Position numbers and translations under genes: made by a program
Assembly: GCA_963522845.1 (NCBI GenBank)
Contig: CAUQYZ010000003.1
Coordinates: 5,914 to 69,913 of the forward strand
Source of the DNA: an uncultured Candidatus Saccharibacteria bacterium
Lineage (GTDB): Bacteria > Patescibacteriota > Saccharimonadia > Saccharimonadales > Saccharimonadaceae
DNA: 64,000 nucleotides
Reading direction: 5' to 3'
Notes under the pieces: generated by a model
Databases searched by the model: none
Seen by the model: only the letters and a program-made list of their open reading frames with translations
Told to the model about the DNA's origin: nothing
Part shown: positions 1-64,000 of the stretch, piece after piece
Layout: every line of letters begins with the position of its first letter
How positions within the stretch are numbered: position 1 is the stretch's first letter

Positions 1-908
1 GTGACGATGCTCCGGCAGTACTTCCCGGCTACCGGAGTGTCGCTGTCACATACCCGCTTTGCTTTCCGGAACTGTTGGAAACGACTCACTAAATAATCGT
101 CGCCGCTATTCAGGATCCGGCTAATGATTTCATCCTCGCTGTAACGGTAAAAGTCGCTTGGCTGGAGTAGCCCTTGCTTAACCGTCCGTTTGAGAGCGTC
201 GGCGATGAACTGCATAGTTAACTTGTGACGATTCTCGACCCAGCACGGCCACAGCTGGGAGATGGTGGCGATATACTCTTCGGCTACCGGCAGGTGCTGA
301 AAACCCAGTTCGTCAGCCCCCTCTTCATTTTGTAGTATGATGACGTCGTCGTAAGTGTGTTTGATCTGATCTATCTCCCAGACACGGTTAAGCACCAGTC
401 CGGCTGAGTAGGAATATTCGAAACGGTCAGCCGAAAGCTTCGGCGTATCGTTATCGGCGATAGGATAAAGCTTATAATCATCGACCTGGTCCAGCTTGAT
501 GTGGTCGCGCTTGAGTAGATGCATGATCTCGGGAGAATCATTGATCATCTGCGAGGTCTCGACTTCGGTCGCCTCTTGCTTCAGATAATCACCTCGAAAG
601 AAATCGATGCAGTGCTTGAAAGTCGGTGTAGCGATGTCATGGAATAGCCCAGCTAGAGTTTGCTTACGATCCCTAGTGTAGTGCCAGACAATCAGCGCCA
701 CGCCTATGCTGTGAGCAAGGTTGGAGTACCAATACTTATTGTGGTAGAGATCGGTATGGTCTGACCCCCAGTTCATGCCGGTTCCTTCTAGGCGCCTCAT
801 GGCTGGAGTGTCGATGTATTCGGCTAGCCAATCGGGGAATTCGGGGCTAAGCACCTGGTAATACGCTTTAACCTCATCGTTCAAACCCTTGATATAGTCA
901 CTTGTCAT
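1..908 (-). CDS. HD-domain phosphohydrolase (3' end runs off the window)
   Basis: Read manually from ATG at 908 after SD GAGGAGG: MTSDYIKGLNDEVKAYY...HSIGVALIVWHY...AGLFHDIAT, containing the H...HD motif. Confidence 0.85.
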   Translation of the reverse strand, partial: MTSDYIKGLNDEVKAYYQVLSPEFPDWLAEYIDTPAMRRLEGTGMNWGSDHTDLYHNKYWYSNLAHSIGVALIVWHYTRDRKQTLAGLFHDIATPTFKHCIDFFRGDYLKQEATEVETSQMINDSPEIMHLLKRDHIKLDQVDDYKLYPIADNDTPKLSADRFEYSYSAGLVLNRVWEIDQIKHTYDDVIILQNEEGADELGFQHLPVAEEYIATISQLWPCWVENRHKLTMQFIADALKRTVKQGLLQPSDFYRYSEDEIISRILNSGDDYLVSRFQQFRKAKRVCDSDTPVAGKYCRSIV

Positions 909-1003
909 TATTCCCTCCTCTAGTGTGGTTATATTATAGCGCAGCCATAAAGATCGGGCTGACTAGCGGAATCATCGTTGAGAGATTTTTGTCTATCAGG
1001 GGG

Positions 1004-1483
1004 CTATGCGTTATGCTCAAACTTATCTAAGAAGTCTCGCAAGCGATCCAGGATGATATACTCCTTCTTCATCGGTTCGCTTGACTCTAGTAGCTTCCGA
1101 GCTTTATCGAATTCCAGCCATTCGACGCCATCGTGCTCAGCGTCATGCTTGCCGGTGTTCTCCAGTGGGATTATGGCGAAATAGTGAGTAGTCTTATTGA
1201 GGTGGATGCCGTCTTTCATGAAATCATCGGTGAAAGCACCCAGGTAACCCTTTATCTCAGCTCGTATGCCCGACTCTTCCAGTGCCTCTCGTCGAGCGTC
1301 GTCCTCCAGCGTCTCGTCGTGGTGTAAAGTGCCTTTCGGCAGATGATAGTGCCGTCCATCCGGCCGATTGCGGTAGAGTACTACCACCTCTAGCTGCCCT
1401 TGCTGATGACGGTAGATTGCCCCACCCGCCGAGATATGATAAGGCCAAATCTCGGTGTGACGATATTCTGCTGAGTGCATCAT
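1004..1483 (-). CDS. NUDIX hydrolase
   Basis: Nudix box LPKGTLHHDETLEDDARREALEESG; SD AAGGAGG. Confidence 0.92.
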   Translation of the reverse strand: MMHSAEYRHTEIWPYHISAGGAIYRHQQGQLEVVVLYRNRPDGRHYHLPKGTLHHDETLEDDARREALEESGIRAEIKGYLGAFTDDFMKDGIHLNKTTHYFAIIPLENTGKHDAEHDGVEWLEFDKARKLLESSEPMKKEYIILDRLRDFLDKFEHNA

Positions 1484-1593
1484 ATTAACCCTCCTTTGTT
1501 TACTGCTAATCCAAAGCTTCTGCTTACTTCCTCTGATACTTCGTTTGGTGTCATGTCGGATGTGTCTATCACGGTTGCATTAAATGCCACCAT
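1480..1593 (-). pseudogene. Possible remnant of the C-terminus of a P-loop nucleoside-monophosphate kinase
   Basis: 37-aa frame MVAFNATVIDTSDMTPNEVSEEV... resembles the IDTS.x.EEV tail of CMK/TMK-like kinases; in-frame stop just upstream; ATGA overlap with the NUDIX start. Confidence 0.3.
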
Positions 1594-1659
1594 GGCGCCC
1601 AGTCTATGTCATGCTTACATATTTTATACTACAGGTATAGCGCCACGCATGTCTAGAGA

Positions 1660-2655
1660 TTAGGTTTCATGATGTGGCGGTACTTCGGCCAGTACTTGCC
1701 TGATCTCATCGGTGGAGGCGCAGGTGTAGAGGCGGGCTCGTAGATCGCTAGCCCCGGCGAAGCCATTGACATATATCTTAAAGAAGTGCTTGAGTGAGTC
1801 GAAATTGCGGACTAGCTCGGGTCGCTCGGCGGGCATGATCTGGCGATATCTATCATACTGGTCTAAGTGATAGCGGAATAGATCAAGCAGTTCGGACCGG
1901 CTGTGCGGTCCGCCGGAGCGGTCAAAGCAAAACGGATTAGCGAAGACGCCTCGTCCGATCATGTAGCCATCTACGCCGGGATACTGATGATAGAGCGCAG
2001 TGATCCGGGCATAGTCGGCGATATCGCCGTTGATAACCAGCCTGGTCTGTGGCGATAGCTGGTCTCGCAAGCTGACCAGCTCGGAGATCAGCTCGTAGTG
2101 GGCCGGGACTTTGCTCATCTCCTTGCGGGTGCGTAGATGGACTGTTAGGCAGGCTAGCCCTCGGCTAAGCAAAAAGGTAATCCAATCCCGGTACTCCGCT
2201 ACTCTCGTTCGCCCCAGCCTGGTCTTAACCGATACCGGTAGTCCGCCCTCCTTAGTGGCGGCGATAATCTGCTGAGCCAACCGGCAATTACCGATCATAC
2301 CCGAGCCGGCACCGATCTTAACTACATCCTTAGCGGGGCAACCCATATTAATGTCTATCCCGTCAAAACCCTGCTCTCTGAGAGCATGACTCATGGTGGC
2401 GAAGTGAGCGGGCTCGGTTCCCCAGATCTGAGCCACGATGGGTGCTTCGCCGGCGTCGTGTGTCAGGCGACCGATGGTGGAGAAATTGCCTTGCTCGCTA
2501 CAAAAGCTGGCGGTATTGGTAAACTCGGTCACGAATACGTCGGGGCGAGCCGCCCGAGCGACGACATGACGAAAGACGATGTCGGTCACATCTTCCATCG
2601 GAGCAAGCACGCTGAAGGGTGACGGCAACTTAGCCCAGAAGTTAGTCGTGTTCAA
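1660..2655 (-). CDS. dus: tRNA-dihydrouridine synthase
   Basis: LAPMEDVTD, IDINMGCP, VSVKTRLG, VINGDI and MIGRG motifs. Confidence 0.95.
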   Translation of the reverse strand: MNTTNFWAKLPSPFSVLAPMEDVTDIVFRHVVARAARPDVFVTEFTNTASFCSEQGNFSTIGRLTHDAGEAPIVAQIWGTEPAHFATMSHALREQGFDGIDINMGCPAKDVVKIGAGSGMIGNCRLAQQIIAATKEGGLPVSVKTRLGRTRVAEYRDWITFLLSRGLACLTVHLRTRKEMSKVPAHYELISELVSLRDQLSPQTRLVINGDIADYARITALYHQYPGVDGYMIGRGVFANPFCFDRSGGPHSRSELLDLFRYHLDQYDRYRQIMPAERPELVRNFDSLKHFFKIYVNGFAGASDLRARLYTCASTDEIRQVLAEVPPHHET

Positions 2656-5600
2656 TTAGCCACCTTTCGAACTGTTTAGTACCGGTCAGCGACCGGGCGA
2701 ACTGGCTGACATCCGGGAAGTCGAGGCTAACGATTCTCCTATAGACCGCTTGAACCAGCTTGGTGAATTCGGCCATGTCGGCTAGTCGACCGTAGTCAAA
2801 TACCGGAGCGATCAATTGTCCGGTCTTAGGGTCCGGTACGACGAATTCGATTACCCCTTCGATGGCTTGCCAGTCATGATACTGATTCGAACTTTCGAAG
2901 AGCAACTTGTAAAACATTAGCTGGTTAGCATAGGCGTGGATGCTATCTTTATTGATCGAGCTAAAACTAGGGAAAAACTTGCCGGTCTTGTAATCGGTGA
3001 TGATAGCTTGGCGTTTGTGGCTATCTAATTCAACGGCGTCCAGCTTGCCGTTTAGCCTGACGCCGTCAGAGATAGTCGCCTCCAGTCTGAGCTCGGCTCG
3101 CTGGTTGGGGCGAAAACTCTCGGAGCGTTTTTCATAGTAGGCGTCTATTATCGCCCGACCTTTGGCTGACCATTTCCAGGCAGTGGCTTCGTCTAGACTG
3201 GTGGTATGGAAGCTAGTCTGAAAGACTTGATAGGTCTGCTCGATCGGTGGCAGCTTGCCGGGGTGGTCTTCGCTGCCGGCGTAGTTGTGTAGGCTCTGCA
3301 TGACGGCGTGGATGGCGGTACCGAATAGCTGATTAACAGTCTGAACTCCGGGTAGGCGCAGAAGCCGGTCGAGTAAGAACCGCTCGGGGCCACCATAAGT
3401 CAGGTCGGTAAAGGCGTTCAGGTCGCTGGCTGACAAGGAGTAGCTGTTCAATCGGTCGGCTAGGAGCGACTTTCGGTCGAGACTACTGTCTAAGAGGAAG
3501 CTAAAAGCACTAGTGGCTAGCTCCTTAGTCGCTTCAGGCGTATCCGGCTCATCTAGGCTGGTCGCCGGGATGTAGTCCAGGGCGTATTCCAGCTGATTCA
3601 GCTCCTTACTGCCCCGGCTGGAGTGTGATGATAGATGAAGCTGGCGCATGGCTCTGGTGATGGCGACGAAGAATAGACGGCGCTTTTCGTCGTCGGTAGT
3701 GCCGACATTATCAAGGGGTAGATTAGGTGGTAGCTTGATCATGGCATTTTTCTCTCTGCACTTACTTCCCCACTCCTCACTCTCGGCGTCTATCAGGTAG
3801 ACGGTGTCGAATTCCAACCCTTTGGCTTTGTGGGCGGTCATTAGCTGGACACCTTCGGCAGTACCGTAAGTGGTGATCGAGCTGAGGCTCTCGTTAAGCG
3901 CCTGATATCTGTCGGCAAATTTCAGCAGGTCGCTCAGAGTATTTTTGCGGTCAGGCCGGTACTGCTCCAGAGTTTGACTCAGGGTGGTATAGTCGCTGAG
4001 AAAGTTTAAGTAGGCTAGGCTGTCTTGATCCAGCTTGTCTGCTCCAAAATAGTACCGGTAAATCGGCGAGCGATATTTTTTCTCAGCCAAAGATACCGGG
4101 TCGTCCGGTCGGCTTGCCCCCCAATCGTCTTCGTCGTTCGGCAGTCCGGTAATTCCCATCAGCTCGGCACACATTACTTCTAAGGGGCTATCTAATGAGC
4201 GTTGCGCCTGCTCTTTGAGCCAGCTGATTAGGTGGGGATGGCGCTTAGCGATAGCCTTAAACCAATTGCCCCACTGTGCCTCGGTGTCCAGGCTGATCTG
4301 ATAAAACTCTTCCCCGCTGATACCGAAAGCTGGGCTGGCAATAATATGCGGCAGATAAGCATTGGCGTCGGTGACATTATTGTGAGCGATGCAGACTACC
4401 GCTCGGGCTAAGTTAAGCAGCAGCTTGATCAGCTCGGAATCAAAGACGTTCTGCTGATGCTGATAGGTAAAGGGAATATCAAGAGCGGTCAGAAAGTCGG
4501 TCAGCTGAACCAGACTCTTGTGGCGACGAGCGATGACGGCGATCTGGGCCGGCTTCGCCCCCTGATCAATTGCTTGTTTGATTCTGCCGGCAACATGGCT
4601 AAATTCGCCGGCTTGGCTGGTAGCAACCGTCCAATCAATCCGGCACTTGTAGTCGCTATGGTGAGCCACCAGTTGCTTAGGCGTGCCGTCGGCATTAGTT
4701 AGGCGCTCGGTGATATCGCCGGCTACTTGCTCTGCCAGCTCGATGATGGCGGTGCCGCTACGATAATTAGTCTGCAGGTTGACCTGGCGCAGCTTGGGGT
4801 AACGACGAGTAAAGGTCTGAATATTGCCGATGTCTGCCCCCTGGAAGCGATAGATAGCTTGGTCGTCGTCGCCCACCACCATCAGATTGGGCTGATCATC
4901 ATAGTCAGTCAGTAGATGAAGTAAGCGCATCTGCGCTTCATTGGTATCCTGAAATTCGTCGACCATGACATATTGATACTGCTCCTGCAGGGTGGCTTTT
5001 AGGCCGGGGTGTTCGGTGATTGCTTGAATCACCCTGAGAATCATATCGTTAAAGTCGTACAGCTGGCGTTCGTCCATTTTAGCTAAGTATTGACGATAGA
5101 CGTCCAGGGCAAGCTTAAGCTTACGACAATGCTCGGTGATCTTTAGTGTCTTAGTGTCGTTGTCGCTATTGCCGACCCAGCGATTCTTGAAGGCGGTGAT
5201 CGGCTTGGTACTGCCGTTGTCACTAGCCGTAGTGTAAGCCTCCGCTAAGTCATTAGCCATGATTTGAGCTAAGGTCGGGGTAATAGCCTGGGCTAGTGGC
5301 GGGGTCTGTGCGGCGAGTCGGCGCAGCTTGATCAGTAGGTCATCACACTTAGAAATAGTTTTCTTGCTGATACCCTTAGTAAATACTTCGTTGATGGTGG
5401 GCTCTATATCGGTGCTAAAGCTCAGATCTTGATCAACCAGCTCTTCCAGCTGGTCGGGGTTCAGCCCCGAGTTCTTAAAGTCGCTGATGAGCTTCTGTAT
5501 AGTCTTTAGGTAGATTGGTTGACCGCTAGGGTTGAGTGTGGCTAGGGGGTTGTCGTAGCTGAGCCCGGCTATGATTTCAGTCAGAATCTCGGCCTGGGTC

Positions 5601-5962
5601 AGCTGATCGGCCGGCTGATAATTGGCGCCGCTGTAAAAATACTCGCCGAAGCGCCCGATAATCGCCGAGCCGAAGCTATGAAAAGTTTGGATCTCTACCT
5701 GATAAGCTGTCGAGCCGATGATCTGAGCCAGGCGCTTCACCATATTAGCCGAGCCGGAGTCGGTGAAGGTCAAGCAGAGGATGTTTGACGGGTCGGCATC
5801 CGTCTGATGTAGGATATTGGCTGCCCGCATGGCGAGAAGCTCAGTCTTGCCGGTGCCCGGTCCGGCTACCACCATCAAGGGGCCACTGATGATATCGACA
5901 GCTTGCCGTTGCTGGGCATTTAATCCATTAAGACGCCTACTAAACTCAGCTTCATAATCCAT
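2642..5962 (-). CDS. UvrD/PcrA-family SF1A helicase with C-terminal PD-(D/E)XK nuclease (AddA-like)
   Basis: AGPGTGKT, VDEFQD, VGDDDQAIYRFQGA, MTAHKAKGLEF, FVAITRA; C-terminal GKLDAVE...ITDYKTG...QLMFY. Confidence 0.93.
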   Translation of the reverse strand: MDYEAEFSRRLNGLNAQQRQAVDIISGPLMVVAGPGTGKTELLAMRAANILHQTDADPSNILCLTFTDSGSANMVKRLAQIIGSTAYQVEIQTFHSFGSAIIGRFGEYFYSGANYQPADQLTQAEILTEIIAGLSYDNPLATLNPSGQPIYLKTIQKLISDFKNSGLNPDQLEELVDQDLSFSTDIEPTINEVFTKGISKKTISKCDDLLIKLRRLAAQTPPLAQAITPTLAQIMANDLAEAYTTASDNGSTKPITAFKNRWVGNSDNDTKTLKITEHCRKLKLALDVYRQYLAKMDERQLYDFNDMILRVIQAITEHPGLKATLQEQYQYVMVDEFQDTNEAQMRLLHLLTDYDDQPNLMVVGDDDQAIYRFQGADIGNIQTFTRRYPKLRQVNLQTNYRSGTAIIELAEQVAGDITERLTNADGTPKQLVAHHSDYKCRIDWTVATSQAGEFSHVAGRIKQAIDQGAKPAQIAVIARRHKSLVQLTDFLTALDIPFTYQHQQNVFDSELIKLLLNLARAVVCIAHNNVTDANAYLPHIIASPAFGISGEEFYQISLDTEAQWGNWFKAIAKRHPHLISWLKEQAQRSLDSPLEVMCAELMGITGLPNDEDDWGASRPDDPVSLAEKKYRSPIYRYYFGADKLDQDSLAYLNFLSDYTTLSQTLEQYRPDRKNTLSDLLKFADRYQALNESLSSITTYGTAEGVQLMTAHKAKGLEFDTVYLIDAESEEWGSKCREKNAMIKLPPNLPLDNVGTTDDEKRRLFFVAITRAMRQLHLSSHSSRGSKELNQLEYALDYIPATSLDEPDTPEATKELATSAFSFLLDSSLDRKSLLADRLNSYSLSASDLNAFTDLTYGGPERFLLDRLLRLPGVQTVNQLFGTAIHAVMQSLHNYAGSEDHPGKLPPIEQTYQVFQTSFHTTSLDEATAWKWSAKGRAIIDAYYEKRSESFRPNQRAELRLEATISDGVRLNGKLDAVELDSHKRQAIITDYKTGKFFPSFSSINKDSIHAYANQLMFYKLLFESSNQYHDWQAIEGVIEFVVPDPKTGQLIAPVFDYGRLADMAEFTKLVQAVYRRIVSLDFPDVSQFARSLTGTKQFERWLIEHD

Positions 5963-6111
5963 GACTATATTCTACCCTATCTTCATTGAGATGAGCCCTA
6001 TAACACGTATTTTTGTCTTATAAATGCTAGCCGCCAGCCAGCTTGGTCTATCCAATAAGAATGGCCGCCATATAACACAAGCCGTTGTACGCAAAGAAGA
6101 TAAAATGGTGG

Positions 6112-6633
6112 CTACGTATGCAGGCGCTGATAGCTAAATCTAGCCAGCTCGGGAGCGATATCTTCATAACTCTTGCCGGCCAGCAAACCGCCGGCGATGA
6201 AGTCTTCTTGAGTAACATCTGCCAAGATAAAGTCGGGCGGAGTAAACGACGCCTTGGCGTCAAGCGAATCAAATTCGAAATCAATTAGCACTAGCCCGGC
6301 TAACTTACCGGTAAAAACGTCAAGCTCGGCTTTACTACCGTCAATCTGCATCTTATACCGATCCTTAGCAACTCTCTTTTGGCTAGCTATAGCAAGCGCC
6401 TCGAATTCATCTTTGCTCAGGCTAATGGTCTGCTCTACCTGAGCCGAGGCGTCGCCATCCTTGATGGGCGTCTTCTTGGTTATCTCGCAATGGTCATCTT
6501 GCCGACGTAAACGCAAATGAGCATGACCCGGGGTGTCAGGAATGTAGATATCCAGCAGATGGCTGGGTGATACACCGGCAACCTCTTTCGGTATTGATTT
6601 AACCAGGTAAGTTAGCTCTAGTTCAGTTTCCAC
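6112..6633 (-). CDS. CYTH-like (triphosphate tunnel) domain protein
   Basis: N-terminal ETELELTYL (ExE.K-like), LRLR, ELDVF, FEF; GTG start at 6633 follows SD CGGAGG (ORF track start 6732 likely too long). Confidence 0.75.
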   Translation of the reverse strand: METELELTYLVKSIPKEVAGVSPSHLLDIYIPDTPGHAHLRLRRQDDHCEITKKTPIKDGDASAQVEQTISLSKDEFEALAIASQKRVAKDRYKMQIDGSKAELDVFTGKLAGLVLIDFEFDSLDAKASFTPPDFILADVTQEDFIAGGLLAGKSYEDIAPELARFSYQRLHT

Positions 6634-6845
6634 GTAATAGTCCTCCGTTATTTTGTTGGATGTAGTTACATACTTTTCTAAATCCAGCGATATATTTATT
6701 GGCTTTATCGCATGACCCTGCCTAATCTCCATGCAAAATGAGTAGTGCTATGCTTGTGGTATCATGAAAGACCAAACAGACAGCACTACCCATAACCATA
6801 ATAACATCATATGTCAGCGCCGGATATGTTAAAATTACGGTAGTT

Positions 6846-7334
6846 ATGAACGATCAGCTGTACGATGAAGTTAGCTTAGAACGCCGTATCTATGAGGAGT
6901 TCAAGCTGGATACTAAGATTCAGTCGATCATCGTCCGACAGATACCGGCCGGTCGTAGTGCTGTGGCGACTGTCTTTCTGAGTGAAAAGCACCAGCTATA
7001 CTGCTTCATTGATTCGCCGATGCGTCTGACTTTGCGAGACGCTCGTAAGATCGTTAGTCGGATGGGTCTAAAAGCGCTGAAGTACCTGCCACCTCATGAC
7101 GACGAAGCGTATTTCGATACCGTCGCTAGAGACAAGTTCAACGCTATGTTTCCGGGTAGAATGGTAGTGACCAGCGAAGACCTCTTCTACTACAAGACGA
7201 TGGCACCCTACTGCCCCGCTCTGGTACAAATAGGAGAAGTGACCTGTGGTGTGATCAAGCAGTACGACCCCACGGCGGTGGGTAGCTGGCGACCTAGCGT
7301 TAAGTTTAGCTATCGGCGCTTGCAGACCAGCTAG
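6846..7334 (+). CDS. Hypothetical protein
   Basis: 162-aa ORF; TAAAAT 10 nt upstream of ATG; convergent stop overlap with next gene. Confidence 0.75.
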   Translation: MNDQLYDEVSLERRIYEEFKLDTKIQSIIVRQIPAGRSAVATVFLSEKHQLYCFIDSPMRLTLRDARKIVSRMGLKALKYLPPHDDEAYFDTVARDKFNAMFPGRMVVTSEDLFYYKTMAPYCPALVQIGEVTCGVIKQYDPTAVGSWRPSVKFSYRRLQTS

Positions 7335-8047
7335 GTGCTTTTCTTCTTATTTGATTTACCGCCGGATTTTGGTGCAGTCTTGGCGGTTTTCTTAGCCTTG
7401 CCGATCTTCGGCTTAGCAGATTCCGTTCCTGTTTGGCCGGTCGGCTTGGCATCGTGTTCCGCTTGGCTGGTAGTATCTGCTTGCGGCTTAGGATCTTCAT
7501 CTTCATCGCAGCCAGCCGAGATGCGATTGAGCCATCGCTCTGTATGGCGGTGCTTGGCAATGCGTAGTCCGACTACCCCGATAATTATGGGCACGATACC
7601 GGTTGCGGCGATACTGCCGGAGGCAAAGATAGTCTGGCGGAGCGTCTTTTTGCCCGAGTTCTGGTGGTCGGGCAGATAGGCATTATTAGCGGGGTGATTC
7701 GGGTCGTATTTGATCTTGACTGACTGTCCATTGTGGAGGCGACATTTATCGGTGGTCGGTTCGCCACGATAGCCTAGGATGGCGGTGTACTCGTCACTTT
7801 TGATCCGAAAGCGATAATCTACCTGGCAAGCCTGGTTATTGCGACCACGTTCGTCGTTACCGATGCCGGTTATCTTATTTATGCTGATTACTCGGGCGGT
7901 TGTCTCCTTGGTGCGTCTGGTCGAGGCTTGGTACTGCCAGATGGTGACGACGGATAGCAGCAAGGTAGCTAGCCCGATCAAGATCAAGATCTGGCAAGCG
8001 GGACGAAACATTATCCCGATGAGACGACGGCTGGTGCTGTGCGTCAC
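7331..8047 (-). CDS. Two-TM membrane protein with extracellular beta domain (DUF3592-like) and Lys-rich tail
   Basis: TM, then CQVDYRF...IKYDPNHP, then TM. Confidence 0.7.
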   Translation of the reverse strand: MTHSTSRRLIGIMFRPACQILILIGLATLLLSVVTIWQYQASTRRTKETTARVISINKITGIGNDERGRNNQACQVDYRFRIKSDEYTAILGYRGEPTTDKCRLHNGQSVKIKYDPNHPANNAYLPDHQNSGKKTLRQTIFASGSIAATGIVPIIIGVVGLRIAKHRHTERWLNRISAGCDEDEDPKPQADTTSQAEHDAKPTGQTGTESAKPKIGKAKKTAKTAPKSGGKSNKKKST

Positions 8048-8050
8048 GGA

Positions 8051-8677
8051 CTAATCCCTCTCTGACTTCGCTTTCTGCTTGCGAGTGGCTCGCTGGTCCT
8101 CCTCTAGAGCATCCTCTTCAATCTCGAGAGCTCGATGGATAGCGACCAGTCCAACGAAGCCGATACCTAACGGTAAAGCACTAATGATAGCTGTGGCAAT
8201 AGCGATGAAGAGTAGCCACTCTTCATCTTTTTGATTATCACCATAGGAGTTGTTAGCCGGGTTGAGCTTATCGTAGCGAATGGTGGCTTGCTTGACCTGA
8301 CTGACTTCACGGTACTTGCCCGGCTGTGATTGCCCTGCTGTCTCGTCAGTAGTCTTGATGTAGCAGCCGGCGTAATTGATAGCCGGTTGCCAGCCGGTCT
8401 TGCTGCTGTACTCTTTGTCGCCAAGCTTGAAATCGTACTTTACTCGACAGCTCTCATTACCGTAGCGGTCAGTCGTGCGCCTCACCCCTCGGATGGTTGC
8501 CTTGGTGGTGGTGGTACGCTTAGTGTAGGCGACGTAGTCGTCGGCGATGGTAAGAGCCTGGTATAGCCCAAAGACACCGACGACTACTAGCGTGACGCAG
8601 ATAATGCGGTAGATGGTTCGGGCGACGATGCTCGTGCGAACGTGTTGTTGTAGCTTCTTCTTTCTTCCCCTTGTCAT
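8051..8677 (-). CDS. DUF3592-like membrane protein, tandem paralog of 7331-8047
   Basis: TM, then CRVKYDF...IRYDKLNPANN, then TM. Confidence 0.7.
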   Translation of the reverse strand: MTRGRKKKLQQHVRTSIVARTIYRIICVTLVVVGVFGLYQALTIADDYVAYTKRTTTTKATIRGVRRTTDRYGNESCRVKYDFKLGDKEYSSKTGWQPAINYAGCYIKTTDETAGQSQPGKYREVSQVKQATIRYDKLNPANNSYGDNQKDEEWLLFIAIATAIISALPLGIGFVGLVAIHRALEIEEDALEEDQRATRKQKAKSERD

Positions 8678-8750
8678 AATAGTCTGATTCTACCACGCCA
8701 GGCGGTTTATAGCTATCGCCTCGGCTAAGTTTTATGTTGGTGAGCTCGCC

Positions 8751-10769
8751 CTACTCTGCCCTGAGGTCGCTGGCGGGTGAGCGATGGGTGTTGCTGATGA
8801 TGGGCTGGATGCTGGCGATCAGCGCCACTACGATGATGCTGAGGTTGACGAGTGCCAGCTGAGCCAACGTCGATTTGTCGATGACAAATAGCTTGATCTG
8901 CGATGACCCGCCGATGATGCTGACTGACGACCGAGCGATGGCGGTAAGCTTCGGAGCGAAGACTTGGTCGATAGCGACAGATATGCCCGTACCGATAATC
9001 CCGGCGATGATGATGGTCAAGATAGCCAGCATCAGGGCGTACACCAGGTATATCAGGGTGATGTCTCGGCGCTTGGCACCGATAGCTCGATAGACGGCGG
9101 TCTCTTGCCGGCTCTCGGAGATAATTCGAGAGATGGTAGTCCAGATGATGATGATAGCCAGCCCGGCGATGATAGCAGCGACGATGGTGATGGTTTGCCT
9201 GAGCTGTCTTGCCAGCTCGTCAAGCACCAGGAAGTTGACGCCATATTGCTCCGCTACATAGGGCTTGCTACTATCGCTAGCCCTTTGCTCAGTCGTGGTT
9301 TGTTCGGTCATGAACCGATGAGCCTGCTGAGCAGTAGCGAACTCCAGTAGTCCGTAGGGAAATTGCTTGGCAAGCCGGTCGGGTAAGTCCAGAGTGTCAA
9401 GTATATCGGGTTTTTCGCCAACGATATTGTCAAGCTTCTGCTTGGTCGGCAGGCGGCTATAGAGATTGACCGGGATGAGCGCCATGTTATTGAAGAATGG
9501 ACGAGCAGCCAAGATTGACTTGCCGATACCGATAAGATCCTTGCCGTTGTCGTCCTGTGTGTTCGACTCGTTAGACACGCCCACAACTTGCATGGTGATG
9601 AGCTGGTGGTACGGCAAGATTGGCTCACCTTGGCGTTGTTTGAGTAGATTTTGCTTGTCTTGCTCTGCTTTCTGTTCGGCGGTGCGCTTATCGGCAATGA
9701 TGGCGATATCGCCACAAGGTGTGGTCGGTAGACGATAATATAGCCCCGCCCCATCGGTCGGTACCCAGGCGGTCTTCGATTTATTGGCACCACTACTATT
9801 AGAATCTTTGGAATCAGTACCGGCCAGCTCATTTCTCGCCTGCTGAATCTTAGTCAAGATGTCCTGCTCGACTTTATTGCGATGGCAGATCTGATAAGTG
9901 AAGCCGCTCGCTTTAGTCTTGATCTGTTTGAGCCAGTCTACCCTAGCCTGATCGTCAGCGGGTGGTTGCGGGCTGACACCAAGTCGGCCGGCGAATTTCT
10001 TAGCTAAGTGAGCGGCGGGGATGACTACCGGGACACCCTTGAGCCGACCATGATAAGTGATATATTTGTCCGTCAGTTTACCAGCGGCACCGGTGTAGTG
10101 AGCGGAGCTGATCGGGTTGTCGTCATAGATTAGTTTGCTATCTACCCAGTCTTTGAGCTCTTCCTTGCCATCTACGACCAGCTTGGTGTCGATGAATTTG
10201 TAGAATAAGTCACTATTGGGGCTGGGATAATAGCCGGTGGAGCCATACTTCTTGGCGGTGGCAATTAGATTGGCTGTCTTATTGGTGGCCGACTTAGCCC
10301 ACCGCTCATATTCTCGGCTAAATAGTTGCTTGGTGATACTGGAACTATGATCAATGGTGACTTGGTACTTGGTTGGCTCGCTCTTGTTGCTGAATTCGTC
10401 AAACTTAAGTGCCGGCGCATCTTCGCCGGGGTCATACTTTAGCCCTTGCGCCTGATATTGCTTACTCTTGGCAGCCCGATATTGGGTCTCGAAGCTTCTG
10501 ACCTCGTCGATGGTCCGGTGAGATGGATTGTTGAACTTGTCGGTAATCTTATTGAACGGGATGTTGGCGTTGATGGCGACCTGATAGCGCTTGCCGCCTA
10601 CCTCTTTTATGAAACGATCCAGGCTGGTGACGACTCCGTTAGCGATGACAATCGTGGCGATCAGCACACCGAAGAGCAACCCTGAGGTGATCAGCGACAG
10701 AATGGTCAGCCGGCGTTTGGTATGGAACTTTGCCTTGGCGAGGCGGATGGCGTTCAGAGTCTTGATCAT
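8751..10769 (-). CDS. ABC exporter permease (FtsX/MacB-type)
   Basis: One N-terminal TM, large extracellular domain, ESRQETAVYRAIGA motif, three C-terminal TMs. Confidence 0.88.
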   Translation of the reverse strand: MIKTLNAIRLAKAKFHTKRRLTILSLITSGLLFGVLIATIVIANGVVTSLDRFIKEVGGKRYQVAINANIPFNKITDKFNNPSHRTIDEVRSFETQYRAAKSKQYQAQGLKYDPGEDAPALKFDEFSNKSEPTKYQVTIDHSSSITKQLFSREYERWAKSATNKTANLIATAKKYGSTGYYPSPNSDLFYKFIDTKLVVDGKEELKDWVDSKLIYDDNPISSAHYTGAAGKLTDKYITYHGRLKGVPVVIPAAHLAKKFAGRLGVSPQPPADDQARVDWLKQIKTKASGFTYQICHRNKVEQDILTKIQQARNELAGTDSKDSNSSGANKSKTAWVPTDGAGLYYRLPTTPCGDIAIIADKRTAEQKAEQDKQNLLKQRQGEPILPYHQLITMQVVGVSNESNTQDDNGKDLIGIGKSILAARPFFNNMALIPVNLYSRLPTKQKLDNIVGEKPDILDTLDLPDRLAKQFPYGLLEFATAQQAHRFMTEQTTTEQRASDSSKPYVAEQYGVNFLVLDELARQLRQTITIVAAIIAGLAIIIIWTTISRIISESRQETAVYRAIGAKRRDITLIYLVYALMLAILTIIIAGIIGTGISVAIDQVFAPKLTAIARSSVSIIGGSSQIKLFVIDKSTLAQLALVNLSIIVVALIASIQPIISNTHRSPASDLRAE

Positions 10770-11530
10770 AGTACCCCCGCCTTCGTCTCCGCCGGTCGGT
10801 TGGCGGCGGCTGTATCTCTGACGACCACCCCATCACGTAGCTCGATGACTCGGTCGGCTTCTCCGGCAATCTGTTGATTATGGGTAACTATCACTACTGT
10901 CGTACCGAGCTGGCGGTTAATCTGATGAAAGATGCCGGTGATGGTCCGACTGTTTGCCGAGTCCAGGTTGCCGGTCGGTTCGTCAGCCAGCAGTATGCTC
11001 GGACGATTGATGATGGCTCGACAGATGGCGACTCGCTGGGCTTGCCCGCCCGATAGTTCGCTCGGCAAGGCGTCGATCTTCTCGTCAAGTCCGACGGCGT
11101 AGAGAGTCTGGCGAGCCTTATCTCGGGCTTGATTATAGGGCTGTCCGGCAAACATCGTCGGCACTACGACATTATTGACGACGGAGAGGAACGGCTGGAG
11201 GTGAAACGCCTGGAAAACGAAACCGATGCTGGTGCTGCGCAACTGACTCAGCTGGTTGTCATTGAGCCCGGCGATGTCTTGCCCATTGATGTAGACCTGG
11301 CCGGCCGAAGGCTTCTCCAGGGCACCGATCAGTCGCAGCATGGTGCTCTTACCGCTGCCACTTTCTCCGGTGACGGCGACAAACTCACCCGGCTGAATGC
11401 TTAACGATACATCCCGCAAGGCGGTTACTGTCTGGCGCCTGAGCTGATAAGATTGGCTAACTTGGCTCAGCAATATGGCACTACTGCCACCGGCTACTTT
11501 TTGGTTTACCTCTTTCCCACCTGCCATCAC
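10766..11530 (-). CDS. ABC transporter ATP-binding protein (LolD/MacB-like)
   Basis: [24 protein letters not shown]. Confidence 0.95.
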   Translation of the reverse strand: MMAGGKEVNQKVAGGSSAILLSQVSQSYQLRRQTVTALRDVSLSIQPGEFVAVTGESGSGKSTMLRLIGALEKPSAGQVYINGQDIAGLNDNQLSQLRSTSIGFVFQAFHLQPFLSVVNNVVVPTMFAGQPYNQARDKARQTLYAVGLDEKIDALPSELSGGQAQRVAICRAIINRPSILLADEPTGNLDSANSRTITGIFHQINRQLGTTVVIVTHNQQIAGEADRVIELRDGVVVRDTAAANRPAETKAGVL

Positions 11531-11753
11531 TGATTATTAGTATAGTCCAGGTCTTCAGTTGTGGCAAGGCAGAACAACATGCTGTCTGCAAGATCTGTTG
11601 CAATAAATCTTGGATGACTAATTTATGACGTGCGTGTTGGGCTTGTATTTTGACTAAACTACAACGCTTACTACAATAAGCACATCTTGTATTCGCTTAT
11701 GGTATGACCTATACTCCCTTTGAGGGGAAGTTAAGTAGGCTAGGCTAGTCAAA

Positions 11754-12455
11754 ATGAAACCACTGATTGATCTACGAAGGGTCGAAAAAACATATTTAGC
11801 CAAAAGACAGGCTATCATAGCTTTGCGTAGTGTCAGTTTGCAAGTTAAACAGGGTGAGTTTCTAGCTATAACCGGAGAAAGCGGTAGTGGCAAGAGCACT
11901 ATGCTACGGATAATTGGCGCACTGGAGAAGCCGACTTCGGGGCAAGTGATTATTGATGGGCATGACGTATCAAAGTTTAGTGACCATGAACTGAGTAAGT
12001 TACGCAATGAGAAAATCGGTTTCGTCTTTCAGTCATTCAATTTACAGCCGTTCTTATCGGTACTTGACAACGTTTCTACGCCGGCAATATTTGCAGGAAG
12101 TCCGCTCAAGCTATCACGAGACAGAGCTAAACAACTGTTGGAGTCTGTTGGGCTGGGAGATAAGGCAAACTCGCTACCCGGCGAGCTATCTGGCGGTCAG
12201 ATGCAGCGAGTGGCAATTTGCCGGTCAGTTATTAATCGCCCTAGCATATTGTTGGCTGATGAGCCGACGGGAAACCTTGATTCTGTCAACAGCCGGGTGA
12301 TATACGATTTATTTAGGGAAATAAACCGGAGACTGAGTACAACCATAGTAATCGTGACTCACAGCCAAAACATGGCTAATCACGCTGATAGAATTATTAG
12401 GCTTAGGGATGGAGAGATTATTGGTGATGTGGATCGCTGGGAGGATGGAGAATGA
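11754..12455 (+). CDS. ABC transporter ATP-binding protein (paralog of 10766-11530)
   Basis: [24 protein letters not shown]. Confidence 0.95.
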   Translation: MKPLIDLRRVEKTYLAKRQAIIALRSVSLQVKQGEFLAITGESGSGKSTMLRIIGALEKPTSGQVIIDGHDVSKFSDHELSKLRNEKIGFVFQSFNLQPFLSVLDNVSTPAIFAGSPLKLSRDRAKQLLESVGLGDKANSLPGELSGGQMQRVAICRSVINRPSILLADEPTGNLDSVNSRVIYDLFREINRRLSTTIVIVTHSQNMANHADRIIRLRDGEIIGDVDRWEDGE

Positions 12456-14440
12456 TAAGGACTACTGCGGCTATACTTTTAGCTAAATCTAAATTCCACA
12501 CTAAACGTAGGCTAACAATCTTATCGTTATCTATTGCTAGCATATTACTAGGTGTCCTGATGACATTAACTGTAATATCGCATGGACTAATCACAAACTT
12601 AAATAAGTATGTTAAAAAAGCTGGTGGCGAAAAATACCAGGTATCCGTGAGGGCAATTATTCCATCTGATATAAGCTCCTCCTTTGACAATCTCGATCAC
12701 ACCACCATTGATAATATTCGACTCTTTGAGAAACAGTATCGTACAACGAAAGCTGAACAATACCGCTTGCTGGGACTGAAATACAATGAAAGTGAAGATG
12801 CGCCAGCGTTAAGGTTTAGTCAGTTTGCATCGAAAGGTGAACCCGAGAAGTACCGTGTTGAATTTGATGACTCTTCTCCCATTGCTAAAAAATTGATTAA
12901 TCGTAAATACGAGGAATGGGCTAAGACGGCGAAAAATAAGACTCGGGACCTACTGAACACCGTAAAAAAATATGGTAAACCTTTGTACTACTCAAATTAT
13001 GGCGCCTATAAGAATTATCTAAATCAGAATAACTCGCAAATCATTATTAATAACCGGGAAAGACTAAGTAATTGGGTCGATAATAAGAGTATGTATAGTG
13101 GCAATAGTCTCAAGAGAAGCTACTTTGCTGGTGTTAATGACAAACTTGTTGAGAAATATATTACATATCATGGGAAACTGAAGGGCATCCCTGTTGTTGC
13201 CTCTGTTTACGATGTTGCTGATTTGTTTGGCGACCAATTGCATGTTGACAGAAAACCGCCAAACGGCAATGCAGCCAGAGCAGAATGGTTAAAAGAGGTA
13301 CAACATAAAGCTAATGGCTTTACTTATCAAGTATGTTATCGCAACGCTGTTGAGCGTACAGTACTAACCAAGATTCAACAGGCTAGCAATGATACGTCAA
13401 ATGAAAAGATAGATAACCGTGAAGGTGCTTCGGCTGATGGAGAGGGTCTATATTATCGACTGCCAACTATACCTTGCGGTGATATAGTTGCCGTGGCTGA
13501 TAGACGTACTGTCGAACAAAAGAATAACGACCTCTTGCAAAACATTGCGAATAAGAAACTTGGGATTGCTACCGATCCAAGACATCGACTAATAACTATG
13601 CAAATAGTTGGGATATCAAATGAAAAAGAGGATCCGACTGTGATGGTTAATAATAACATTTTTGATATGGCAAGGTCAGTTTTGAAATCGAGTCCAGGTT
13701 TTGGAGGTACTACATTGGTTCCAAATACGTTGTACTTATCGGCCCCAAATGATGCAAGGGTTGATAATCTAGACAGCGAGGACTTGACTCTTGATGCGGT
13801 GGCTGGTCTATCGGACTCTACGTCCAAACAATTTCCTTATGGCATGCTAGAGTTCTCATCAGCTGAACAAGCTCGTAAATTTCTTGCCAACGAGACGTGC
13901 AATATCTCAAATCCAAATTGTGGAAAGGCTTATGAAGCGTCACAGTACGGCGTTAATTTCCTTGTGCTTGACGACTTAATTAATGGCGTGAATAGAATTA
14001 TTTCTATCATTTTTGTAGTGGTTGCTAGTCTGGTGGCGATAATCATATGGTTAACAATTTCTCGAATTATAAGTGAGAGCAGACGTGAGACAGCTGTTTA
14101 TCGTGCCGTTGGAGCTAAGAGAGCAGACATTGTTCTTGTCTATCTATCTTATACGATCATGCTAGCTTTGATCATTATTGCTTTCGCATTTATCATTGCA
14201 ACCATTCTATCTGCCGTCGTCGCATATATGGCAACACCATATTTATTAGTGGCGGCTCAGGCTTCGTTTGGTATTATAGGTAGCATTTCGACCGTTAGTC
14301 TGGTTGAGCTGAATGATTACGTGTTGGTCATGATGTTATGGATGGCTTTATTGATTGTGGCAATATCAGTTTTGTCTGCTATTCAGCCTATAGTTCGTAA
14401 TATGAGAAGGGAGCCCGCAAATGACTTAGCTGTTGAGTGA
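12452..14440 (+). CDS. ABC exporter permease (paralog of 8751-10769), AT-rich
   Basis: Shares KFHTKRRLTILSL, GLYYRLPT.PCGDI, QYGVNFLVLD and ISRIISESR.ETAVYRA with 8751-10769. Confidence 0.88.
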   Translation: MIRTTAAILLAKSKFHTKRRLTILSLSIASILLGVLMTLTVISHGLITNLNKYVKKAGGEKYQVSVRAIIPSDISSSFDNLDHTTIDNIRLFEKQYRTTKAEQYRLLGLKYNESEDAPALRFSQFASKGEPEKYRVEFDDSSPIAKKLINRKYEEWAKTAKNKTRDLLNTVKKYGKPLYYSNYGAYKNYLNQNNSQIIINNRERLSNWVDNKSMYSGNSLKRSYFAGVNDKLVEKYITYHGKLKGIPVVASVYDVADLFGDQLHVDRKPPNGNAARAEWLKEVQHKANGFTYQVCYRNAVERTVLTKIQQASNDTSNEKIDNREGASADGEGLYYRLPTIPCGDIVAVADRRTVEQKNNDLLQNIANKKLGIATDPRHRLITMQIVGISNEKEDPTVMVNNNIFDMARSVLKSSPGFGGTTLVPNTLYLSAPNDARVDNLDSEDLTLDAVAGLSDSTSKQFPYGMLEFSSAEQARKFLANETCNISNPNCGKAYEASQYGVNFLVLDDLINGVNRIISIIFVVVASLVAIIIWLTISRIISESRRETAVYRAVGAKRADIVLVYLSYTIMLALIIIAFAFIIATILSAVVAYMATPYLLVAAQASFGIIGSISTVSLVELNDYVLVMMLWMALLIVAISVLSAIQPIVRNMRREPANDLAVE

Positions 14441-14530
14441 AATTGAGTGGCTGTTGGTTTTAATTTACCTAATATTATTAATTAGTAGCTAACTAATACC
14501 TGTTGCATTAGTTTGCAAGGAGGATGTTAT

Positions 14531-14863
14531 ATGTCTAGTATATTATCAACAAAAATTGCTTCCAAAATAAGTCTTGCGCTTGTAGCGTTTGGCGTGGTGG
14601 CGGTTATGTCTGTTGTTGGGGCTAAGCCAGCAATGGCTAAACAGCACGACATAAATATGTGGGATGCTTGCGAATACCAATACGGCTCCATTATGAGTGT
14701 CGTCTCAATCGCTGATAACGTTTACGGTTGGCGATGTCATTGGTGGGGATCTAACGGTCGTATGTATGGACAGCTGAATCTCAGAAGTTACTGTGGCCAC
14801 AGATATGGACAGGGAGCATACTATCGCAATTTCCACGATAAATACAGCTGGTATTGCGGATAA
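14531..14863 (+). CDS. Small secreted 4-Cys, aromatic-rich protein (bacteriocin-like candidate)
   Basis: SD AGGAGG; Sec signal ending PAMA; two internal C-x3-YG...Y-x-W-x-C repeats. Confidence 0.8.
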   Translation: MSSILSTKIASKISLALVAFGVVAVMSVVGAKPAMAKQHDINMWDACEYQYGSIMSVVSIADNVYGWRCHWWGSNGRMYGQLNLRSYCGHRYGQGAYYRNFHDKYSWYCG

Positions 14864-14877
14864 ATAACTTGCTGACG

Positions 14878-14916
14878 TTAAAATTAAAGGAGTCTTCAGG
14901 ACTCCTTTAATTTTAA
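14878..14916. terminator. Bidirectional intrinsic terminator
   Basis: Perfect 17-bp stem TTAAAATTAAAGGAGTC / GACTCCTTTAATTTTAA between convergent genes. Confidence 0.85.
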
Positions 14917-14994
14917 AATAGTAGAACGTGCTAGCGATGCTTCGGATGTATGTGATTATGATTATGTGCATGCTTTAGGGCAAGCCAGTATAAT

Positions 14995-16173
14995 TTAAGG
15001 GACTAAGTCCAGTACCACCAGGTTCTCGATGTGGGGTGTGCGAGGGAAGAAGTTAAACGGTTGGCAAAGGACGGGGCGATAATCTGAGCCGAGACGGGCG
15101 ATATCCCGAGCCTGGGTGACGGGATTGCAGGAGAGGTAGATGAGACGAGGTGGCTTTACCTCGGCTAGTCGGGCAACCAACTTGCTATCCAGTCCGGCTC
15201 GAGGTGGGTCAACGATGATGGTAGCCTCGGGCGTGATATACTCTAGCGCCTCTTCGGAACGGGCGTGTATAGCGGTGATATCAGGGTGATCATCGGGTAA
15301 ATTGTGCTCCAGCTCGCCAAAGGCATGGCGATCGGTCTCGATCAGGGCTAACCGGCGGTCACGAGCCACTGATAGCCCGATAGTACCGACGCCGGCGTAC
15401 ATATCTACGACTTGATCGGTGGTGATGAATGGCTTGATGGTCTGTAGCGCCAGCTGATAGACCGGCAGATTGATTTGAAAGAAGCCGTTTGGCGAGTAGG
15501 TATAGCGGTGCCCTAATATGGTATCGCTAAGCTGTTTCATCTGAGGATGAGGCTGGTTCATAGCGAAGAGAGCGCTGCTAACCTGCCCCGCTTGGTCGCA
15601 CCTGATCATGATTGATTGATAGTGGCGAGCCTGAGCTCCGGTGCTATTGAGCTGATCGATCAGGCGATTAGCCTCCTGCCAAATCTCGACCCGTTCTATA
15701 GAGCTGTGCCGTACGGTAATCTTGCGGTGGCTACCCCGCCCGTGAAAAGCCGGGTAGATGCGCTCAGTCTGATGATCCCACCACAGCGAGTACTCCATCT
15801 TGTTGCGGTAGTGATAATACCGCCCATCGCTGACGATTTCGTTTGGCTCGATCTCCACCCGGTGCTGACGGAAAGCTTCTTTGACTAGCGCCACCTTATG
15901 CCGGCTTTCGGCGGACTCAGTCATGATCTGCCAGGGTGAAGTGGCGAGGAAGCAATCGTCCCTCGGGGCAATTCGCTCGGGCGACGGCGTAATGATCTCG
16001 CCGGCAACAGCTTCGGCGTGAGTTTTCTTTAGCTTGGTTAGCCGGACTAGGGCGGTCTCACCCGGTAAAGCTCCCCAGGCGAAGACTTTTCTGCCATCAG
16101 CCAGGTCGCCGATAGCTTGTCCGCCCGGAACCAGCTGCTCCAGCTTGACTACCTCCTCAATGATTCGCTTCAC
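14995..16173 (-). CDS. rlmD: RNA m5U methyltransferase, RlmD/TrmA family with TRAM domain
   Basis: YRNKM, FFQIN, DMYAGVGTIG, VDPPRAGL, YLSCNP.TQARD, FFPRTPHIE; start uncertain. Confidence 0.85.
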   Translation of the reverse strand: MKRIIEEVVKLEQLVPGGQAIGDLADGRKVFAWGALPGETALVRLTKLKKTHAEAVAGEIITPSPERIAPRDDCFLATSPWQIMTESAESRHKVALVKEAFRQHRVEIEPNEIVSDGRYYHYRNKMEYSLWWDHQTERIYPAFHGRGSHRKITVRHSSIERVEIWQEANRLIDQLNSTGAQARHYQSIMIRCDQAGQVSSALFAMNQPHPQMKQLSDTILGHRYTYSPNGFFQINLPVYQLALQTIKPFITTDQVVDMYAGVGTIGLSVARDRRLALIETDRHAFGELEHNLPDDHPDITAIHARSEEALEYITPEATIIVDPPRAGLDSKLVARLAEVKPPRLIYLSCNPVTQARDIARLGSDYRPVLCQPFNFFPRTPHIENLVVLDLVP

Positions 16174-18094
16174 GTCTCTGCCCCAGGATGATGAAACTGA
16201 CCGGCTCAACGCCGATTTCGCTCTCGGCCGGTTGAGGATTCTGCCACAGCCAGGTGTCATTGGCGGTAGCTAAAACCTGCCATTCGCCGTTAAGGCTAAG
16301 GAGATGGGGTGCTTGATTGCGATTGTAGACAATCATCAGCTTAGCCCAGGGCGACGAATGGTCTTGGTCGTCATTGTCTAGCGAATAGCCGACTACGCCG
16401 GGGGTGTGCCAACTATCATATTGACGCCGATGGGCGCTCGGCGATTTGTCGTAGAGAGCGGGTAGCTGCTGACGAAGAGAGATTAGCCCTCGATAAAACT
16501 CGGCTAGTGACCGCTCTTCGCCCACCCTACTCCAGTCGAGCTGACTAAGTTCGATTGGTGAACGGTAGGAGTTGCTCTGGCCGTGCTTGGTCCGACGAAA
16601 AGTCGAACCCGACAGCATGAAGGGTCGCCCCTGACAGGTCAGATAGATACCGACAGCGAGGCGGTACTGTCTGCGGCGCAGCGACTCGTCGGGCGTGGTG
16701 CTGGTGAGCTTGTCCCAGAGAGTCTGATTGTCATGAGCGGAGACGTAGTTGATGATCTGCGCCGGGCTAGCGACGTCTGAGCCTTCGCCACACCAAGCCG
16801 CAGCACTCCTCAGGAGTGTTTCTTCTTTATCTGCCGCTCCATTGACGAAGCCGGCTTCCGCTATATTGCCGGCTGACCCTTTGATGGCGTCTCTGGTCTT
16901 GTCGCAAAAGATACCGATCTGATGATTTAGCAATTTGAGATTGTTTCGATTAGCTAGCGGTTGCCCATCCATCGCCTCACTACCGCCGGCCGACCAAGGC
17001 TCGCCGTAGATGAGCTTCTCACCTGCTCCGAACTGTCGGTCAAGGAGGTCTTGGATCCGGTTCATCAGCTCTATCGTCAGCACCCCCATCAGGTCAAAGC
17101 GAAAGCCGTCGAGGTGGTACTCGTTTGCCCAGTAGAGGACGCTGTCGGTAATGTATTTGGCTACCATTGGTCGCTCGCTGGCCAGATCGTTACCACAGCC
17201 CGAGCCATTGGTAAGCTCACCATCCTTGGTGCGATAGAAGTAATAAGGCATGGTCTGCTCCAGCGTCGTATCCAGGCTCCAGGTGTGATTGTAGACTACG
17301 TCCATAACCACTCGAAAGCCCTGCTGGTGGAGTGCCTGAATGGCTCGTTTAAGCTCTCTGATGCGCACCTCACCGTGGCATGGGTCAGTCGAGTACGAAC
17401 CCTCCGGCACATTATAATTAACCGGGTCGTAGCCCCAATTAAACTCGCTACTGCTCCGTTCGTCGACCGAGCCGAAGTCATATATGGGCATGAGCTGCAA
17501 ATGAGTGATGCCAATATGCTTGAGGTAAGCCAGCCCCGTCTTGGTCTGACCGTCGCTATTTAGACTGGTGTCAGGGATAGCCAGAGCTAAGAACTTGCCT
17601 CGCACCGGCTCGGCCCAGCCACCAGCCGGATCGGACGAAAACTCCTTGATGTGTATCTCGTCAATGATTTGCTCCGGCGTGAGCTCGGGTGGTTGGTCGT
17701 TTAGCCAGTCAAGCGGATTAGTCTGACTGAGGTCTACCAGCATGGCTCGTCTACCATTGATACCGGTGGTACGAGCGTAGGGGTCGCCGGCTGGATGAGT
17801 CTCGCCGTCAATGGTAATGGTGAAGTCGTAATAGGTGCCATGAAAGCTGCGAGGGGCTGACCACACCCAGACACCGTTCGCCTGTTCAGTCATGGTGGCT
17901 TGCCAATAAGGCTGGCTAGCCGATTTACCGTCGTGGTAGAAGTTGAGCTTGATGGTTTGGGCGACCGGACTCCATAGCTTGATCACGGTCTCCTGCTCCG
18001 TCACGGTAGCGCCGAGATCATTGCCGTCATAATAGTACTGCTGATGAAAGTCAGCTGAGTCATATAGATCTGCCCACTGTTTGATCGTTCTCAC
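16157..18094 (-). CDS. pulA: Type I pullulanase (GH13)
   Basis: FNWGYDPVNY, MDVVYNH, DGFRFDLMG, YGEPW, YVSAHDN. Confidence 0.93.
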   Translation of the reverse strand: MRTIKQWADLYDSADFHQQYYYDGNDLGATVTEQETVIKLWSPVAQTIKLNFYHDGKSASQPYWQATMTEQANGVWVWSAPRSFHGTYYDFTITIDGETHPAGDPYARTTGINGRRAMLVDLSQTNPLDWLNDQPPELTPEQIIDEIHIKEFSSDPAGGWAEPVRGKFLALAIPDTSLNSDGQTKTGLAYLKHIGITHLQLMPIYDFGSVDERSSSEFNWGYDPVNYNVPEGSYSTDPCHGEVRIRELKRAIQALHQQGFRVVMDVVYNHTWSLDTTLEQTMPYYFYRTKDGELTNGSGCGNDLASERPMVAKYITDSVLYWANEYHLDGFRFDLMGVLTIELMNRIQDLLDRQFGAGEKLIYGEPWSAGGSEAMDGQPLANRNNLKLLNHQIGIFCDKTRDAIKGSAGNIAEAGFVNGAADKEETLLRSAAAWCGEGSDVASPAQIINYVSAHDNQTLWDKLTSTTPDESLRRRQYRLAVGIYLTCQGRPFMLSGSTFRRTKHGQSNSYRSPIELSQLDWSRVGEERSLAEFYRGLISLRQQLPALYDKSPSAHRRQYDSWHTPGVVGYSLDNDDQDHSSPWAKLMIVYNRNQAPHLLSLNGEWQVLATANDTWLWQNPQPAESEIGVEPVSFIILGQRREANH

Positions 18095-18147
18095 TAGCTG
18101 AATTATACCACGGCGCAGGCTCAGGATATGATAAACTAAAGCTAGTT

Positions 18148-18861
18148 ATGGTGACCAATAAGTCTGAGTCTAAGCCGATTATTTCGTTGCACCGAGTGAC
18201 CAAAGTGTATGGCAAGGGCGACAATGCCGTCGAGGCGCTGCGAGGTATCGACCTGGATATCCGCTCGGGCGAGGCGATAGCCATCATCGGTAGAAGCGGC
18301 AGTGGCAAGTCTACCCTGGCTCATGTCATGGCAACACTCGATAGACCGACTAGTGGCAAGGTATTGATTAATGGCTCAGAAGTCGGACGGCGCTCCAGGC
18401 GTGCCTCCAATCGTCTACGCAATCAGGAGATCGGCTTTGTTTTCCAGCAATTCTTTATGAATGCCAGGGACAGCGTTTTAGACAACGTCATGTTGCCGAT
18501 GGTGATCGCCGGGATTCGTCCTAAGCTGCGTCGCAAGCGGGCGCTGGATGCTCTGGAGACAGTCGGGCTGCTGGACAAGGCTTACGCTCGGGCGAGCGAC
18601 CTATCGGGCGGGCAGAAGCAGCGAGTCTGCATCGCTCGGGCGATTGTCAACAAGCCCTCCATCATCCTGGCCGATGAACCGACTGGTAACCTGGATACGG
18701 CAACCAGCCGAGTGGTGGAGGATATGCTCTTTCGGCTTAATCAAGAGCGAGGTATCACCTTGGTTATTGTCACTCACGACCCGGACTTAGCTCAGCGTTG
18801 CGGTCGGCAAGTTCGGATTGCTGACGGTCGAGTCGTCAGTGATCAAAAGGAGCGGAAATGA
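18148..18861 (+). CDS. ABC transporter ATP-binding protein
   Basis: [27 protein letters not shown]. Confidence 0.95.
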
Positions 18862-20162
18862 GGCTTTCGGATATTATCAAGCAAGCGAATCATAACCTAT
18901 GGCACAATCGTTCGAGGACTATCTTGACCACCTTGGCGATCACGGTTGGCTCGTTGACTATCATGTTGACCGTCGGTATCAATGCCGGAGTTAATGGCTA
19001 TATTGACAAACAGGTCAAGAGTACCGGCGGTAACGATATCATTGAAGTGATGCCTAAAGGTATAGCCGATCGGATGTCGAGCATGATGACGCTGGGAGCA
19101 ACCGAGGTGCAGGAATACCGAAGTAATCAGGGGCAGAGTCAGCAGGTATCGCTGACTGATCGTGACTTAGCCGGGATCAAGCGTCTCAAGGGGGTCAAGC
19201 TGGCTAAGCTAAGTGACCTCCTCTACCCGAGCTATATCACTCGTGACCGGGACGAAGCTAAGAAATACAAGCTGACTGTCGGACCGCTGGCAGCTAGCAG
19301 CATCAAGCTGGATCTGGCGGCCGGTCGCAGTGTCCGGATTGACGGCTCAGAGGCGGAGGCTATCTTGCCTGATCGCTATCTGGAGCCGCTTGGCTTTAGT
19401 TCCGCCAAGCAAGCGATAGGACAGGTGGTTCGAGTGGGCGTGCCGCACCGGCTGGGTGGTCAGATAGATGAAGTGAAGATCAGAATAGCCGGCGTACAGA
19501 ATCAGAGCATCGTCGGCTTCGGTCGAGTATTTCTGAACGATGCTGCAGGCCGACTGATCAGGAGTGTTTACCTGACCGGCATGCCCGAAGCTCTACGGAG
19601 CCAGCATGGCTTGATCATCATCCAGGTCAAGCCCGGTTACGAGTCGAAAGAAAAACTGGCTCAGATCAAGCAGGAGCTGACCAACATGGGCTACAGCAGC
19701 ATCTCGGAGGATGATTACATTTCGTCGATCAAGCTCTTCTTCAATGCCATCACGGTGATCTTGACTATCTTTGGGGTGATCGCTCTGATCACTGCTTCGA
19801 TCGGCATAGTTAATACCTTGCTGATGTCAGTGCAGGAGCGCACTCGTGAGATCGGCCTGATGAAAGCGATGGGGCTAAGCTCGGGGCGGATCTTTGCCCT
19901 ATTTAGCCTGGAGGCGGTAAGCTTAGGCTTCTGGGGCGGGATGCTGGCGGCCGGTCTAGCGGTGGTGATCAAGCAGACGGTTAATCCGTGGGCAGGGCGC
20001 AACTTCCTGTCCGGCTTACCCGGCTTCAATCTGATCGAGCTCAATCCTCTCTATGTCGGGGCGATCGTGGTGATAGTCATGGTGGTGGCTTTCCTGGCCG
20101 GTACTCTGCCGGCTAAACGAGCGACCAAGCAAGACCCCATCCAGGCTCTGCGCTACGAGTAA
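18858..20162 (+). CDS. ABC permease, MacB/FtsX family
   Basis: ERTREIGLMKAMG and DPIQALRYE. Confidence 0.93.
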   Translation: MRLSDIIKQANHNLWHNRSRTILTTLAITVGSLTIMLTVGINAGVNGYIDKQVKSTGGNDIIEVMPKGIADRMSSMMTLGATEVQEYRSNQGQSQQVSLTDRDLAGIKRLKGVKLAKLSDLLYPSYITRDRDEAKKYKLTVGPLAASSIKLDLAAGRSVRIDGSEAEAILPDRYLEPLGFSSAKQAIGQVVRVGVPHRLGGQIDEVKIRIAGVQNQSIVGFGRVFLNDAAGRLIRSVYLTGMPEALRSQHGLIIIQVKPGYESKEKLAQIKQELTNMGYSSISEDDYISSIKLFFNAITVILTIFGVIALITASIGIVNTLLMSVQERTREIGLMKAMGLSSGRIFALFSLEAVSLGFWGGMLAAGLAVVIKQTVNPWAGRNFLSGLPGFNLIELNPLYVGAIVVIVMVVAFLAGTLPAKRATKQDPIQALRYE

Positions 20163-20299
20163 TAGTAATAGCGTACCGGGTAGATCACGTGCAGGGGACT
20201 CATGGGTGAAGCCGGCTAGAGCTAAATCAGCTTGCGTGTCAGTGGCGTCTCTTTGACCAAGGTGGTGGCTTCCTCGCCCACCGCACTCACATTGACTAT

Positions 20300-22078
20300 C
20301 TAGTCATCAGAACGGAAAAGGTAATGGAGGTAATCTCGCATCATCCTGGCGCCACAAATGGTGGTGAGGTAACTGGCTAGGGTGGTAGCGACGGCATCGC
20401 TCCAGCGATCGTCGTGGTGACAGATATTGATGGCTTGACGCAGGCGACTATAGAGCGAGCTAACCTCTTCCTGGTAGTCGTCACCACTAACTAGCAGAGT
20501 GGTCGGTGGAGCAACATCGGCAACACCACCGTCATTTGTGGTCACTAGTAATGCTAAGTTGGCAAGATCTTTCATAAATGATGTACCGCAGGCCTCCAGG
20601 CCAACCACTGGCACATTGACCGAGATGTCTGAGCCGAAGCTCATCGCTCGGGCTAGATTCTCGTCGTAATCGGTGATGTAGTGAACTCGTCGTCTGAGGA
20701 CCGGATCGTCAGCGATACGCTGTAGCATGCTAGCCAGTTTCTGGTAGGTAGAGTCGTCAGCTGAGACATTGCCGGCGATCATCCCCGCCATGATGTAGTG
20801 AGCGTTATAACTAACCAAGATACCCTTGAGCTGCTCGATATCCTCGAAAGGCATCCAGGGACGCTTGTACTCGACAAAGCGACGCTTGTATTCCAGTAAG
20901 ATGGCATCATCGGGGATCTGGACTACAGCCCCATATTGGTCTTGACGATGAGCCAGCTCGCTATTGAGCTGAGCTCTACCCTGCCGCTTGAGCTGGCGCA
21001 GCCGACTAAGATTGGCCCGGAAGATCTGGCGAATCTGGTCGGCGGTTGCCACTCCGGGCATGTTGAAGCGATCAATGATGCCACTGTGCTTGTAGAAATC
21101 AAGCAGCTCCGGCTTAACCCAGCTCTGCAGGTGGATGCCATTAGTGATAGCGCTGAAGTGGGTCTTCTCGCCCGACAGGTCGTGATAATCAGCTACCTTG
21201 GCATGGAGCTTAGAGACGCAGTTCTTCGCCTCGGCCAGCTCAATTGTCAAGCTGCTGAGCTGTAGGTAGCCGTCTTGGAATAGCCCGCTGATATAGTGGT
21301 CAACTGCTGGTGATTTAATATTAGGAAAGACGAAGCGGTCGAACTGCTCGTGACTAAACTGCGACTCAGCGGCTTGCACCAAGGTGTGATTGGTGTAGAG
21401 AGTGTGCTTGCGAACGTAGACAATCGCCTCGTATAGATTCATGCCATTGCTGCAGAGCTCATCCAGGCGAGCTACAGCAGCGAAAACGGTGGCGGTTTCG
21501 TTGAGCTGGATAACGGCGGGCTTAAGATCAGCCATCTTGAGGGCAGCGTAGCCACCAAAGCCGAGCGATGTCATCTGATAGAGACGATGGTCGCTGGAAG
21601 GCGTGTCGCAGTAGAGCGGTCCGAAGTTGGGCTCGGTCATGCAGAGAAAACGGCTACTGCCTAGCTGCTTTTGGTAGATGTCAAGCGTGGCGTCAGGCTT
21701 GTCTTTGATGTGAAGCGCTACTTGCCCGATCGCCTGGAAGCCTTCTGCCTCAGGGCTACGGCTAATGTAGTCGTCATGTGGCTCGAGTTTCTCTAGACGC
21801 TGGTGTCGCTCAGTCTGATAAAAGGGAGTTAAGGTGACAAAGGGTATCTCCAAGTCTTCTGCCACCCGACGGGTGTCGGCGGCCAGAACGCCCAGTCCCC
21901 CTGCCCCACGGATGCCATTAGCCTGGTCGTAGACCTCCATGGTGGTATAGACGTATGGTCGTACGGGGCTGATCTTGTGGATCAGGTTGCGACGGTCGAT
22001 CGTCTGGTAAAACTCAGCGACATCTTCAATTTTAGCTTGGGAAGCCCGCTGCTTCCCTTTTGGTACTTGCCCACTCAT
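20300..22078 (-). CDS. glgP: Compact alpha-glucan (glycogen/starch) phosphorylase, GT35
   Basis: GGLGVLAAD, QLNET, YTNHT, ITNGIH, RRFVEYKR, EACGTSFMK (PLP lysine motif). Confidence 0.85.
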   Translation of the reverse strand: MSGQVPKGKQRASQAKIEDVAEFYQTIDRRNLIHKISPVRPYVYTTMEVYDQANGIRGAGGLGVLAADTRRVAEDLEIPFVTLTPFYQTERHQRLEKLEPHDDYISRSPEAEGFQAIGQVALHIKDKPDATLDIYQKQLGSSRFLCMTEPNFGPLYCDTPSSDHRLYQMTSLGFGGYAALKMADLKPAVIQLNETATVFAAVARLDELCSNGMNLYEAIVYVRKHTLYTNHTLVQAAESQFSHEQFDRFVFPNIKSPAVDHYISGLFQDGYLQLSSLTIELAEAKNCVSKLHAKVADYHDLSGEKTHFSAITNGIHLQSWVKPELLDFYKHSGIIDRFNMPGVATADQIRQIFRANLSRLRQLKRQGRAQLNSELAHRQDQYGAVVQIPDDAILLEYKRRFVEYKRPWMPFEDIEQLKGILVSYNAHYIMAGMIAGNVSADDSTYQKLASMLQRIADDPVLRRRVHYITDYDENLARAMSFGSDISVNVPVVGLEACGTSFMKDLANLALLVTTNDGGVADVAPPTTLLVSGDDYQEEVSSLYSRLRQAINICHHDDRWSDAVATTLASYLTTICGARMMRDYLHYLFRSDD

Positions 22079-22340
22079 AACTAACCTTATTGTATCAGAC
22101 TAACACTGCTTATGCTAATGCCGGTAGTCGCTATGTGCGCTGGGTGGTTCGGCATTATTAACGATCTTTGTCAACCACACTGTTCTGCTTACATTAAGAA
22201 CGCCTCACTCTAGTTGATGCTACTTCTTTGATGTAATCTTAGGCTTCGTTGTTTGAATATGCTATTTTACATTTTTCCACTAATTCATTTTACATATTTC
22301 CGGCATTTTAGTTTACAATTTTCTAACGCTTATGCTTAGT

Positions 22341-24389
22341 CTAGTGAGAATGAGCACCGGCTAGCTTGGCCGGACTTGATTGGTGCTTGGCTCGGTATGA
22401 CATGGCGAAGGCTAGTAAAGATAGGCTGATCACCAAGGTAACGGTCATGTAGATGTACGAGGCGGTAGCCGACGACTCGGTGATACCGCCGGCGATGGCG
22501 GAGCGAATGGCGGTCAGCGAGTATGTCATGGGGACTACTTGGTGGAGGGCTTGATATAGCCCCGGCGAGGTCTCGATCGGGAAGGTGCCGCCGGCTGAGC
22601 CGAGCGATAGAATCATGATCACCATACCGATGAAGCGCCCGATATTACCTAGTGATATAGCGAGGAAGAGATTGAGAAACATCATGGCATTAGCGTAGAG
22701 GATAAGGATGGCGTAGAAGCGGACGGGGTTAGCTGGGTGAAAGCCGACTCCCTGCATGACCACTCCCATGATCAGCGCCATAGCAGTGGCGACGCCGGCA
22801 CCGATGGTGACCTTGCTGAGATACCAGCCTCGCCAACTACCCTGCCGCTCAGCTTTACGTTCTACTGGGTAGATTGAGCAGAAGACCAAACAACCGACGA
22901 AGATAGCGACCGAGAAGAAGTACGGCGCCAGACCATGGGCGTAGTTAGGAACCTGGCTCTGGCGCTGATGCTCCAGGGTGACCGGCTGACTAATCTGACG
23001 AGCGGTTTTGCCAGATAGTGGTGTCTTGGCGATAGTGTCGGCGCCAGATTGTAGCTTAGCTCGGAGCAATTCGCTACCATCAGCTAATTGATTTGCTCCG
23101 TTTGCTAGCTGCCGAGCGCCTTGCGCCAGGGCTGGTGCTTTACTGTCCAGCTCAGCCGCTCCGAGATTGAGCTGATTGGCGCCGGTTGCTAGCTGGCGCA
23201 GCTTGGTCTGAGCTGATGGACTGTTGATCTGATTGCTCAGCTGGTGTAGTTGGTTAGCTAGGTGGCTAGTGCCATTAGCTACTTGGTCGGCGCCCAGGCT
23301 GAGTCGGTCTAGTCCGCCGGCTAGCTGAGCGAATTGCTCGGTGATGGGCTGGGCATTGGGTAATTGAGTTAGTTGAGTCTGGAGCTTGGCTAGATCTAGC
23401 TTGGCTAGAGCCTGAGCTGACTTAGTAAACTTAGGGTTGGTGCCAGCCTGTGCCTTCTGGGCGATGACGAGCTTGACATCGGCATCATTGAGAATGGTGG
23501 CGATGTGGCTAATGCTACCACCGGCTGTGACCTTGAGCTGCTCGAGTGAGACCAGGTTATGGCTGAGCTGACCAAGCTTAGTCTTGGTTTGCTGACCGGT
23601 GAGCTTGGTGGCATCGGCTAACTTTCTTGCACCGTTGTTGAGACGGTCAATCTGAGGCAGAGATGCTTTGACATTGTCACCCAGGGTTTTAGTCTGATTT
23701 GTTAGCTGGTTGACACCGCCGGCTAAGTCAGTCGAGCCGCTAGCCAGCTGATGGGAGCCGCTAGCGAGGGTGTCGGTGCCATTAGATAGCCGGACTAGTC
23801 CATCCGACAGCTTGCCTGCTCCGCTACTCAGCTCGCCTGCCCCAGCGGAAGCAGTCTGAAGCCCTCGTCCGGACTGCTTGATAATATCTATCAAGGCGTT
23901 GGCGTAGGTGGTGGTAATCTCAGCAGAAATCTGCGACTTGATCCGGCGAACTGCCGTACTCGCTACTGTCTCGATCGGGTAGTTAAGTGAAGCGTTAGTC
24001 TGATAACGGAGCTTTAATTGCTGCGGGTCAAGCTGAGTGACGGTCGTGGCGTTATGGGAAAAGTCGGTCGGGATGGTCACCGCCAGGTAGTATTTATTAT
24101 CCTTCATTCCCTGCTTTGCCTCATCCTCGTCGACAAACTGCCAGTCGAAGGTGTGGTTACGGTGCAGGCTATCGACCACCTTTTGCCCCAGGTTCATCGT
24201 CTTGCCTTGGTACGACACCGGCTGATCTTGGTTGACTACGGCAACCTTGAGCTGATCCAAGTGGCTATATGGATCCCAGATTCCTTTCAGGAAAACTACG
24301 GCATACAGCACCGGGATACAACAAATAGCGATGGTGGTGACCATTAGCATTTTACTCTGTCGGATATTTTTGAGCTCCGCCTTAATCAT
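22341..24389 (-). CDS. YhgE/Pip family membrane protein
   Basis: WDPY, VAVVNQD, QLANGANQLADG repeats, GGTFPIE; ATG 24389 after SD AAGGAGG. Confidence 0.92.
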   Translation of the reverse strand: MIKAELKNIRQSKMLMVTTIAICCIPVLYAVVFLKGIWDPYSHLDQLKVAVVNQDQPVSYQGKTMNLGQKVVDSLHRNHTFDWQFVDEDEAKQGMKDNKYYLAVTIPTDFSHNATTVTQLDPQQLKLRYQTNASLNYPIETVASTAVRRIKSQISAEITTTYANALIDIIKQSGRGLQTASAGAGELSSGAGKLSDGLVRLSNGTDTLASGSHQLASGSTDLAGGVNQLTNQTKTLGDNVKASLPQIDRLNNGARKLADATKLTGQQTKTKLGQLSHNLVSLEQLKVTAGGSISHIATILNDADVKLVIAQKAQAGTNPKFTKSAQALAKLDLAKLQTQLTQLPNAQPITEQFAQLAGGLDRLSLGADQVANGTSHLANQLHQLSNQINSPSAQTKLRQLATGANQLNLGAAELDSKAPALAQGARQLANGANQLADGSELLRAKLQSGADTIAKTPLSGKTARQISQPVTLEHQRQSQVPNYAHGLAPYFFSVAIFVGCLVFCSIYPVERKAERQGSWRGWYLSKVTIGAGVATAMALIMGVVMQGVGFHPANPVRFYAILILYANAMMFLNLFLAISLGNIGRFIGMVIMILSLGSAGGTFPIETSPGLYQALHQVVPMTYSLTAIRSAIAGGITESSATASYIYMTVTLVISLSLLAFAMSYRAKHQSSPAKLAGAHSH

Positions 24390-24921
24390 CTGCGACCTCC
24401 TTTTGGTTAATGGTGAAGATAGCATTGGTCTCGACACTAGGGTCGTTCCAGTCCAGCTGGGGTAAATGGCGATGTGACGAAATGACTCGGTCGATGATAT
24501 CGCCGATATTTACTTCGCTCAGCACCTGTCGCCAGACGGCATCGGCGGTCATGAAGATGCGGTGTACCGCCTGGTCGGCTGTAGTGATGGCTTGGTGAGC
24601 GTTGGTGTTAGTTTGGCTAGCAAAGATAGCACTAAAGAGCCCCGTGCTGGGAAAGCTGTCTACCCTGCCCTCCAGTGCTTCGACGACCTCCAGGATAGAG
24701 ATCTGCCCGACGGGACGAGCCAGGGTGAATCCACCGCTATTCCCCGGCACTGATTTGACGATGCCGGCGACGACCAGCTTGCGCAGCAACTTCTGGCTAT
24801 ACGTCATAGATGTCGGCAGGCGTCGCTGCAAGGTGCGAGATGAGACGGGGATAGCCTTGGCCTGAGTGGCGAGGATCGCCATCAGGCAGACCCCCTGCTC
24901 AAAGCTCTTAGTTAGCTTCAT
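24382..24921 (-). CDS. Rrf2-family transcriptional regulator (no Fe-S Cys triad)
   Basis: YSQKLLRKLVVAGIVKSVPGNSGGFTLARP...ISILEVVEALEG. Confidence 0.92.
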   Translation of the reverse strand: MKLTKSFEQGVCLMAILATQAKAIPVSSRTLQRRLPTSMTYSQKLLRKLVVAGIVKSVPGNSGGFTLARPVGQISILEVVEALEGRVDSFPSTGLFSAIFASQTNTNAHQAITTADQAVHRIFMTADAVWRQVLSEVNIGDIIDRVISSHRHLPQLDWNDPSVETNAIFTINQKEVADD

Positions 24922-24936
24922 GTGGCCTCCCTAGCT

Positions 24937-24969
24937 GATATCCAATATCCATCGTGGATAAAATATATC
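24937..24969. promoter_or_regulatory. Putative Rrf2 operator dyad
   Basis: Two GATA-N5-TATC boxes (24937-24949, 24957-24969) forming a dyad around TATCCA-tcg-TGGATA just upstream of the Rrf2 RBS. Confidence 0.55.
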
Positions 24970-25072
24970 TATAATGAATAATAGTCAAGGGCTAATGTGG
25001 TATGGCTGAGGATGCCAGATGAATGATGATGGGGGTTAGCCGCCTTGACGCACTCAGCAATCTATTACGCTT

Positions 25073-25318
25073 ATGCTTGACAAATGCGGGGGGGGTGTTA
25101 CAGTGAGTAACATCAAGCTGCACTTGGTAACAGACCAAGTGGCTTGCGTTCCTAAGGAGGAACAAATGGACTTTGAGGTGAAGAATATAAAAGGGGACGT
25201 AAGTCCCCAAATGATTGACATCGCCGTAGCGGCAATCCTCGCCTGCGAGGAGGCGGGGATGCCTAAGTCGTTCACCATTGAGGTCAAGCCTCAGGAAGGA
25301 GGTGAATCTGAAAGCTAG
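25073..25318 (+). CDS. Small hypothetical protein (start possibly GTG 25103)
   Basis: ORF with G-rich RBS, followed by a terminator. Confidence 0.55.
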   Translation: MLDKCGGGVTVSNIKLHLVTDQVACVPKEEQMDFEVKNIKGDVSPQMIDIAVAAILACEEAGMPKSFTIEVKPQEGGESES

Positions 25319-25391
25319 TTTTAGTTCTACCCGGCGGGTCGGCGTATGTACGTTATGCGCCGGCTCGCTGGCATCTCTATCCACCCTCCAC

Positions 25392-25426
25392 TCCCCCTAC
25401 TTACGAGTAGGGGGATTTTCTTTTTT
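25392..25426 (+). terminator. Intrinsic terminator
   Basis: TCCCCCTACT-tacg-AGTAGGGGGA followed by a T-rich run. Confidence 0.75.
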
Positions 25427-25438
25427 GCCGACCTCGGA

Positions 25439-25541
25439 ATGGTGTATAATCTTATTAGCTTTATTGGGATGTCGCCAAGTGGTAAGGCATCAGGTTTTGG
25501 TCCTGACATTCGGGGGTTCGAATCCCTCCATCCCAACCAAA
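25439..25541 (+). repeat. attL (103-bp direct repeat, one mismatch with attR)
   Basis: Identical to 53743-53845 except T25464 versus C53768. Confidence 0.95.
25465..25539 (+). tRNA. tRNA-Gln(UUG), left copy
   Basis: Acceptor TGGGATG/CATCCCA, anticodon arm TCAGG-TTTTGGT-CCTGA, GGTTCGAATCC T-arm, encoded CCA. Confidence 0.97.
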
Positions 25542-25554
25542 AGATGAACTGATT

Positions 25555-25582
25555 AGGATAGGCAAAATGCCTATCCTTTTTT
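25555..25582 (+). terminator. Phage-borne terminator 1 after the left tRNA
   Basis: AGGATAGGCA-aaa-TGCCTATCCT plus T run. Confidence 0.9.
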
Positions 25583-25586
25583 ATTT

Positions 25587-25620
25587 ACAGCAGACGAGAA
25601 CGATTCGCCTGCTGTTTTTT
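25587..25620 (+). terminator. Phage-borne terminator 2
   Basis: ACAGCAGACGAG...TTCGCCTGCTGT plus T run. Confidence 0.8.
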
Positions 25621-25623
25621 ATT

Positions 25624-25960
25624 GGGGTCTCAATTCGGTTTATCGAGACTCCATAGAGAATACCAGAGAGTGCGAAAAGCGTGCTGAAGTTTGTTTGAGA
25701 GGCACATGCAAGTAGCACATCGGGATGCGATCTACTGCTGTCGGAGAAAATTATTAGCTGTCCGGCGGAGCTAAGAAACTTAACAATTCGGTAATATCAA
25801 CTAACTACGCTTGGATTGGCTCGACGAGCTAATCAAGCTAAACAACTCTCGCCTTTAGGCTGAGGTGGTGAAGCCGTTGTAGCCCATGCCTTTCTTTCGC
25901 AGCTTCATTAATCTTGGCTTGACCATCTCTACCTAGAGACGAGACTTACCCGGAAAGGAG
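25624..25960 (+). promoter_or_regulatory. Structured early-operon leader with two sRNA target sites and a boxA-like element
   Basis: Serial hairpins; 22-mer 25626-25647 complementary to 52000-52021; CAATTCGGT repeated at 25784-25792; ACTTAACAA at 25778-25786. Confidence 0.6.
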
Positions 25961-25968
25961 AAAATAGT

Positions 25969-26112
25969 ATGTGGTTAGAAGTACTGTCGACTTTAGTTGG
26001 CATTAGCCCCCTGTTCATCGCTTGGGCGCTAGCAGTTTGGCTAATCAATCAGTTTAAGTACGACGAGAACGGTTACGAGATAGAACGCTGGTGGAGGCAG
26101 ATCCGTTTCTAG
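25969..26112 (+). CDS. 47-aa single-TM peptide, first early gene (below ORF-track cutoff)
   Basis: MWLEVLSTLVGISPLFIAWALAVWLINQFKYDENGYEIERWWRQIRF; SD AAGGAG. Confidence 0.7.
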   Translation: MWLEVLSTLVGISPLFIAWALAVWLINQFKYDENGYEIERWWRQIRF

Positions 26113-26114
26113 TT

Positions 26115-26465
26115 ATGGCAATGAGTATGAAGGATTGGGATAAGGCAATTCCTAATGAGCTTGCTGCTTTACTAAGGGAGCGCCGTGATAATATCACCGA
26201 AAACATCGACTTCGGAATAGTGAGAATGAATGATGACGGTGAGATATCCAACTGGCACAGTGTTCTGATCAACGCTGTAATGATGAGCGATGCCGTCGAT
26301 GATTACATCAGGGATTATCGCAACGATCGATGCAGCCGTGATGAATATGGCTGGCTGATGGATAAAGCGGCTGATTACGTCGACGAAGAGAACATTGTCG
26401 ATTACAACTCGGCTGTAGATGAATACCTCAAGCTGGCACAAAGAAAGGAGTACGAATATGAGTAA
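26115..26465 (+). CDS. Acidic phage hypothetical protein
   Basis: ORF tightly packed between the peptide gene and recT; start uncertain. Confidence 0.7.
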   Translation: MAMSMKDWDKAIPNELAALLRERRDNITENIDFGIVRMNDDGEISNWHSVLINAVMMSDAVDDYIRDYRNDRCSRDEYGWLMDKAADYVDEENIVDYNSAVDEYLKLAQRKEYEYE

Positions 26466-27318
26466 CACTTCGGGTGGCAAGTCGATGACTCTCGCCCGAT
26501 ACATCCACGACGATAACGTTAAGGCGAGGATTAACCAGCTACTGGCGGAACGAACTCCCCAGTTCGTCACCAGCCTGATTTCAGCGGTCAACGCCAGTAG
26601 CAGTCTGGCGAAATGTGAGCCTCGGTCAGTCCTCACCGCTGCTCTGACAGCAGCTTCGATGAAGCTTGAGATTAACCCTAATCTTGGATTTGCCTATCTA
26701 ATACCCTACGACACCAAAAATGGTAGCTTATGTCAGTTTCAAATGGGCTACAAAGGGTTTATCCAGTTAGCTCAGCGGTCGGGGTTGTACAAGACTATCA
26801 ACGCCGAAGATGTGCGAGAGGGCGAGATTATCTCTCGTGATCGATTGTCCGGTGACATCAAGTTCAATTGGGCTGACGACAAGACCAGACAGAAGCTCAA
26901 GGTAGTTGGCTACGTCGCCTATTTTGAGCTACTTAACGGCTTTAGCAAGATGCTCTACATGACAACTGACGAGCTTCTGGTTCACGCTAAGAAGTACAGC
27001 AAGGCGTTTGCTAAGACCGGCGCCGGTGTCTGGGTCGATGAGTTTGACGGCATGGCGAAGAAGACTGTTCTAAAGCTCCTGATTAGCAAGTACGGAGCGC
27101 TTGACACCGAGCTTCAAAAAGCCGTCGTCAGTGACCAGGTGGTTGACGGAGCCTACGTGGACAATCCCAACTCGCCGGAGGCAAAGGCTGAGGACGCAGA
27201 AGAAATGAAAGCGATGGTGCGCAAGAAGCTGGGCATCGAGCCGGGTAACGGTGGCGAGACTGTTGACCCGCTAGCACCCATAACCATGGAGGATTTTGAT
27301 AAGCATGAAAATAGTTAA
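26458..27318 (+). CDS. recT: RecT-family single-strand annealing protein
   Basis: LEINPNLGFAYLIPY, QFQMGYKGFIQLAQRSG, MAKKTVLK; SD AAGGAG. Confidence 0.93.
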   Translation: MSNTSGGKSMTLARYIHDDNVKARINQLLAERTPQFVTSLISAVNASSSLAKCEPRSVLTAALTAASMKLEINPNLGFAYLIPYDTKNGSLCQFQMGYKGFIQLAQRSGLYKTINAEDVREGEIISRDRLSGDIKFNWADDKTRQKLKVVGYVAYFELLNGFSKMLYMTTDELLVHAKKYSKAFAKTGAGVWVDEFDGMAKKTVLKLLISKYGALDTELQKAVVSDQVVDGAYVDNPNSPEAKAEDAEEMKAMVRKKLGIEPGNGGETVDPLAPITMEDFDKHENS

Positions 27319-28048
27319 GATATCGCAGAGCAACGAGCGAGCGAAGTGGAAAGACTTTCGGCGAGGAAAGATCACCGGCACTTCGATCGGTAGCTTATAT
27401 GCGAAAAGCCGGAGTAAAGACGGTGGATTTACTGACAAACCTCTAGATACTCTTTGGGCTAAAGTCGGCGAGAGATTAAGTATTGCCGGCGAAGACGAAG
27501 CCCCTATCGTGCGCGGTATTAGACTGGAGGATACGGCTGTCGAGAAAGCCTGCGAGATGCTTGGACTCGACAACTACGTTAGTGACGCCCTTACATGGCA
27601 AAGTGATGAAAATGAGAACTGGCTATGTTCTCCCGACGCCTACGAGGACGTTGCTGAGCCGACCTGGGCGATGGAGGTTAAGTGCCTCGACACTAAGAAT
27701 CACCTACGGATGATATTCAACGGCTGTGTTGATGAAGCGTATCAATACCAAGTGGCCAACTACTTCTTGGTTAACGAGAAGCTTGATCGGCTATACTTCG
27801 TCCTCTACGACGATCGCCTGGCTATCCCGGGGCTAGTTATGAAGGTGTTCGTTGTCACCAGGGATGACGTCATAGATACAATCGAGCTGCTGCGTCGGAC
27901 CCGAGATAAGGCGGAGATACAGATCGACAACATCGTTAAGCAACTACTCGATATGGCTAAAGAGATGAAGGTTGTTAAAGAGGCTGAGATTGTATCCCCT
28001 CCTGCCGAGGTCAAGACTAAAACCTTAAAGGCAGCTAACGCCAACTGA
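27305..28048 (+). CDS. YqaJ/lambda-exonuclease family protein
   Basis: W...RRGKITGT, RGIRLE, CSPDA, MEVKC, YQYQ; adjacent to recT. Confidence 0.88.
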   Translation: MKIVKISQSNERAKWKDFRRGKITGTSIGSLYAKSRSKDGGFTDKPLDTLWAKVGERLSIAGEDEAPIVRGIRLEDTAVEKACEMLGLDNYVSDALTWQSDENENWLCSPDAYEDVAEPTWAMEVKCLDTKNHLRMIFNGCVDEAYQYQVANYFLVNEKLDRLYFVLYDDRLAIPGLVMKVFVVTRDDVIDTIELLRRTRDKAEIQIDNIVKQLLDMAKEMKVVKEAEIVSPPAEVKTKTLKAANAN

Positions 28049-28069
28049 GGCACTGGAGGAATATGAGCG

Positions 28070-28327
28070 ATGATGTTCATAAGGCGGGCGATCTTAGGAG
28101 TAAAAAGACTAAGACTCCTGGAGCGTCGCCCAAAGCTAAAGCTGAAGGGCAAAGTCGATTGGCCAGGTTCAAGATTTACTTCGAGGGAATCTAGGCAAGA
28201 GACGAAAAAAGAGATCGCTAGGCGTCGTGAGGTCTTTAATCAGACAAGACCTCACGATGATATAGATGATCTGATAGAAGCACTGGAGTTTGAAAACTTT
28301 ATGAGGGATAAATATGACCATAGATAG
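28070..28327 (+). CDS. Phage hypothetical protein
   Basis: ORF in packed early operon; SD GGAGG. Confidence 0.55.
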   Translation: MMFIRRAILGVKRLRLLERRPKLKLKGKVDWPGSRFTSRESRQETKKEIARRREVFNQTRPHDDIDDLIEALEFENFMRDKYDHR

Positions 28328-28598
28328 ACTAACGATACACGAAATGAAGATTAGGCGTATCACCATCGTAAGTGGATACGCCTCCATCGATAAGAGGCAA
28401 AAAGATGCCATCAATGCTTCTGCCTCTGCCGCCGCTAGCTCCGGCAGGCTTGGCTCCGACAAGGTGTTTTATAACTTAGGACGAGCCGATGGATTTAGGC
28501 AGGACTTGGGTGCTTATTTTGACGATATGACTTGTTTAGTAGATAGGCTCTTGCGACTGCTCGACAACGAACTAGCATCAACTAAGCAGGAGAAATAA
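28314..28598 (+). CDS. Phage hypothetical protein
   Basis: Overlapping ORF in early operon. Confidence 0.65.
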   Translation: MTIDRLTIHEMKIRRITIVSGYASIDKRQKDAINASASAAASSGRLGSDKVFYNLGRADGFRQDLGAYFDDMTCLVDRLLRLLDNELASTKQEK

Positions 28599-28602
28599 GC
28601 GA

Positions 28603-29103
28603 TTGAGCGAAGACGCTAGAAAGACAGTCCTAGACCCATGTTGCGGTGGCAGAATGTTTTATTTCTATAAGCACCACCCGCTGGTCATGCATGGCGATAT
28701 CCGTTCAGAGCGGGTCTCCATGTCTGATCGTGGCAAGCTCAGGACATTGGACATTAACCCGGATATGCTACTCGACTTTACCGATATGGACTTTGGGGAT
28801 GACAGCTTTAAGTTTGTGGTTTTCGACCCGCCCCATCTCATAAATTGTGGGGAGAATAGCTGGCTGGCGAAGAAGTATGGCAAGCTCGATAAAAGCAGTT
28901 GGAAGGAGGTCTTGAGTAAGGGGTTGAGCGAATGCATACGTGTTGTCGAGCCTGGTTGTGTTGTAGCCATGAAGTGGAGCGAGGGCGACGTATCGACGGC
29001 TAAACTTCTAAAGGCGTTGCCCTATCAGCCTGTTTTCGGCGATAAACAAGGCAAGAAGCGATGGTTATTTTTTATTAAAGAACTGAAGGGAGAAAATAAA
29101 TGA
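28603..29103 (+). CDS. Phage SAM-dependent methyltransferase (amino-MTase-like)
   Basis: VLDPCCGGRMF (motif I-like), VVFDPPHL (motif IV-like), KYG.L. Confidence 0.85.
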   Translation: MSEDARKTVLDPCCGGRMFYFYKHHPLVMHGDIRSERVSMSDRGKLRTLDINPDMLLDFTDMDFGDDSFKFVVFDPPHLINCGENSWLAKKYGKLDKSSWKEVLSKGLSECIRVVEPGCVVAMKWSEGDVSTAKLLKALPYQPVFGDKQGKKRWLFFIKELKGENK

Positions 29104-29693
29104 AACGCTACAGATTAAATAAGGATTGGTTGCCGTTTGCTAAGGGAACTAAGTTCCTTAAGACCGAGGACAGTGGCAACATGTATACTCTGGAAGACAA
29201 CACAGGCGTGCTGGCTAAAATACCGACAGACCTATTAGACGAGATTATCGACAGCGACCACTGGAAGCCAATGAATGGCGAGAAGTTTTACTACATAGAC
29301 GAGGATGGTGATGTTTTTGATAGCGTATTTGGTCCCGGCGAAAGCCCACTTGACATGGATGTGTACTTACTCGGTAATTGCTTTAGAACCAGAGAAGACG
29401 CTCAAGCTATGGTTGACTGGCTCAGGGCTCGACAAAGACTGATTGAAAGTGGAGCGAGGTTTATCAATTCACGAGACGTTGGCGCCGACAGGAAGCACTT
29501 TATTGTCTACTTTGACGTGAGTGGAGAAAAATTGACGATCGAGGATATTCTTCTTAACGAACACTCTGTATATCAGAAGAGACTATATTTTGACAATGAG
29601 CGATTAGCTCGGAAGAGTGTCAAGGAGTACAAAGACGATTGGCTAACGTATCTTGGCGTGAAGGAGAAGAATGATGAGCGAACTGACGCATAA
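29100..29693 (+). CDS. Phage hypothetical protein
   Basis: WKP..GEKFYYI and GNCFRTREDA motifs of a type seen in phage early proteins. Confidence 0.75.
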   Translation: MKRYRLNKDWLPFAKGTKFLKTEDSGNMYTLEDNTGVLAKIPTDLLDEIIDSDHWKPMNGEKFYYIDEDGDVFDSVFGPGESPLDMDVYLLGNCFRTREDAQAMVDWLRARQRLIESGARFINSRDVGADRKHFIVYFDVSGEKLTIEDILLNEHSVYQKRLYFDNERLARKSVKEYKDDWLTYLGVKEKNDERTDA

Positions 29694-29910
29694 AGAGCTT
29701 TTGGAGTCAAAGCGGATCTTCGACTTAAACATGGTGGGCATTTTCGCACTTATTAAGGTGCTAGGCAACGGTGGTCTGAGTGAAGATGCCGTCACTGATA
29801 TCGCCGATGAACTCGAAGATTACATGATTAGTGTTGAAAGGGCATATGAAAAGATATGGCAATATCTCGATGAGACTGCGCCGAATGAGAAGGAGAAAGA
29901 CAATGAGTGA
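29671..29910 (+). CDS. Phage hypothetical protein
   Basis: SD AAGGAG; overlaps neighbours. Confidence 0.65.
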   Translation: MMSELTHKELLESKRIFDLNMVGIFALIKVLGNGGLSEDAVTDIADELEDYMISVERAYEKIWQYLDETAPNEKEKDNE

Positions 29911-30241
29911 AGAAATTAATAAAACCATGACGGTATGCGTAAGTCTAAAACAATTTGCCAAAGCGACCATGGCTGTATACGCAATGATTGAGGCGGCTAT
30001 TGAGCAATATGACGATACGGCAACGAGTTTTAACGAAGGGTTGTTGGCATTGGGCAACGAGATGAAAACTCATGTCGACTATATCTACACCGTAGCAATC
30101 GAGTCCAGTAAGACCGTTTTACTTACGACTAAGATTCGCATCAAGTCTGAGATTGATAAGTTGGACAGGCTTATAGATGCGTATGAGCAGGTTCAGAAAA
30201 AGCAGTCCAGCAAGAAGAAAGAAGCAGATAATGAAAAGTAA
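29903..30241 (+). CDS. Phage hypothetical protein
   Basis: Start MSEEINK after SD AAGGAG. Confidence 0.65.
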   Translation: MSEEINKTMTVCVSLKQFAKATMAVYAMIEAAIEQYDDTATSFNEGLLALGNEMKTHVDYIYTVAIESSKTVLLTTKIRIKSEIDKLDRLIDAYEQVQKKQSSKKKEADNEK

Positions 30242-30491
30242 TAGGCGTGCATCTGAAGCTTTGATAAACATAGCTTCTGCGATAATCTTATTACCTTTAG
30301 CGGTAGCGATAATTGCCTTCTCGACAGTCTTTACCCGTAACGTCATTCATAGTGCTACCCTGCCTGATGAAAAGCAGGCTCAATGTGAGAGCCTCGGTGG
30401 CAAGTGGTCGGTCAATCATCAATGCTATAACGCAGGCGAGCCAACGACCATTAAGAAGCTCAAGGACAGCTTGAAGGGGGTTGCGAGATGA
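30231..30491 (+). CDS. Phage membrane protein with CESLGGKW...C motif
   Basis: One TM followed by a small Cys domain. Confidence 0.65.
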   Translation: MKSNRRASEALINIASAIILLPLAVAIIAFSTVFTRNVIHSATLPDEKQAQCESLGGKWSVNHQCYNAGEPTTIKKLKDSLKGVAR

Positions 30492-31255
30492 CGGAATACT
30501 CAGAGCTGCGCATAGCTGCAGAGCGGCTCGTAATCTTGGACGAGATAAAGAGTTGTCTCAAGAAATCAGGCGCCAACCTCACCGAACATGACCTTTGCAC
30601 AGTAGAGAGATATCTGCATCATGCAGTCGCCATCGAGCTCACCTTTGCCGATCGAGTCGCAAAGAGGATAGTCGACGAGAGAATTGTATTGCCCGCCAGT
30701 AAACGTCCTCCCCTGTGCGGTTATATAGCGAGAGAAGTAAGCAAGTCTGATTGGTATTCAGAGCTGTTGCGCTTGGCTAGAGGTGATCAGATGTTGAATT
30801 TTGTCAACGCTGAGCTGAGCAGTGCGTCTATCGTCGCCTCCGTCAGGTGGAAGCCCCATATTTTTTCGAAGGTAACATCTTTGATATCCAAAGAACACGG
30901 ATATTCGTCTATAAATATGTTTAATATCGAGGAAGTGCTGAAGCTTGCATTCGACTATGAGAGTAGTATGGTGCATGACCGTATCGTGGAATCGGTAAAC
31001 AGTGCCGTTGTCGAAGCCTGGTCTCGTTATGGATGGCTAAAAAGACAGAGTACTATAGTTGATAACATCCGTATGGTCTTGAACTGCAAGGAGAAAAAGA
31101 TCACAGGAGCTCTGCGCCGTTTTACGGAGCTAATGGGACTGGGATATATATTCAAGCTCGATGATGAACTCACTAGGGAGTTCTTGGTCGAAGCCATCAC
31201 GGAGGGTGTCTGGAAAAGAGTTAAAAATAGTTCGGAGGATAACGATGGCAATTAG
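30488..31255 (+). CDS. Phage hypothetical protein
   Basis: 255-aa ORF with ATGA overlap. Confidence 0.7.
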   Translation: MTEYSELRIAAERLVILDEIKSCLKKSGANLTEHDLCTVERYLHHAVAIELTFADRVAKRIVDERIVLPASKRPPLCGYIAREVSKSDWYSELLRLARGDQMLNFVNAELSSASIVASVRWKPHIFSKVTSLISKEHGYSSINMFNIEEVLKLAFDYESSMVHDRIVESVNSAVVEAWSRYGWLKRQSTIVDNIRMVLNCKEKKITGALRRFTELMGLGYIFKLDDELTREFLVEAITEGVWKRVKNSSEDNDGN

Positions 31256-31571
31256 TCTAGGTTATTACACACTAACTATCGACGAGCTGGAATCGCTGAA
31301 GTCCAACAGCTTACATGACCTAAATATAGAGACGTTAATTTACTCTATAGGCGACGTTAGTTATGTTAAGCAGGGCAGGTTTGTTTGTCGTGACGACACC
31401 GGCAATTGGTACTCCGGTATGCTCTCGTGGAGCGGAAACTCTGAGAAGACTGCCTTTGATAGTGAGTTATTCCCTAAGCCTCACCCGCTTTATGAGCTTA
31501 TGAACATATTGAGAGTAAGTTCTAAAAATACGAACTGTCTAATGCTTTGGCGTTACCTAGACAAAAAATAA
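31245..31571 (+). CDS. Phage hypothetical protein
   Basis: Start MAISLG after SD GGAGG. Confidence 0.6.
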   Translation: MAISLGYYTLTIDELESLKSNSLHDLNIETLIYSIGDVSYVKQGRFVCRDDTGNWYSGMLSWSGNSEKTAFDSELFPKPHPLYELMNILRVSSKNTNCLMLWRYLDKK

Positions 31572-31573
31572 GG

Positions 31574-32032
31574 ATGTGCTTGATGGCGACAGGTAGTGAT
31601 CTCGACGGGTCTATTAGGGATATCAATGGCGATATTGCAATTTGGCTTAATGACGATGGAGTCCTCAAGTCGATATACGGCAAGATGGCCGATGCTATTG
31701 CGAGCGAGGGTCTAAGCCCGTTAGACCTAAGTAATGCCATCAACGCATTATATATGATCCAAGACAGTATCAGAATTAGGTTCTTGTTTTCCGCCAAGAA
31801 GGTTGGCGTGATGACTAATAAAACCATGATCACAATCATGCTGCGCTGCTCTATCTACGAGAAGATATTGAGAAACGTCGGGGCATATCTGCGAGTTGTG
31901 TCGACCAAGAGACCGTATCCCACGCCGAAGTCTATGTATATAGACTCAATGGCAATGGTCGCCATGTACGGTCGCCCCGAAGCACATTCTCGCCGAGCAT
32001 CAAAAGCGATACAGCTGAAGCTTGACCAATAA
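31574..32032 (+). CDS. Phage hypothetical protein
   Basis: ORF continuing the early operon; start uncertain. Confidence 0.6.
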   Translation: MCLMATGSDLDGSIRDINGDIAIWLNDDGVLKSIYGKMADAIASEGLSPLDLSNAINALYMIQDSIRIRFLFSAKKVGVMTNKTMITIMLRCSIYEKILRNVGAYLRVVSTKRPYPTPKSMYIDSMAMVAMYGRPEAHSRRASKAIQLKLDQ

Positions 32033-32054
32033 ATAATTAAAGAGAGGAGTAATT

Positions 32055-32186
32055 ATGCAGAGTGTATGGAACGTAGTATCGACGATGTCAGGCATCGCCC
32101 TTATAGCGGGGCTGGCCTTGGTTATCCTGGTGATAGTAGTCCTAATCGCAGCTACCATTATCAGCGTCACGGAGCTTAAAAAGTAG
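32055..32186 (+). CDS. 43-aa hydrophobic peptide, last early gene
   Basis: MQSVWNVVSTMSGIALIAGLALVILVIVVLIAATIISVTELKK; SD AGAGGAG. Confidence 0.65.
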   Translation: MQSVWNVVSTMSGIALIAGLALVILVIVVLIAATIISVTELKK

Positions 32187-32405
32187 ATTGCTTGGCGGTA
32201 CTAGTAGGTGGTGTGTGTATTTAACTATTTTCTCCACATACTGCTGATAGCCAATAGTAACAACAAATTCGCCTCGACCCACCTGAGACGGCCGCCAAGG
32301 GGGTGCCTCCCATTACCTCACATAAAGCTAGTAAACGGAACAAGGTGAAGTACAAGAAAGAAACTCGCAAGCGGATACCCTCCGCAAGAAGAAAATAGCT
32401 AGCAC

Positions 32406-32433
32406 AGCCCCACTCTTGGGGCTTTTTAGTTTT
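32406..32433 (+). terminator. Terminator ending early transcription just before the invertible segment
   Basis: AGCCCCA-ctct-TGGGGCT plus T-rich tail. Confidence 0.8.
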
Positions 32434-32440
32434 CACTGCC

Positions 32441-32502
32441 ATTACCGACGCTAACATCAACGATATCCGACAACGGTCGTATCTGACCAGGGAGCTGATA
32501 AG
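32441..32502 (+). repeat. 62-bp inverted repeat, left (IR-L)
   Basis: Exact reverse complement of 33302-33363; encodes ITDANINDIRQRSYLTRELI. Confidence 0.97.
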
Positions 32503-32947
32503 CTACACTATGCCGTCCGTCTCCAGTAGACAGAAGTCACCTCAGACATTCGAGGCAAACGGAGTACAGACTAGAGTGCGAGGGTTTACTGATGCTTATC
32601 GAAGTACAACTGACTATGGTGGATACTTTGTGTTAAACGGCGACCATGTAAAAATTATCAGACCTGGTATATACCTAGCTCGTTGGCAAGTCTTGACCAT
32701 AGAAGCTAATAACATCTTCGGTCTAATCTGCGTCGGTACAGGCAATGGAACCGGTGCTTATGAGATATACCACGGGCTTTTCAAGGCAGCCTCCCCGACC
32801 GGTTATCAGAGCATTGGCGGAACTAACATCCTCATCGTTGATACACCAAGCTCGTGCGTGTGGGTAAACATAGAAAATAGAGCACTAAGGACAGCAACCC
32901 TAGCGGACCAGACGTATATTCAGCTAGCGAAGTTGGGCGACTTATAG
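32501..32947 (+). CDS. Silent alternative C-terminal cassette of the tail fibre (beta-rich)
   Basis: In frame with IR-L (…LTRELI-SYT-MPSVSS…); no RBS of its own seen; convergent with the expressed cassette. Confidence 0.85.
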   Translation, partial: SYTMPSVSSRQKSPQTFEANGVQTRVRGFTDAYRSTTDYGGYFVLNGDHVKIIRPGIYLARWQVLTIEANNIFGLICVGTGNGTGAYEIYHGLFKAASPTGYQSIGGTNILIVDTPSSCVWVNIENRALRTATLADQTYIQLAKLGDL

Positions 32948-32955
32948 ATGAAGAG

Positions 32956-33891
32956 CTAATTGCTCGGTTCAGGGTCGTCCGTGAAGTAGACAACGAAGAC
33001 CGTCACCGGCCAACCGGCGTGTGAAGGATGCTCCGTGTTCCACGACATGAGCCCGTCTGGGCGCATCAAAAACGCCCCCGTGTTCAATTGTCCGGTATCG
33101 GCTGTGTAAATGCCCATAGCACCTCGTGTCGGTATTGTCGGTCGATAGCCGACCGGTATCCTTTCATTGCTGGTTCCCGAGACAGGCATTGAGGATGTCG
33201 TACTGAATGCCATGGCGACGCACATACTGCCTCTGCGTTGAATATTAAGCTTTAGCCCGAAAGGACCGGCGATATTGGTCTTTTCATATATCTTGTCCTG
33301 TCTTATCAGCTCCCTGGTCAGATACGACCGTTGTCGGATATCGTTGATGTTAGCGTCGGTAATTAAGCTGGCGCCGCTCGTTACCTGTACGCTTGCTATT
33401 ACCTGGTACAGTGTGGTCGTACCGTTCGGCAGTGCACTGCGGATCTTCGCTGCATTCGGTAGTTGTGGCGTCGCAGCTACGTCACCACCGACCACTACAA
33501 TTCCAACCGAGCCGGGATTGTCGGTCGTGTCGCTATCCCCTTCGACAGTCATGTCTTTGTATAGCACGATAGCATCAAGACGTGAATTAGCTGTCGGTGC
33601 CGGCGGAATTGTCAGCCTAATCGGAGTGTTATTGCGATTAAAAACCACATGTCTATCCCCTATGCCGTCATCCGTCAGCAGGGCGACGTCCTTGATAGCC
33701 TCGCTGCCGGCCGTCTCCCCGCCTACTCGTACGGACATGCCGAGCGGGTTATCTGCACACACCCTAAAGCCGGATACTATCCCGGCTGAGAAAGCGTTAG
33801 CAGCTCCGGCTGAATAGCCTTCGACTGAGGTCATGCCGCCATATTTGTTCGGTGTCCCCAGGGGGTCTCCCGGGTTGTTTTGATTAGCCAT
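32956..33891 (-). CDS. Tail fibre / receptor-binding protein (196-aa constant part plus variable C-terminus)
   Basis: N-terminal GMSVRVG...PAPTANSRLDAIV...IASVQVTSGASLITDANIND; C-terminal RRGS...RIPVGYRP, typical of tail-fibre domains; SD AGGAG. Confidence 0.8.
   Translation of the reverse strand: MANQNNPGDPLGTPNKYGGMTSVEGYSAGAANAFSAGIVSGFRVCADNPLGMSVRVGGETAGSEAIKDVALLTDDGIGDRHVVFNRNNTPIRLTIPPAPTANSRLDAIVLYKDMTVEGDSDTTDNPGSVGIVVVGGDVAATPQLPNAAKIRSALPNGTTTLYQVIASVQVTSGASLITDANINDIRQRSYLTRELIRQDKIYEKTNIAGPFGLKLNIQRRGSMCVAMAFSTTSSMPVSGTSNERIPVGYRPTIPTRGAMGIYTADTGQLNTGAFLMRPDGLMSWNTEHPSHAGWPVTVFVVYFTDDPEPSN
33302..33363 (-). repeat. 62-bp inverted repeat, right (IR-R), inside the tail-fibre gene
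   Basis: Exact reverse complement of 32441-32502. Confidence 0.97.
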
Positions 33892-33915
33892 GAATGATTT
33901 CTCCTATGTTAGTTA

Positions 33916-34560
33916 TCAGTAGCAGAGCCCGTAGACGCTGCCGGTGCCGAAATTACGCCTGGCGATGTAATTACGATTGCCGGAGTAGCCAACGTAGCTG
34001 ATCCAGCGATAGCCGTTTGCATCGATATAGCTGTCGTATTGCACTGTTTGTCCGATACCCAGAGTGCCCACGGTTTGACCGTTTAGACTCGGTTGCCGGC
34101 GAATGTTCATTCTATCGGTTGCTCGGTACGTGCCGTGCTGCTCGATGCGCTGACCGTTGGTTCTCGCCACTATCGGGCGTAGCCGGCAAAGAGCATCCGG
34201 TCGGAATATCGCTTGGTATCCCCGGAAAGGACTATGCCTGAGTGCCACCCTGAGCGCTATGGTGCCGTTTTGGTCGAGAAAGAGCCCGTCGGTGTTTATC
34301 ATCCCGATATGCCCGAAACCTCCACCATAATTAGCTCCATAGCGGATAATATCGCCCGGTCGAGGTGCATCCCCGACTCGGTGAAACCTGGGTGGTATGA
34401 AGTCCTTAGCATTACCCCTAGGAGCATAAGGGATATCGTAGCACCGGTAGAGGTACTGCTGAATCAAGCTAACGCATTGCCCCGGATAGCTACCGTTCGG
34501 ATTAGATACCTGTCCGGTACCGATAGCCCACTCACAAAACTCGTCTAGACTAATTGTCAT
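33916..34560 (-). CDS. Endolysin: CHAP amidase plus SH3b (SH3_5) cell-wall binding domain
   Basis: GQCVSL...GNAKD...FGHIG; MNIRRQPSL...YDSYIDANGYRWISY; ATG 34560 after SD GAGGAGG. Confidence 0.88.
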   Translation of the reverse strand: MTISLDEFCEWAIGTGQVSNPNGSYPGQCVSLIQQYLYRCYDIPYAPRGNAKDFIPPRFHRVGDAPRPGDIIRYGANYGGGFGHIGMINTDGLFLDQNGTIALRVALRHSPFRGYQAIFRPDALCRLRPIVARTNGQRIEQHGTYRATDRMNIRRQPSLNGQTVGTLGIGQTVQYDSYIDANGYRWISYVGYSGNRNYIARRNFGTGSVYGLCY

Positions 34561-34672
34561 CGTTATCCTCCTCTGTGTTCTTGTTGCCAAATGGGTTGCT
34601 AATACCGTAGACCTTACCCTTGAACTCAAAACCCGGCCTAACGTCGCCGCTATCCGTTGTGCCACTATCCAT
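34550..34672 (-). CDS. 40-aa acidic peptide between holin and lysin
   Basis: MDSGTTDSGDVRPGFEFKGKVYGISNPFGNKNTEEDNDDN; SD AGGAGG; overlaps both neighbours. Confidence 0.5.
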   Translation of the reverse strand: MDSGTTDSGDVRPGFEFKGKVYGISNPFGNKNTEEDNDDN

Positions 34673-34988
34673 TGTTGACCTCCTGTTCTACGTTGATCTT
34701 ATTTACCTTGTTTGCGCTAGTACCGGTAGCACTAGTCGAGCTGTTGCCAAAGCCCGCCTTGACAGTGGCGTTGACCCCCGACGCTACTAAACCGAGCACC
34801 ATGCCGTAATACAGGTCAAGTCCTCGACTTAGCCCAACCAGAGCCCCCGTTACCGCTGCTACCACTATGACCAGCGCCTTCTGGTAGTCTTTCTTGATGA
34901 GCAGCTTGGCTAGCTCTGTAGCCCCGGTAATGGCCATCACTAAGATGGTCAGGTCGATTGGATTAATTTTACTTATTAGATCTTGCAT
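34665..34988 (-). CDS. Putative holin
   Basis: Small multi-TM protein with GMVLGLVASG directly upstream of the lysin. Confidence 0.75.
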   Translation of the reverse strand: MQDLISKINPIDLTILVMAITGATELAKLLIKKDYQKALVIVVAAVTGALVGLSRGLDLYYGMVLGLVASGVNATVKAGFGNSSTSATGTSANKVNKINVEQEVNNG

Positions 34989-35011
34989 TTCTCTCTCCTT
35001 TCATTAGATTA

Positions 35012-35296
35012 TTAGTGCAAGCTGTTTAGAAAATGCATCAGTAAGAAGGTTACGATAGCGGTGATGATCGATGATATCAGCGCCGTTCCGACTAGCGGTC
35101 GATTAGCCTTAAACTCCAGATAGCTGAGACGACTCTCATGCTTATCCAGGGCGTTGTTGCGATCTTTCACTGCCAGCTCTAACGCTGATTTACTGGCCAG
35201 GGTGTCCAGCTTCTCGTTGATTGACTTGAAACCGCTCTCAATCTCCTGCTGTATCAATGCGATTTGGGCTTCTGAGCTGAGATTTTGATTACTCAT
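35012..35296 (-). CDS. Coiled-coil protein with C-terminal TM (lysis-module associated)
   Basis: …INEKLD…HESRLSYLE followed by a TM. Confidence 0.65.
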   Translation of the reverse strand: MSNQNLSSEAQIALIQQEIESGFKSINEKLDTLASKSALELAVKDRNNALDKHESRLSYLEFKANRPLVGTALISSIITAIVTFLLMHFLNSLH

Positions 35297-37517
35297 AGCT
35301 AACCTCTATCTCGCCAACAGTGATCATGAACACCGTCTGACACTCGCAATATGGGTGGATGTGAGCACCTTCGATGTTCTCGTAGTTGTTAGTCCAGTGT
35401 CCGCCCAGCGTGCCGTCGATTGTCTCACCGACGCCGACTATCGGGTTGTCAAGCTCGAACCATTGCCCGGCGAGTGACTGACAATACTCACACGGGTGAG
35501 CTCCGTCGTTCCGAACGCTCTTGAACGCTCGAGCACCGGTCTGCTTAGCCCAGTACCTCACCTGGTCGACTTTCTGTAGTTCGTCGGCTCGATGTGTCTC
35601 TGATACTGCCAGCCGCTCAGCGTCCTTTCCGTCGATGAGTGCTCCTAGACGGTCGGCAAGCCCGTCTGCGTCCAGCCCTTCCGCTCGAGCTTTACTGATG
35701 GTCGTTACTATTCGTTGCCTGATGTATTCGCTGTGATTGCGAGCTACTGTGCGTAAATGGTCTCTTAGGTCACGAACGACAGGTGAGCTGGTCGATTGAA
35801 TATTACTTATTAGCTTGCGCATATTCTCGGGTGTTTTGTTTTTGCGGTAGTTATTGATGCTTCTTGACAGCCTCTGATCACCGCCGGTGTAGGTGGTTGC
35901 TAAGTTATCCGTCGGGATGTTAATCGACCGCAAGAACGCCAGCCCGGGACCAACTCTTTTATTGCCCAGCTCGAAGACCGTCATGGTGATTATGGCGGTG
36001 AGCATGACGGCCAGCTCCTCTTCATCTCGCAGTCTCTTCTGTCTCTCTTCGTCACTCTCGTCGTCGGCTGCCTTGATGAGCAGGTCGTTCTTTGCGACTT
36101 GTTCACTCAGCTCGAGTTCATATGCAGTGACTATGTGCTTAAGTTGCTCGCTGTATTTCTTTAGGTCAATCTTTAACGGGCAATACACCGGTTGAGATTG
36201 AGCAACTTTTTTATGCATTACCGCCCTTGGCTTTCTTGAGGCGGTACTGTCGGGCGTGTCATCGCCATCCTGAACATTAAAGTTATCCAGACGGTACTTC
36301 TTGTTGGCCATAGCCAGGTATCGAGCCGGCAAACCGAGAATTTCAATAGCACCCTCAGTTGTGTATCCCTGGTCGGTTAACGCCTTGATGTTGCCGATAT
36401 TGACCGTATCCGTCTGAGCCTTCTTGTAGTCTTCGTCGGCAAAAGCCGGGCGAGCCGACTCGTAGGTGAACGATCCACCGATATCACCGAAGATGTTAGA
36501 TGCTTCAGCCGTGAGCTTATCGTAGAGTGCTTTAGCGATTGGGTCGACCACGCTGTCGTAGAAGATCCACTCCGCCATTATCACGGAGGCGTAATTTGAG
36601 TTGGATAAGAACCCTTTAATCTCATTCGGTACTCCGATGGGACTACTGAGTCGCCTCTCGGTAAAGTCGATGATGTCCGACGTAGTCATATCCCTGGCGT
36701 TGCTTTGGATTTGCTGCCAAGTAACCATCGGTACGCCGGGTTTGCCGTTGACGAGCGGAGTATGGCTGAATATCGGCTCGTTATTACCTCCACCGTTTGC
36801 CATCGATTCGATGATACTGTTCTTGACCGTCTGATACTTGTCGTTGGTGTCGGCGATGATATTGAATTGCCCATTGGGAGTTCCACCTCGAGCATAGTAC
36901 TTTTCCTGCATCTGTCGGTTCAGATCATCCAGCTTTGCCCAGGGCATCATCGCTCGATAGGCGGCATAGCCTCGACTGAGGTCACGGGGGTCAAGCACGT
37001 CAGATATCTCCAGCACCCGATTTGGATTGACGCTAACGTTCTGCTTCTTCAGTATGGTCGATATCACTCTGCCTTCGTCATCCAGTGAGACGTTAGTCGG
37101 CAAGAGAATGTCATAGCCGGTTACCTGCGAGATAGATCTGACCGGTTCATCATATGCCGACTTGTTGTCCAGGAGGAGCAGGTAGAACTTATCATGCACC
37201 AGCAGATTGATGGCGAGGTTCTTGCGGAACTGACTGGCTGACATCTTGTTGTTTGGTCGGTATAGCGCATTGAGGAGTGGAGAGTCTGTCGGCTTATTCT
37301 TGCGGTCGACGAAGAACGGCTCGATCTTAGCGAAGCCGTTAGCTGCCTTGACTATGTCGGCGTAGGCGTTGTCCAGATAATCTCCGTCGCCCGATAAACG
37401 AAAGCTTGACCCTAGGCTGCGTCCTAGATTGCTGGCTATTCCGGTGGGGTCTCTAAAGGCGGTGATGGCTGATTGTATTCGCCTAAAGACGCTGGTAGAT
37501 TTCTTACTCATCTTCAT
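35289..37517 (-). CDS. Portal protein fused to a MuF/SPP1-gp7-like minor head domain
   Basis: Portal-like LLNALYRPNNKMSASQF, GGTPNG, IGVPNEIKG..SNYAS; C-terminal AERLAVSETHRA, CEYC..LAGQ, HIHPYCEC. Confidence 0.85.
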   Translation of the reverse strand: MKMSKKSTSVFRRIQSAITAFRDPTGIASNLGRSLGSSFRLSGDGDYLDNAYADIVKAANGFAKIEPFFVDRKNKPTDSPLLNALYRPNNKMSASQFRKNLAINLLVHDKFYLLLLDNKSAYDEPVRSISQVTGYDILLPTNVSLDDEGRVISTILKKQNVSVNPNRVLEISDVLDPRDLSRGYAAYRAMMPWAKLDDLNRQMQEKYYARGGTPNGQFNIIADTNDKYQTVKNSIIESMANGGGNNEPIFSHTPLVNGKPGVPMVTWQQIQSNARDMTTSDIIDFTERRLSSPIGVPNEIKGFLSNSNYASVIMAEWIFYDSVVDPIAKALYDKLTAEASNIFGDIGGSFTYESARPAFADEDYKKAQTDTVNIGNIKALTDQGYTTEGAIEILGLPARYLAMANKKYRLDNFNVQDGDDTPDSTASRKPRAVMHKKVAQSQPVYCPLKIDLKKYSEQLKHIVTAYELELSEQVAKNDLLIKAADDESDEERQKRLRDEEELAVMLTAIITMTVFELGNKRVGPGLAFLRSINIPTDNLATTYTGGDQRLSRSINNYRKNKTPENMRKLISNIQSTSSPVVRDLRDHLRTVARNHSEYIRQRIVTTISKARAEGLDADGLADRLGALIDGKDAERLAVSETHRADELQKVDQVRYWAKQTGARAFKSVRNDGAHPCEYCQSLAGQWFELDNPIVGVGETIDGTLGGHWTNNYENIEGAHIHPYCECQTVFMITVGEIEVSYE

Positions 37518-37522
37518 ACTCC

Positions 37523-37544
37523 TCACTATATAGAAACCTCGAAA
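37523..37544 (-). promoter_or_regulatory. Late-promoter-like motif, copy 1 (TTTCGAGGTTTCTATATAGTGA)
   Basis: Identical to 49674-49695; directly upstream of the portal gene. Confidence 0.7.
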
Positions 37545-37546
37545 AA

Positions 37547-37966
37547 CTACTGTGTCTTCACTTGTTCTATGGTGAACTTCCCCGTCTTATTTCCGTTCGC
37601 CACCACTCGCACGATGTATGTGCCGTTACCATAAGCCGGCATGTAATAGGCGTAGGTTATCACCTGTCCATCCCCGGCTTGAGTACTATCTATCTGAGTA
37701 AAATACTCGGAAAACCCGTTGATAGAGTTGTCATACCGAATCTCACTGATTGATATCTCGCCGATAAAATATCCTTTATCGCCAAAGTTGAAGGTCACCT
37801 TGAGCCACACACCGATGGCGTTGCCCGAGTCCAGTCTGAGGCTGGCGGATGTTAGCTTGGTGATTAAAGCGTAACCGGGCATTGGTTGTCGAGCTTTTAG
37901 GGCGAGTACCTGTTTGCGCTGCTGATTGACGATATCCACCAGGCTGCTTTCTCTTGGCGTAATCAT
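37547..37966 (-). CDS. Minor tail/baseplate protein (paralog 3)
   Basis: N-terminal LALKARQ motif; beta-rich. Confidence 0.65.
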   Translation of the reverse strand: MITPRESSLVDIVNQQRKQVLALKARQPMPGYALITKLTSASLRLDSGNAIGVWLKVTFNFGDKGYFIGEISISEIRYDNSINGFSEYFTQIDSTQAGDGQVITYAYYMPAYGNGTYIVRVVANGNKTGKFTIEQVKTQ

Positions 37967-38391
37967 GAGTGTTGCACGACCTCCACGGCAATACTGCCCG
38001 GCTCGGCAGACAGAACTTGTACCTTGACCCGAGCACCGGCACTGGCGAGGTTTGCGCCACTAATAAATCTCACGAGCCCCGACTGCGAGCTGGGTTCTCT
38101 TCTCATCACCGGACCGTTGTTGCGTCCGCCGATACCGTAGTATTCCAACCCTAGCGGATCTACCTCCGGCTCCAGGGTGGCACTGACGTTTAGACAACTT
38201 GAATTAGAGTTATCCGCCTTGAAGGTGACTACGGCGGAGCACACTTGACCGGCGTTATTTATGCTGGGTAGGTAGACAACGTTGTTATAGACATACGCTC
38301 CGAACGAGTCAAGCGAAGTGCGCTGACCGGCTTTCAGCGCTTCCAGCATCGTCCGGTTGTCGTTAACTTGAGTAATTATGTCGTCATTCAT
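37963..38391 (-). CDS. Minor tail/baseplate protein (paralog 2)
   Basis: LEALKAGQ motif. Confidence 0.65.
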   Translation of the reverse strand: MNDDIITQVNDNRTMLEALKAGQRTSLDSFGAYVYNNVVYLPSINNAGQVCSAVVTFKADNSNSSCLNVSATLEPEVDPLGLEYYGIGGRNNGPVMRREPSSQSGLVRFISGANLASAGARVKVQVLSAEPGSIAVEVVQHS

Positions 38392-38401
38392 TCGACTTGA
38401 C

Positions 38402-38845
38402 CTATCCTATCTTCTCTATCACCAGTCTGCCGGTGACGTTGGATGACACCTGGACGTCGATGCGCAGGTTGCTGTATATGGTTGGTCCGGAGGGACGTAT
38501 ACTAAGCAACCACACGACCTTTTCCGGCGCCAGCTCGGACATAAACGCCGACAGGAACTCTTCCCTGACTTGAGGCTCGAGCATCCCTGCGGCCAGATTG
38601 TTCATCCCATAGCGCAGATTAGCGGCATAGGTCTCTGTCGATTGCTCGAGCAAAAAGGAGACTTGCCACCGCCCGAAGGTCTGACGCAAGTCGGCCACTC
38701 CCTGCCAGATACCATTGATGAGCTTAGTGTCGGTCAGGGTCTGATTATCCCTGAATTGTGCTGCCTTGAGGGCTAGTAGTTCGTCTCTAACCTGCTTTGC
38801 CTTGCCGACGATGCCCGCAGAATCCTGTTCAGCGAGATTGATCAT
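38402..38845 (-). CDS. Minor tail/baseplate protein (paralog 1)
   Basis: LLALKAAQ motif. Confidence 0.65.
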   Translation of the reverse strand: MINLAEQDSAGIVGKAKQVRDELLALKAAQFRDNQTLTDTKLINGIWQGVADLRQTFGRWQVSFLLEQSTETYAANLRYGMNNLAAGMLEPQVREEFLSAFMSELAPEKVVWLLSIRPSGPTIYSNLRIDVQVSSNVTGRLVIEKIG

Positions 38846-39978
38846 TGCTTTACCCCCAGGCTACTTAGCGTCAAGTCGACCTCCTCGCCACCTTCCGAGT
38901 TTACCGAGACGACCATCTCCTCGATACGATACAGCCCGTCCACCTTAAACCAGGGTGACTTGTTGTTGATCACTCGGATGACTTCGCCGGCATGGATTGA
39001 GCCAACGTCAAACTCAGCTCCGTTGACTTTCGGTTGAGGTAGAAATATCGGCAGCTTCTTGACGGCAAGCTCAGCCTCGGCGTGCTGCAATAGCGTCTCT
39101 TTGACGGAGATGTCGGAATAATCAAGCACGGACTCATGAACGCCATACTGGGCGATTGACTCGGCGTCGGCAGCGGTGACGACCAAGGTAGTGTCTCCCT
39201 GCCCCGACCCTCGAGCGATGATGTAGTTTGCCATCGAGGAGACCAGCTTCATGCTCATCGATGTAGCACCGGCCTGCCTGTTGCTGGCTTTAGCCGGCGC
39301 CGGGTAGATGACTGTCATATCGTGAACGATTGGGTTATTGATATCGTAGCTCTCCCACTCTCTAAACGGCGTAAACCTAAAGTCGAAGTCGTTTGAGCCG
39401 TCACCCAGGCTGGTCAAGTTGACTACCGCATCCTTGATATTCTGCTTATTGTCGTAAGTTCGGTCTCGTCTGACTTTGGTGGCATAGTAGTTGGCGTTAG
39501 AGATTGTGATATCCAGTGTCGAGCCCGATTTAGCGCAGGCGTATCTTATTAGGTCACTGGCGATATCTGCCGTGTACTGCTGCGTGTACCGTCTAGTGTC
39601 GGTAATCATCTGATCGGCCAGTAGGTTGAGATATCCATCGCAAGACACCGATACGGTCGTGTTGCTTTGGTTGAAGTTGATATCGGGAAAGTCGTTAACG
39701 AAGCCCCCGATGCGATACTTGCCGTAACGTTTTAGCTTGATATCCGTGTTCTTGAGTTGCAGCAAGACGGCGGGGTCCTCTCCGATCTTTCGGCAGTAGT
39801 CACTGAGTACGCCTTGGTCTATGTTGAAGTCGATCGAGCCGACGCCATTGCGAGACTCCGTCCATTTGAACGAGTTGAGCAGACGTCCGATTTCGCCGAC
39901 CTTAGTTCGATTGCGCCACCAGACTTCCACCTCGTACTTGCGCATTGGCTTTGAGCCGCCACTTTCCATGTCTACCAC
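38842..39978 (-). CDS. Siphovirus minor tail / hub protein (Tal- or Gp37-like)
   Basis: Position after Dit; ANYIIARGSGQG, SIAQYG.HE, GEVIRV motifs. Confidence 0.75.
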   Translation of the reverse strand: MVDMESGGSKPMRKYEVEVWWRNRTKVGEIGRLLNSFKWTESRNGVGSIDFNIDQGVLSDYCRKIGEDPAVLLQLKNTDIKLKRYGKYRIGGFVNDFPDINFNQSNTTVSVSCDGYLNLLADQMITDTRRYTQQYTADIASDLIRYACAKSGSTLDITISNANYYATKVRRDRTYDNKQNIKDAVVNLTSLGDGSNDFDFRFTPFREWESYDINNPIVHDMTVIYPAPAKASNRQAGATSMSMKLVSSMANYIIARGSGQGDTTLVVTAADAESIAQYGVHESVLDYSDISVKETLLQHAEAELAVKKLPIFLPQPKVNGAEFDVGSIHAGEVIRVINNKSPWFKVDGLYRIEEMVVSVNSEGGEEVDLTLSSLGVKQ

Positions 39979-40886
39979 ACCTCCGTGTATCGATTGCGCC
40001 AGCTTACCACCACCTGTGCGGTGTCGCTCTGATTATTCGAGGTGTACTGCAATCGATTGACGCCCGGTATCAGCCCCCACCAGCTTCCGACTATCGATGA
40101 ACTCGGCGTGTTGTGTCCGTTGAGCTTGATTGACTCGTTATCCATATCTATCTCCAACGTGTCATCGGCGCCCAGGGCGATAGGCACTCGGATTGACTCA
40201 CCGGTCGTCAGGTTACTAATGACCGGACTGGTGACTGTGCCGGCTATGGTAATGGTGGGATAAACCACGTCTGAGCCGTTATTGGTCGCTACCGGCACAC
40301 TGCCACCGCTGGACCACTTCAGCCCGCTACTACCCCACTTCAGTCCTGTTTTGCCCCAGTGTAGCCCGCCCGGCTTCACTTTGGTAACTTTCACCTGATT
40401 GGCGTCGCCCGATGAGTAGTCTTGCCATAAAGGATCGGGGCAAATTAGATCGATGTCAAAGTCCATCACTGTGTTACTTTGATCGGAGTGAACCAGCTCA
40501 GTCTTGCATCTGGACACAACCGCTTGTGCTCCATAGACGTCACCGGAGGGCGCAGCGATAAAGACCTGCACATATTCCCTGATCGGCATAGCTCGAGCGA
40601 TCGCCCGGCGGTATTTGGTCAGTTCCTCGCTCGATCTCGTCATGATAAAGCCCGTAAATGAGACGATGCGGCTGCTGTATTGCTGGTCACGGGCCACTAC
40701 CAGTCCACCGTCAGCCCCGGACTTGACTGTTGAGGTGGTGCGGCGTTCCGGCTCACCAAGCCCGCTAAGTCCGCTGTAGCCGATGCGGTGAGGCTCGCTC
40801 TCCTCGTCGTCAAACTTCGAGCCCCAGAACGTCACCTCGTCGCCCGACCTGGCTCTAATCGTGATGTCGTAGTTGTTTTTTGCCAT
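39972..40886 (-). CDS. Distal tail protein (Dit-like)
   Basis: Follows tape measure; LICPDPLW, NNGSDVVYPTITI, WWGLIPGVN. Confidence 0.82.
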   Translation of the reverse strand: MAKNNYDITIRARSGDEVTFWGSKFDDEESEPHRIGYSGLSGLGEPERRTTSTVKSGADGGLVVARDQQYSSRIVSFTGFIMTRSSEELTKYRRAIARAMPIREYVQVFIAAPSGDVYGAQAVVSRCKTELVHSDQSNTVMDFDIDLICPDPLWQDYSSGDANQVKVTKVKPGGLHWGKTGLKWGSSGLKWSSGGSVPVATNNGSDVVYPTITIAGTVTSPVISNLTTGESIRVPIALGADDTLEIDMDNESIKLNGHNTPSSSIVGSWWGLIPGVNRLQYTSNNQSDTAQVVVSWRNRYTEVW

Positions 40887-43693
40887 TATGCCAGCCTCCT
40901 GATCATTCTTGCTTGCGCTCGGCTGATTAGTTCGACGTCGACATCGTTGTGCACCTCATAGTTGTTGTTGATAGTCGTCTTACCGCCCGGGCTTGCCTTA
41001 TCGCCATCTATGCGGTCTGCCAGCTTGTCTACTACTTCGTTAATCCAGCCCGTATTACTGTCGAGCGGTAGCACCGCCTCCCGTCCCGACTCGCCGATCA
41101 TAGCGATGGTTGCCGACTCGACGATACCGCCGACGGCCAGCTTGGGTATCTTAGGCAGGTTAATGCCCTTACCGCCGACTCCCGGCACCCAGTCGGGGAT
41201 CTTGATCTTGTTGATGCCGCCGATGAAGCCGTTAATCCCGTCGATGATGAAGTTAATCGGCGCTTTGACGATGTTTACTATGCCGTTTATGATGTTGCCG
41301 ATTGTCTTAGCAATACCTCGGAATATCGACCCGATGGCATTGGCGATGGTACTGAAGATACCCGTAATTACTCCGATGATACCTTGGAAGACTGCCACGA
41401 TAGTGTTGACCACTGCGCTGACCACCCCGATGATGCCGCCGATGATACCGCTCACTACATTGACGATCGTTGTGACGATTCCGGCCACCACGCCGATGAC
41501 TGCACCCACTACCCCGATGATTGCACTTATTATGCCGGTTACTACTCCGATGATTCCACTGATGATATTGACTATCACCGTGATAACTCCCATCACGATG
41601 TTGATGATTGTGGTAACGATTCCGATTATCACGCTAATAATCCCCGTTACGATGCCGACGATCACGGAGATGAGGTTAGCTACGATGTTGATGATGATTG
41701 CTACTATCCCGACCACCACTGCGATGATCTGCGCCACCACGCCGATGATATTAGCGACGATACCGCTGACTACGCCTATGATGGTCGAGACTACACTGAC
41801 GACTACGCTGATGATGGGCATGAGGACATTGCCGACCGCCATGGCGACAGCTCCTATCACACCGATCACCAGAGTGACGATTATCGACCCGACCTTAAAG
41901 ATTTGTTTGAATATCTCGCCGATTGCTCCGAATAACTTAGCGAAAGCCGGCATCAGCGGGGCAAACGCCTTGACGATGGACTGGACTATCTTGTTAAAGC
42001 TATCTCCTAGGGTCTTAAATAGCGTCTTGAATGACTCCACCATCGGCTTAAATGCCGGGAATACGTCCTTTAGTATCTTGCCGAAGCCTGAGGCGAACTC
42101 TCCGGCTGTCTTTCCTACCCCGCTAAAGCCGGAGGTGAAGCCCGAGATAAACTCCCCTACTGTCTTCACGACGCCACCGAAGCCCGAGGCAATACCCGAG
42201 GCAAACCCACCGATGGCCTTACCTACGCCGTCAACGATTGACCCCAGCGTCTTCAGCCCGGCGCTGATAGCCGGTCCGGCTACTTCTTTCAGCTTGCCCA
42301 GTCCGTCGCCTATTAGCTTACCCAGCTTGCCGAAGATGTTGAACTTCGCCTGCAAGAAGGTTAGTGCCGAGACCACCCCGATCACCCCGGCCGTTACCGG
42401 CCCGAATGACACGCCGGTGATGAGCTTGGTAACCGCTCTAAAGCCCAGAGAGAATATCTTCGTCGACTTTGCTCCCTCAATCATGGATTTGTTGAAGACT
42501 GCATTTTCGGGTGTTTTTATTCCTTGCTTACGATAAAAATCTTCCATAGCCTCAGCATTAAATGCTTCAGTGAACGACTTCCTTATCTTGCCATTGCCCG
42601 ACGTTATGCTGTCGGCAATCTTCAGTCCCTTGATTGCCGTCATGGCGGCGCCAAAGGAGGTTAGCGCCGGGATGGCGTTACTCTTGATGGTGTTGACCCA
42701 CTTCAGGATGGCGTCGTGGTTGTCCCTGATCCAGCCGGCGATTGATTTCATCACGCTCTCGAATCTCTTGCCGCTGTCTCCTATTGCCGCCCCCAGTACG
42801 TCCGTCCCGATTGCCTGGATGATGTCGCCGACGCCTCTGGTGATGGCGGTTGTGGCGTTGGCTATTGAGGTCTGTAATCCCCCGGTAGCGTTCTTGGCTT
42901 GCTCGGCGAAGCTGGGGAAGCCGCCCAGCCCTGTCTCATTCAGCTTGATCATGGCGTTGTTGAAGTCATCCATGGTTATCTTGCCGGCTTTCATCGCCTT
43001 ATATAGCCCCTGTCCGTTAGCGCTGTAGGCGGATAGCGCCCCGGTACCCAGTCCTAATGCCTTAGCTGTCTGCTGCAGCTGCGCCGGCATGGCTGTCTCC
43101 AGTGCTTTCCAGTCCTCCATCTCCGGTCTACCCTTGGCCAGTGCCTGGCGGAATTGCTCCATGGCGGCCGTTCTGACCTGCTCGACTGCCCCGCCGGCTA
43201 ATAGGGCGTTATTCAGCGCCAGTGAGGTCTTAGTTGCCATCTCCGTATTTTTTGTCACCGGCACGAAGCTCTGCGCCAGGCTGGCGATGTCATTCAGCGA
43301 GGTTGGTAGTCCTTTTACTCCTATGTCCAGCTGTTTGATCATCTTGCTCGCCTCCAGCCCGGATATGCCGAAGTTCTGCATCACTTTGGGGAAGTTATTT
43401 AGGGTGTCGACTCGCTTGACTGCTCCATCGATGTTCGAGGTAACTTTATTGAAGACCCTGGATGCTATCTGGCTGACTGTCGTTAGCCCCACCTGCCATA
43501 GCCCCGCCATCACCTTTGATTGCTTTGCGCTCCTGTCCATCGCTGATTCCGAGCTCTTGCCGATTGACTCGAAGTCTTTACTGCCGGCGGCACCGGCTAT
43601 CTTCATTGCCTGGCGGATGGAGGTTAGCTTCGGACCGACCTTAGAGTCGTCGATCTGGATTTTAATCATCATTGCTCCGATATTGGTGCTCAT
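40886..43693 (-). CDS. Tape measure protein
   Basis: AVKRVDTLNNFPKVM, 11-residue hydrophobic repeats, IPKLAVGGIV..AMIGESGREAVLPL. Confidence 0.95.
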   Translation of the reverse strand: MSTNIGAMMIKIQIDDSKVGPKLTSIRQAMKIAGAAGSKDFESIGKSSESAMDRSAKQSKVMAGLWQVGLTTVSQIASRVFNKVTSNIDGAVKRVDTLNNFPKVMQNFGISGLEASKMIKQLDIGVKGLPTSLNDIASLAQSFVPVTKNTEMATKTSLALNNALLAGGAVEQVRTAAMEQFRQALAKGRPEMEDWKALETAMPAQLQQTAKALGLGTGALSAYSANGQGLYKAMKAGKITMDDFNNAMIKLNETGLGGFPSFAEQAKNATGGLQTSIANATTAITRGVGDIIQAIGTDVLGAAIGDSGKRFESVMKSIAGWIRDNHDAILKWVNTIKSNAIPALTSFGAAMTAIKGLKIADSITSGNGKIRKSFTEAFNAEAMEDFYRKQGIKTPENAVFNKSMIEGAKSTKIFSLGFRAVTKLITGVSFGPVTAGVIGVVSALTFLQAKFNIFGKLGKLIGDGLGKLKEVAGPAISAGLKTLGSIVDGVGKAIGGFASGIASGFGGVVKTVGEFISGFTSGFSGVGKTAGEFASGFGKILKDVFPAFKPMVESFKTLFKTLGDSFNKIVQSIVKAFAPLMPAFAKLFGAIGEIFKQIFKVGSIIVTLVIGVIGAVAMAVGNVLMPIISVVVSVVSTIIGVVSGIVANIIGVVAQIIAVVVGIVAIIINIVANLISVIVGIVTGIISVIIGIVTTIINIVMGVITVIVNIISGIIGVVTGIISAIIGVVGAVIGVVAGIVTTIVNVVSGIIGGIIGVVSAVVNTIVAVFQGIIGVITGIFSTIANAIGSIFRGIAKTIGNIINGIVNIVKAPINFIIDGINGFIGGINKIKIPDWVPGVGGKGINLPKIPKLAVGGIVESATIAMIGESGREAVLPLDSNTGWINEVVDKLADRIDGDKASPGGKTTINNNYEVHNDVDVELISRAQARMIRRLA

Positions 43694-43718
43694 AGCTGAC
43701 CTCCTGCTTTTCTAAATG

Positions 43719-43727
43719 TGCTATAAT
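43719..43727 (+). promoter_or_regulatory. Extended -10 promoter of the moron
   Basis: TGcTATAAT followed by SD AAGGAG. Confidence 0.65.
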
Positions 43728-43746
43728 CCCAGAAAGGAGAAATAGT

Positions 43747-44373
43747 ATGTACTACGGTAATAAGGCTAAAGTTCATATTCCGGGTTGGTGGGAGATCCGG
43801 AAGATGTGTAAGGGGTTGAAACCGCTGGAGCCACGAGTTGACCTTGAGCTTGAGTACGACGGATCTTTCAAGGGCATTCCCAGCGTAAACGGACGTTTGC
43901 ATTTGGTTGCCAATGAGTCCGGAGTGCATATTCGCCACGGTGACGTTGACGTGAGAGAACTTACACCACAACAAGATGCTAAGTGGATTGAGTGGGTAAG
44001 AATACGGAGTAGAGGTTTTAAGCCGGCTGACCAGCCGGAAGAAAAGTTTATTGCAAACTTCAGTTGGGAAGACATTTGCGGTTTTAGCTACGATAAGTCT
44101 GTTGATGCCGGCTCCAACGTCACCACCACCCAGCGCATCACTGCCACCAGGGTAGCTGTTCTCGGCTTGTTCGCCCTGGCGGCACCCAAGACCAAGAAGC
44201 ATTACGAACATTACGACAATGGCGGCGAAGTAACAGCTACGCTTCATACTACATCCGGAGACCTCAGGTTGAGATGGGGGTGTATGTCTGCTGATATTGC
44301 CAGATCGGCTGCCAAAGAATGTCGCACCTTCGGCAAGTACGTCGCCAAGCACGCCAAAGCTACTCCATCGTAG
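43747..44373 (+). CDS. Moron: opposite-strand membrane-associated protein
   Basis: Own promoter and RBS; RITATRVAVLGLFALAAPK hydrophobic segment; inserted in the tail module. Confidence 0.8.
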   Translation: MYYGNKAKVHIPGWWEIRKMCKGLKPLEPRVDLELEYDGSFKGIPSVNGRLHLVANESGVHIRHGDVDVRELTPQQDAKWIEWVRIRSRGFKPADQPEEKFIANFSWEDICGFSYDKSVDAGSNVTTTQRITATRVAVLGLFALAAPKTKKHYEHYDNGGEVTATLHTTSGDLRLRWGCMSADIARSAAKECRTFGKYVAKHAKATPS

Positions 44374-44420
44374 GATCGGCTGTCGACTTGGCTTTATCGC
44401 TAAGATATCGTTCATATTTC

Positions 44421-44442
44421 TTACTGTATAGAAACCTCGAAA
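44421..44442 (-). promoter_or_regulatory. Late-promoter-like motif, copy 2 (two mismatches)
   Basis: TTTCGAGGTTTCTATACAGTAA downstream of the 44521-44550 terminator and upstream of the tape measure gene. Confidence 0.65.
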
Positions 44443-44520
44443 CGAGCCTGTTTTACAGTAGTGAGCATACATTTGTGTTCAGCACCATGATTTACACCCA
44501 AGTCGCTGACAACAACGACA

Positions 44521-44550
44521 AAATGGGGCGTTCTAAACAGCGCCCCATTT
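44521..44550. terminator. Bidirectional terminator
   Basis: AAATGGGGCG...CGCCCCATTT. Confidence 0.75.
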
Positions 44551-44631
44551 CTCTACTCTAAAGCTGCTTGCCGGCGGAGAGGTCCGCCCCACATCTGTAG
44601 GATTAGCCTACTATAAAGCTACTCTAAAGTT

Positions 44632-44982
44632 TTATAGCTGCGATCTCAGTCTGGCTCTAGCTTGCTCCAGCTTGCGGTTAGCCGACTTGATACCCTTCGG
44701 ATTCATCACGCAGCCGGCTGTCAGTAAGGCGTTACTAACCTCCTCGAGCTTTCTTTCTTCGATGGCTCGCATGTAAGCCCGAAAGTTGCCCAGCGGCATG
44801 TTCAGTACGTCCTCTATCGTAAACTGCGAGTAGTACATGCACAGCATGGCGATATTGCTCTCGGTCTTACTGGAGGCGTCTACCTTGCGGTGCTCGATTA
44901 TCTTGGCAATCTCTTGCTCGGCCGGGTTGCCCGTGTCAGTCGAAATACCTTCCGCTTGCCGGCTATTGCTCGATGAGCTCAC
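44632..44982 (-). CDS. Tail assembly chaperone, second part
   Basis: Position; FTIEDVLNMPL motif. Confidence 0.7.
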   Translation of the reverse strand: MSSSSNSRQAEGISTDTGNPAEQEIAKIIEHRKVDASSKTESNIAMLCMYYSQFTIEDVLNMPLGNFRAYMRAIEERKLEEVSNALLTAGCVMNPKGIKSANRKLEQARARLRSQL

Positions 44983-45328
44983 AGTCGTCTCTCATCGCCA
45001 GCTTGGCGTCAGACAAGTTAGCCAGACTCACAATGTCCTGTAGGACGCCGGCATCGACATCCGGGATGACCTCATCCAGGAACTCTCGAAATGAGATGGT
45101 CGTCCCCTTGTCCGTAGCCGGCTTGATCTTGTCGATGACGCTGTTAAACATCCTGACACCGGCCAGCTGCTCACTCGATGCGCCCGATGCTCCTGCCGTG
45201 GTTGACATGGCCAGTCCTACAGTCTGACGAGGAATGTCAAAGTAGTAGTCCTGGGTAGCACCGCTCTCGTCCGGTACGTCAATTCGTAGGATTACCCGCT
45301 TCTGTCGTCGCTCTTTGCCTAAAATCAT
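44963..45328 (-). CDS. Tail assembly chaperone
   Basis: Between major tail and tape measure genes; SD AGGAGG. Confidence 0.7.
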   Translation of the reverse strand: MILGKERRQKRVILRIDVPDESGATQDYYFDIPRQTVGLAMSTTAGASGASSEQLAGVRMFNSVIDKIKPATDKGTTISFREFLDEVIPDVDAGVLQDIVSLANLSDAKLAMRDDCELIEQ

Positions 45329-45406
45329 GTATCTATCCTCCTAAATAATTGCCATGAGACGAGCCCAAAGCCCCGCTGAGCCCGTCTTTATCATTTTGCG
45401 TGTATT

Positions 45407-45916
45407 TTACGCATTATCGACAACAATATCGCCCTGGATGTCCTTGTCGAAGGTTACCGTTAGGGTTACGTCGCCGATACCATCGTCCATGTTGCGCCCC
45501 GAGATTGAAGCGGTGGCGTTCAGCATGTAGATTGGCTTCTGGGCTGAGTTAGTCGGCATCAAGCGCAAATGTCCCAGCGGAGTAGCCTTGCCCTTGATCG
45601 GTTCGCCTACCTGGACAGCACCGTCATTGCCGGCTTTCACCTTAGCTACACCGTCGATGGCATCGCCTTTCTTGTAGACGTTGCCCGGCACGATGATACC
45701 GAGGTTCTCGGCGGTGACCTTAGTCACCTTAAACTCAGCTGTGTGCTTGTACCCTTTCTTCAGGTTGAGCGCACTGCCGTCGGTGAATGATCGAGACACG
45801 TCATCCGTATCGATCGAGGACGACAGGTCGTAGCAAGCTCCGACGGTTTTCCACACCTTAAGGTCAGTCGACCAGTCAACACTGAAGATTGTGCCAAAGT
45901 ATTCTTTAGCTTCCAT
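45407..45916 (-). CDS. Major tail protein
   Basis: Position, size, SD AAGGAGG, downstream hairpin. Confidence 0.7.
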   Translation of the reverse strand: MEAKEYFGTIFSVDWSTDLKVWKTVGACYDLSSSIDTDDVSRSFTDGSALNLKKGYKHTAEFKVTKVTAENLGIIVPGNVYKKGDAIDGVAKVKAGNDGAVQVGEPIKGKATPLGHLRLMPTNSAQKPIYMLNATASISGRNMDDGIGDVTLTVTFDKDIQGDIVVDNA

Positions 45917-46323
45917 TATTTACCTCCTTGCTCCAGCCAACCCGGAGCATACGTTAATATTTCGCATACCCACTGGATTCCCCTCTGCTCCGCCCCGACC
46001 ACATCCATATCTGATAGGGGTGTTAGAGTGAAGTTAATCACGTGTGGGTCTTTAAGTAAGCTGACCAGTGCCTGATGCACCCGGTCGTCCTTGCCGTACA
46101 GCTTCTCGGCATTGACGTCATAGCCGGCGATACGCACCTGGTAGCGGATACGACATTGAGCGATATTGCCACCCTCGGTGTTGCCGCCAAGGAGTGTCAC
46201 GCTCCAAAGGTTGTTACGCAACTTATCCGGTGTAATTCGTCCGGCGTAAACATCCTTTCGGTTTACTACCTTAGCTTTGATCAGCGCCTCGACAAGGGCG
46301 TCAGTTATCTGCTTTGCATTCAT
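45916..46323 (-). CDS. Tail terminator / completion protein
   Basis: Position in head-tail module. Confidence 0.6.
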   Translation of the reverse strand: MNAKQITDALVEALIKAKVVNRKDVYAGRITPDKLRNNLWSVTLLGGNTEGGNIAQCRIRYQVRIAGYDVNAEKLYGKDDRVHQALVSLLKDPHVINFTLTPLSDMDVVGAEQRGIQWVCEILTYAPGWLEQGGK

Positions 46324-46667
46324 TGGAAGAACCTCGCTATTCCCCTGCCGGTGACCGATTCGATTGCCTTCTCGACGAACTTAGCGCCCGTCCCCGGTGT
46401 GGTGTAACGGGTAAACGGTCGAGCACCTCGTCTTCGTCCCGCTTCCTGGACTGCTGCGTATCCAACCAGCCAGCTAACGGAGACACCGTTCATGATCGAG
46501 TCTTTACGTCGATTCTGACGCAGCTTGCCGTGCTTGCGAGGTGTAAGTGGCGTGGCAACCACCATGACCTCATTAGCCAGCTTACTGACGCCATTCAGTC
46601 CTCTGAAGTGGATGTCTCGGGCAATCTTATTTGCGTCCATGTCAACTTCTACCGAGCAACTTATCAT
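46320..46667 (-). CDS. Neck protein (HK97 gp10-like)
   Basis: TPRKHGKLR, YAAVQEAG, YTTPGTGAKFVEKA. Confidence 0.75.
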   Translation of the reverse strand: MISCSVEVDMDANKIARDIHFRGLNGVSKLANEVMVVATPLTPRKHGKLRQNRRKDSIMNGVSVSWLVGYAAVQEAGRRRGARPFTRYTTPGTGAKFVEKAIESVTGRGIARFFQ

Positions 46668-46671
46668 CAGG

Positions 46672-47028
46672 CTAGACCTCCTCCAGCTGATGTGCTGTTA
46701 CCGCCAGGACACATCGGATGAACATCGGCTTGCCGCTAGTGAGCTTATGCTCACCGACTGCTGCATCAGTCACCCGATACATCTTGCCGCCGTATCCGAC
46801 GAACTTGCCGAGCAGGTCACCATGCTGATTAACTGCATACGGGTCGCTTGCTCTGACGTACATGTAGGCATCACCCGCCATTTGGTCGTAGTATCCGACA
46901 TTGGCAATGGCGCCGCCGGGGATAAATACGACCATGACATCGGTTGCTTTGTTCTTGTCGGGTAGCGGCTCTTGCGAGTACACGGTAGTTTTCGGCTCGT
47001 AAAAGGTTACCCTGTCGCTGTACCTCAT
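46672..47028 (-). CDS. Head closure protein
   Basis: Position; YGGKMYRV. Confidence 0.6.
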   Translation of the reverse strand: MRYSDRVTFYEPKTTVYSQEPLPDKNKATDVMVVFIPGGAIANVGYYDQMAGDAYMYVRASDPYAVNQHGDLLGKFVGYGGKMYRVTDAAVGEHKLTSGKPMFIRCVLAVTAHQLEEV

Positions 47029-47645
47029 ATACAGCCCTCCACTCCACTGGGGATAATGGTGTTACTGGGCGTCCGATAGGCGCTGATAACCCCCATGTTG
47101 TCGCTCAGCACTTTGTCCAGGTCGCTCTGACTCGACTTGGCGTAAGTCACCGAATAGTCGATGATCTTCTCGGCAGTGATATCCCTGATCAAGCGACCGT
47201 TATCGTCTCGAGCGGCAAAGGACGTTCTGGCTATGGCGTCAAATAGCTGTGCCCACAGATGAATTAGTGGGAGAGGTAGTTTGGCGCCAAAGCCCCACGC
47301 AGCCTCGATCTTGATTATCTGATCGCTCACCATCGGTTTACCAAAACGCAGTGAATTAGCCGGCACTCTGAACTCATCCGACCACATCACCTCGTATCCG
47401 TCGGTCAGGAGCTTGTCGTTGACTTTGACCGACTTCAGTTCGGTGAAAGGACCGATATACAGCTGCCTTGCCCGCTCACACGAAGCAAACGTCCTTACCC
47501 CGTCACCGTCAATCGGTGCATTGAGCGCTTGTTCAAGACGTTGCTTAGCTAAAGCTACCAAAGCTTCCAGATTGTTAGTCTCAGCCTCAGAGAGAGGACG
47601 ACCTAGCTGTCGTTCAATATCTGATTTAGATAGCGTGTACACCAT
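47025..47645 (-). CDS. Head-tail connector (gp6-like)
   Basis: DIERQLGRPLS, WGFG..LP, EKIIDYSVTY. Confidence 0.72.
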   Translation of the reverse strand: MVYTLSKSDIERQLGRPLSEAETNNLEALVALAKQRLEQALNAPIDGDGVRTFASCERARQLYIGPFTELKSVKVNDKLLTDGYEVMWSDEFRVPANSLRFGKPMVSDQIIKIEAAWGFGAKLPLPLIHLWAQLFDAIARTSFAARDDNGRLIRDITAEKIIDYSVTYAKSSQSDLDKVLSDNMGVISAYRTPSNTIIPSGVEGCI

Positions 47646-47680
47646 GTCATCCTCCTTTCCCAACTAATCACCACGTGTTG

Positions 47681-49513
47681 CTACCCCTTTTTCACCGAGA
47701 TGGCAAAGGCGCTGGGTACCGGGAAGCCGACGGTCTCGTAGAAAGCAACTCGCTCAGCCAACTTGTTCTCCTGTAGCAAGTTGTGAGTAGTGGCTCCATC
47801 CTTGACCTCACCGGTATCGAAGGTCTGATCCTCGACTCCGGCTTGTCGCAGCAAGATGCCGTAGCGACTCATGTTACCGAAGATGACCTCGGCGTCAGTA
47901 CCGGACAGAGCATCCTCCACAACGAAGCGGTAGCCGTTCTTAAAGGTTCCGCTTAGCTGATCATCCATCGACTTGATGGAGTCAAGCGGGCGTCCGTCCT
48001 TGTCGACCTCGGTATCAATTGCCTCTAAGGCTTCACGGCTGAGGTAGTACTTGCCGCCACTCGCTGCCGTGCCGGCAACCTTGTAGGGCAAGTGCTTGAT
48101 GTCGGCATAGGTGATAGCGACACCGGCTCGTTGCACCTTGACCACCCCGGTGTTCTTGATGATGCCGGACTTGGTGTCGGTCAAGGCCATCTCAGCTCGC
48201 TTGCGGGCGATTGCTCGAGCAAAGCTGTCTCGCAACAGATCGTAAACGTTGACGGCTGCTTGCCGCACCAGCTTCTTAGTGACGATGGCGATGCCGGCAA
48301 ACTCACGCACGGTTAGCTTGGTGGTACCGAACTCGGGCGCAGTTACGCTCTTGCTACCGCCCTCGGCGGCAACTTCGCTTACCACCACGTCCTTGACCAA
48401 GTCAGCGACATCGAGTGAGTCGCCTTGCTCCAGGGTGATAACCCGCAGGTCGGCAGCTACGGCGGAGTAAGTGCCAAGCGAGTTGTATACATCAGCCAGA
48501 AGCTCGGCGCTCGGTACCAACGCTCCACCTGATGCCGGGGTGCTGGTCTGTACGATTGCCGCCATCTTGCGGTCACCATAGGTCGCCAGTGCCACCTTAT
48601 TGAGCTGAGCCAACTTTTCGGTGTCTCGATTGACGTAGGCGACGAACTGAGCGGCTGTCAGCTCTACCTTATCCATCTTGTCGCTAGCTTTGCTCACGTT
48701 GACGCTCTCGGGTGCCTTCTGCTCACTGGCCGCAGTCTTGGCAGCAACAATAGCTTCACCGACGCTCTTATCTGTCTTTATCATCTTGTCCTCCTTTCCG
48801 GCTGTCTTGTCAGCCTCCTTGTCTTCGTCCTGTTTTGACTCATCGGGCGTGTTGGGCGCATCCTTGTCTTCGTCGGACATCGCTGCCTTTACCTGGTCAG
48901 CGATTGCTTTGATTTCAGCCTCATCAAGCGTTAGCTTGGCGGCTTCTTTGGTTGGTTTGGGCATTTTCTTGTCCTCCTTATCTTCATTATCGTTTTTACT
49001 GGCGACGGTCAGTACTCGAGCGTCTCGGTTCGCTCCCTTCCAAACGATCGAGACTTCATCGATGTTGGCATCGTAGATGACGCCATCTTTGTAGGTGAAG
49101 TCGTCCTCGTCGGTCGAATAGGTCAGCGAGACGTTGTGGCTGATAAACCCTTCTTGAGCCAGAGTTCTAATCTCCTGTCCCCGTTCCAGGCTGGTCAGCC
49201 CGATGCGTAGGACCGGAGACTTTGTCTCATCGTCCCAAGTCGCCTGGCGTACTCCACCGATCATGTCATCGACGGTTCGACTGTGGTCTTTGAAAGCAGG
49301 GATGTCCAGCTCTTTACTGCCCAGCTCAGCGCTGGTGGTATAGCCTCCCTCGGCCAGCGGCCAGCGTAGCGAGGCGGTGTCGAATTGGTCACCATTGGCA
49401 TTTCTGAAACCATCTGTCGGGACTACGTCGATGTAACCGTTCGGATACTCGTCAGGCTTGTCGCTCGATACTTTCACCTTGGCGCTAATCGTAGCTGTAA
49501 TGGATTTCGACAT
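47681..49513 (-). CDS. Prohead protease / scaffold / HK97-fold major capsid fusion
   Basis: N-terminal DH...IG, VSL, EVSIVWKGAN.DA protease motifs; charged linker; GGALVP, IFGNMSRY, NLLQENK. Confidence 0.9.
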   Translation of the reverse strand: MSKSITATISAKVKVSSDKPDEYPNGYIDVVPTDGFRNANGDQFDTASLRWPLAEGGYTTSAELGSKELDIPAFKDHSRTVDDMIGGVRQATWDDETKSPVLRIGLTSLERGQEIRTLAQEGFISHNVSLTYSTDEDDFTYKDGVIYDANIDEVSIVWKGANRDARVLTVASKNDNEDKEDKKMPKPTKEAAKLTLDEAEIKAIADQVKAAMSDEDKDAPNTPDESKQDEDKEADKTAGKEDKMIKTDKSVGEAIVAAKTAASEQKAPESVNVSKASDKMDKVELTAAQFVAYVNRDTEKLAQLNKVALATYGDRKMAAIVQTSTPASGGALVPSAELLADVYNSLGTYSAVAADLRVITLEQGDSLDVADLVKDVVVSEVAAEGGSKSVTAPEFGTTKLTVREFAGIAIVTKKLVRQAAVNVYDLLRDSFARAIARKRAEMALTDTKSGIIKNTGVVKVQRAGVAITYADIKHLPYKVAGTAASGGKYYLSREALEAIDTEVDKDGRPLDSIKSMDDQLSGTFKNGYRFVVEDALSGTDAEVIFGNMSRYGILLRQAGVEDQTFDTGEVKDGATTHNLLQENKLAERVAFYETVGFPVPSAFAISVKKG

Positions 49514-49668
49514 ATTCCTCCATCTTTATCCTTTCTTTCGTCTAACTTCACCGCACGCTCCGGGGCTGTTCATCATCACGAGAGCCGGCTTGGTGCCGAT
49601 TAACCGCAAGTCCTCTCGTGTTGCCTGCTTGCGGCTATGTTCTTGGTAAGACAGGGTGTTACAACCCT
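49514..49668 (-). ncRNA. Structured capsid-gene leader with H-type pseudoknot potential
   Basis: P1 TAGCCGCAAG/CTTGCGGTTA; loop CACGAGAG pairs with downstream CTCTCGTG; nested hairpin TCGGC/GCCGG. Confidence 0.5.
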
Positions 49669-49673
49669 TATTT

Positions 49674-49695
49674 TCACTATATAGAAACCTCGAAA
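49674..49695 (-). promoter_or_regulatory. Late-promoter-like motif, copy 3
   Basis: Identical to 37523-37544; between terL stop and capsid leader. Confidence 0.7.
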
Positions 49696-49707
49696 GGACG
49701 TGATTTA

Positions 49708-51096
49708 TCAGATGAAGTACTCCACTTCCTGCTTTGTCTCCTGCTCGTAAATACCCGCCATAGCGTCAAGGGCATCGTCGTGCGGATTCTTCCCGCCGTC
49801 GACGTATGACAGTATCTGTGACGCCAGGTCCGGCCATCGATTGGTCCAGCCGGCAGGCATTAGCAGGTTTTGCTTGATCCAGTACGAGCTGGCTCTGATC
49901 CGAGACTGCTTATTCGCCGTGGTGGCTTGCCAGGTGACTACCGTTCTGTTATTGCCGCCGCCTTTCATGATGCGCTCGATATTCCGAGCGAAGCCACGCC
50001 CGCCATTGTTTGACTCAAATAGCGCCAAGGAGACGTTGTTGCGGGTCAGGATACTGGCACAAGCCGGCTCAGTGTATTCAGCCGGCTTTTGAGTAAACAG
50101 GGCGTCGATGATGTAGATCTTGCCATCGATGTTGACGTAGAGCAGAGCGCAGAAATAGTCGCTACCGGTATCGGCGGTATCGACGTAAGCTTTCCTGACG
50201 GCTTTCCCGTCCCCTTCCGGCAATACTTGATACTCCTGAAACTCACCGTAAAGCCTGTTCTTCACATCGATCGGTTGTTGTAGGTAGTTTGCTGAGAATA
50301 CCTCGGGGGATAACGCTTGCCGAAGCATCTCCAGCTTCTCTCGGCTCATGATCTGCGAATCAAGCATCTCTCCCTTGTCGTTTATCGCCGGGAACGATAT
50401 CGCTTCGACCTGATCACCATATCGCTCCATCACACATCCTGCCAGATCTTTGGTTGCCCAGCGCTGCATGATGAAGATGAACTTGTAGCTTTCGCCGTCC
50501 GCCCGGCTGAAGATAGTGTTGTTAAACCAGTCCCAGTGCTCCTTGAGAACCCTTGAGTTCAGGGCGTCTATGTGGTTCTTGATGATGTCGTCAAACAGGA
50601 ATAGATCGCTTCTAGAGCCGGTAACTGACGAGCCGGGTGTCACCATCCGATAAGTCGGCTCAGGTGCTCCCTCGATCTCCCAGCGAGCTTTCGTGGCGTA
50701 GCCCTGTTTGATTTTAGTCTTTGGGAATATCTGCGGGTATGGCACACCGCCTACGCCGAAGTTCTTGCCGAGAATGGTGTCTCTCACCTGAGTTGAGAAG
50801 GTCTCCGCCATCGAAGTGTTGCTGGCGGCGATGATACGGCATCTGTTGTTGCGTCCCAGCACCCACAAGCTCAAGTTCTTTACCGTAAACGACTTGAAGT
50901 GACCCGGTGGCAGAGAGATTACCATGAAGTGCTTAGGCGACCTCTCGTAGAAATCCTGCGTTCGTCTAGCCAGCTCTCTGAGTAGCCAGCTTTTATCGGT
51001 GAATAGCTTTGGATAGAGGAGCTTTTCAAACTCCCACAGATCACGTCTAGCCAGTTCCTTACGAGCCTCCAGCTTTATGACATCAGATACCGACAT
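49708..51096 (-). CDS. terL: Terminase large subunit
   Basis: SLPPGHFKS (Walker A variant), LFDDIIK, IMQRW, YVDTA, FESNNGG, HDDALDA. Confidence 0.95.
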   Translation of the reverse strand: MSVSDVIKLEARKELARRDLWEFEKLLYPKLFTDKSWLLRELARRTQDFYERSPKHFMVISLPPGHFKSFTVKNLSLWVLGRNNRCRIIAASNTSMAETFSTQVRDTILGKNFGVGGVPYPQIFPKTKIKQGYATKARWEIEGAPEPTYRMVTPGSSVTGSRSDLFLFDDIIKNHIDALNSRVLKEHWDWFNNTIFSRADGESYKFIFIMQRWATKDLAGCVMERYGDQVEAISFPAINDKGEMLDSQIMSREKLEMLRQALSPEVFSANYLQQPIDVKNRLYGEFQEYQVLPEGDGKAVRKAYVDTADTGSDYFCALLYVNIDGKIYIIDALFTQKPAEYTEPACASILTRNNVSLALFESNNGGRGFARNIERIMKGGGNNRTVVTWQATTANKQSRIRASSYWIKQNLLMPAGWTNRWPDLASQILSYVDGGKNPHDDALDAMAGIYEQETKQEVEYFI

Positions 51097-51099
51097 GCG

Positions 51100-51552
51100 T
51101 TAGCCTCCGATGAGCTTACGCAACTCATCGGTCGTTAAGTCAGACAGAGGGTTGTTGTTCGACGTGACATTCACGTGGTGCTTGATGCGGTCACGCATGG
51201 CGTTATATTCCTTGATTGCCCCCAGCTTAGTCTTGAAGTCGGCATCTTGAACGATCAGCTTTTCAAGCTGTTTATCCACGAAAACGTCGTTGAGTCCATG
51301 CGCTTCAAACAACAGATGTATGCACTTCAAAACCTTAGCATTTCTTAGCATCTTTGAAGCGTTCACTGTGGCCGTTTTATAGGCCCCCGGCACAGCCGGA
51401 TCGATATGATAAGCCTCGATATAGCTCTGCACCCCATTGCCGAAGAACTCACGATCACTGGCATACAAACGGCAAAACAGCAATTGCTTTGGCGTTAGCT
51501 TCAGTGCTTCGATCTCAGCCTTCTTGTCGTCTTTGTCCTTCTTAGCGGTCAT
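51100..51552 (-). CDS. terS: Terminase small subunit
   Basis: LTPKQLLFCRLY...GNGVQSYIEAY...ASKMLRN; LSDLTTDELRKL tail. Confidence 0.88.
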   Translation of the reverse strand: MTAKKDKDDKKAEIEALKLTPKQLLFCRLYASDREFFGNGVQSYIEAYHIDPAVPGAYKTATVNASKMLRNAKVLKCIHLLFEAHGLNDVFVDKQLEKLIVQDADFKTKLGAIKEYNAMRDRIKHHVNVTSNNNPLSDLTTDELRKLIGG

Positions 51553-51925
51553 TACCCCTCCGGTTGTCTGTATACGATGAAATACCGGCCAGGCGTGACG
51601 CTTTGATGAGTTTTAGGTAATCAAGCTTTGTGACTGTTCTTAGCCAAGCATTAAACATCTGGAAGCCGATTAGCCGACCGGAGTTGCTCTGTCCACAGTC
51701 AAATACATGGAAGGTGATGATCAGATCATTAAAAGAAACCTTGGTGACATCGCTGTAGAAGTCTATGATAAAGTCAACTGCCCTGTTGTTGTCTCTGCTG
51801 CTACGGGAAATTATCTTGCCGGGAACAACTCTTCTCTCGTACACGCTACCGACCCCCTCCCTAACCGGTCTGTAGCCCGCACCTTTCTTTGCAAGTATGT
51901 TACAATCAAAGCATAAGAACTGCAA
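51542..51925 (-). CDS. Phage hypothetical protein, first gene of the leftward operon
   Basis: ORF overlapping terS; start uncertain. Confidence 0.5.
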   Translation of the reverse strand: MQFLCFDCNILAKKGAGYRPVREGVGSVYERRVVPGKIISRSSRDNNRAVDFIIDFYSDVTKVSFNDLIITFHVFDCGQSNSGRLIGFQMFNAWLRTVTKLDYLKLIKASRLAGISSYTDNRRGNDR

Positions 51926-51963
51926 GTTCTTGGCACCTTAGCTCTGTTTCAGAGCCCATGGTC

Positions 51964-51992
51964 TTTACAAATCAAGAGGTTTTTAGTAGTAT
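51964..51992 (+). promoter_or_regulatory. Sigma70-type promoter of the sRNA
   Basis: TTTACA-17 bp-TAGTAT. Confidence 0.7.
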
Positions 51993-51998
51993 GAAACT

Positions 51999-52088
51999 AC
52001 TCGATAAACCGAATTGAGACCTCAGCGCAAGCTAAGGTCTCTCAAAGTAATTTGTTTAGACCGCTTGTGATTGACTGCGGTCTTTTTT
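51999..52088 (+). ncRNA. Candidate antisense (immunity or antitoxin) sRNA, ~90 nt
   Basis: Promoter; unpaired 5' seed; GCAA-tetraloop hairpin 52016-52041; terminator AGACCGC/GCGGTCT plus U run; 22-nt complement to 25626-25647. Confidence 0.7.
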
Positions 52089-52134
52089 AAGATCCGGTCT
52101 TACAAGATAACATAAGCTCGAGTAAGATTGTGCG

Positions 52135-52163
52135 AACGTAACGATTGTGCTCGGCACTGTCAA
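52135..52163 (-). promoter_or_regulatory. Leftward promoter toward terminase operon with GCACAATC direct repeats
   Basis: TTGACA-17 bp-TACGTT on the minus strand; GATTGTGC at 52126-52133 and 52143-52150. Confidence 0.6.
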
Positions 52164-52220
52164 GCCACCTAGACTGAGCGTCCGTAGGTCTGTTTGTTGT
52201 GGCTTGTTAAGGGAGGGTTC

Positions 52221-52316
52221 ATGAGCAGAGCGAAAACCTCGTATTCCACTACGATTTTTTCTCTAAACCTACTTAATAATCATAATCACAATGGTACTAT
52301 CATTGTGGATCATTAA
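52221..52316 (+). CDS. 31-aa ORF coupled (TAATG) to the next gene
   Basis: SD AAGGGAGG; MSRAKTSYSTTIFSLNLLNNHNHNGTIIVDH. Confidence 0.35.
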   Translation: MSRAKTSYSTTIFSLNLLNNHNHNGTIIVDH

Positions 52317-52639
52317 TGATATATAAGTATCGGCAGGAACTGAAAATGGCAAAAAGTGGAAAACCTGGTGAAAAGTCTGTGGAAAACGTTGTGGAAAGTT
52401 TTTGCGAGGATCGGGCGGCTAAAGTCGAGCGAATTGCCCAAGATTTATGCGATCGTTTAGACAATCCCGGAGCTTACGAATGGTACATGAAGTGTGCTTG
52501 GCATCTGCCACCAAGTGTACTTTACGGCAACCTTGTAATCGCTAAGGGAGGACGAAATCCTCAGAAGTTCTTCACGTATCTATGCAAGCAGTCGCTACAG
52601 CATTCTAAAAGCTACCTTAAGCATCATTCTGAACGCTAA
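52316..52639 (+). CDS. Small phage protein, possibly replication-initiator-related
   Basis: VENVVES linker encoded by DnaA-box-like repeats; C-terminal RNPQKFFTYL helical motif. Confidence 0.6.
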   Translation: MIYKYRQELKMAKSGKPGEKSVENVVESFCEDRAAKVERIAQDLCDRLDNPGAYEWYMKCAWHLPPSVLYGNLVIAKGGRNPQKFFTYLCKQSLQHSKSYLKHHSER

Positions 52640-52668
52640 CGCTTCCGACTCTGCTCCTAGTATCAATC

Positions 52669-53604
52669 ATGAGAGTGGGAGAAAAGAGCAGAGTCCGGAT
52701 GACGATTAGAGAAGCCATGGAGAGTTATTTGTTTTATCAGGCTAAGGTGAGGATGCGATCACCCTCGACTATCAAGGGGCGACGTATCTACCTGACGAGA
52801 TTTGGAAATTATTTCGGTATGGATGCTGATATCGGCAGTCTGTCCAACGTTGATATCGATCGATACCATACGGACATGCGGGCATCGACTTCGAGAAGGG
52901 GCAAGCCGATGTCAATCGGCTCGGTCAACACCAGCATCAGATCGGTCAAAGCTCTACTGAACCACTGCATCAACTATCACGGTGAGCCCATCTTGGCAAA
53001 AACCTTCATGATTTACGAGCTTAAACAGCCGGAGACTCATCCGGAGATAATTCTCTTCTCTGACGTCAGAGAGGTCGTTGCCGTGTGCAAAGACGAGCAG
53101 GATCGGTTGATGATAGCTCTGCTGTTCGAGGCCGGCTTGCGTATAGCTGAGCTCTGCGCCGTTAAGCTGGAGGACTTCAGAGACACCACCCTGGACGTAG
53201 TCGGCAAAGGTGCTAAGCATCGCATCACCTTTGTCTCAAACGAGCTCTACACGGCTATTACAGAGCGCTGTAGGAGCCTAGGCATCGAGCGTGGTTACAT
53301 CTTTCGTCCGCTCATGCACGGTGGCGACCACTACACCAACATCGACACGGTCAGAGCCAGGATAAAGAGAGTTTTCCTGCGTGTTATGGGTATCGACATG
53401 CACCCACACCAGCTGCGGCACGCCTTTGCCATCAACCTGCTGGAGAATGGCGCCAATATCAGATCCATACAGAAACTACTGGGGCACGCAAAAATAGAGA
53501 CGACCATGCGCTACCTGGGCATCTCCGACAAGTATCTCGAGCAGGATTACACCACCCATTTTGGTGGTAGCGTGCTACCCGGAACGGTGACTGCGCCTAA
53601 ATGA
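52669..53604 (+). CDS. int: Tyrosine recombinase / integrase (XerC/D-like)
   Basis: GLRIAEL, GKGAKHR, HPHQLRHAFA, LLGH, TTMRY; adjacent to attR. Confidence 0.95.
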   Translation: MRVGEKSRVRMTIREAMESYLFYQAKVRMRSPSTIKGRRIYLTRFGNYFGMDADIGSLSNVDIDRYHTDMRASTSRRGKPMSIGSVNTSIRSVKALLNHCINYHGEPILAKTFMIYELKQPETHPEIILFSDVREVVAVCKDEQDRLMIALLFEAGLRIAELCAVKLEDFRDTTLDVVGKGAKHRITFVSNELYTAITERCRSLGIERGYIFRPLMHGGDHYTNIDTVRARIKRVFLRVMGIDMHPHQLRHAFAINLLENGANIRSIQKLLGHAKIETTMRYLGISDKYLEQDYTTHFGGSVLPGTVTAPK

Positions 53605-53633
53605 TTGACAAAACACAGGCACTTTGCTAGCAT
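53605..53633 (+). promoter_or_regulatory. Strong phage promoter reading into attR/tRNA
   Basis: TTGACA-17 bp-TAGCAT with TGn extension; boxA-like ACTTAACAA at 53651-53659. Confidence 0.75.
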
Positions 53634-53742
53634 AGTGGCATCAAACTTGTACTTAACAACCTTACTGAATGATCGTTCTTGCCATCCAAGAATCGGTCAT
53701 CTGCGCTGGGCTTGGGATTTTCCTTTTCTCGCCTGCCTTACG

Positions 53743-53845
53743 ATGGTGTATAATCTTATTAGCTTTACTGGGATGTCGCCAAGTGGTAAGGCATCAGGTT
53801 TTGGTCCTGACATTCGGGGGTTCGAATCCCTCCATCCCAACCAAA
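53743..53845 (+). repeat. attR (103-bp direct repeat)
   Basis: Matches 25439-25541 with one mismatch. Confidence 0.95.
53769..53843 (+). tRNA. tRNA-Gln(UUG), right copy, identical and full length
   Basis: Same 75-nt sequence as 25465-25539. Confidence 0.97.
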
Positions 53846-53887
53846 GCTTATTTTGTTGCCCCACTATATAACTTGTAAGGAGAAGAT

Positions 53888-54724
53888 ATGGCAGATGACT
53901 TAGTCTTTGTACTATTTCGATTGACGGTCGATAGAATGCGGGGAGCGGTAAGTGCCAGCTCAGGATATGTCATTAAGCGAAGCCAAGTGGCTAGCTATCT
54001 AGACCAAATTACCGACGAGCTAAAGTCCCGCCAGATCAGCAAAGAGTTGACACTGAAGAAGCATAGCGACGACGTCTATGCCTACGAATTCAAGAAGCCG
54101 ACCAAGACTATCTTCGTCCGCATCATGCCGACCGCTGACATATCTTATCGCATCGGCACGATTAATGAGAAAGGACAGCTGGTTGATGCGGCGAAGACGG
54201 ATAGTTACCCTGCTGCCGTCAAGTGGATACAGACACACGAGGCGTCCGATCAGTCTCGTCATTATCAGCTGGTGGCTAGCCTGCCTAATGTCGAGACCCC
54301 GGTCATAGTTAGTGATGTGCTGGAGCAGATTAAGTCGGGTGAGAATAATATCTTCGTGGCGAAAGCTAGCCATCTCGGCAAAGTCAATCGGCTCAATGAC
54401 CCGAATGGTAAAAAGAAGGCTAACAAGAGCTGGCTGGGTAAAGTCTTAGAGACGAACAAGGCGGGACGGATCATCTTCTACATCGGGCTGATTCCGTTTA
54501 TCCTGTGCGGCATAGACGCCTTGATGTCGATGGTCTTTAGTGATGGCGGGCGTCACCGAGTCAATGTGATTCTCTATATCGTCTGGGCGGTGACTAAGCC
54601 TGTCGTGACTGATTATGGTCAGTGGCTATTGCCTGTCTCTATCGTGCTGGTGCTGGGTGGCTTTAGCTCTTGCCTGAATAGCTACCTGTCTGACAAGAAG
54701 AAGACGAAGCAAGCGGACCGCTAG
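53888..54724 (+). CDS. Hypothetical membrane protein (C-terminal TMs)
   Basis: 278-aa ORF; SD AAGGAG. Confidence 0.75.
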   Translation: MADDLVFVLFRLTVDRMRGAVSASSGYVIKRSQVASYLDQITDELKSRQISKELTLKKHSDDVYAYEFKKPTKTIFVRIMPTADISYRIGTINEKGQLVDAAKTDSYPAAVKWIQTHEASDQSRHYQLVASLPNVETPVIVSDVLEQIKSGENNIFVAKASHLGKVNRLNDPNGKKKANKSWLGKVLETNKAGRIIFYIGLIPFILCGIDALMSMVFSDGGRHRVNVILYIVWAVTKPVVTDYGQWLLPVSIVLVLGGFSSCLNSYLSDKKKTKQADR

Positions 54725-54764
54725 ATGTAGGTATAGTGGAAGCTTACCTTACTTCTAAAATAAG

Positions 54765-54797
54765 ATATGGCCGGCGCTTAGACCGGTCATATTTTTT
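54765..54797. terminator. Terminator between convergent genes
   Basis: ATATGGCCGG...CCGGTCATAT plus T run. Confidence 0.7.
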
Positions 54798-54813
54798 GTT
54801 AGCCCTGATATAC

Positions 54814-56085
54814 CTACTCGTCGTTCCAATTGCGGGGAGTGAAGCGTGGTCGCTTGGCCGGCTTAGTGTCTTTGCCTTTGGCTGCTGTTTTCTTGCCGCT
54901 GACCACCGCCTCGGTTTCTTCGGCGATGACCAGCTCTTCGTTAGTGCGGATAGCCATGATCACGGGTGTGTCTTTCTCTGATATCACTCCATCCAGCCCA
55001 TTGCGTCCACGAATTCGTCTATTTTGATCCTTATCTATCTGATAGTTAAACACCTTGAGATGCTCGACGATCCCCGCTCGTAGCCCCGAAGCGTTCTCGC
55101 CGGCACCGGCGGTGAAGATGAGGGCATCTACTCTAGGCAGCGCCACCATCATAGCGGCAATATTCTTAGCGATACTATAGGCCAGTGTCTCCATGGCGAT
55201 GGCTGACTTCTCGTCGCCTTTAGTAGCAGCGGCCGAGACTTCTCGCTGGTCACTGCTGAAGCCTGACATGCCAAGCAGCCCCGAACGGTGGTTCAGATCA
55301 TCGACTATCTCCTCGGCGCTCTCGCCCAGTCGATCCATCATATAAGGAATAATGGCCGGGTCAACTGAGCCGGCTCTGGTGCACATGACGATACCGTCCA
55401 GTGGGGTGAAGCCCATGGTGGTATCGACTGATTGACCATTGAGCACTGCCGCCAGCGAGGCGCCACTGCCGATATGAGCGATGACGAAAGCGCTATCTTC
55501 TATCGGTATATTGAGGAGCTGGGCGGCCCGATTGCTGACGTACTTGTAGCTAGTGCCGTGAAAGCCGTAGCGTCGGACACCGTAATCTTGATACCAGTCA
55601 TCAGGCACGGCGTAGCGGAAGGCGTACTCGGGCATAGTACTGTGAAAAGCAGTGTCAAAGACGGCTACCTGAGGTAGCTCGGGCATAACCTTCATGGCGG
55701 CTCGCATAGCAGCGGCAGCCGGTGGATTGTGTAAGGGGGCGTAGGGCTTCAGCGCCTCAATCTCGTCGACTATCTTGTCAGTCAGGCGGACCGGATGGGT
55801 GAACTTATCGATACCGTTTACCACTCTGTGCCCCACCGCCATGACGGTACGCTTGAGTCCTCGCTCCTCCAGCTCGTCAAATAGGCGCTGCATTGCTCCC
55901 TCGAAAGACGGGTCGTCCAGCTTGTCCGTCTCCTTGGCGTCATTAGCCTTGATGGTGAAGTTAGCTCGGGGCGTCTTCAGCTCCTCGGCGATACCCTTGG
56001 CGATGACTTGATGGGTGGCGGTGTCTAGCAGCGAGAACTTGAGCGAAGAACTGCCGCTATTGATGACGAGAATACTACTTTCCAT
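54814..56085 (-). CDS. ackA: Acetate kinase
   Basis: ILVINSGSSSLKF, GHRVV, APLHNP, FDTAFH, RRYGFHGTSY, TNEEL. Confidence 0.97.
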   Translation of the reverse strand: MESSILVINSGSSSLKFSLLDTATHQVIAKGIAEELKTPRANFTIKANDAKETDKLDDPSFEGAMQRLFDELEERGLKRTVMAVGHRVVNGIDKFTHPVRLTDKIVDEIEALKPYAPLHNPPAAAAMRAAMKVMPELPQVAVFDTAFHSTMPEYAFRYAVPDDWYQDYGVRRYGFHGTSYKYVSNRAAQLLNIPIEDSAFVIAHIGSGASLAAVLNGQSVDTTMGFTPLDGIVMCTRAGSVDPAIIPYMMDRLGESAEEIVDDLNHRSGLLGMSGFSSDQREVSAAATKGDEKSAIAMETLAYSIAKNIAAMMVALPRVDALIFTAGAGENASGLRAGIVEHLKVFNYQIDKDQNRRIRGRNGLDGVISEKDTPVIMAIRTNEELVIAEETEAVVSGKKTAAKGKDTKPAKRPRFTPRNWNDE

Positions 56086-56108
56086 ATGTCCATATTCTAC
56101 CATAGCCC

Positions 56109-57374
56109 ATGGCTGATATAATATCTAGCGTGAATCAGTCAAGCTTTGGCTTCCGGATAGTGTCTCGGGGTGATGCTCGCTATCCGTTGATGCGAGCCGG
56201 CGTCATTCGTACGCCACATGGCGATATCAAGACGCCGAACTTTAACTTAGTCGGGACGATGGGCTCGGTGCGGTTCTTGCCGCCGTCAGACATGCGGACG
56301 GTCGGGGCGCAGGTCATGCTGAGCAATGGCTACCATCTGTATCGTCGAGCGACTGTCATCTCGGCTAGCGGTGGATTGGCTCAGTGGTCGGGTTGGCAGG
56401 GTCCAACCTTCACTGACTCGGGCGGCTTTCAGGTAATGTCGCTGGGGTCGGGTCTAGGTAAGGTGATTTCAATGGCGGGTGACAAAGCTGACCAAGGCGA
56501 GCTACGTGAGCCGGATGAGCGTCTGGCGCTGGTCGATGAAGAGGGGGTGGAGTTTCGTGATCCATTTAGCGGTCGAATCATCAAGTTTACCCCCGAGATA
56601 TCAATCGCCACCCAGCACAAGATCGGAGCGGATGTGATGATGTCTTTTGATGAGCTGACTAATATCAATGATACTTATGAGTATAATGTCCGCTCGCTGG
56701 AGCGGACTAGGTGCTGGGCAGAGCGTGGGCTAGCTGAGCATATCAGACAGACGGCTCTACGTTCGGATCGCCCCTACCAGGCTCTCTATGGAGTACTTCA
56801 GGGTAGCTATTTTCTCGACTTGAGGCGTCAGGCAGCTCGAGATATCTCAAGGATGAACATCAACGGTCACTATTTCGACGGCTTCGGGCTAGGTGGCGCA
56901 CTAGACAAAGCGAACCTGAGCGAGATTTTAGAGGCGATGAATGAAATCTTACCCGCCGACAAACCTCGCCATTTGCTGGGGCTAAGTCACCCTGACGATA
57001 TCTTCGTCGGCGTAGAAGCCGGGGTGGATACATTTGACTGCGTAGCGCCGACTCGGGAGGCTCGCCACGGGCGAATATATACCCCGGACGGTAATTATAA
57101 TATCAAGCGATCAATGTATCGGGATGACACACGGGTACTAGCTCCGGGTTGCGACTGCCCGACCTGTCGGGCAGGTCATACCAGGGCCGAGCTACGAGCT
57201 CTGCTCAAATCAGCTGAGCATACTGAACGAGCTAGGGCGTTTAATCTGCTGACGGCACACAATACTCGCTTTATCATCCGGTTGTGTGAGCAGATACGCC
57301 GGGCTATCATGGATGGTAGCTACCGGCAATTTCGTGATGACTTTTGTCGTCGATATTACCGGGCTAATGCTTAG
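56109..57374 (+). CDS. tgt: tRNA-guanine transglycosylase
   Basis: TDSGGFQVMSL, KPRHLLG, GVDTFDCVAPTR, CDCPTC zinc site. Confidence 0.95.
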   Translation: MADIISSVNQSSFGFRIVSRGDARYPLMRAGVIRTPHGDIKTPNFNLVGTMGSVRFLPPSDMRTVGAQVMLSNGYHLYRRATVISASGGLAQWSGWQGPTFTDSGGFQVMSLGSGLGKVISMAGDKADQGELREPDERLALVDEEGVEFRDPFSGRIIKFTPEISIATQHKIGADVMMSFDELTNINDTYEYNVRSLERTRCWAERGLAEHIRQTALRSDRPYQALYGVLQGSYFLDLRRQAARDISRMNINGHYFDGFGLGGALDKANLSEILEAMNEILPADKPRHLLGLSHPDDIFVGVEAGVDTFDCVAPTREARHGRIYTPDGNYNIKRSMYRDDTRVLAPGCDCPTCRAGHTRAELRALLKSAEHTERARAFNLLTAHNTRFIIRLCEQIRRAIMDGSYRQFRDDFCRRYYRANA

Positions 57375-58626
57375 AGCGCCTACCTGGTCGACGACGACGT
57401 CTCTGGCCACGGTCATTACCCAGGGGCGGAATGATATCCAGCTCCGGTCCGATGTATTTGCGATCAGCCGGCACGAAGATGACCGGCGCGCTGGATACAC
57501 CGGCAAGGTGCGCTTCACTGGAGCCATCTTGACTTACCTCGCCTCGCCCATGTGACTGCAGGAAATCACGCATCAGGATGATGACGCAACCGGACAGCGG
57601 AATGGCGATCATCGCTCCGAGCAGCCCACCAGCTTGCATCCCCAGAGTCATAGAGACTAGGATGATCAGAGCGGAGGTCTCCATGTGCCTGGACTGGATT
57701 CGAGGCTGGACGAAATTATTTTCAATCTGCTGCTCAATGGTGAAGACGATGGCGTAGATAATGGCAGCCGGCGGAGAGTACACCAGCAAAATCAGGGTAA
57801 CAATCGTGCCGCCGATGACGGCGCCAAACATCGGCACGAAGATCATCATAAAGATGGTGATCCAGGCTGGCCAGACCAGGCTGATATCAAAACGAAAGAC
57901 TGTAGCTAAGATGCCGACTACTACGGCGGTAAAAGTACCACTGATCACCCCGACTGTTGCCTGCCCGACCATGTAGCCACTGATGACATCGTACATCTTG
58001 CGAGCCATCTGTCGGTGGCGTCGACGACGAGTTGGATTAGTATAAGCCAGACGCCAGAACTTCTCTTCCCAGTTCGGTCCTTCGACTAGCATGAAAAAGG
58101 TGGCGAAGAGTACCAGACAGGTATTGCCTAAGACGACGAAGATGTTAGACAGGGCATCGAAGAAGGCTGCCCCCATGTTGCTGGTGGCGTGTCTCAGCTG
58201 CGCCCCGGCGTCAACCAGCCATTGGTTAAACTGATCGGTCAGATGATAATGAGCTAATAAACTACCCAGCCAGCTCGACTCTTGCTTTAGGTGATTGACC
58301 ATGCTAGGTAGATTAGCGAGGAACGAAGACAGCTGACGAGCGAAGATCGGCACTATGGTAAGTAGCAAGACGCCGATCATAACTGCAATAATTAAGTAAG
58401 CGATGAAGATGGCCACGGTGCGGGACTTGCCCGGCAAGTAACGGGCGATGAAAGAGACGGGGCGATTAAGCACCAGTGCCATGAAGAACGAGATGGCTAA
58501 CATGGCGAGAGGCATCCGAGCTGCCCAGCAAACTAAAGCTAATGTAATGAACCCCAGAATCACCAGCCAGAACCGAATAAAAGTCTTAGTGCTAATGGTC
58601 AGCTCGACATCAGGTGATTGCTTCAT
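57364..58626 (-). CDS. AI-2E family transporter
   Basis: LNRPV, FVPMFG, QQIENNFVQPRI, GAMIAIPL. Confidence 0.9.
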   Translation of the reverse strand: MKQSPDVELTISTKTFIRFWLVILGFITLALVCWAARMPLAMLAISFFMALVLNRPVSFIARYLPGKSRTVAIFIAYLIIAVMIGVLLLTIVPIFARQLSSFLANLPSMVNHLKQESSWLGSLLAHYHLTDQFNQWLVDAGAQLRHATSNMGAAFFDALSNIFVVLGNTCLVLFATFFMLVEGPNWEEKFWRLAYTNPTRRRRHRQMARKMYDVISGYMVGQATVGVISGTFTAVVVGILATVFRFDISLVWPAWITIFMMIFVPMFGAVIGGTIVTLILLVYSPPAAIIYAIVFTIEQQIENNFVQPRIQSRHMETSALIILVSMTLGMQAGGLLGAMIAIPLSGCVIILMRDFLQSHGRGEVSQDGSSEAHLAGVSSAPVIFVPADRKYIGPELDIIPPLGNDRGQRRRRRPGRRSKH

Positions 58627-58671
58627 GCTACCAGTCTAACACAAGAGGAGCGCCGGGGGCTATTTTAGAAC

Positions 58672-59010
58672 CTAGCGATACTTAGCGAGTATGTAAACGT
58701 TGTGCGGGTCGGTATCATCTTGGGCGAAGAAGGCTGACAGAGTTCCCTCGCTGCCTTTACTTTGTACGCCGGTCTTAGGCGGAACCAGCTTGACCTCCTC
58801 GGCGCTAAATATCTCGCTGATTATCCTTATCGCCTCGGCATCGTTATAGATATAGTCGGCTTTGATCATGGCATATTTATCGTCCGGCGTAGAAGGAACC
58901 AGCTCGTATACTTTAATATCCGGCGAATAGTCGATTCGGGTAGTTACACTGAAATGCCGATCGGCCGCCAGGTCAAAGTTGCTAGTGATGGTGCTGATTT
59001 GATTAGTCAT
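58672..59010 (-). CDS. Hypothetical protein
   Basis: Coupled to the cysS stop. Confidence 0.65.
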   Translation of the reverse strand: MTNQISTITSNFDLAADRHFSVTTRIDYSPDIKVYELVPSTPDDKYAMIKADYIYNDAEAIRIISEIFSAEEVKLVPPKTGVQSKGSEGTLSAFFAQDDTDPHNVYILAKYR

Positions 59011-60415
59011 TGTTTCTACTCCAAATAGGCGTAACGCCGTCGTTAATAGTGATGTGACGATCAGCCAGCCGATCTCGTAGTCGGTCAGACTCAGCCCAGT
59101 CCTTCTCCCCCCTTGCCTTTTGACGCTGAGCGATAAGCTCGTAGTCTTCGGGCGGGATGTCGGGCGTGGTCTCCCCTACTTTAATACCGAGAAGCTGATC
59201 GCCGGTTTCGATGAGCAGATCTAGGGCAGCTAGGTCAGTCTGATCTGGGCTAAATAGATTGTATGCTTGGTCGAGATATCGAAGAGCGCCGGGAGTGTCG
59301 AGGTCGTTTTCTAGAGCAGAGGTCAGCTCTTCAACTAGCTGATGAACTTGCTCGGTTTGTTCCTGGCTGGGATTATCTGATGCTTGCCAGCGCAGAACGG
59401 CGACCTCTTGCCAGTGATGGCGTCGATTGCAAGCGGCGGTTAGGCTTTGCCAGCTGAAGTTAGTGGCACTACGATAATGTGACTGCAAGACCAGTACCCG
59501 AAAATCAAGCGGGCTATAATTTCTGCTAACTAGGTCGGGCAAGGTAAAGAAGTTGTGGGCTGATTTCGACATCTTCGCACCGTCGACCAGTAAATGCTCG
59601 TTATGGACGAAGAAGTTGGCGTAAAGCTCGGGCTGATCGCCGGCTGTACTCTGAGCAATCTCGTTCTCGTGGTGCGGAAAGATGAGATCGACCCCGCCGG
59701 TGTGGATATCGAAAGGTTGCCCTAGGTTGTGGCTGCTCATGACTGAGCATTCAATGTGCCAGCCGGGACGACCGGCTAGGTGAGTACCGTCAGTCAGGGT
59801 GAAATCCCAAGCCGGCTCGCCGGGCTTTTGCTTTTTCCAGAGGGCAAAATCGCTCGGATTGTCCTTGTCATATTCGTCGTTCACGATTCTCTCTTGGTGG
59901 TGGCTATGTAGGTCGATATGAGACAGCTGACCATATTGACGCTTCTTGGCGTATGTATCGACTGAGAAATAGATGCCGTCACTAGCGACATAAGCTACCT
60001 TCTGCTCCAGTAGCTTCAGGATAAGCCGCTGGATCTCGGCGATGCTGTCGGTGGCTTTGACCAGGGTGATATCGTCGACGCTGTTGCCCACCGCCCTCAT
60101 CTCATCAAGAAAGATCTGCTGATAATGACCGGTCAAGCGTCGAAGTGCCTGCCTCGGCGGCTGGTCGGGATATTTAGCTAGTGAGTCTCTGATGGTCTTG
60201 TCATCAACGTCGGTAATATTCATCACATGCTTAGTGGTGCCGAAGCACTGTCTGAGCGTCCGACGCAAGATGTCGGCGTAAATGTACGAGCTTAGATTGC
60301 CGATATGAGCGTGGTTATAAACCGTCGGACCGCAAGAATACATCCGGACGGAGTCGGGATGAAGTGGCGTGAACTGCTGGAGCTTATGCCCTCTGGTATT
60401 AAATAGCCGCATCAT
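59003..60415 (-). CDS. cysS: Cysteine--tRNA ligase
   Basis: [32 protein letters not shown]. Confidence 0.97.
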
Positions 60416-61541
60416 CGCTCCTTTGCCTGATTCGGAAGCTCCCTAGCTTGGCCTGATCAAGGCTAGCGTGACTTCCCTTTTCAGCTGCTTGCTCCGCCTT
60501 AGCTAAGGCGTTGTCAACATTCCGACTTGCTTCGTCCTCACCCACCCCAGCATCGTACTCCCGGTAGACCTGGGTCAGCTGGTCGGTCAGGTCCGGCAGG
60601 AAGTCATCTAGACTGGCGTAAGTACGAAAGCCGGCAGCGTATGGATGTCCGTCGCCACCGAAGCGCTTGGCTAGCAAGTTAGACACGGGGATGTTGGAGC
60701 GGATCTTACCGGTCAGCTTATCGTCGGGATAAGTCTTGATACCGATGGCGACATCGACACCGGTCACTTGGCGCATCTCGTCAATCACCAGCATGGTCGG
60801 GTTGTATTCGTTGCTATACTCATGAATTTCCTCAAACGGTATATGGATAAAGGCGGTGCGGCCGTCATTTAGATAGTCGATGCGTTCAATCAATTTACCC
60901 TTGTAGCTCAAGATGCGGGGCGACTTCTTCATCAGCTCTCGCCTAGCCTCTTCGACCTTAGCTGGACTGGCGCCAAGCCGGACTAGACCGGCACAAGTCT
61001 CGAAACTATCGGCGGTAGTTGACTCGGTTGATAGCCCCAGGGAGTCGGCTTGAATAGAGATGAAAAGGTCAGTAGCAGCCATTTGGGATATCGCCCAGCC
61101 TTCCTCTTTAGCGATGGTGTAGATTAGCTCGCCGGTGGCAACCGCCCTATCGCTAAAGATGTACTCCGCCTCGAAAGGCAGATCCGGCTCGACGCCGACA
61201 TGGTGGTCAAGGACGATGGCGGGGTGAGTGGTGAAGAAATTCATCACCGCCGGGTTGTCAATTGTCTTGCTCATCAGCGTCTTAGATGAAGTGTCAACGA
61301 TGATGGCGATATCTGCCCCGGTCGGGAAATCGTTGGTCACTCTGCTCCAGCCCTCAATGTAGCGCAGGTAGGTCGGTATCTGAACGGGGCAGTGCATGGT
61401 CACCGCCTTGCCCTGCTCGGCAAGAATCTCCTCCAGGGCCAAGGCTGAGCCGAGCGAGTCGCCGTCAGGGTTCTCAGCTTGGCAGACCACGACTGACTCT
61501 GCATGCTCAATCAGCTGACGAACCCGGTCGGTTAGAATCAT
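60399..61541 (-). CDS. DHH/DHHA1 phosphoesterase (NrnA-like)
   Basis: NPDGDSLGS, VDTS, LDHH, FGGDGHPYAAG. Confidence 0.92.
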   Translation of the reverse strand: MILTDRVRQLIEHAESVVVCQAENPDGDSLGSALALEEILAEQGKAVTMHCPVQIPTYLRYIEGWSRVTNDFPTGADIAIIVDTSSKTLMSKTIDNPAVMNFFTTHPAIVLDHHVGVEPDLPFEAEYIFSDRAVATGELIYTIAKEEGWAISQMAATDLFISIQADSLGLSTESTTADSFETCAGLVRLGASPAKVEEARRELMKKSPRILSYKGKLIERIDYLNDGRTAFIHIPFEEIHEYSNEYNPTMLVIDEMRQVTGVDVAIGIKTYPDDKLTGKIRSNIPVSNLLAKRFGGDGHPYAAGFRTYASLDDFLPDLTDQLTQVYREYDAGVGEDEASRNVDNALAKAEQAAEKGSHASLDQAKLGSFRIRQRSDDAAI

Positions 61542-61591
61542 AGGGCTATTATACCATCTTTGGGGTGCCATCAGAGCTCGAAATGAACTCT

Positions 61592-62572
61592 TTAGCGAGA
61601 CGCTCCGCCGCTAGGTGACTTATCAGTATAGTCATCTTCCCGGCGGGGTTGATAGCTGATCTCGGTAAGCTCCAGCTTAGTCAGCACCTGCCTGATATTG
61701 GCCGCCGTCAAAAGAGAGCTTACTCCGGCCTGCCCGGTCAGTACGTTTAGGTCGCTGTGGATGTCGATTAACGTCCGGTCATCGATCAACTCTTTGAGAC
61801 GAGTAGCCAGTCCGTCCAAGGACGACTGGTTTGGTGTCGGGAGTGAAGCGAGAGCGCTACTTAGTCGCTGTTTGATTCGGCGATGAATTGGGCGTCGACG
61901 CAGGAGGAAGCTCTGCCTGAGGGTGACTTGCTCTTTAGAGCCATCAATGATGGCGCCATCGGGGTACAATCCCAGGTCAGCGATCGTTTGCCTGATTGTC
62001 TGCCACCAGACACCCCGGGCAATGAGCCGAAAAATGATCATCTCCGCTACTGTCGGGTTCGTCACTACCAAGCTGGTAGTCATCTTTTCGAATAGCTCAG
62101 GTCGACGCCTCATCCGAAAGAGACCCCGGTGACAATTCTCTTCATCCGGCTCCGGTGTATAGATCAGTCGGTCTAGCTGATCCGAGGGAATGAATCTCAT
62201 CCTGGCCAGTTGATCCAGCTCAGCTTGCAACCCTGTCCAATTCATCGCTGTGTAGCGAGTGCCCAGCTCAGCTTCGACTTCGCCGAGACAGCTGCGTATT
62301 ACGGTGTCGGGGATGGCTCGACCGGACTGAGTAACGTATTCGTCTATCGCCGGCACCATATCAGTACGGCAGTCAACTGCTAGATAAATGTAATGAAGAA
62401 AGCTCTCGCCGCCGACGTAACTAGCCGGGTATGGCGGCGTCGGATAATGCTCGACCAGGAATCGGTCAAGTTGATGAATGAAGCAGTGCTCGTAGAGATG
62501 AATAACCCGTTCGTCAATATCGCCATCAACATACAGCCAGTAGTGACGAGTAATCGGTCGAGGACTAATCAT
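61592..62572 (-). CDS. M16-peptidase-like protein
   Basis: HLYEH (HxxEH inverted zinc motif) near the N-terminus. Confidence 0.55.
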   Translation of the reverse strand: MISPRPITRHYWLYVDGDIDERVIHLYEHCFIHQLDRFLVEHYPTPPYPASYVGGESFLHYIYLAVDCRTDMVPAIDEYVTQSGRAIPDTVIRSCLGEVEAELGTRYTAMNWTGLQAELDQLARMRFIPSDQLDRLIYTPEPDEENCHRGLFRMRRRPELFEKMTTSLVVTNPTVAEMIIFRLIARGVWWQTIRQTIADLGLYPDGAIIDGSKEQVTLRQSFLLRRRPIHRRIKQRLSSALASLPTPNQSSLDGLATRLKELIDDRTLIDIHSDLNVLTGQAGVSSLLTAANIRQVLTKLELTEISYQPRREDDYTDKSPSGGASR

Positions 62573-63569
62573 TCTCTCCTCCGTCGAGAATTAATGGCTG
62601 GAAGCTGCCGGCGGGTACTTGATCATAGCTAATCCACCAGAGGGATACCCCGGCTATGGCGTCAAGAATGCGATGAGGCGATAGATAGCTCCCCAGCTGA
62701 CTATCGGGTATGATGATGCCGAGATTACGATAAGTGTCGCCCGGCTCCGGTGAGCTCCAACCCTGACAATGGCGCCGGATGGCCGACCTGATATTACGGT
62801 GCATTTGCCGAGGTGAGTTGACTGCCAAGCGTTGGGCTTGGTCAAGCTGGTCAAGCACGGCTTGCTTGATCCTGCGGTGATGACGGCGGTCGTCTCGGAT
62901 GATAAGGCGATAGTGCAGGACGACTTCGTCGTCATAGTCGTAGCAAGTATTTTCCCTAAGATGACCGCCATACTGAACTAAGCCTTGTTCGACATAGCTA
63001 GCCAGAATGTATAGCAGCACCGGGGCGATGACTCTATTCGACACTTGACCATCCAGTCGGAAAGATACAGTGACAGAGGAAAAGGAACGTTCGGCTCGCC
63101 GTAGCTGCAGCCAGTCCGGCTTAGTGTAGCTGACCAGCGGTGATTGGTCGGTGCCGGTTTCAACTACACCGCCACTGAGGTCTAGCTTGGTGAAGGGGCG
63201 ACGTAATAGCTCGGCTAGCTTTTCGCTCAGTCTATCCCGGCTGTCGACTCGAGCTATCTGCCCTGTCTCGGTCTCGGTCCGGCTGAGGCTAAGGTGTATC
63301 AGCTCCTCAGACAAGGCTACTGAGGGCATCTCGTTGATGATCTGCTCTATCTGCCCTACTGCCTGATCGTCATACAGCCGGACATTAATGGTGGCTCGCC
63401 GGCTATTAAAGTTAACCATCAGGATGCAGATGGCGCTGGGAATGAGGCGATATCTTTCGATCAGCTCTCGCTGGATATATAGGTAAACATAATGACAAAG
63501 GGTGTCTGCCGGGTAGACATTAGTCCGATCAAGCGGCAGATAGTAGAATAAATGCTTTTCGGTTGACAT
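62565..63569 (-). CDS. Hypothetical protein, probable degenerate paralog of 61592-62572
   Basis: Similar size and shared HRRIKQ segment; lacks HxxEH. Confidence 0.55.
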   Translation of the reverse strand: MSTEKHLFYYLPLDRTNVYPADTLCHYVYLYIQRELIERYRLIPSAICILMVNFNSRRATINVRLYDDQAVGQIEQIINEMPSVALSEELIHLSLSRTETETGQIARVDSRDRLSEKLAELLRRPFTKLDLSGGVVETGTDQSPLVSYTKPDWLQLRRAERSFSSVTVSFRLDGQVSNRVIAPVLLYILASYVEQGLVQYGGHLRENTCYDYDDEVVLHYRLIIRDDRRHHRRIKQAVLDQLDQAQRLAVNSPRQMHRNIRSAIRRHCQGWSSPEPGDTYRNLGIIIPDSQLGSYLSPHRILDAIAGVSLWWISYDQVPAGSFQPLILDGGEND

Positions 63570-63626
63570 AATCCTTTTAGGAAAATGGCAAGACCCGCAG
63601 GTCTTGCCGTAAATAGGGGCTAGTAA

Positions 63627-63770
63627 TTAGTGTTTAAATTGATGACCGCTGTGACTTATCTCGCCTCCGTTATGGACATTGCTTCCATTTCTGAACTTTT
63701 TTGACTTTCCATTATTCGAGCCAGAGTTCTTCTTCGGTCTCTCCTTTGACTTTTTTCTATTGTCTTCCAC
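63627..63770 (-). CDS. 47-aa basic peptide
   Basis: SD GGAGG plus GTG; VEDNRKKSKERPKKNSG…; followed by hairpin GGCAAGACC/GGTCTTGCC plus T run. Confidence 0.4.
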   Translation of the reverse strand: MEDNRKKSKERPKKNSGSNNGKSKKFRNGSNVHNGGEISHSGHQFKH

Positions 63771-63912
63771 GACTAGCCTCCAATGTACGAGGATGCAATG
63801 CATCCCTACCCACCGAATTGATTAGTGGGGCTATGTGCTATTATACACGAGAGAGTGCTTAAGTGATAATCTTGTATTAATTGCGTAATCTTCTCTACGA
63901 TATAATGTACTC

Positions 63913-64000
63913 ATGCTAAGGCGAGGATGGTCGAAAAGATGGCAAGTGTTTGTCCTAGGGGCGCTAATCGGTTTGATCGTCTTCGGTTTTCTCTATGGCT
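63913..64000 (+). CDS. Start of a membrane or secreted protein (runs off the window)
   Basis: TATAAT 6 nt before ATG; MLRRGWSKRWQVFVLGALIGLIVFGFLYG. Confidence 0.6.
   Translation, partial: MLRRGWSKRWQVFVLGALIGLIVFGFLYG

Follow-up and report, generated by a model that had tools for sequence, protein, structure and literature searches.

A two-state receptor-binding head in a Saccharibacteria prophage, probably switched by DNA inversion between long inverted repeats with no adjacent invertase

Phage Mu (G segment, Gin), phage P1 (C segment, Cin), p15B (Min), and e14 (Pin) have tail-fibre inversion systems that target myovirus long-fibre genes by means of an adjacent serine invertase and short crossover sites, which have a 2-bp core and work with an enhancer. 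The alternative C-terminal parts, two or more, face each other inside the invertible segment, the constant N-terminal part stays outside it, and their exchange gives rise to host-range variation. All four are named as tail-fibre inversion systems in two papers (PMC6109161, PMC9881135). Mavrich et al. (2018; PMC6109161) describe the Rin shufflon of Bifidobacterium prophages as a set of several cassettes, with a tyrosine invertase next to them and an asymmetric 11-bp rix site ahead of each. The same text likens the constant N-terminus of the receptor-binding proteins (RBPs) involved to the RBP of phage 1358, and their variable C-termini to the TP901-1 head. It also presents a second inverted locus, in bifidophages integrated at tRNA-Met, with an 8-bp site and no flanking recombinase, for which an invertase acting in trans is proposed (PMC6109161). 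In the pneumococcal hsdS genes, the dedicated tyrosine recombinase PsrA explains only one of three inversions, and deleting 13 other recombinase genes one at a time, recA and xerS among them, produced no detectable effect (Li et al., 2016; PMC4948785).

The locus described here belongs to a prophage of an uncultured Candidatus Saccharibacteria bacterium and lies within the window, the whole 64-kb stretch of DNA that was analysed. Its parts, together with the candidate recombination genes of the phage, are the following:

25439..53845, no strand: prophage of ~28.4 kb between the two copies of a 103-nt direct repeat, in which a complete tRNA-Gln(ttg) is embedded
26419-27318, plus strand: phage RecT-family annealing protein (Pfam RecT, E 1.1e-42)
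27296-28048, plus strand: YqaJ-type exonuclease (Pfam YqaJ, E 3.9e-7)
32406..32433, plus strand: terminator-like hairpin and T tract ending the plus-strand early genes, directly upstream of the distal arm
32441..32502, plus strand: distal (silent) repeat arm, which co-varies with the proximal arm across phages
32503..32947, plus strand: head cassette B, silent at present; 148 codons and a stop, continuing the frame of the distal arm
32948..32955, no strand: 8-nt spacer between the convergent stop codons, seen in the sequence
32956..33301, minus strand: head cassette A, expressed at present; aa 197-311 and a stop (ORF, fold match, dN/dS)
33302..33363, minus strand: proximal (expressed) repeat arm at the shoulder/head junction, from the repeat alignment
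33304..33891, minus strand: constant N-terminal 'shoulder' module of the RBP, aa 1-196 (ORF; its last 20 codons lie in the proximal arm)
52669..53604, plus strand: Xer-like tyrosine integrase Int, the sole intact site-specific recombinase in the phage (Pfam Phage_integrase, E 7e-27)

This arrangement shares the architecture of the Gin, Cin, Min, and Pin systems, but the phage has no Resolvase-family gene, the repeat is 62 nt long, and the target is the head of a siphophage RBP. With Rin it has in common a 1358-like shoulder, a TP901-1-like head, and apparent DNA inversion at their junction, whereas it has no adjacent recombinase, its arms are perfect over 62-67 nt, and there are only two cassettes. 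The second bifidophage locus is similar in that an inversion of roughly 500 bp exchanges a structural gene's 3' end with a small gene facing it and has no recombinase alongside; it differs in its 8-bp site, where the 62-nt arms of the window phage are homogenised along their whole length, pointing to homology. The hsdS genes also undergo coding-sequence inversions at inverted repeats, but they are bacterial restriction-specificity genes with a dedicated recombinase at the locus, and the window holds a phage RBP gene without one.

The anatomy of the segment is as the earlier note had read it. The two arms are exact inverted copies, 100% complementary over 62 nt, and enclose 799 nt. Within the 311-aa ORF (32956-33891, minus strand) the right arm encodes residues 177-196 (ITDANINDIRQRSYLTRELI), and the left arm reads in frame on the plus strand into a second cassette (SYT-MPSVSS...) ending at 32947. 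The two cassettes therefore stand tail to tail, with stop codons 8 nt apart. No other inverted repeat of at least 26 nt in the 64-kb window exceeds 96% identity, and the 850-kb genome has this sequence twice and no more. With about 2e9 position pairs, each with a probability of 4^-62, the odds that it arose by chance are negligible. The terminator claimed upstream of the silent cassette is present as a terminator-like hairpin with a T tract at 32406-32423 plus tail, comprising a 7-pair stem with 5 GC pairs and the tail TTTTAGTTTT, and it is kept in the related loci L009, L010, and L011. A second, 27-nt inverted repeat (31234-31260 / 34545-34571) was considered as the border of a larger invertible unit and set aside, its early-strand copy being missing from all five related loci.

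The gene had been taken for a tail-fibre gene; the fold matches identify a siphophage baseplate-type RBP and not a long tail fibre. An AlphaFold model of the 311-aa protein has a mean pLDDT of 87, with the shoulder (aa 1-196) above 85 and a drop below 50 at residues 197-201, immediately past the repeat arm. In VIA-align comparisons, residues 20-193 match the shoulder of the phage 1358 RBP (Z 9.9; PDB 4l92), residues 196-305 match the TP901-1 RBP head (Z 13.4, rmsd 2.3, 103 aligned residues; PDB 2f0c), and the p2 RBP is matched over its full length (Z 12.6; PDB 1zru), the latter also by Foldseek (E 2.8e-7). Sequence identity to the three RBPs is only 7-13%. Judged by its predicted shoulder-plus-head fold, the gene product is a lactococcal-phage-type RBP. 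RBPs of the p2/TP901-1 type are homotrimers on the baseplate, encoded beyond Dit/Tal. The window gene differs from those of p2, TP901-1, and 1358 in position: a Dit gene (39972-40886) and a Tal-like gene are present in the prophage, but the RBP gene follows the lysis genes instead, coming after the portal, holin, and endolysin genes. In two relatives (G350 and G209) the RBP homologue precedes the lysin.

Structure prediction of both tips, as proposed in the earlier note, resolved one of them: head A is modelled as TP901-1-like, while head B has a pLDDT of 30-40 and no resolved fold. Head B has no match in Pfam, PHROG, or NCBIfam, and sequence searches return near-identical relatives only. A language-model comparison gives a lead, and a lead only, to BclA_C/C1q-like heads. 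The silent tip of the same-genus relative G132 matches Pfam Gp10_C (E 1.6e-24). The shoulder is found in 631 representative homologues, most of which match residues ~5-180 only and carry different C-termini; a search of isolated-phage proteins gave one weak partial match.

Inversion of the segment was predicted to yield a 344-aa protein with the same 196-aa N-terminus, and this protein exists as a natural ORF (5001-6035) in the viral contig L011. There, the inverted repeat, head B, the spacer, and the last 187 nt of head A match the window in reverse orientation, at 89.9% across 702 nt, while the flanks align forward, and it is exactly at the repeat that the two alignments overlap. Head A keeps its last 61 codons in frame, tail to tail with the 344-aa ORF across a 7-nt join. 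L011 is locked in the B orientation by a deletion that took its silent repeat arm. L015 is locked in the opposite orientation, A, having lost the distal arm by deletion, and the fusion ORF P0182 represents a further locked deletion variant. Searches with the N-terminus returned a 52-member cluster with a 311-aa representative and a 37-member cluster with a 344-aa representative; five distinct 344-aa sequences occur among the 15 members listed for the latter. Related phages are thus found in both orientations, and the single fixed orientation that the earlier note had held up as evidence against a switch is not what they display.

L011 is the only readable contig in the B orientation, and since it is a deletion derivative, a B-state locus with both arms was not among the contigs read. 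Such an intact locus is hinted at by ORFs consisting of head A only (89 and 116 aa, on 4 and 3 contigs, respectively). A metagenome scan with the N-terminal alignment gave at least one locus (L015), and a scan of genome contigs gave one (L008), whose contig ends inside head A. Among 82 same-genus genomes there was one further high-identity match, at a contig end, and a viral-contig scan with the repeat core recovered the same three contigs and none new.

The silent cassette is maintained. In the window, L009, and L010, in all of which head B is silent, its dN/dS is 0.16, 0.16, and 0.19 at dS 0.16-0.36; in the same comparison head A gives 0.11-0.16 and the shoulder 0.08-0.18. None of the three lineages has a stop codon or an indel in head B. 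These ratios indicate that the silent head is under purifying selection, as are the expressed parts. The inverted L011, the oppositely locked L015, selection on the silent head, and the identity of the arms within phages together indicate, from comparison of sequences, that inversion is real on an evolutionary scale.

The earlier note's observation that an invertase is missing holds up for this phage and its host genome: none of the 37 prophage ORFs matches Resolvase (PF00239), and the window contains no serine invertase. When the search was extended to the rest of the genome, the only Resolvase match was a large serine recombinase broken into at least three ORFs on contig C2. The recombinases of phage and host genome are confined to this broken gene, one Xer-like gene, and Int, the one ORF of 37 that matches Phage_integrase (PF00589), about 19 kb from the proximal arm. 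By tblastn, no remnant of a switch-adjacent recombinase of the G132 type is found in the window other than Int itself, and NCBIfam models detect no hidden recombinase among the 18 unnamed early ORFs of the window apart from Int. A search for the rix motif stays at chance level (1 match with 1 mismatch versus 0.76 expected). RecT and YqaJ, assigned to PHROGs 148 and 149, are candidate drivers of a homology-based inversion, a role they would share with RecA, which is encoded in the host genome. A diversity-generating retroelement, which would combine a reverse transcriptase with template and variable direct repeats, was also considered and rejected: the 37 ORFs include no reverse-transcriptase family, and the repeat is inverted and perfect.

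The wider family provides a contrast. The facing-cassette layout is found in five of the eight distant homologues examined. In G132, the order of constant part, variable cassettes, and adjacent Xer-like tyrosine recombinase follows that of Rin; the recombinase lies 86 nt from the distal arm, and the repeat is only 22 nt long. G072 has a perfect 25-nt repeat, and four further relatives carry a tyrosine recombinase 0.65-4.2 kb beyond the silent cassette. Since G132 has a recombinase beside its switch, the missing invertase appears to be a trait of the window phage's lineage and not of the whole family. The short repeats of G132 and G072 point to site-specific recombination as the ancestral mechanism.

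The arms themselves carry a different signature. They are 100% identical within each of the window, L009, and L010, yet these three lineages differ from one another at 4-5 repeat sites. The differences fall at synonymous positions (3, 15, 24, 48, and 51) spread along the whole repeat, and the outer repeat boundary varies (62 versus 67 nt). Because one crossover at a fixed site cannot homogenise both its sides, this concerted evolution argues for homology-driven exchange. The reading we favour, with a probability of roughly 55%, is a two-state RBP head switch driven mainly by homology, through RecT/YqaJ or RecA. The shoulder ends in the 62-nt sequence that is repeated in inverted orientation 799 nt downstream, with the 115-aa, TP901-1-like head A and the 148-aa head B standing tail to tail between the arms. 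Recombination of arm with arm would flip the segment, so that the late operon would produce either a 311-aa or a 344-aa protein, the unused head being left promoterless behind the terminator. The flip would most likely occur by homologous recombination between the arms, given the lack of a dedicated invertase in the phage and the homogenisation of the arms from end to end; probable agents are the phage RecT/YqaJ during replication or the host RecA in the lysogen. Adsorption specificity would then change slowly, as a form of bet-hedging. Direct support exists for the anatomy, the RBP fold, the natural inverted derivative, selection on the silent head, and the concerted evolution of the arms. 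On the other side stand the short repeats of G132 and G072, the deletion that locks L011, and the low-confidence model of head B. The arms could also be kept alike by gene conversion while inversion goes mainly by another route, and 62 nt is close to the minimum length at which RecA-dependent recombination is efficient.

Gene conversion also has a part in the next explanation, which is unlikely but the strongest competitor: the switch is real, and a tyrosine recombinase, either Int or the host Xer-like protein, inverts the segment in trans at a core within the arms, which gene conversion merely keeps identical. Cre, Flp, and Xer-type enzymes can invert DNA between inverted sites, and Int is a simple enzyme of the Xer type, aligning end to end with the XerA and XerC models (with scores under their cut-offs) and so having no extra N-terminal domain. 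The recombinase next to the 22-nt repeat of G132 and those near the silent cassettes of the four further relatives fit such a mechanism. So does the account of the bifidophages, where Rin acts on RBPs of the same type and a trans-acting invertase is proposed for the second locus (PMC6109161). The repeat, however, is unlike the 103-nt att repeat, with which it shares no 8-mer and no 11-of-14 match, and its internal palindromes are weak (the best has 6 of 7 pairs with a 4-nt spacer). Int is 62% identical to a second recombinase of G132 and 33% to the switch-adjacent one; it is thus orthologous to an enzyme that coexists there with a separate one at the switch. A fixed crossover would also leave the whole-length concerted evolution and the variable outer boundary unexplained.

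Less probable still is that the locus is a relic, an ancestral Rin-like switch that lost its invertase and no longer flips at a useful rate, its cassette and repeat being young or kept alike by occasional gene conversion. The lack of an invertase in the phage agrees with this, as do the locked deletion variants in both orientations (L011, L015, and P0182) and signs of decay among relatives: the switch-adjacent recombinase of G132 is split into two ORFs (134 + 157 aa), the G132 repeat has a mismatch, and the silent copy of G209 is frameshifted. Purifying selection on a head B that stays intact in three lineages at dS up to 0.36 would be unexpected if it were never expressed, and a relic also fits poorly with zero arm differences within lineages that have diverged from one another in the repeat.

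Finally, the alternative raised by the earlier note, that 32510-32947 is an independent gene, is very improbable, also when the repeat is taken as a by-product of partial duplication with no switching: the window does have an ATG in frame at 32510, preceded at 15 nt by GGGAG, and gene callers in other assemblies give ORFs of 123-176 aa for the cassette, but their starts vary (123, 127, 145, and 176 aa), the ATG is ATA in L009, L010, and L011 (L011 reads SYTIPF at the position of SYT-MPSVSS), its frame runs on from the repeat, the stretch directly upstream of head B shows a terminator-like hairpin and no promoter-like site, and in L011 head B is the true C-terminus of the 344-aa protein.

The favoured homology-driven switch can be carried one step further, tentatively and with less confidence than the switch itself. 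The lineage may have lost a Rin-like tyrosine invertase, of the kind that G132 retains beside its switch, and come to rely on homology-driven inversion as a programmed, recombinase-free switch. Gene conversion, with the expressed arm as donor, would have lengthened the repeat from ~22 to 62-67 nt, and RecT/YqaJ or RecA would now set the rate.

To our knowledge, the phages that infect Saccharibacteria and other CPR bacteria have hardly been studied, and which receptors they use is not known; a full-text literature search found no paper on RBP or tail-fibre inversion in Saccharibacteria prophages. The locus supplies two alternative receptor-binding heads that naturally share a single shoulder, and the natural locked A and B variants are ready reagents for asking what Saccharibacteria phages bind. 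That the silent cassette is under selection and the arms evolve in concert supports a coding-sequence inversion switch that has seemingly been kept working without an invertase of its own, a case that bears on how far phase variation can proceed by general recombination alone. Given the facing cassettes in most of the distant homologues examined and the widespread shoulder module, switching of this kind may be common in this group of phages. If the recombinase-free switch is true, it would provide host-range bet-hedging for the virus of an ultra-small epibiont.

The switch lies inside a ~28-kb prophage in a genome of 850,822 bases (24 contigs, 97.8% complete). The 103-nt direct repeat at the prophage ends, whose copies differ by one mismatch, encloses the entire tRNA-Gln(ttg) gene along with a promoter-like TGGTGTATAAT; the phage thus brings its own full copy of its integration-target tRNA gene. 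The gene for the receptor-binding protein (RBP) closes the late strand, after the endolysin:

25439-25541 and 53743-53845: 103-nt direct repeat (att) bounding the prophage
26419-27318, plus strand: RecT
27296-28048, plus strand: YqaJ-type exonuclease
Plus strand: DNA methyltransferase and several unnamed ORFs
32406-32423 plus tail: terminator-like hairpin with T tract, directly upstream of the left arm
32441-32502 and 33302-33363: inverted-repeat arms, 62 nt, perfect, 799 nt between them
32956-33891, minus strand: expressed RBP gene, 311 aa, containing the right arm as residues 177-196
Minus strand: late genes, namely terminase small and large subunits, protease-capsid fusion, head-tail connectors, tape measure, Dit, Tal-like protein, portal-like protein, two holin-like proteins, CHAP+SH3_5 endolysin and finally the 311-aa gene
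52669-53604, plus strand: Xer-like tyrosine integrase (Int), at the far end of the prophage

Among the late genes, the portal-like gene (745 aa, 35289-37526, minus strand) stands after the tail genes, just before the holins and away from the terminase, and its C-terminal third matches head-maturation-protease and minor-head PHROGs. The 610-aa ORF at 47681-49513 (minus strand) looks like a protease-capsid fusion, with weak prohead-protease matches (residues ~64-305) and a major capsid domain (329-563).

The 62-nt pair is the sole long near-perfect inverted repeat in a scan of the whole 64-kb window, and exactly two copies exist in the 850-kb genome. The left, distal arm reads in frame on the plus strand into a silent 148-codon cassette (head B) ending at 32947, its stop codon 8 nt from that of the facing cassette (head A). 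The arms, frames, stop spacing and terminator placed here by the earlier note were all borne out by a recheck of the window. A second inverted repeat (31234-31260 and 34545-34571; 27 nt, one mismatch) encloses 3.28 kb, within which lie both the RBP switch and the endolysin. Each copy comprises the ribosome-binding site and first five codons of a gene, namely the endolysin (MTISLD...) or an early-strand ORF that starts with an ATG at 31245 (MAISLG...). None of the five related loci examined (L008, L009, L010, L011 and L015) has the early-strand copy.

By its modelled structure, the 311-aa product is a siphophage receptor-binding protein. The AlphaFold model (mean pLDDT 87, alignment of 89 sequences) loses confidence at residues 197-201, precisely where the repeat-encoded stretch ends. 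Its top Foldseek matches are the RBP of lactococcal phage p2 (E 2.8e-7) and the TP901-1 RBP head, and VIA-align matches model residues 196-305 to the TP901-1 head (Z 13.4, rmsd 2.3, 103 residues), the model to full-length p2 RBP (Z 12.6), and residues 20-193 to the phage 1358 RBP shoulder (Z 9.9). These matches indicate that the switch would exchange the head domain at the linker between shoulder (residues 1-196) and head. An exhaustive profile-free search with the protein returns 631 representative homologues at E <= 1e-3; among the 150 matches listed, most are confined to residues ~5-180 in proteins of 89-546 aa, which indicates a conserved N-terminal module bearing many different C-termini. 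Head B is predicted at a pLDDT of 30-40 and has only near-identical sequence relatives; its resemblance to BclA-C/C1q-like trimeric heads is a lead from a language model only.

Inversion would join head B to the shoulder. The earlier note's statement that there is no invertase holds: none of the 37 prophage ORFs matches Resolvase, Phage_integrase is matched by Int only, and neither a small serine invertase nor a second tyrosine recombinase was found among them. NCBIfam gave no name to any unnamed early ORF scanned. A whole-genome search for invertases adds one Xer-like gene (C14) and one broken large serine recombinase (C2). The latter, the sole Resolvase-family sequence of the genome (C2:1342-2345), is split over no fewer than three ORFs, of 63, 81 and 108 aa.

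Close relatives of the phage comprise three IMG/VR contigs (L009, L010, L011), one metagenome contig (L015) and one MAG contig (L008), with 89.9-93.5% DNA identity over aligned stretches. L008 has a near-identical RBP gene, and L009 and L010 are arranged as in the window, their arms being perfect over 62 and 67 nt, respectively. Within the window, L009 and L010 the two arms are identical, the sites that vary from phage to phage are synonymous positions 3, 15, 24, 48 and 51 of 62, and in L010 arm identity reaches 5 nt further outward. A fixed-point conservative crossover could carry only an arm's inner portion from one position to the other and could not equalise both parts. From the whole-length homogenisation and the sliding outer boundary, a signature of homologous exchange, we infer such exchange between the arms. 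Homologous exchange between inverted repeats, when resolved as a crossover, produces inversion. A switch with homology-driven flipping is thus the best explanation, at a probability of roughly 0.55: the arms would recombine by homology, the segment between them would invert, and the other head would be joined to the shoulder. Candidate agents are the RecT/YqaJ pair of the phage and RecA of the host.

Flipping by a tyrosine recombinase acting in trans is unlikely, despite two parallels. In a relative of the same genus (G132) an Xer-like tyrosine recombinase adjoins a switch with a 22-nt repeat, and the paper on the bifidophage Rin shufflon proposes a trans-acting recombinase for a second locus without a flanking one (PMC6109161). 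Nothing ties Int to the window repeat, which shares no 8-mer and no 11-of-14 match with att and contains only weak palindromes.

Traces of inversion are found in the relatives. Compared with the window, L011 runs forward from the shoulder through the repeat end, then reversed for 702 nt, a stretch made up of the repeat, head B, the spacer and 187 nt from the end of head A, then forward again in the flank. The predicted 344-aa fusion of shoulder and head B exists there exactly as an ORF, and facing it tail to tail the final 61 codons of head A remain in an intact frame. Head A lacks its first 159 nt and the distal arm about 49 nt, with the deletion junction in a shared GTCGGT; L011 is therefore read as an inverted copy whose silent arm was deleted afterwards, which left the phage B-locked. 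Its mirror image is L015, an A-orientation contig in which a 364-nt deletion between two direct CTAACATC octamers (window counterparts 32451-32458 and 32823-32830) took the initial 320 nt of silent head B together with 44 nt from the distal arm. In P0182, a 191-aa protein from an ENA contig, the 3' half of head B is fused to an early gene homologous to that at 30488-31255. This implies that another phage variant underwent a third deletion, about 1.6 kb long, in which the distal arm, the terminator and several early genes were lost. One protein cluster, represented by a 311-aa sequence, counts 52 members; another, represented by a 344-aa sequence, counts 37. Among the 15 listed members of the latter are five distinct 344-aa proteins, each on 1-4 contigs; the other ten are ORFs of 123-176 aa that cover only the head B cassette and most likely represent its silent copy. 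ORFs of head A alone (89 aa, three sequences on four contigs; 116 aa, three contigs) would be the expected gene-caller output for a complete silent head A, and hint at intact B-state loci.

That the locus is a relic no longer flipping usefully is improbable. In a cassette that is never translated, dN/dS should drift towards 1. In pairwise Nei-Gojobori counts among the window, L009 and L010, in each of which head B is silent and free of stop codons and indels, head B has dN/dS of 0.16, 0.16 and 0.19 at dS 0.16-0.36, compared with 0.11-0.16 for expressed head A and 0.08-0.18 for the shoulder. The simplest reading of these counts is that inversion would express head B often enough to keep it under selection, and the switch is very probably real and maintained by selection. 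Separate expression of head B as an independent gene is highly improbable, as its ATG at 32510 is ATA in L009, L010 and L011, lone head B ORFs in other assemblies are called from four different starts, and the cassette lies behind the terminator-like hairpin, where no promoter-like site was found.

Among 400 other genomes of the family, eight have a shoulder homologue. Three have neither such a repeat nor a cassette, and five have an inverted repeat at the shoulder/head junction whose distal arm runs in frame (formerly so in G209) into a facing cassette of 123-132 aa:

G132: 22 nt, one mismatch
G072: 25 nt, perfect
G350: 32 nt, 81%
G227: 35 nt, 77%
G209: ~208 nt, 1-nt indels, silent copy frameshifted

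The near-perfect G209 repeat (contig G209:C1, L030 7379-8041, equal to L024 744-1406) has four 1-nt indels and 247 nt between arms, and duplicates most of the expressed head; the silent copy looks to be decaying or recently converted. In G132 (shoulder identity 50%) the silent cassette gives a match (E 1.6e-24) to the C-terminal domain of T4 Gp10, and the Xer-like recombinase begins 86 nt past the distal arm. Its gene (G132:C5, L026 8693-9563) consists of ORFs of 134 and 157 aa with an 8-nt overlap, a split that could be a frameshift, assembly error or pseudogene. A second G132 recombinase, beside a tRNA-Gln, is the orthologue of Int (62% identity; the switch-adjacent one 33%).

The window switch works like Mu G and bifidophage Rin, but lacks the adjacent invertase with short sites that defines those families. 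For inversions lacking an identified catalyst, pneumococcal hsdS loci offer a precedent: the dedicated recombinase explains just one of the three inversions there, and no effect could be detected when recA, xerS or any of 11 other recombinase genes was deleted singly (PMC4948785). Search listings of the literature returned no earlier switch of this kind in a Saccharibacteria phage. The window switch seems to operate with no dedicated recombinase. The Rin shufflon orders constant part, variable cassettes and tyrosine invertase as G132 does (PMC6109161), and site-specific inversion is therefore probably the ancestral mode in the family. The absence of an adjacent recombinase in the window's lineage, with repeats about three times as long as the 22-25 nt ones, fits a shift to homology-driven flipping, for which repeats of 22-25 nt are short.

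Follow-up and report, generated by a model that had tools for sequence, protein, structure and literature searches.

Complementary elements on either side of the attachment site of a Saccharibacteria prophage: a candidate RNA-RNA switch between integrase operon and early leader

How might a prophage in which no repressor can be recognised maintain lysogeny, and could two complementary sequences, one at the entry of its early genes and one upstream of its integrase, be part of the answer? The question arises from the window analysed here, a stretch of 64,000 nt from an uncultured Candidatus Saccharibacteria bacterium (GCA_963522845.1, contig CAUQYZ010000003.1, positions 5,914 to 69,913 of the forward strand) whose genome counts 850,822 bases (~0.85 Mb). 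To our knowledge, almost nothing is known of how lysogeny is maintained in the phages of Saccharibacteria and the CPR. Literature searches on Saccharibacteria prophage, repressor and lysogeny, and on antisense RNA with integrase, attenuator, antiterminator or prophage, yielded no description of a system like the one considered below. The original prediction was that no CI/Cro-type helix-turn-helix (HTH) gene can be recognised in the prophage. This holds for everything that Pfam, NCBIfam and PHROGs recognise, with the qualification that most of the small ORFs match nothing at all, so that a divergent repressor may be among them: no HTH repressor appeared in scans of the prophage with Pfam at E up to 1 (28 ORFs) and 0.01 (29 ORFs), NCBIfam (15 ORFs) and PHROGs (26 plus 19 ORFs), nor in a Pfam scan of 13 ORFs of the related phage in genome G132. 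No N-like or Q-like protein was recognised in the phage either.

The prophage is bounded by duplicated tRNA-Gln genes, and the two complementary elements lie towards its two ends:

25421..25541, + strand: attL, direct repeat with a complete tRNA-Gln(UUG) at 25465-25539 (tRNA call and repeat comparison)
25555..25583, + strand: terminator T behind the tRNA-Gln, a 10-pair stem followed by a T-run
25590..25620, + strand: terminator T0, stem GCAGACGA/TCGCCTGC followed by T6, ending 2-3 nt before the site hairpin
25623..25652, + strand: site 1 hairpin, stem 25624-25631/25645-25652 with a 13-nt loop at 25632-25644 (fold and complementarity)
51964..51992, + strand: promoter P1, TTTACA-17-TAGTAT (promoter scan)
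51999..52088, + strand: predicted unit RNA (sequence and MFE fold), with a single-stranded 5' tail at 51999-52015, hairpin H1 at 52016-52041, a small hairpin at 52043-52054 and the terminator at 52058-52088
53725..53845, + strand: attR, direct repeat with a second tRNA-Gln(UUG) at 53769-53843 (tRNA call and repeat comparison)

It follows from the att repeats (121 nt, 93% identity) that the two elements come to lie about 1.9 kb apart on the excised circle, as had been proposed, and a 4562-nt contig (L044/L051) displays this arrangement directly, in the order 107-aa gene, int, tRNA-Gln, two terminators, site, early genes. Bases 52000-52021 are indeed the exact reverse complement of 25626-25647. 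If one mismatch is allowed, the match covers 25 nt, 25623-25647 against 52000-52024. The mismatched bases are G25625 and T52022, which would form a G:U wobble were the + strand present as RNA at both places. When up to three mismatches are allowed, the 22-mer has one forward and one reverse copy in the whole genome, and a control read backwards has 0. A match by chance is excluded because the pair occurs nowhere else in the genome and the control gives nothing. A possible direct repeat, TGTAGCCC..CCTTTCTTT (25878 and 51871), was dropped at E = 0.12.

The right-hand element opens a short + strand transcription unit whose anatomy agrees with the original prediction. P1 has 9 of 12 matches and is the only promoter-like site within 51500-53000; all nine lineages with this architecture carry a promoter-like site in its position, with 8 of 12 matches in G372 and 9-11 in the other eight. 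The GCAA-loop hairpin H1 is present in the sequence and in the MFE fold, which also contains the intrinsic terminator (AGACCGC, 12-nt loop, GCGGTCT, T6); a terminator scan with a loop limit of 8 overlooked the latter on account of its 12-nt loop. The left-hand element is, as claimed, the 13-nt loop plus stem of a hairpin at the start of the early leader, and folding leaves both this loop and the 5' tail of the unit accessible. From the predicted fold, we infer that H1 and the terminator form by default and that an RNA of ~90 nt results.

If the pair matters, it should be visible in relatives. Close relatives amount to three pairs in which both elements lie in the same record (window, UViG_159405 and G132), and distant ones were collected through the 107-aa protein encoded downstream of the unit, found in 12 of 401 genomes of the family. 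A blastn search of a phage collection with 51400-53725 gave no match, and neither did a search of viral contigs with the 107-aa protein as single query; an alignment of the protein retrieved UViG_159405 only. Searching genome contigs for the protein turned up two genuine loci, plus two weak matches of 21 residues in Actinomycetota, and scanning metagenomes with a conserved 24-nt leader block gave two contigs. A degenerate seed pattern added only L058 and L059 among viral contigs, both unrelated coding sequence. The partner test left out G125 and G304, whose upstream regions stop at a contig boundary after 194 and 92 nt, and G028, which has a serine recombinase and no unit-like leader by eye. 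G275 has a diverged left-type site beside a tRNA-Gln(CTG) with no partner; we read it as a remnant and kept it out of the pair counts. Structures were taken from per-sequence folds, the MAFFT alignment having shifted a hairpin arm of G132 by one column.

The seed and its target co-vary in close and distant relatives alike. Among the close ones, a single position has changed in the same way in both elements: C/C in the window, T/T in UViG_159405 and a 1-nt deletion in both elements of G132. Overall, seven of the nine lineages have an inverted partner to the 5' tail, with sequences that are unrelated between distant lineages. In the five distant ones the partner is as follows:

G072: 21 nt, 95%, opposite strand, same contig as the unit
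G274: two copies, 24 nt, 92%, opposite strand, same contig as the unit
G372: 27 nt, 96%, opposite strand, same contig as the unit
G334: 22 nt, 95%, on another contig than the unit
G025: 30 nt, 97%, on another contig than the unit

All partners match the 5' tail, and the next-best matches in those searches have E of at least 0.3; the remaining two lineages, G342 and G350, have the unit, and no partner was found in them. The complementarity begins 7-8 nt past the -10 hexamer in six of the seven lineages (7 nt in the window). This start near the -10, the G:U mismatch, the hairpins kept through base changes (the stem of site 1 goes from G-C to A-U and from G:U to G-C between the window and G132) and the T-run terminators present on the + strand only indicate that the + strand acts as RNA. 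The comparison of sequences shows selection for lasting complementarity between the left hairpin and the 5' end of the unit.

The gene order of G132 settles two further claims. There, genes on the + strand adjoin the unit to its left and right, and the terminase, 18 kb away, is on the same strand. This rules against the alternative that the 22-mer is a sense element common to two leaders, and the proposed cis-antisense overlap with the leader of the terminase operon is not conserved, being peculiar to the gene order of the window. A second, split tyrosine recombinase adjoins the unit in G132.

Could the inverted repeats instead be sites of DNA inversion, or leftovers of a rearrangement, with no role as RNA? 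They flank 26 kb, the late-gene block is inverted in the window relative to G132, and the additional recombinase of G132 would fit such a history. However, the breakpoints of the late block (about 32950 and 51930) do not fall at the left repeat, the repeats keep the same relation to early genes and int in both gene orders, and their surroundings hold a conserved promoter, hairpins and terminators, all strand-specific, so that we regard this explanation as extremely improbable.

What always accompanies the unit is the operon downstream:

52026..52069, + strand: alternative antiterminator helix, 52026-52032 with 52063-52069 and 52036-52040 with 52058-52062 (folding)
52089..52220, + strand: structured leader between terminator and gene (fold and comparison with G132)
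52221..52639, + strand: short upstream ORF (52221-52316) and 107-aa gene (52316-52639), overlapping at TAATG (ORFs)
52669..53604, + strand: tyrosine integrase (PF00589 at 7e-27, phrog_1)

Unit, 107-aa gene and recombinase were counted together in 12 of 12 genomes, although the leader of G028 does not look unit-like by eye; the recombinase is of the tyrosine type in 11 of them and a large serine recombinase in one. In the leader, the 24-nt block at 52168-52191 is almost unchanged in G132 (23/24), and the outer stem around it still pairs there despite a different sequence. The upstream ORF and the 107-aa gene are fused into a single 99-aa ORF in G132. The 107-aa protein keeps a conserved core across lineages and has no family match in Pfam, NCBIfam or PHROGs; its AF2 model is a four-helix structure (pLDDT 77) for which Foldseek returned nothing at E up to 0.001. 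A wide structure search gave a best Z of 6.5 to unrelated helical proteins, and DnaD-like domains scored 4.7-4.8, both below helical-bundle noise. The Atlas places the protein in unnamed clusters of CPR and phages only. It could be a DNA-binding regulator.

Were it one, the two complementary sequences might be its operators in the DNA, or those of another phage DNA-binding protein, repressing P1 and acting on the early region. The predicted +1 of P1 falls in the right site, the 107-aa protein always adjoins the recombinase and the phage has no other known repressor. We nonetheless consider this very improbable. The dyad of the left copy is incomplete on the right, its second half being absent there (GGTCTC...GAGtag in the window, GAtatt in G132), the left site has no promoter, the match starts exactly at the predicted +1, and its single mismatch is a G:U on the + strand only. 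Moreover, a 1-nt deletion in the middle of both sites and sequences that differ completely in each lineage would require repeated changes of specificity, yet the core of the 107-aa protein is conserved.

The unit is thus linked to the 107-aa gene and the integrase and not to the terminase, and folding predicts that it is the attenuator leader of their operon. A number of results are in favour of this prediction, all of them computational, and MFE folding is silent on kinetics. First, the antiterminator becomes the MFE structure when the first 26 nt of the RNA are either blocked or held by site 1. Second, the segment that forms it has z = -3.2 (4 of 500 shuffles as stable) and -2.35. Third, the terminator is lost from the MFE upon blocking or co-folding in seven of eight pairs, persisting in the heterodimer of G025. 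Fourth, the complementarity always enters the first hairpin by its 5' arm or, in G274 and G372, the terminator itself, which is the only hairpin of these two units and has its 5' arm inside the complementarity.

These results bear on the original proposal in its pure form, in which the ~90-nt RNA is a free-standing antisense sRNA acting in trans, with the silencing of the early leader, and thereby immunity, as its sole task, an ordinary sRNA terminator, and the 107-aa gene and int under separate control. Much of what was described above would suit it: the anatomy is that of a usual sRNA, its 5' tail and the target loop are both accessible, the target sits at the entry of the early operon with a terminator-like hairpin next to it, and no repressor was found. 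Also, three alleles at one loop position in phages that are ~95% identical resemble diversifying immunity specificities. We find it fairly unlikely all the same. An RNA of this kind need not be joined to the 107-aa gene and recombinase operon, as the unit always is, nor should its complementarity enter precisely the hairpin arm whose freeing makes a conserved antiterminator, or the terminator arm in G274 and G372; and on the side of the target, the early leader shows neither a predicted switch nor a promoter.

The elements of this early leader are:

25669..25695, + strand: T1, a weak terminator-like hairpin after site 1 (terminator scan)
25778..25798, + strand: boxA-like motif ACTTAACAATTCGG (at 25778-25791), the second site of the original prediction (motif comparison)
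25845..25968, + strand: long leader hairpin and ribosome-binding site ahead of the first early gene (MFE fold)
25969..26112, + strand: first early gene, 47 aa, hydrophobic (ORF; a 41% identical homologue in the same place in G132)

The counterpart of T1 in G132 is stronger (a 6-bp stem with a TATTTTTTGTTT tail), and the long leader hairpin is the same in the MFE folds of the window and G132, with paired arms that differ in sequence. In every case the left partner lies inside a hairpin at the entry of the early operon, 2-20 nt behind a terminator equivalent to T0 (G132, G072, G274, G334, G025 and G372). No sigma-70 promoter was found between T0 and site 1 or along the early leader, in the window or in G072, and promoter-like sites in the early leaders of other lineages are scattered, with no conserved position; TTGACC at 25918 was rejected as a promoter element, as it sits in the conserved RNA stem. 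Since site 1 follows two terminators and no promoter was found directly upstream, it would have to be transcribed by read-through or, in the circle, from P2. Blocking site 1 in folding predicts no structural switch in the early leader, so the silencing of early genes lacks support from structure. The genes that follow the partner in G334 are on the opposite strand, which goes against the explanation we favour.

The second partial site at 25784-25798 is present and overlaps the boxA-like motif, as described originally; as a pairing site it does not stand, since it shows no co-variation and retains a C where seed and site 1 carry T. Its sequence makes it a boxA-like element. G372 has the motif as CCTTAACAATTCGG despite its unrelated seed, and the leader of the host 16S rrn operon has CTTTACAATTTAG 221 nt before the 27F site (one rrn leader only). 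A similar motif follows the promoter behind the integrase gene:

53605..53633, + strand: promoter P2, TTGACA-17-TAGCAT with TG before the -10 (promoter-like sequence)
53651..53659, + strand: second boxA-like motif ACTTAACAA, ~10 nt into the predicted P2 transcript (motif comparison)

P2, a strong putative promoter, begins immediately after the stop codon of int and reads towards attP, and P2-like sites directly after the recombinase gene occur in nine of the ten lineages examined. The early leader and the P2 transcript both carry ACTTAACAA(TT), similar to the CTTTACAATTTAG of the host; the likeness is one of sequence only.

In all partner-bearing lineages, the left element occupies the equivalent position: attP lies between it and int, and the int terminator immediately precedes it. 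In the circular-junction contig and the tandem copy of G274 the order is int, (P2), att, T, T0, site. This position and order, which are those of sib relative to tI, together with the RNase III gene present in the host, could point to retroregulation in cis like that of lambda sib: transcripts of the circle that read past T0 would form a 25-bp stem whose cleavage by RNase III destabilises or processes the int mRNA, and integration would take site 1 off that transcript. Such an account seems to us quite improbable. The P1 attenuator and two more terminators separate the elements, so that few transcripts would hold both; those from P2 have no 5' tail; and the conserved antiterminator alternative would be left unexplained.

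We favour, with confidence evenly divided for and against, a co-evolving RNA-RNA switch for lysogeny that would combine attenuation of int with silencing of the early leader or immunity, as the sequences suggest. The right element would be the first 25 nt of the P1 transcript, the leader of the operon of the 107-aa gene and the integrase. By default, H1 and the terminator would form, only the ~90-nt RNA would be made and the integrase operon would stay off. The left element, a hairpin that shows the complementary sequence in its loop, lies where the early leader with its boxA-like motif begins, directly behind the terminator(s) closing the int/attP side. Should both RNAs be made and pair, the 5' arm of H1 would be drawn into the duplex, the 3' arm of H1 would join the 5' arm of the terminator as an antiterminator, and transcription would run on into the 107-aa gene and int. 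The 25-bp duplex might also tag the early leader for silencing, plausibly by RNase III. P2, facing attP, would reach the site and the early genes only in the circular phage, so integration would cut the early genes off from it. In the lysogen, plentiful terminated RNA could then serve as a sequence-specific immunity factor against the transcripts of an incoming phage.

The same elements might be assembled into a lysis-lysogeny switch made of RNA and DNA topology only, with no repressor protein at all and common to a whole family of phages of Saccharibacteria, which we think unlikely. The early genes, having no promoter of their own, would be driven by P2 beyond attP with the help of boxA and silenced by integration. 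Site-1 RNA would sense circularity by pairing with the nascent P1 leader, thus switching the integrase on, and the terminated P1 RNA would titrate site-1 RNA, which would bring bistability and a sequence-specific immunity to superinfection.

If the favoured RNA-RNA switch exists, the phage attachment site splits the regulator from the target, so that circular and integrated phages have different circuits, and its lineage-specific "address" would be a natural source of orthogonal RNA switch pairs. It is testable with short synthetic RNAs and single-round transcription, for which no culture of the host is needed, and the conserved architecture provides a search handle for further prophages in very small genomes.

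How does such a switch compare with known systems? P4 CI RNA, P1/P7 c4 and N15 CA are antisense-RNA immunity systems, and the RNAs of P4 (CI), P1 (C4) and N15 (CA) are cut from the leader that they regulate, pair with two sites in it and cause premature termination. Like them, the phage RNA proposed here is short and structured, finds its target by pairing in a leader of the same strand, downstream on the circular map, and takes some or all of the role of a repressor; a few bases set the specificity, so variants would be heteroimmune. It differs in having, to judge by its letters, its own promoter and terminator instead of being cut from the leader, in that the attachment site and the integrase operon stand between RNA and target, and in its predicted second role as integrase attenuator. 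Unlike the C4/CI antisense RNA family, within which C4 and IsrK are names in Rfam, it has one co-varying target instead of two, and no Rfam match at E up to 1: scans with Rfam 15 gave only tRNAs and sub-threshold noise (gathering score for the window; E up to 1 for the unit and leader loci, both here and in G132).

With lambda sib/tI, the left element shares its place beyond attP and directly behind the int terminator, its severance from int by integration and its being made only with read-through transcription. Lambda sib, however, is an RNase III hairpin complete in itself, whose action is confined to the 3' end of int mRNA in cis, whereas the element here co-varies with the 5' end of the int-operon leader and would pair with it. 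The boxA-like motifs recall boxA/nut and rrn-type processive antitermination; in contrast to boxA/nut systems, the adjacent hairpin is a candidate antisense target and not a conserved boxB. As in T-box leaders, an RNA acting in trans is predicted to pair with the leader and favour an antiterminator over a terminator, but the effector would be a phage transcript contacting ~25 nt and not a tRNA with codon-like and acceptor contacts; the Rfam scans contained no T-box sequence. The predicted attenuator resembles the rep attenuation of pT181 and pIP501, in that a nascent leader folds a terminator or an antiterminator and an RNA complementary to its 5' part decides between them. In those plasmids, the antisense RNA comes from the opposite strand of the same DNA and brings about termination when it binds. 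The partner in this phage is encoded on the same strand as the leader, 1.9 kb away in the circle or 26 kb in the prophage, and its binding is predicted to prevent termination: an antisense partner would turn the integrase attenuator on instead of off.

The prophage carries a pair of complementary elements that co-evolve. The anatomy of promoter, hairpin and terminator is conserved, as is the association with the integrase operon, and a switch from terminator to antiterminator is predicted. The genome that contains it has 850,822 bases and is 98% complete, and the prophage itself (~28 kb) is bounded by two copies of tRNA-Gln(UUG).

Layout of the prophage (window positions)
25421-25541 and 53725-53845: 121-nt direct repeats (attL, attR), each with a tRNA-Gln(UUG)
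25623-25652: left site, a hairpin at the entry of the early leader
from 25969, rightward: early genes (47-aa protein, RecT, YqaJ-type exonuclease, DNA methyltransferase)
32956-51925, minus strand: late block (endolysin, holin, portal-like, tail proteins, tape measure, major head, both terminase subunits)
right end, rightward: the unit (promoter P1 at 51964-51992, RNA 51999-52088), a short ORF, a 107-aa gene, tyrosine integrase (52669-53604)
from the base after the int stop, towards attP: promoter P2, TTGACA-17-TAGCAT (10/12 matches, TG before the -10)

The elements named in the original prediction are present in the window. P1 (TTTACA-17-TAGTAT) is the sole promoter-like site reported by a scan of 51500-53000, and an RNA beginning at 51999 shows, in its minimum free energy (MFE) fold, a tail of 16 nt that is mostly unpaired, a first hairpin with a GCAA loop (H1, 52016-52041), a small second hairpin and then the terminator (52058-52088). 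Positions 52000-52021 are, as claimed, the exact reverse complement of 25626-25647, a match extendable to 25 nt with one mismatch, and the left site folds into the expected hairpin, in which 8 pairs close a loop of 13 nt. A search of the whole genome for the 22-mer with up to three mismatches returned one copy per strand and no others, and the same search with the 22-mer read backwards returned 0.

Close relatives reveal how the two elements change together. The 30-kb viral contig UViG_159405, which shares about 92-95% identity with the window phage over the stretches compared, has T in its left site where the window has C, and its unit carries the complementary A. Both alleles circulate, since contigs with a single end have left sites with C (L041) or T (L042 and G403) and units of the C type (L048) or the T type (L049). 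The prophage of G132, a genome of the same genus, has diverged so strongly that alignments cover just 49 nt surrounding the left site and, at 70% identity, 234 nt surrounding the unit. There, the base at the window's C position is missing from both elements, which complement each other without a mismatch for 24 nt and are the sole two copies in that genome. Left site and unit thus match in all three of the close records that carry both ends.

More distant partners were sought by searching 401 genomes of the family with a profile of the 107-aa protein, which has homologues in 12 of them, including the window's own genome and G132. In seven of the ten new genomes, the gene is preceded by a unit-like architecture of unrelated sequence: a promoter-like site (-35 hexamer TTGACT in 5/7), a 25-30-nt tail, a hairpin, a terminator and then ~120 nt of leader. 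No unit-like leader was visible by eye in G028, which was left out of the partner search together with G125 and G304, where contigs end.

Partners found with each unit as BLAST query against its own genome
G072: 21 nt, 95%, query 7-27; opposite strand, 25 kb off
G274: 24 nt, 92%, query 7-30; two units, two inverted partners
G372: 27 nt, 96%, query 17-43; opposite strand, 7 kb off
G334: 22 nt, 95%, query 8-29; different contig
G025: 30 nt, 97%, query 2-31; different contig

The same search gave no partner in G342 and G350, and the remaining matches had E values of at least 0.3. With the window type and G132, a partner is found in seven of nine lineages, and it invariably matches the 5' tail of the unit. 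The complete genome G274 (L067, L075, L087-L090; C1:491-548 kb) has two unit copies and two partners, one of them 2.1 kb from the second unit, an arrangement that points to two related elements, either in tandem or one nested in the other. At G275 C3:108840-108941 (L019), a tRNA-Gln(CTG) has next to it a left-type site, GAGGCCTCAACCATATTGTCGAG, which is diverged and is preceded by both terminators; the locus lacks unit, partner and early genes, and looks like a prophage scar.

A number of arguments are evidence that the pairing would occur between RNAs of the + strand. First, in six of seven lineages the complementarity starts where transcription is expected to, 7-8 nt past the -10 hexamer (a few bases earlier in G025). 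Second, on the + strand the single mismatch of the window puts G against U, where the other strand would have A against C. Third, between the window and G132, H1 pairing is kept through a change from G-C to A-U, and the left stem has changed from G-C to A-U and from G:U to G-C. Fourth, the T-runs of every terminator lie on the + strand. The alternative that the 22-mer is a sense element common to two divergent leaders is excluded by G132, because its unit has + strand genes on either side and the terminase, at a distance of 18 kb, is also encoded on that strand. The proposed cis-antisense role against the terminase leader turns out to be peculiar to the window's gene order: the late block is wholly inverted relative to G132 (L036/L037, C5:35375-52053), where all genes run one way.

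Other features of these prophages deserve mention. In G132, two ORFs of 134 and 157 aa immediately 5' of the unit are the parts of a further, split gene for a tyrosine recombinase. In the window, a perfect 62-nt inverted repeat (32441-32502 / 33302-33363) surrounds an 800-bp segment. Its right arm is within a 311-aa tail-like gene (32956-33891, minus strand) and from its left arm the reading frame stays open into ORF 32510-32947, so that inversion would exchange the C-terminal third of the protein for an unrelated one, akin to the Mu G / P1 C host-range switch; no invertase was identified for this repeat. A 32-nt repeat, TTTCGAGGTTTCTATATAGTGAGGAG..ATG (chance expectation 0), has three minus-strand copies (37513-37544, 44411-44442, 49664-49695), two ending at or near late-gene start codons (37526, 44472) and the third in the interval from terL to the major head gene. 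A late promoter is one possible role for this repeat, a processing and translation signal another. Upstream of terS, ORF 51542-51925 (minus strand) differs at 3, 2 and 24 sites in codon positions 1, 2 and 3, much like terS, and by this substitution pattern it is a real gene; indels in relatives suggest that it truly starts at a GTG near 51845, behind the ribosome-binding site GGGAGGGGG. Family scans gave it no match.

The unit is tied to recombination. One gene order recurs in all 12 genomes: the unit or leader, the gene of the 107-aa family and, immediately after it, the gene of a site-specific recombinase. Eleven of these enzymes are tyrosine integrases, and that of G028 is a large serine recombinase. 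The leader runs on for 130 nt past the terminator, with more hairpins of conserved shape. Judging from this linkage and this continuation, the unit is the first part of an attenuator leader, and not only a free-standing sRNA gene. A 24-nt block in a leader hairpin (CCTAGACTGAGCGTCCGTAGGTCT, 52168-52191, one occurrence in the window) is the same in G132 at 23 of 24 positions while the surrounding stem sequence has changed, and is possibly a protein-binding site. Further on, a 31-aa upstream ORF (MSRAKTSY..., 52221-52316) overlaps the 107-aa gene at TAATG, and in G132 the two counterparts form a single 99-aa ORF, which suggests translational coupling or a split gene. The relatives of the 107-aa protein form only 12 clusters, none of them named. 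Its model is a four-helix bundle for which a structure search gave no convincing match, the Atlas neighbours being without names. Its constant place beside the recombinase suggests a recombination or regulatory partner.

How could pairing act on this leader? In every lineage, the complementary stretch is longer than the free tail and takes in part of the first hairpin, on its 5' arm, and in G274 and G372, which have a single hairpin, it enters the 5' arm of the terminator itself. When the first 24-26 nt are blocked, H1 and the terminator disappear from the MFE structures of the units of the window, G132 and UViG_159405; the 5' arm of the terminator pairs instead with the loop and 3' arm of H1. 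Co-folding with the cognate site predicts a 25-bp intermolecular duplex plus this antiterminator, with an energy of -22 to -23 kcal/mol against the separate monomers, and in a 3 by 3 cross-test by co-folding each cognate pair outdid all others of its row and of its column. Loss of the terminator is likewise predicted for the heterodimers of G334, G072, G274 and G372, and that of G025 keeps it, which brings the count to seven of eight. Against dinucleotide shuffles, the antiterminator segment has z = -3.2 in the window (4/500 as stable) and z = -2.35 in G132 (12/500). Blocking the left site left the fold of the downstream early leader unchanged.

On the other side, the partner sits in every lineage inside a hairpin beginning 2-20 nt past an intrinsic terminator, and a small first gene lies ~320-340 nt beyond the left site (window, G132, G072, G274). 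We found no promoter-like site with at least 8/12 matches in 25400-25980 or in the G072 leader; early leaders of other lineages have only scattered ones, whose position is not conserved. A long hairpin just 5' of the ribosome-binding site is kept between the window and G132 with different arm sequences, which indicates an RNA leader probably starting well upstream. The second pairing site originally placed at 25784-25798 fares less well. It is part of ACTTAACAATTCGG and stays C in phages whose seed (the unit 5' end) has T; the motif recurs in G372 as CCTTAACAATTCGG, where the seed is unrelated, and resembles CTTTACAATTTAG in the host 16S leader. We therefore read it as a putative antitermination signal, boxA-like by comparison with the E. 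coli boxA. The same motif occurs outside the window in the leader of the gene for ribosomal protein L10 (CCTTAACAATTAGG, G000 C10:25481).

A second boxA-like sequence, ACTTAACAA, lies about 10 nt into the predicted P2 transcript. Nine of ten lineages examined have promoter-like sites at the P2 position (9-12 of 12 matches, 12/12 in G274); none was found there in G025. On the circular phage, whose junction is seen in a 4.5-kb contig and in the G274 tandem copy, P2 is oriented at the terminators, the left site and the early genes. In the prophage, it is directed outward into the host flank: in 53605-53900, the integrated P2 faces attR, the second tRNA-Gln and a host gene (53888-54724), whose expression the prophage may drive. 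In G274, G350 and G125 (L067, L071, L065), P2 is followed by ~200 conserved nt (e.g., GGTGGACAATCGTAGTTATGG) that end at the att repeat and are probably part of a host RNA gene serving as integration site.

From these elements we infer the following scheme. P1 would be constitutive, and most transcripts would stop at the attenuator, giving an RNA of roughly 90 nt. RNAs containing the left site would arise by read-through of the terminators into the early region, and P2 would be their chief source when the DNA is circular. Pairing would open H1, so that integrase and its partner protein are made, and would also place a 25-bp duplex on the early leader; RNase III is present in the host. The terminated RNA of a lysogen would encounter transcripts made by an incoming phage of its own type, which would explain the lineage-specific pairs and the three alleles at one loop position. 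The control could also run in the reverse direction, or be narrower than proposed. As for the prophage being repressor-less, HTH, CI and Cro families were indeed absent from every scan, but the claim is not proven because most small ORFs are unannotated.

Antisense immunity RNAs are known from P4, P1 and N15. Antisense-controlled attenuators are also already known, from pT181 and pIP501 according to passages of PMC5415839. No Rfam family matched the window system, and our literature search found no paper describing such a system. It differs from the known antisense systems in that 1) regulator and target lie on the same strand, split by attP; 2) pairing is predicted to lift the attenuation of an integrase operon; and 3) address pairs are lineage-specific, in phages of an ultra-small bacterium. 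The combination of these three features is new.
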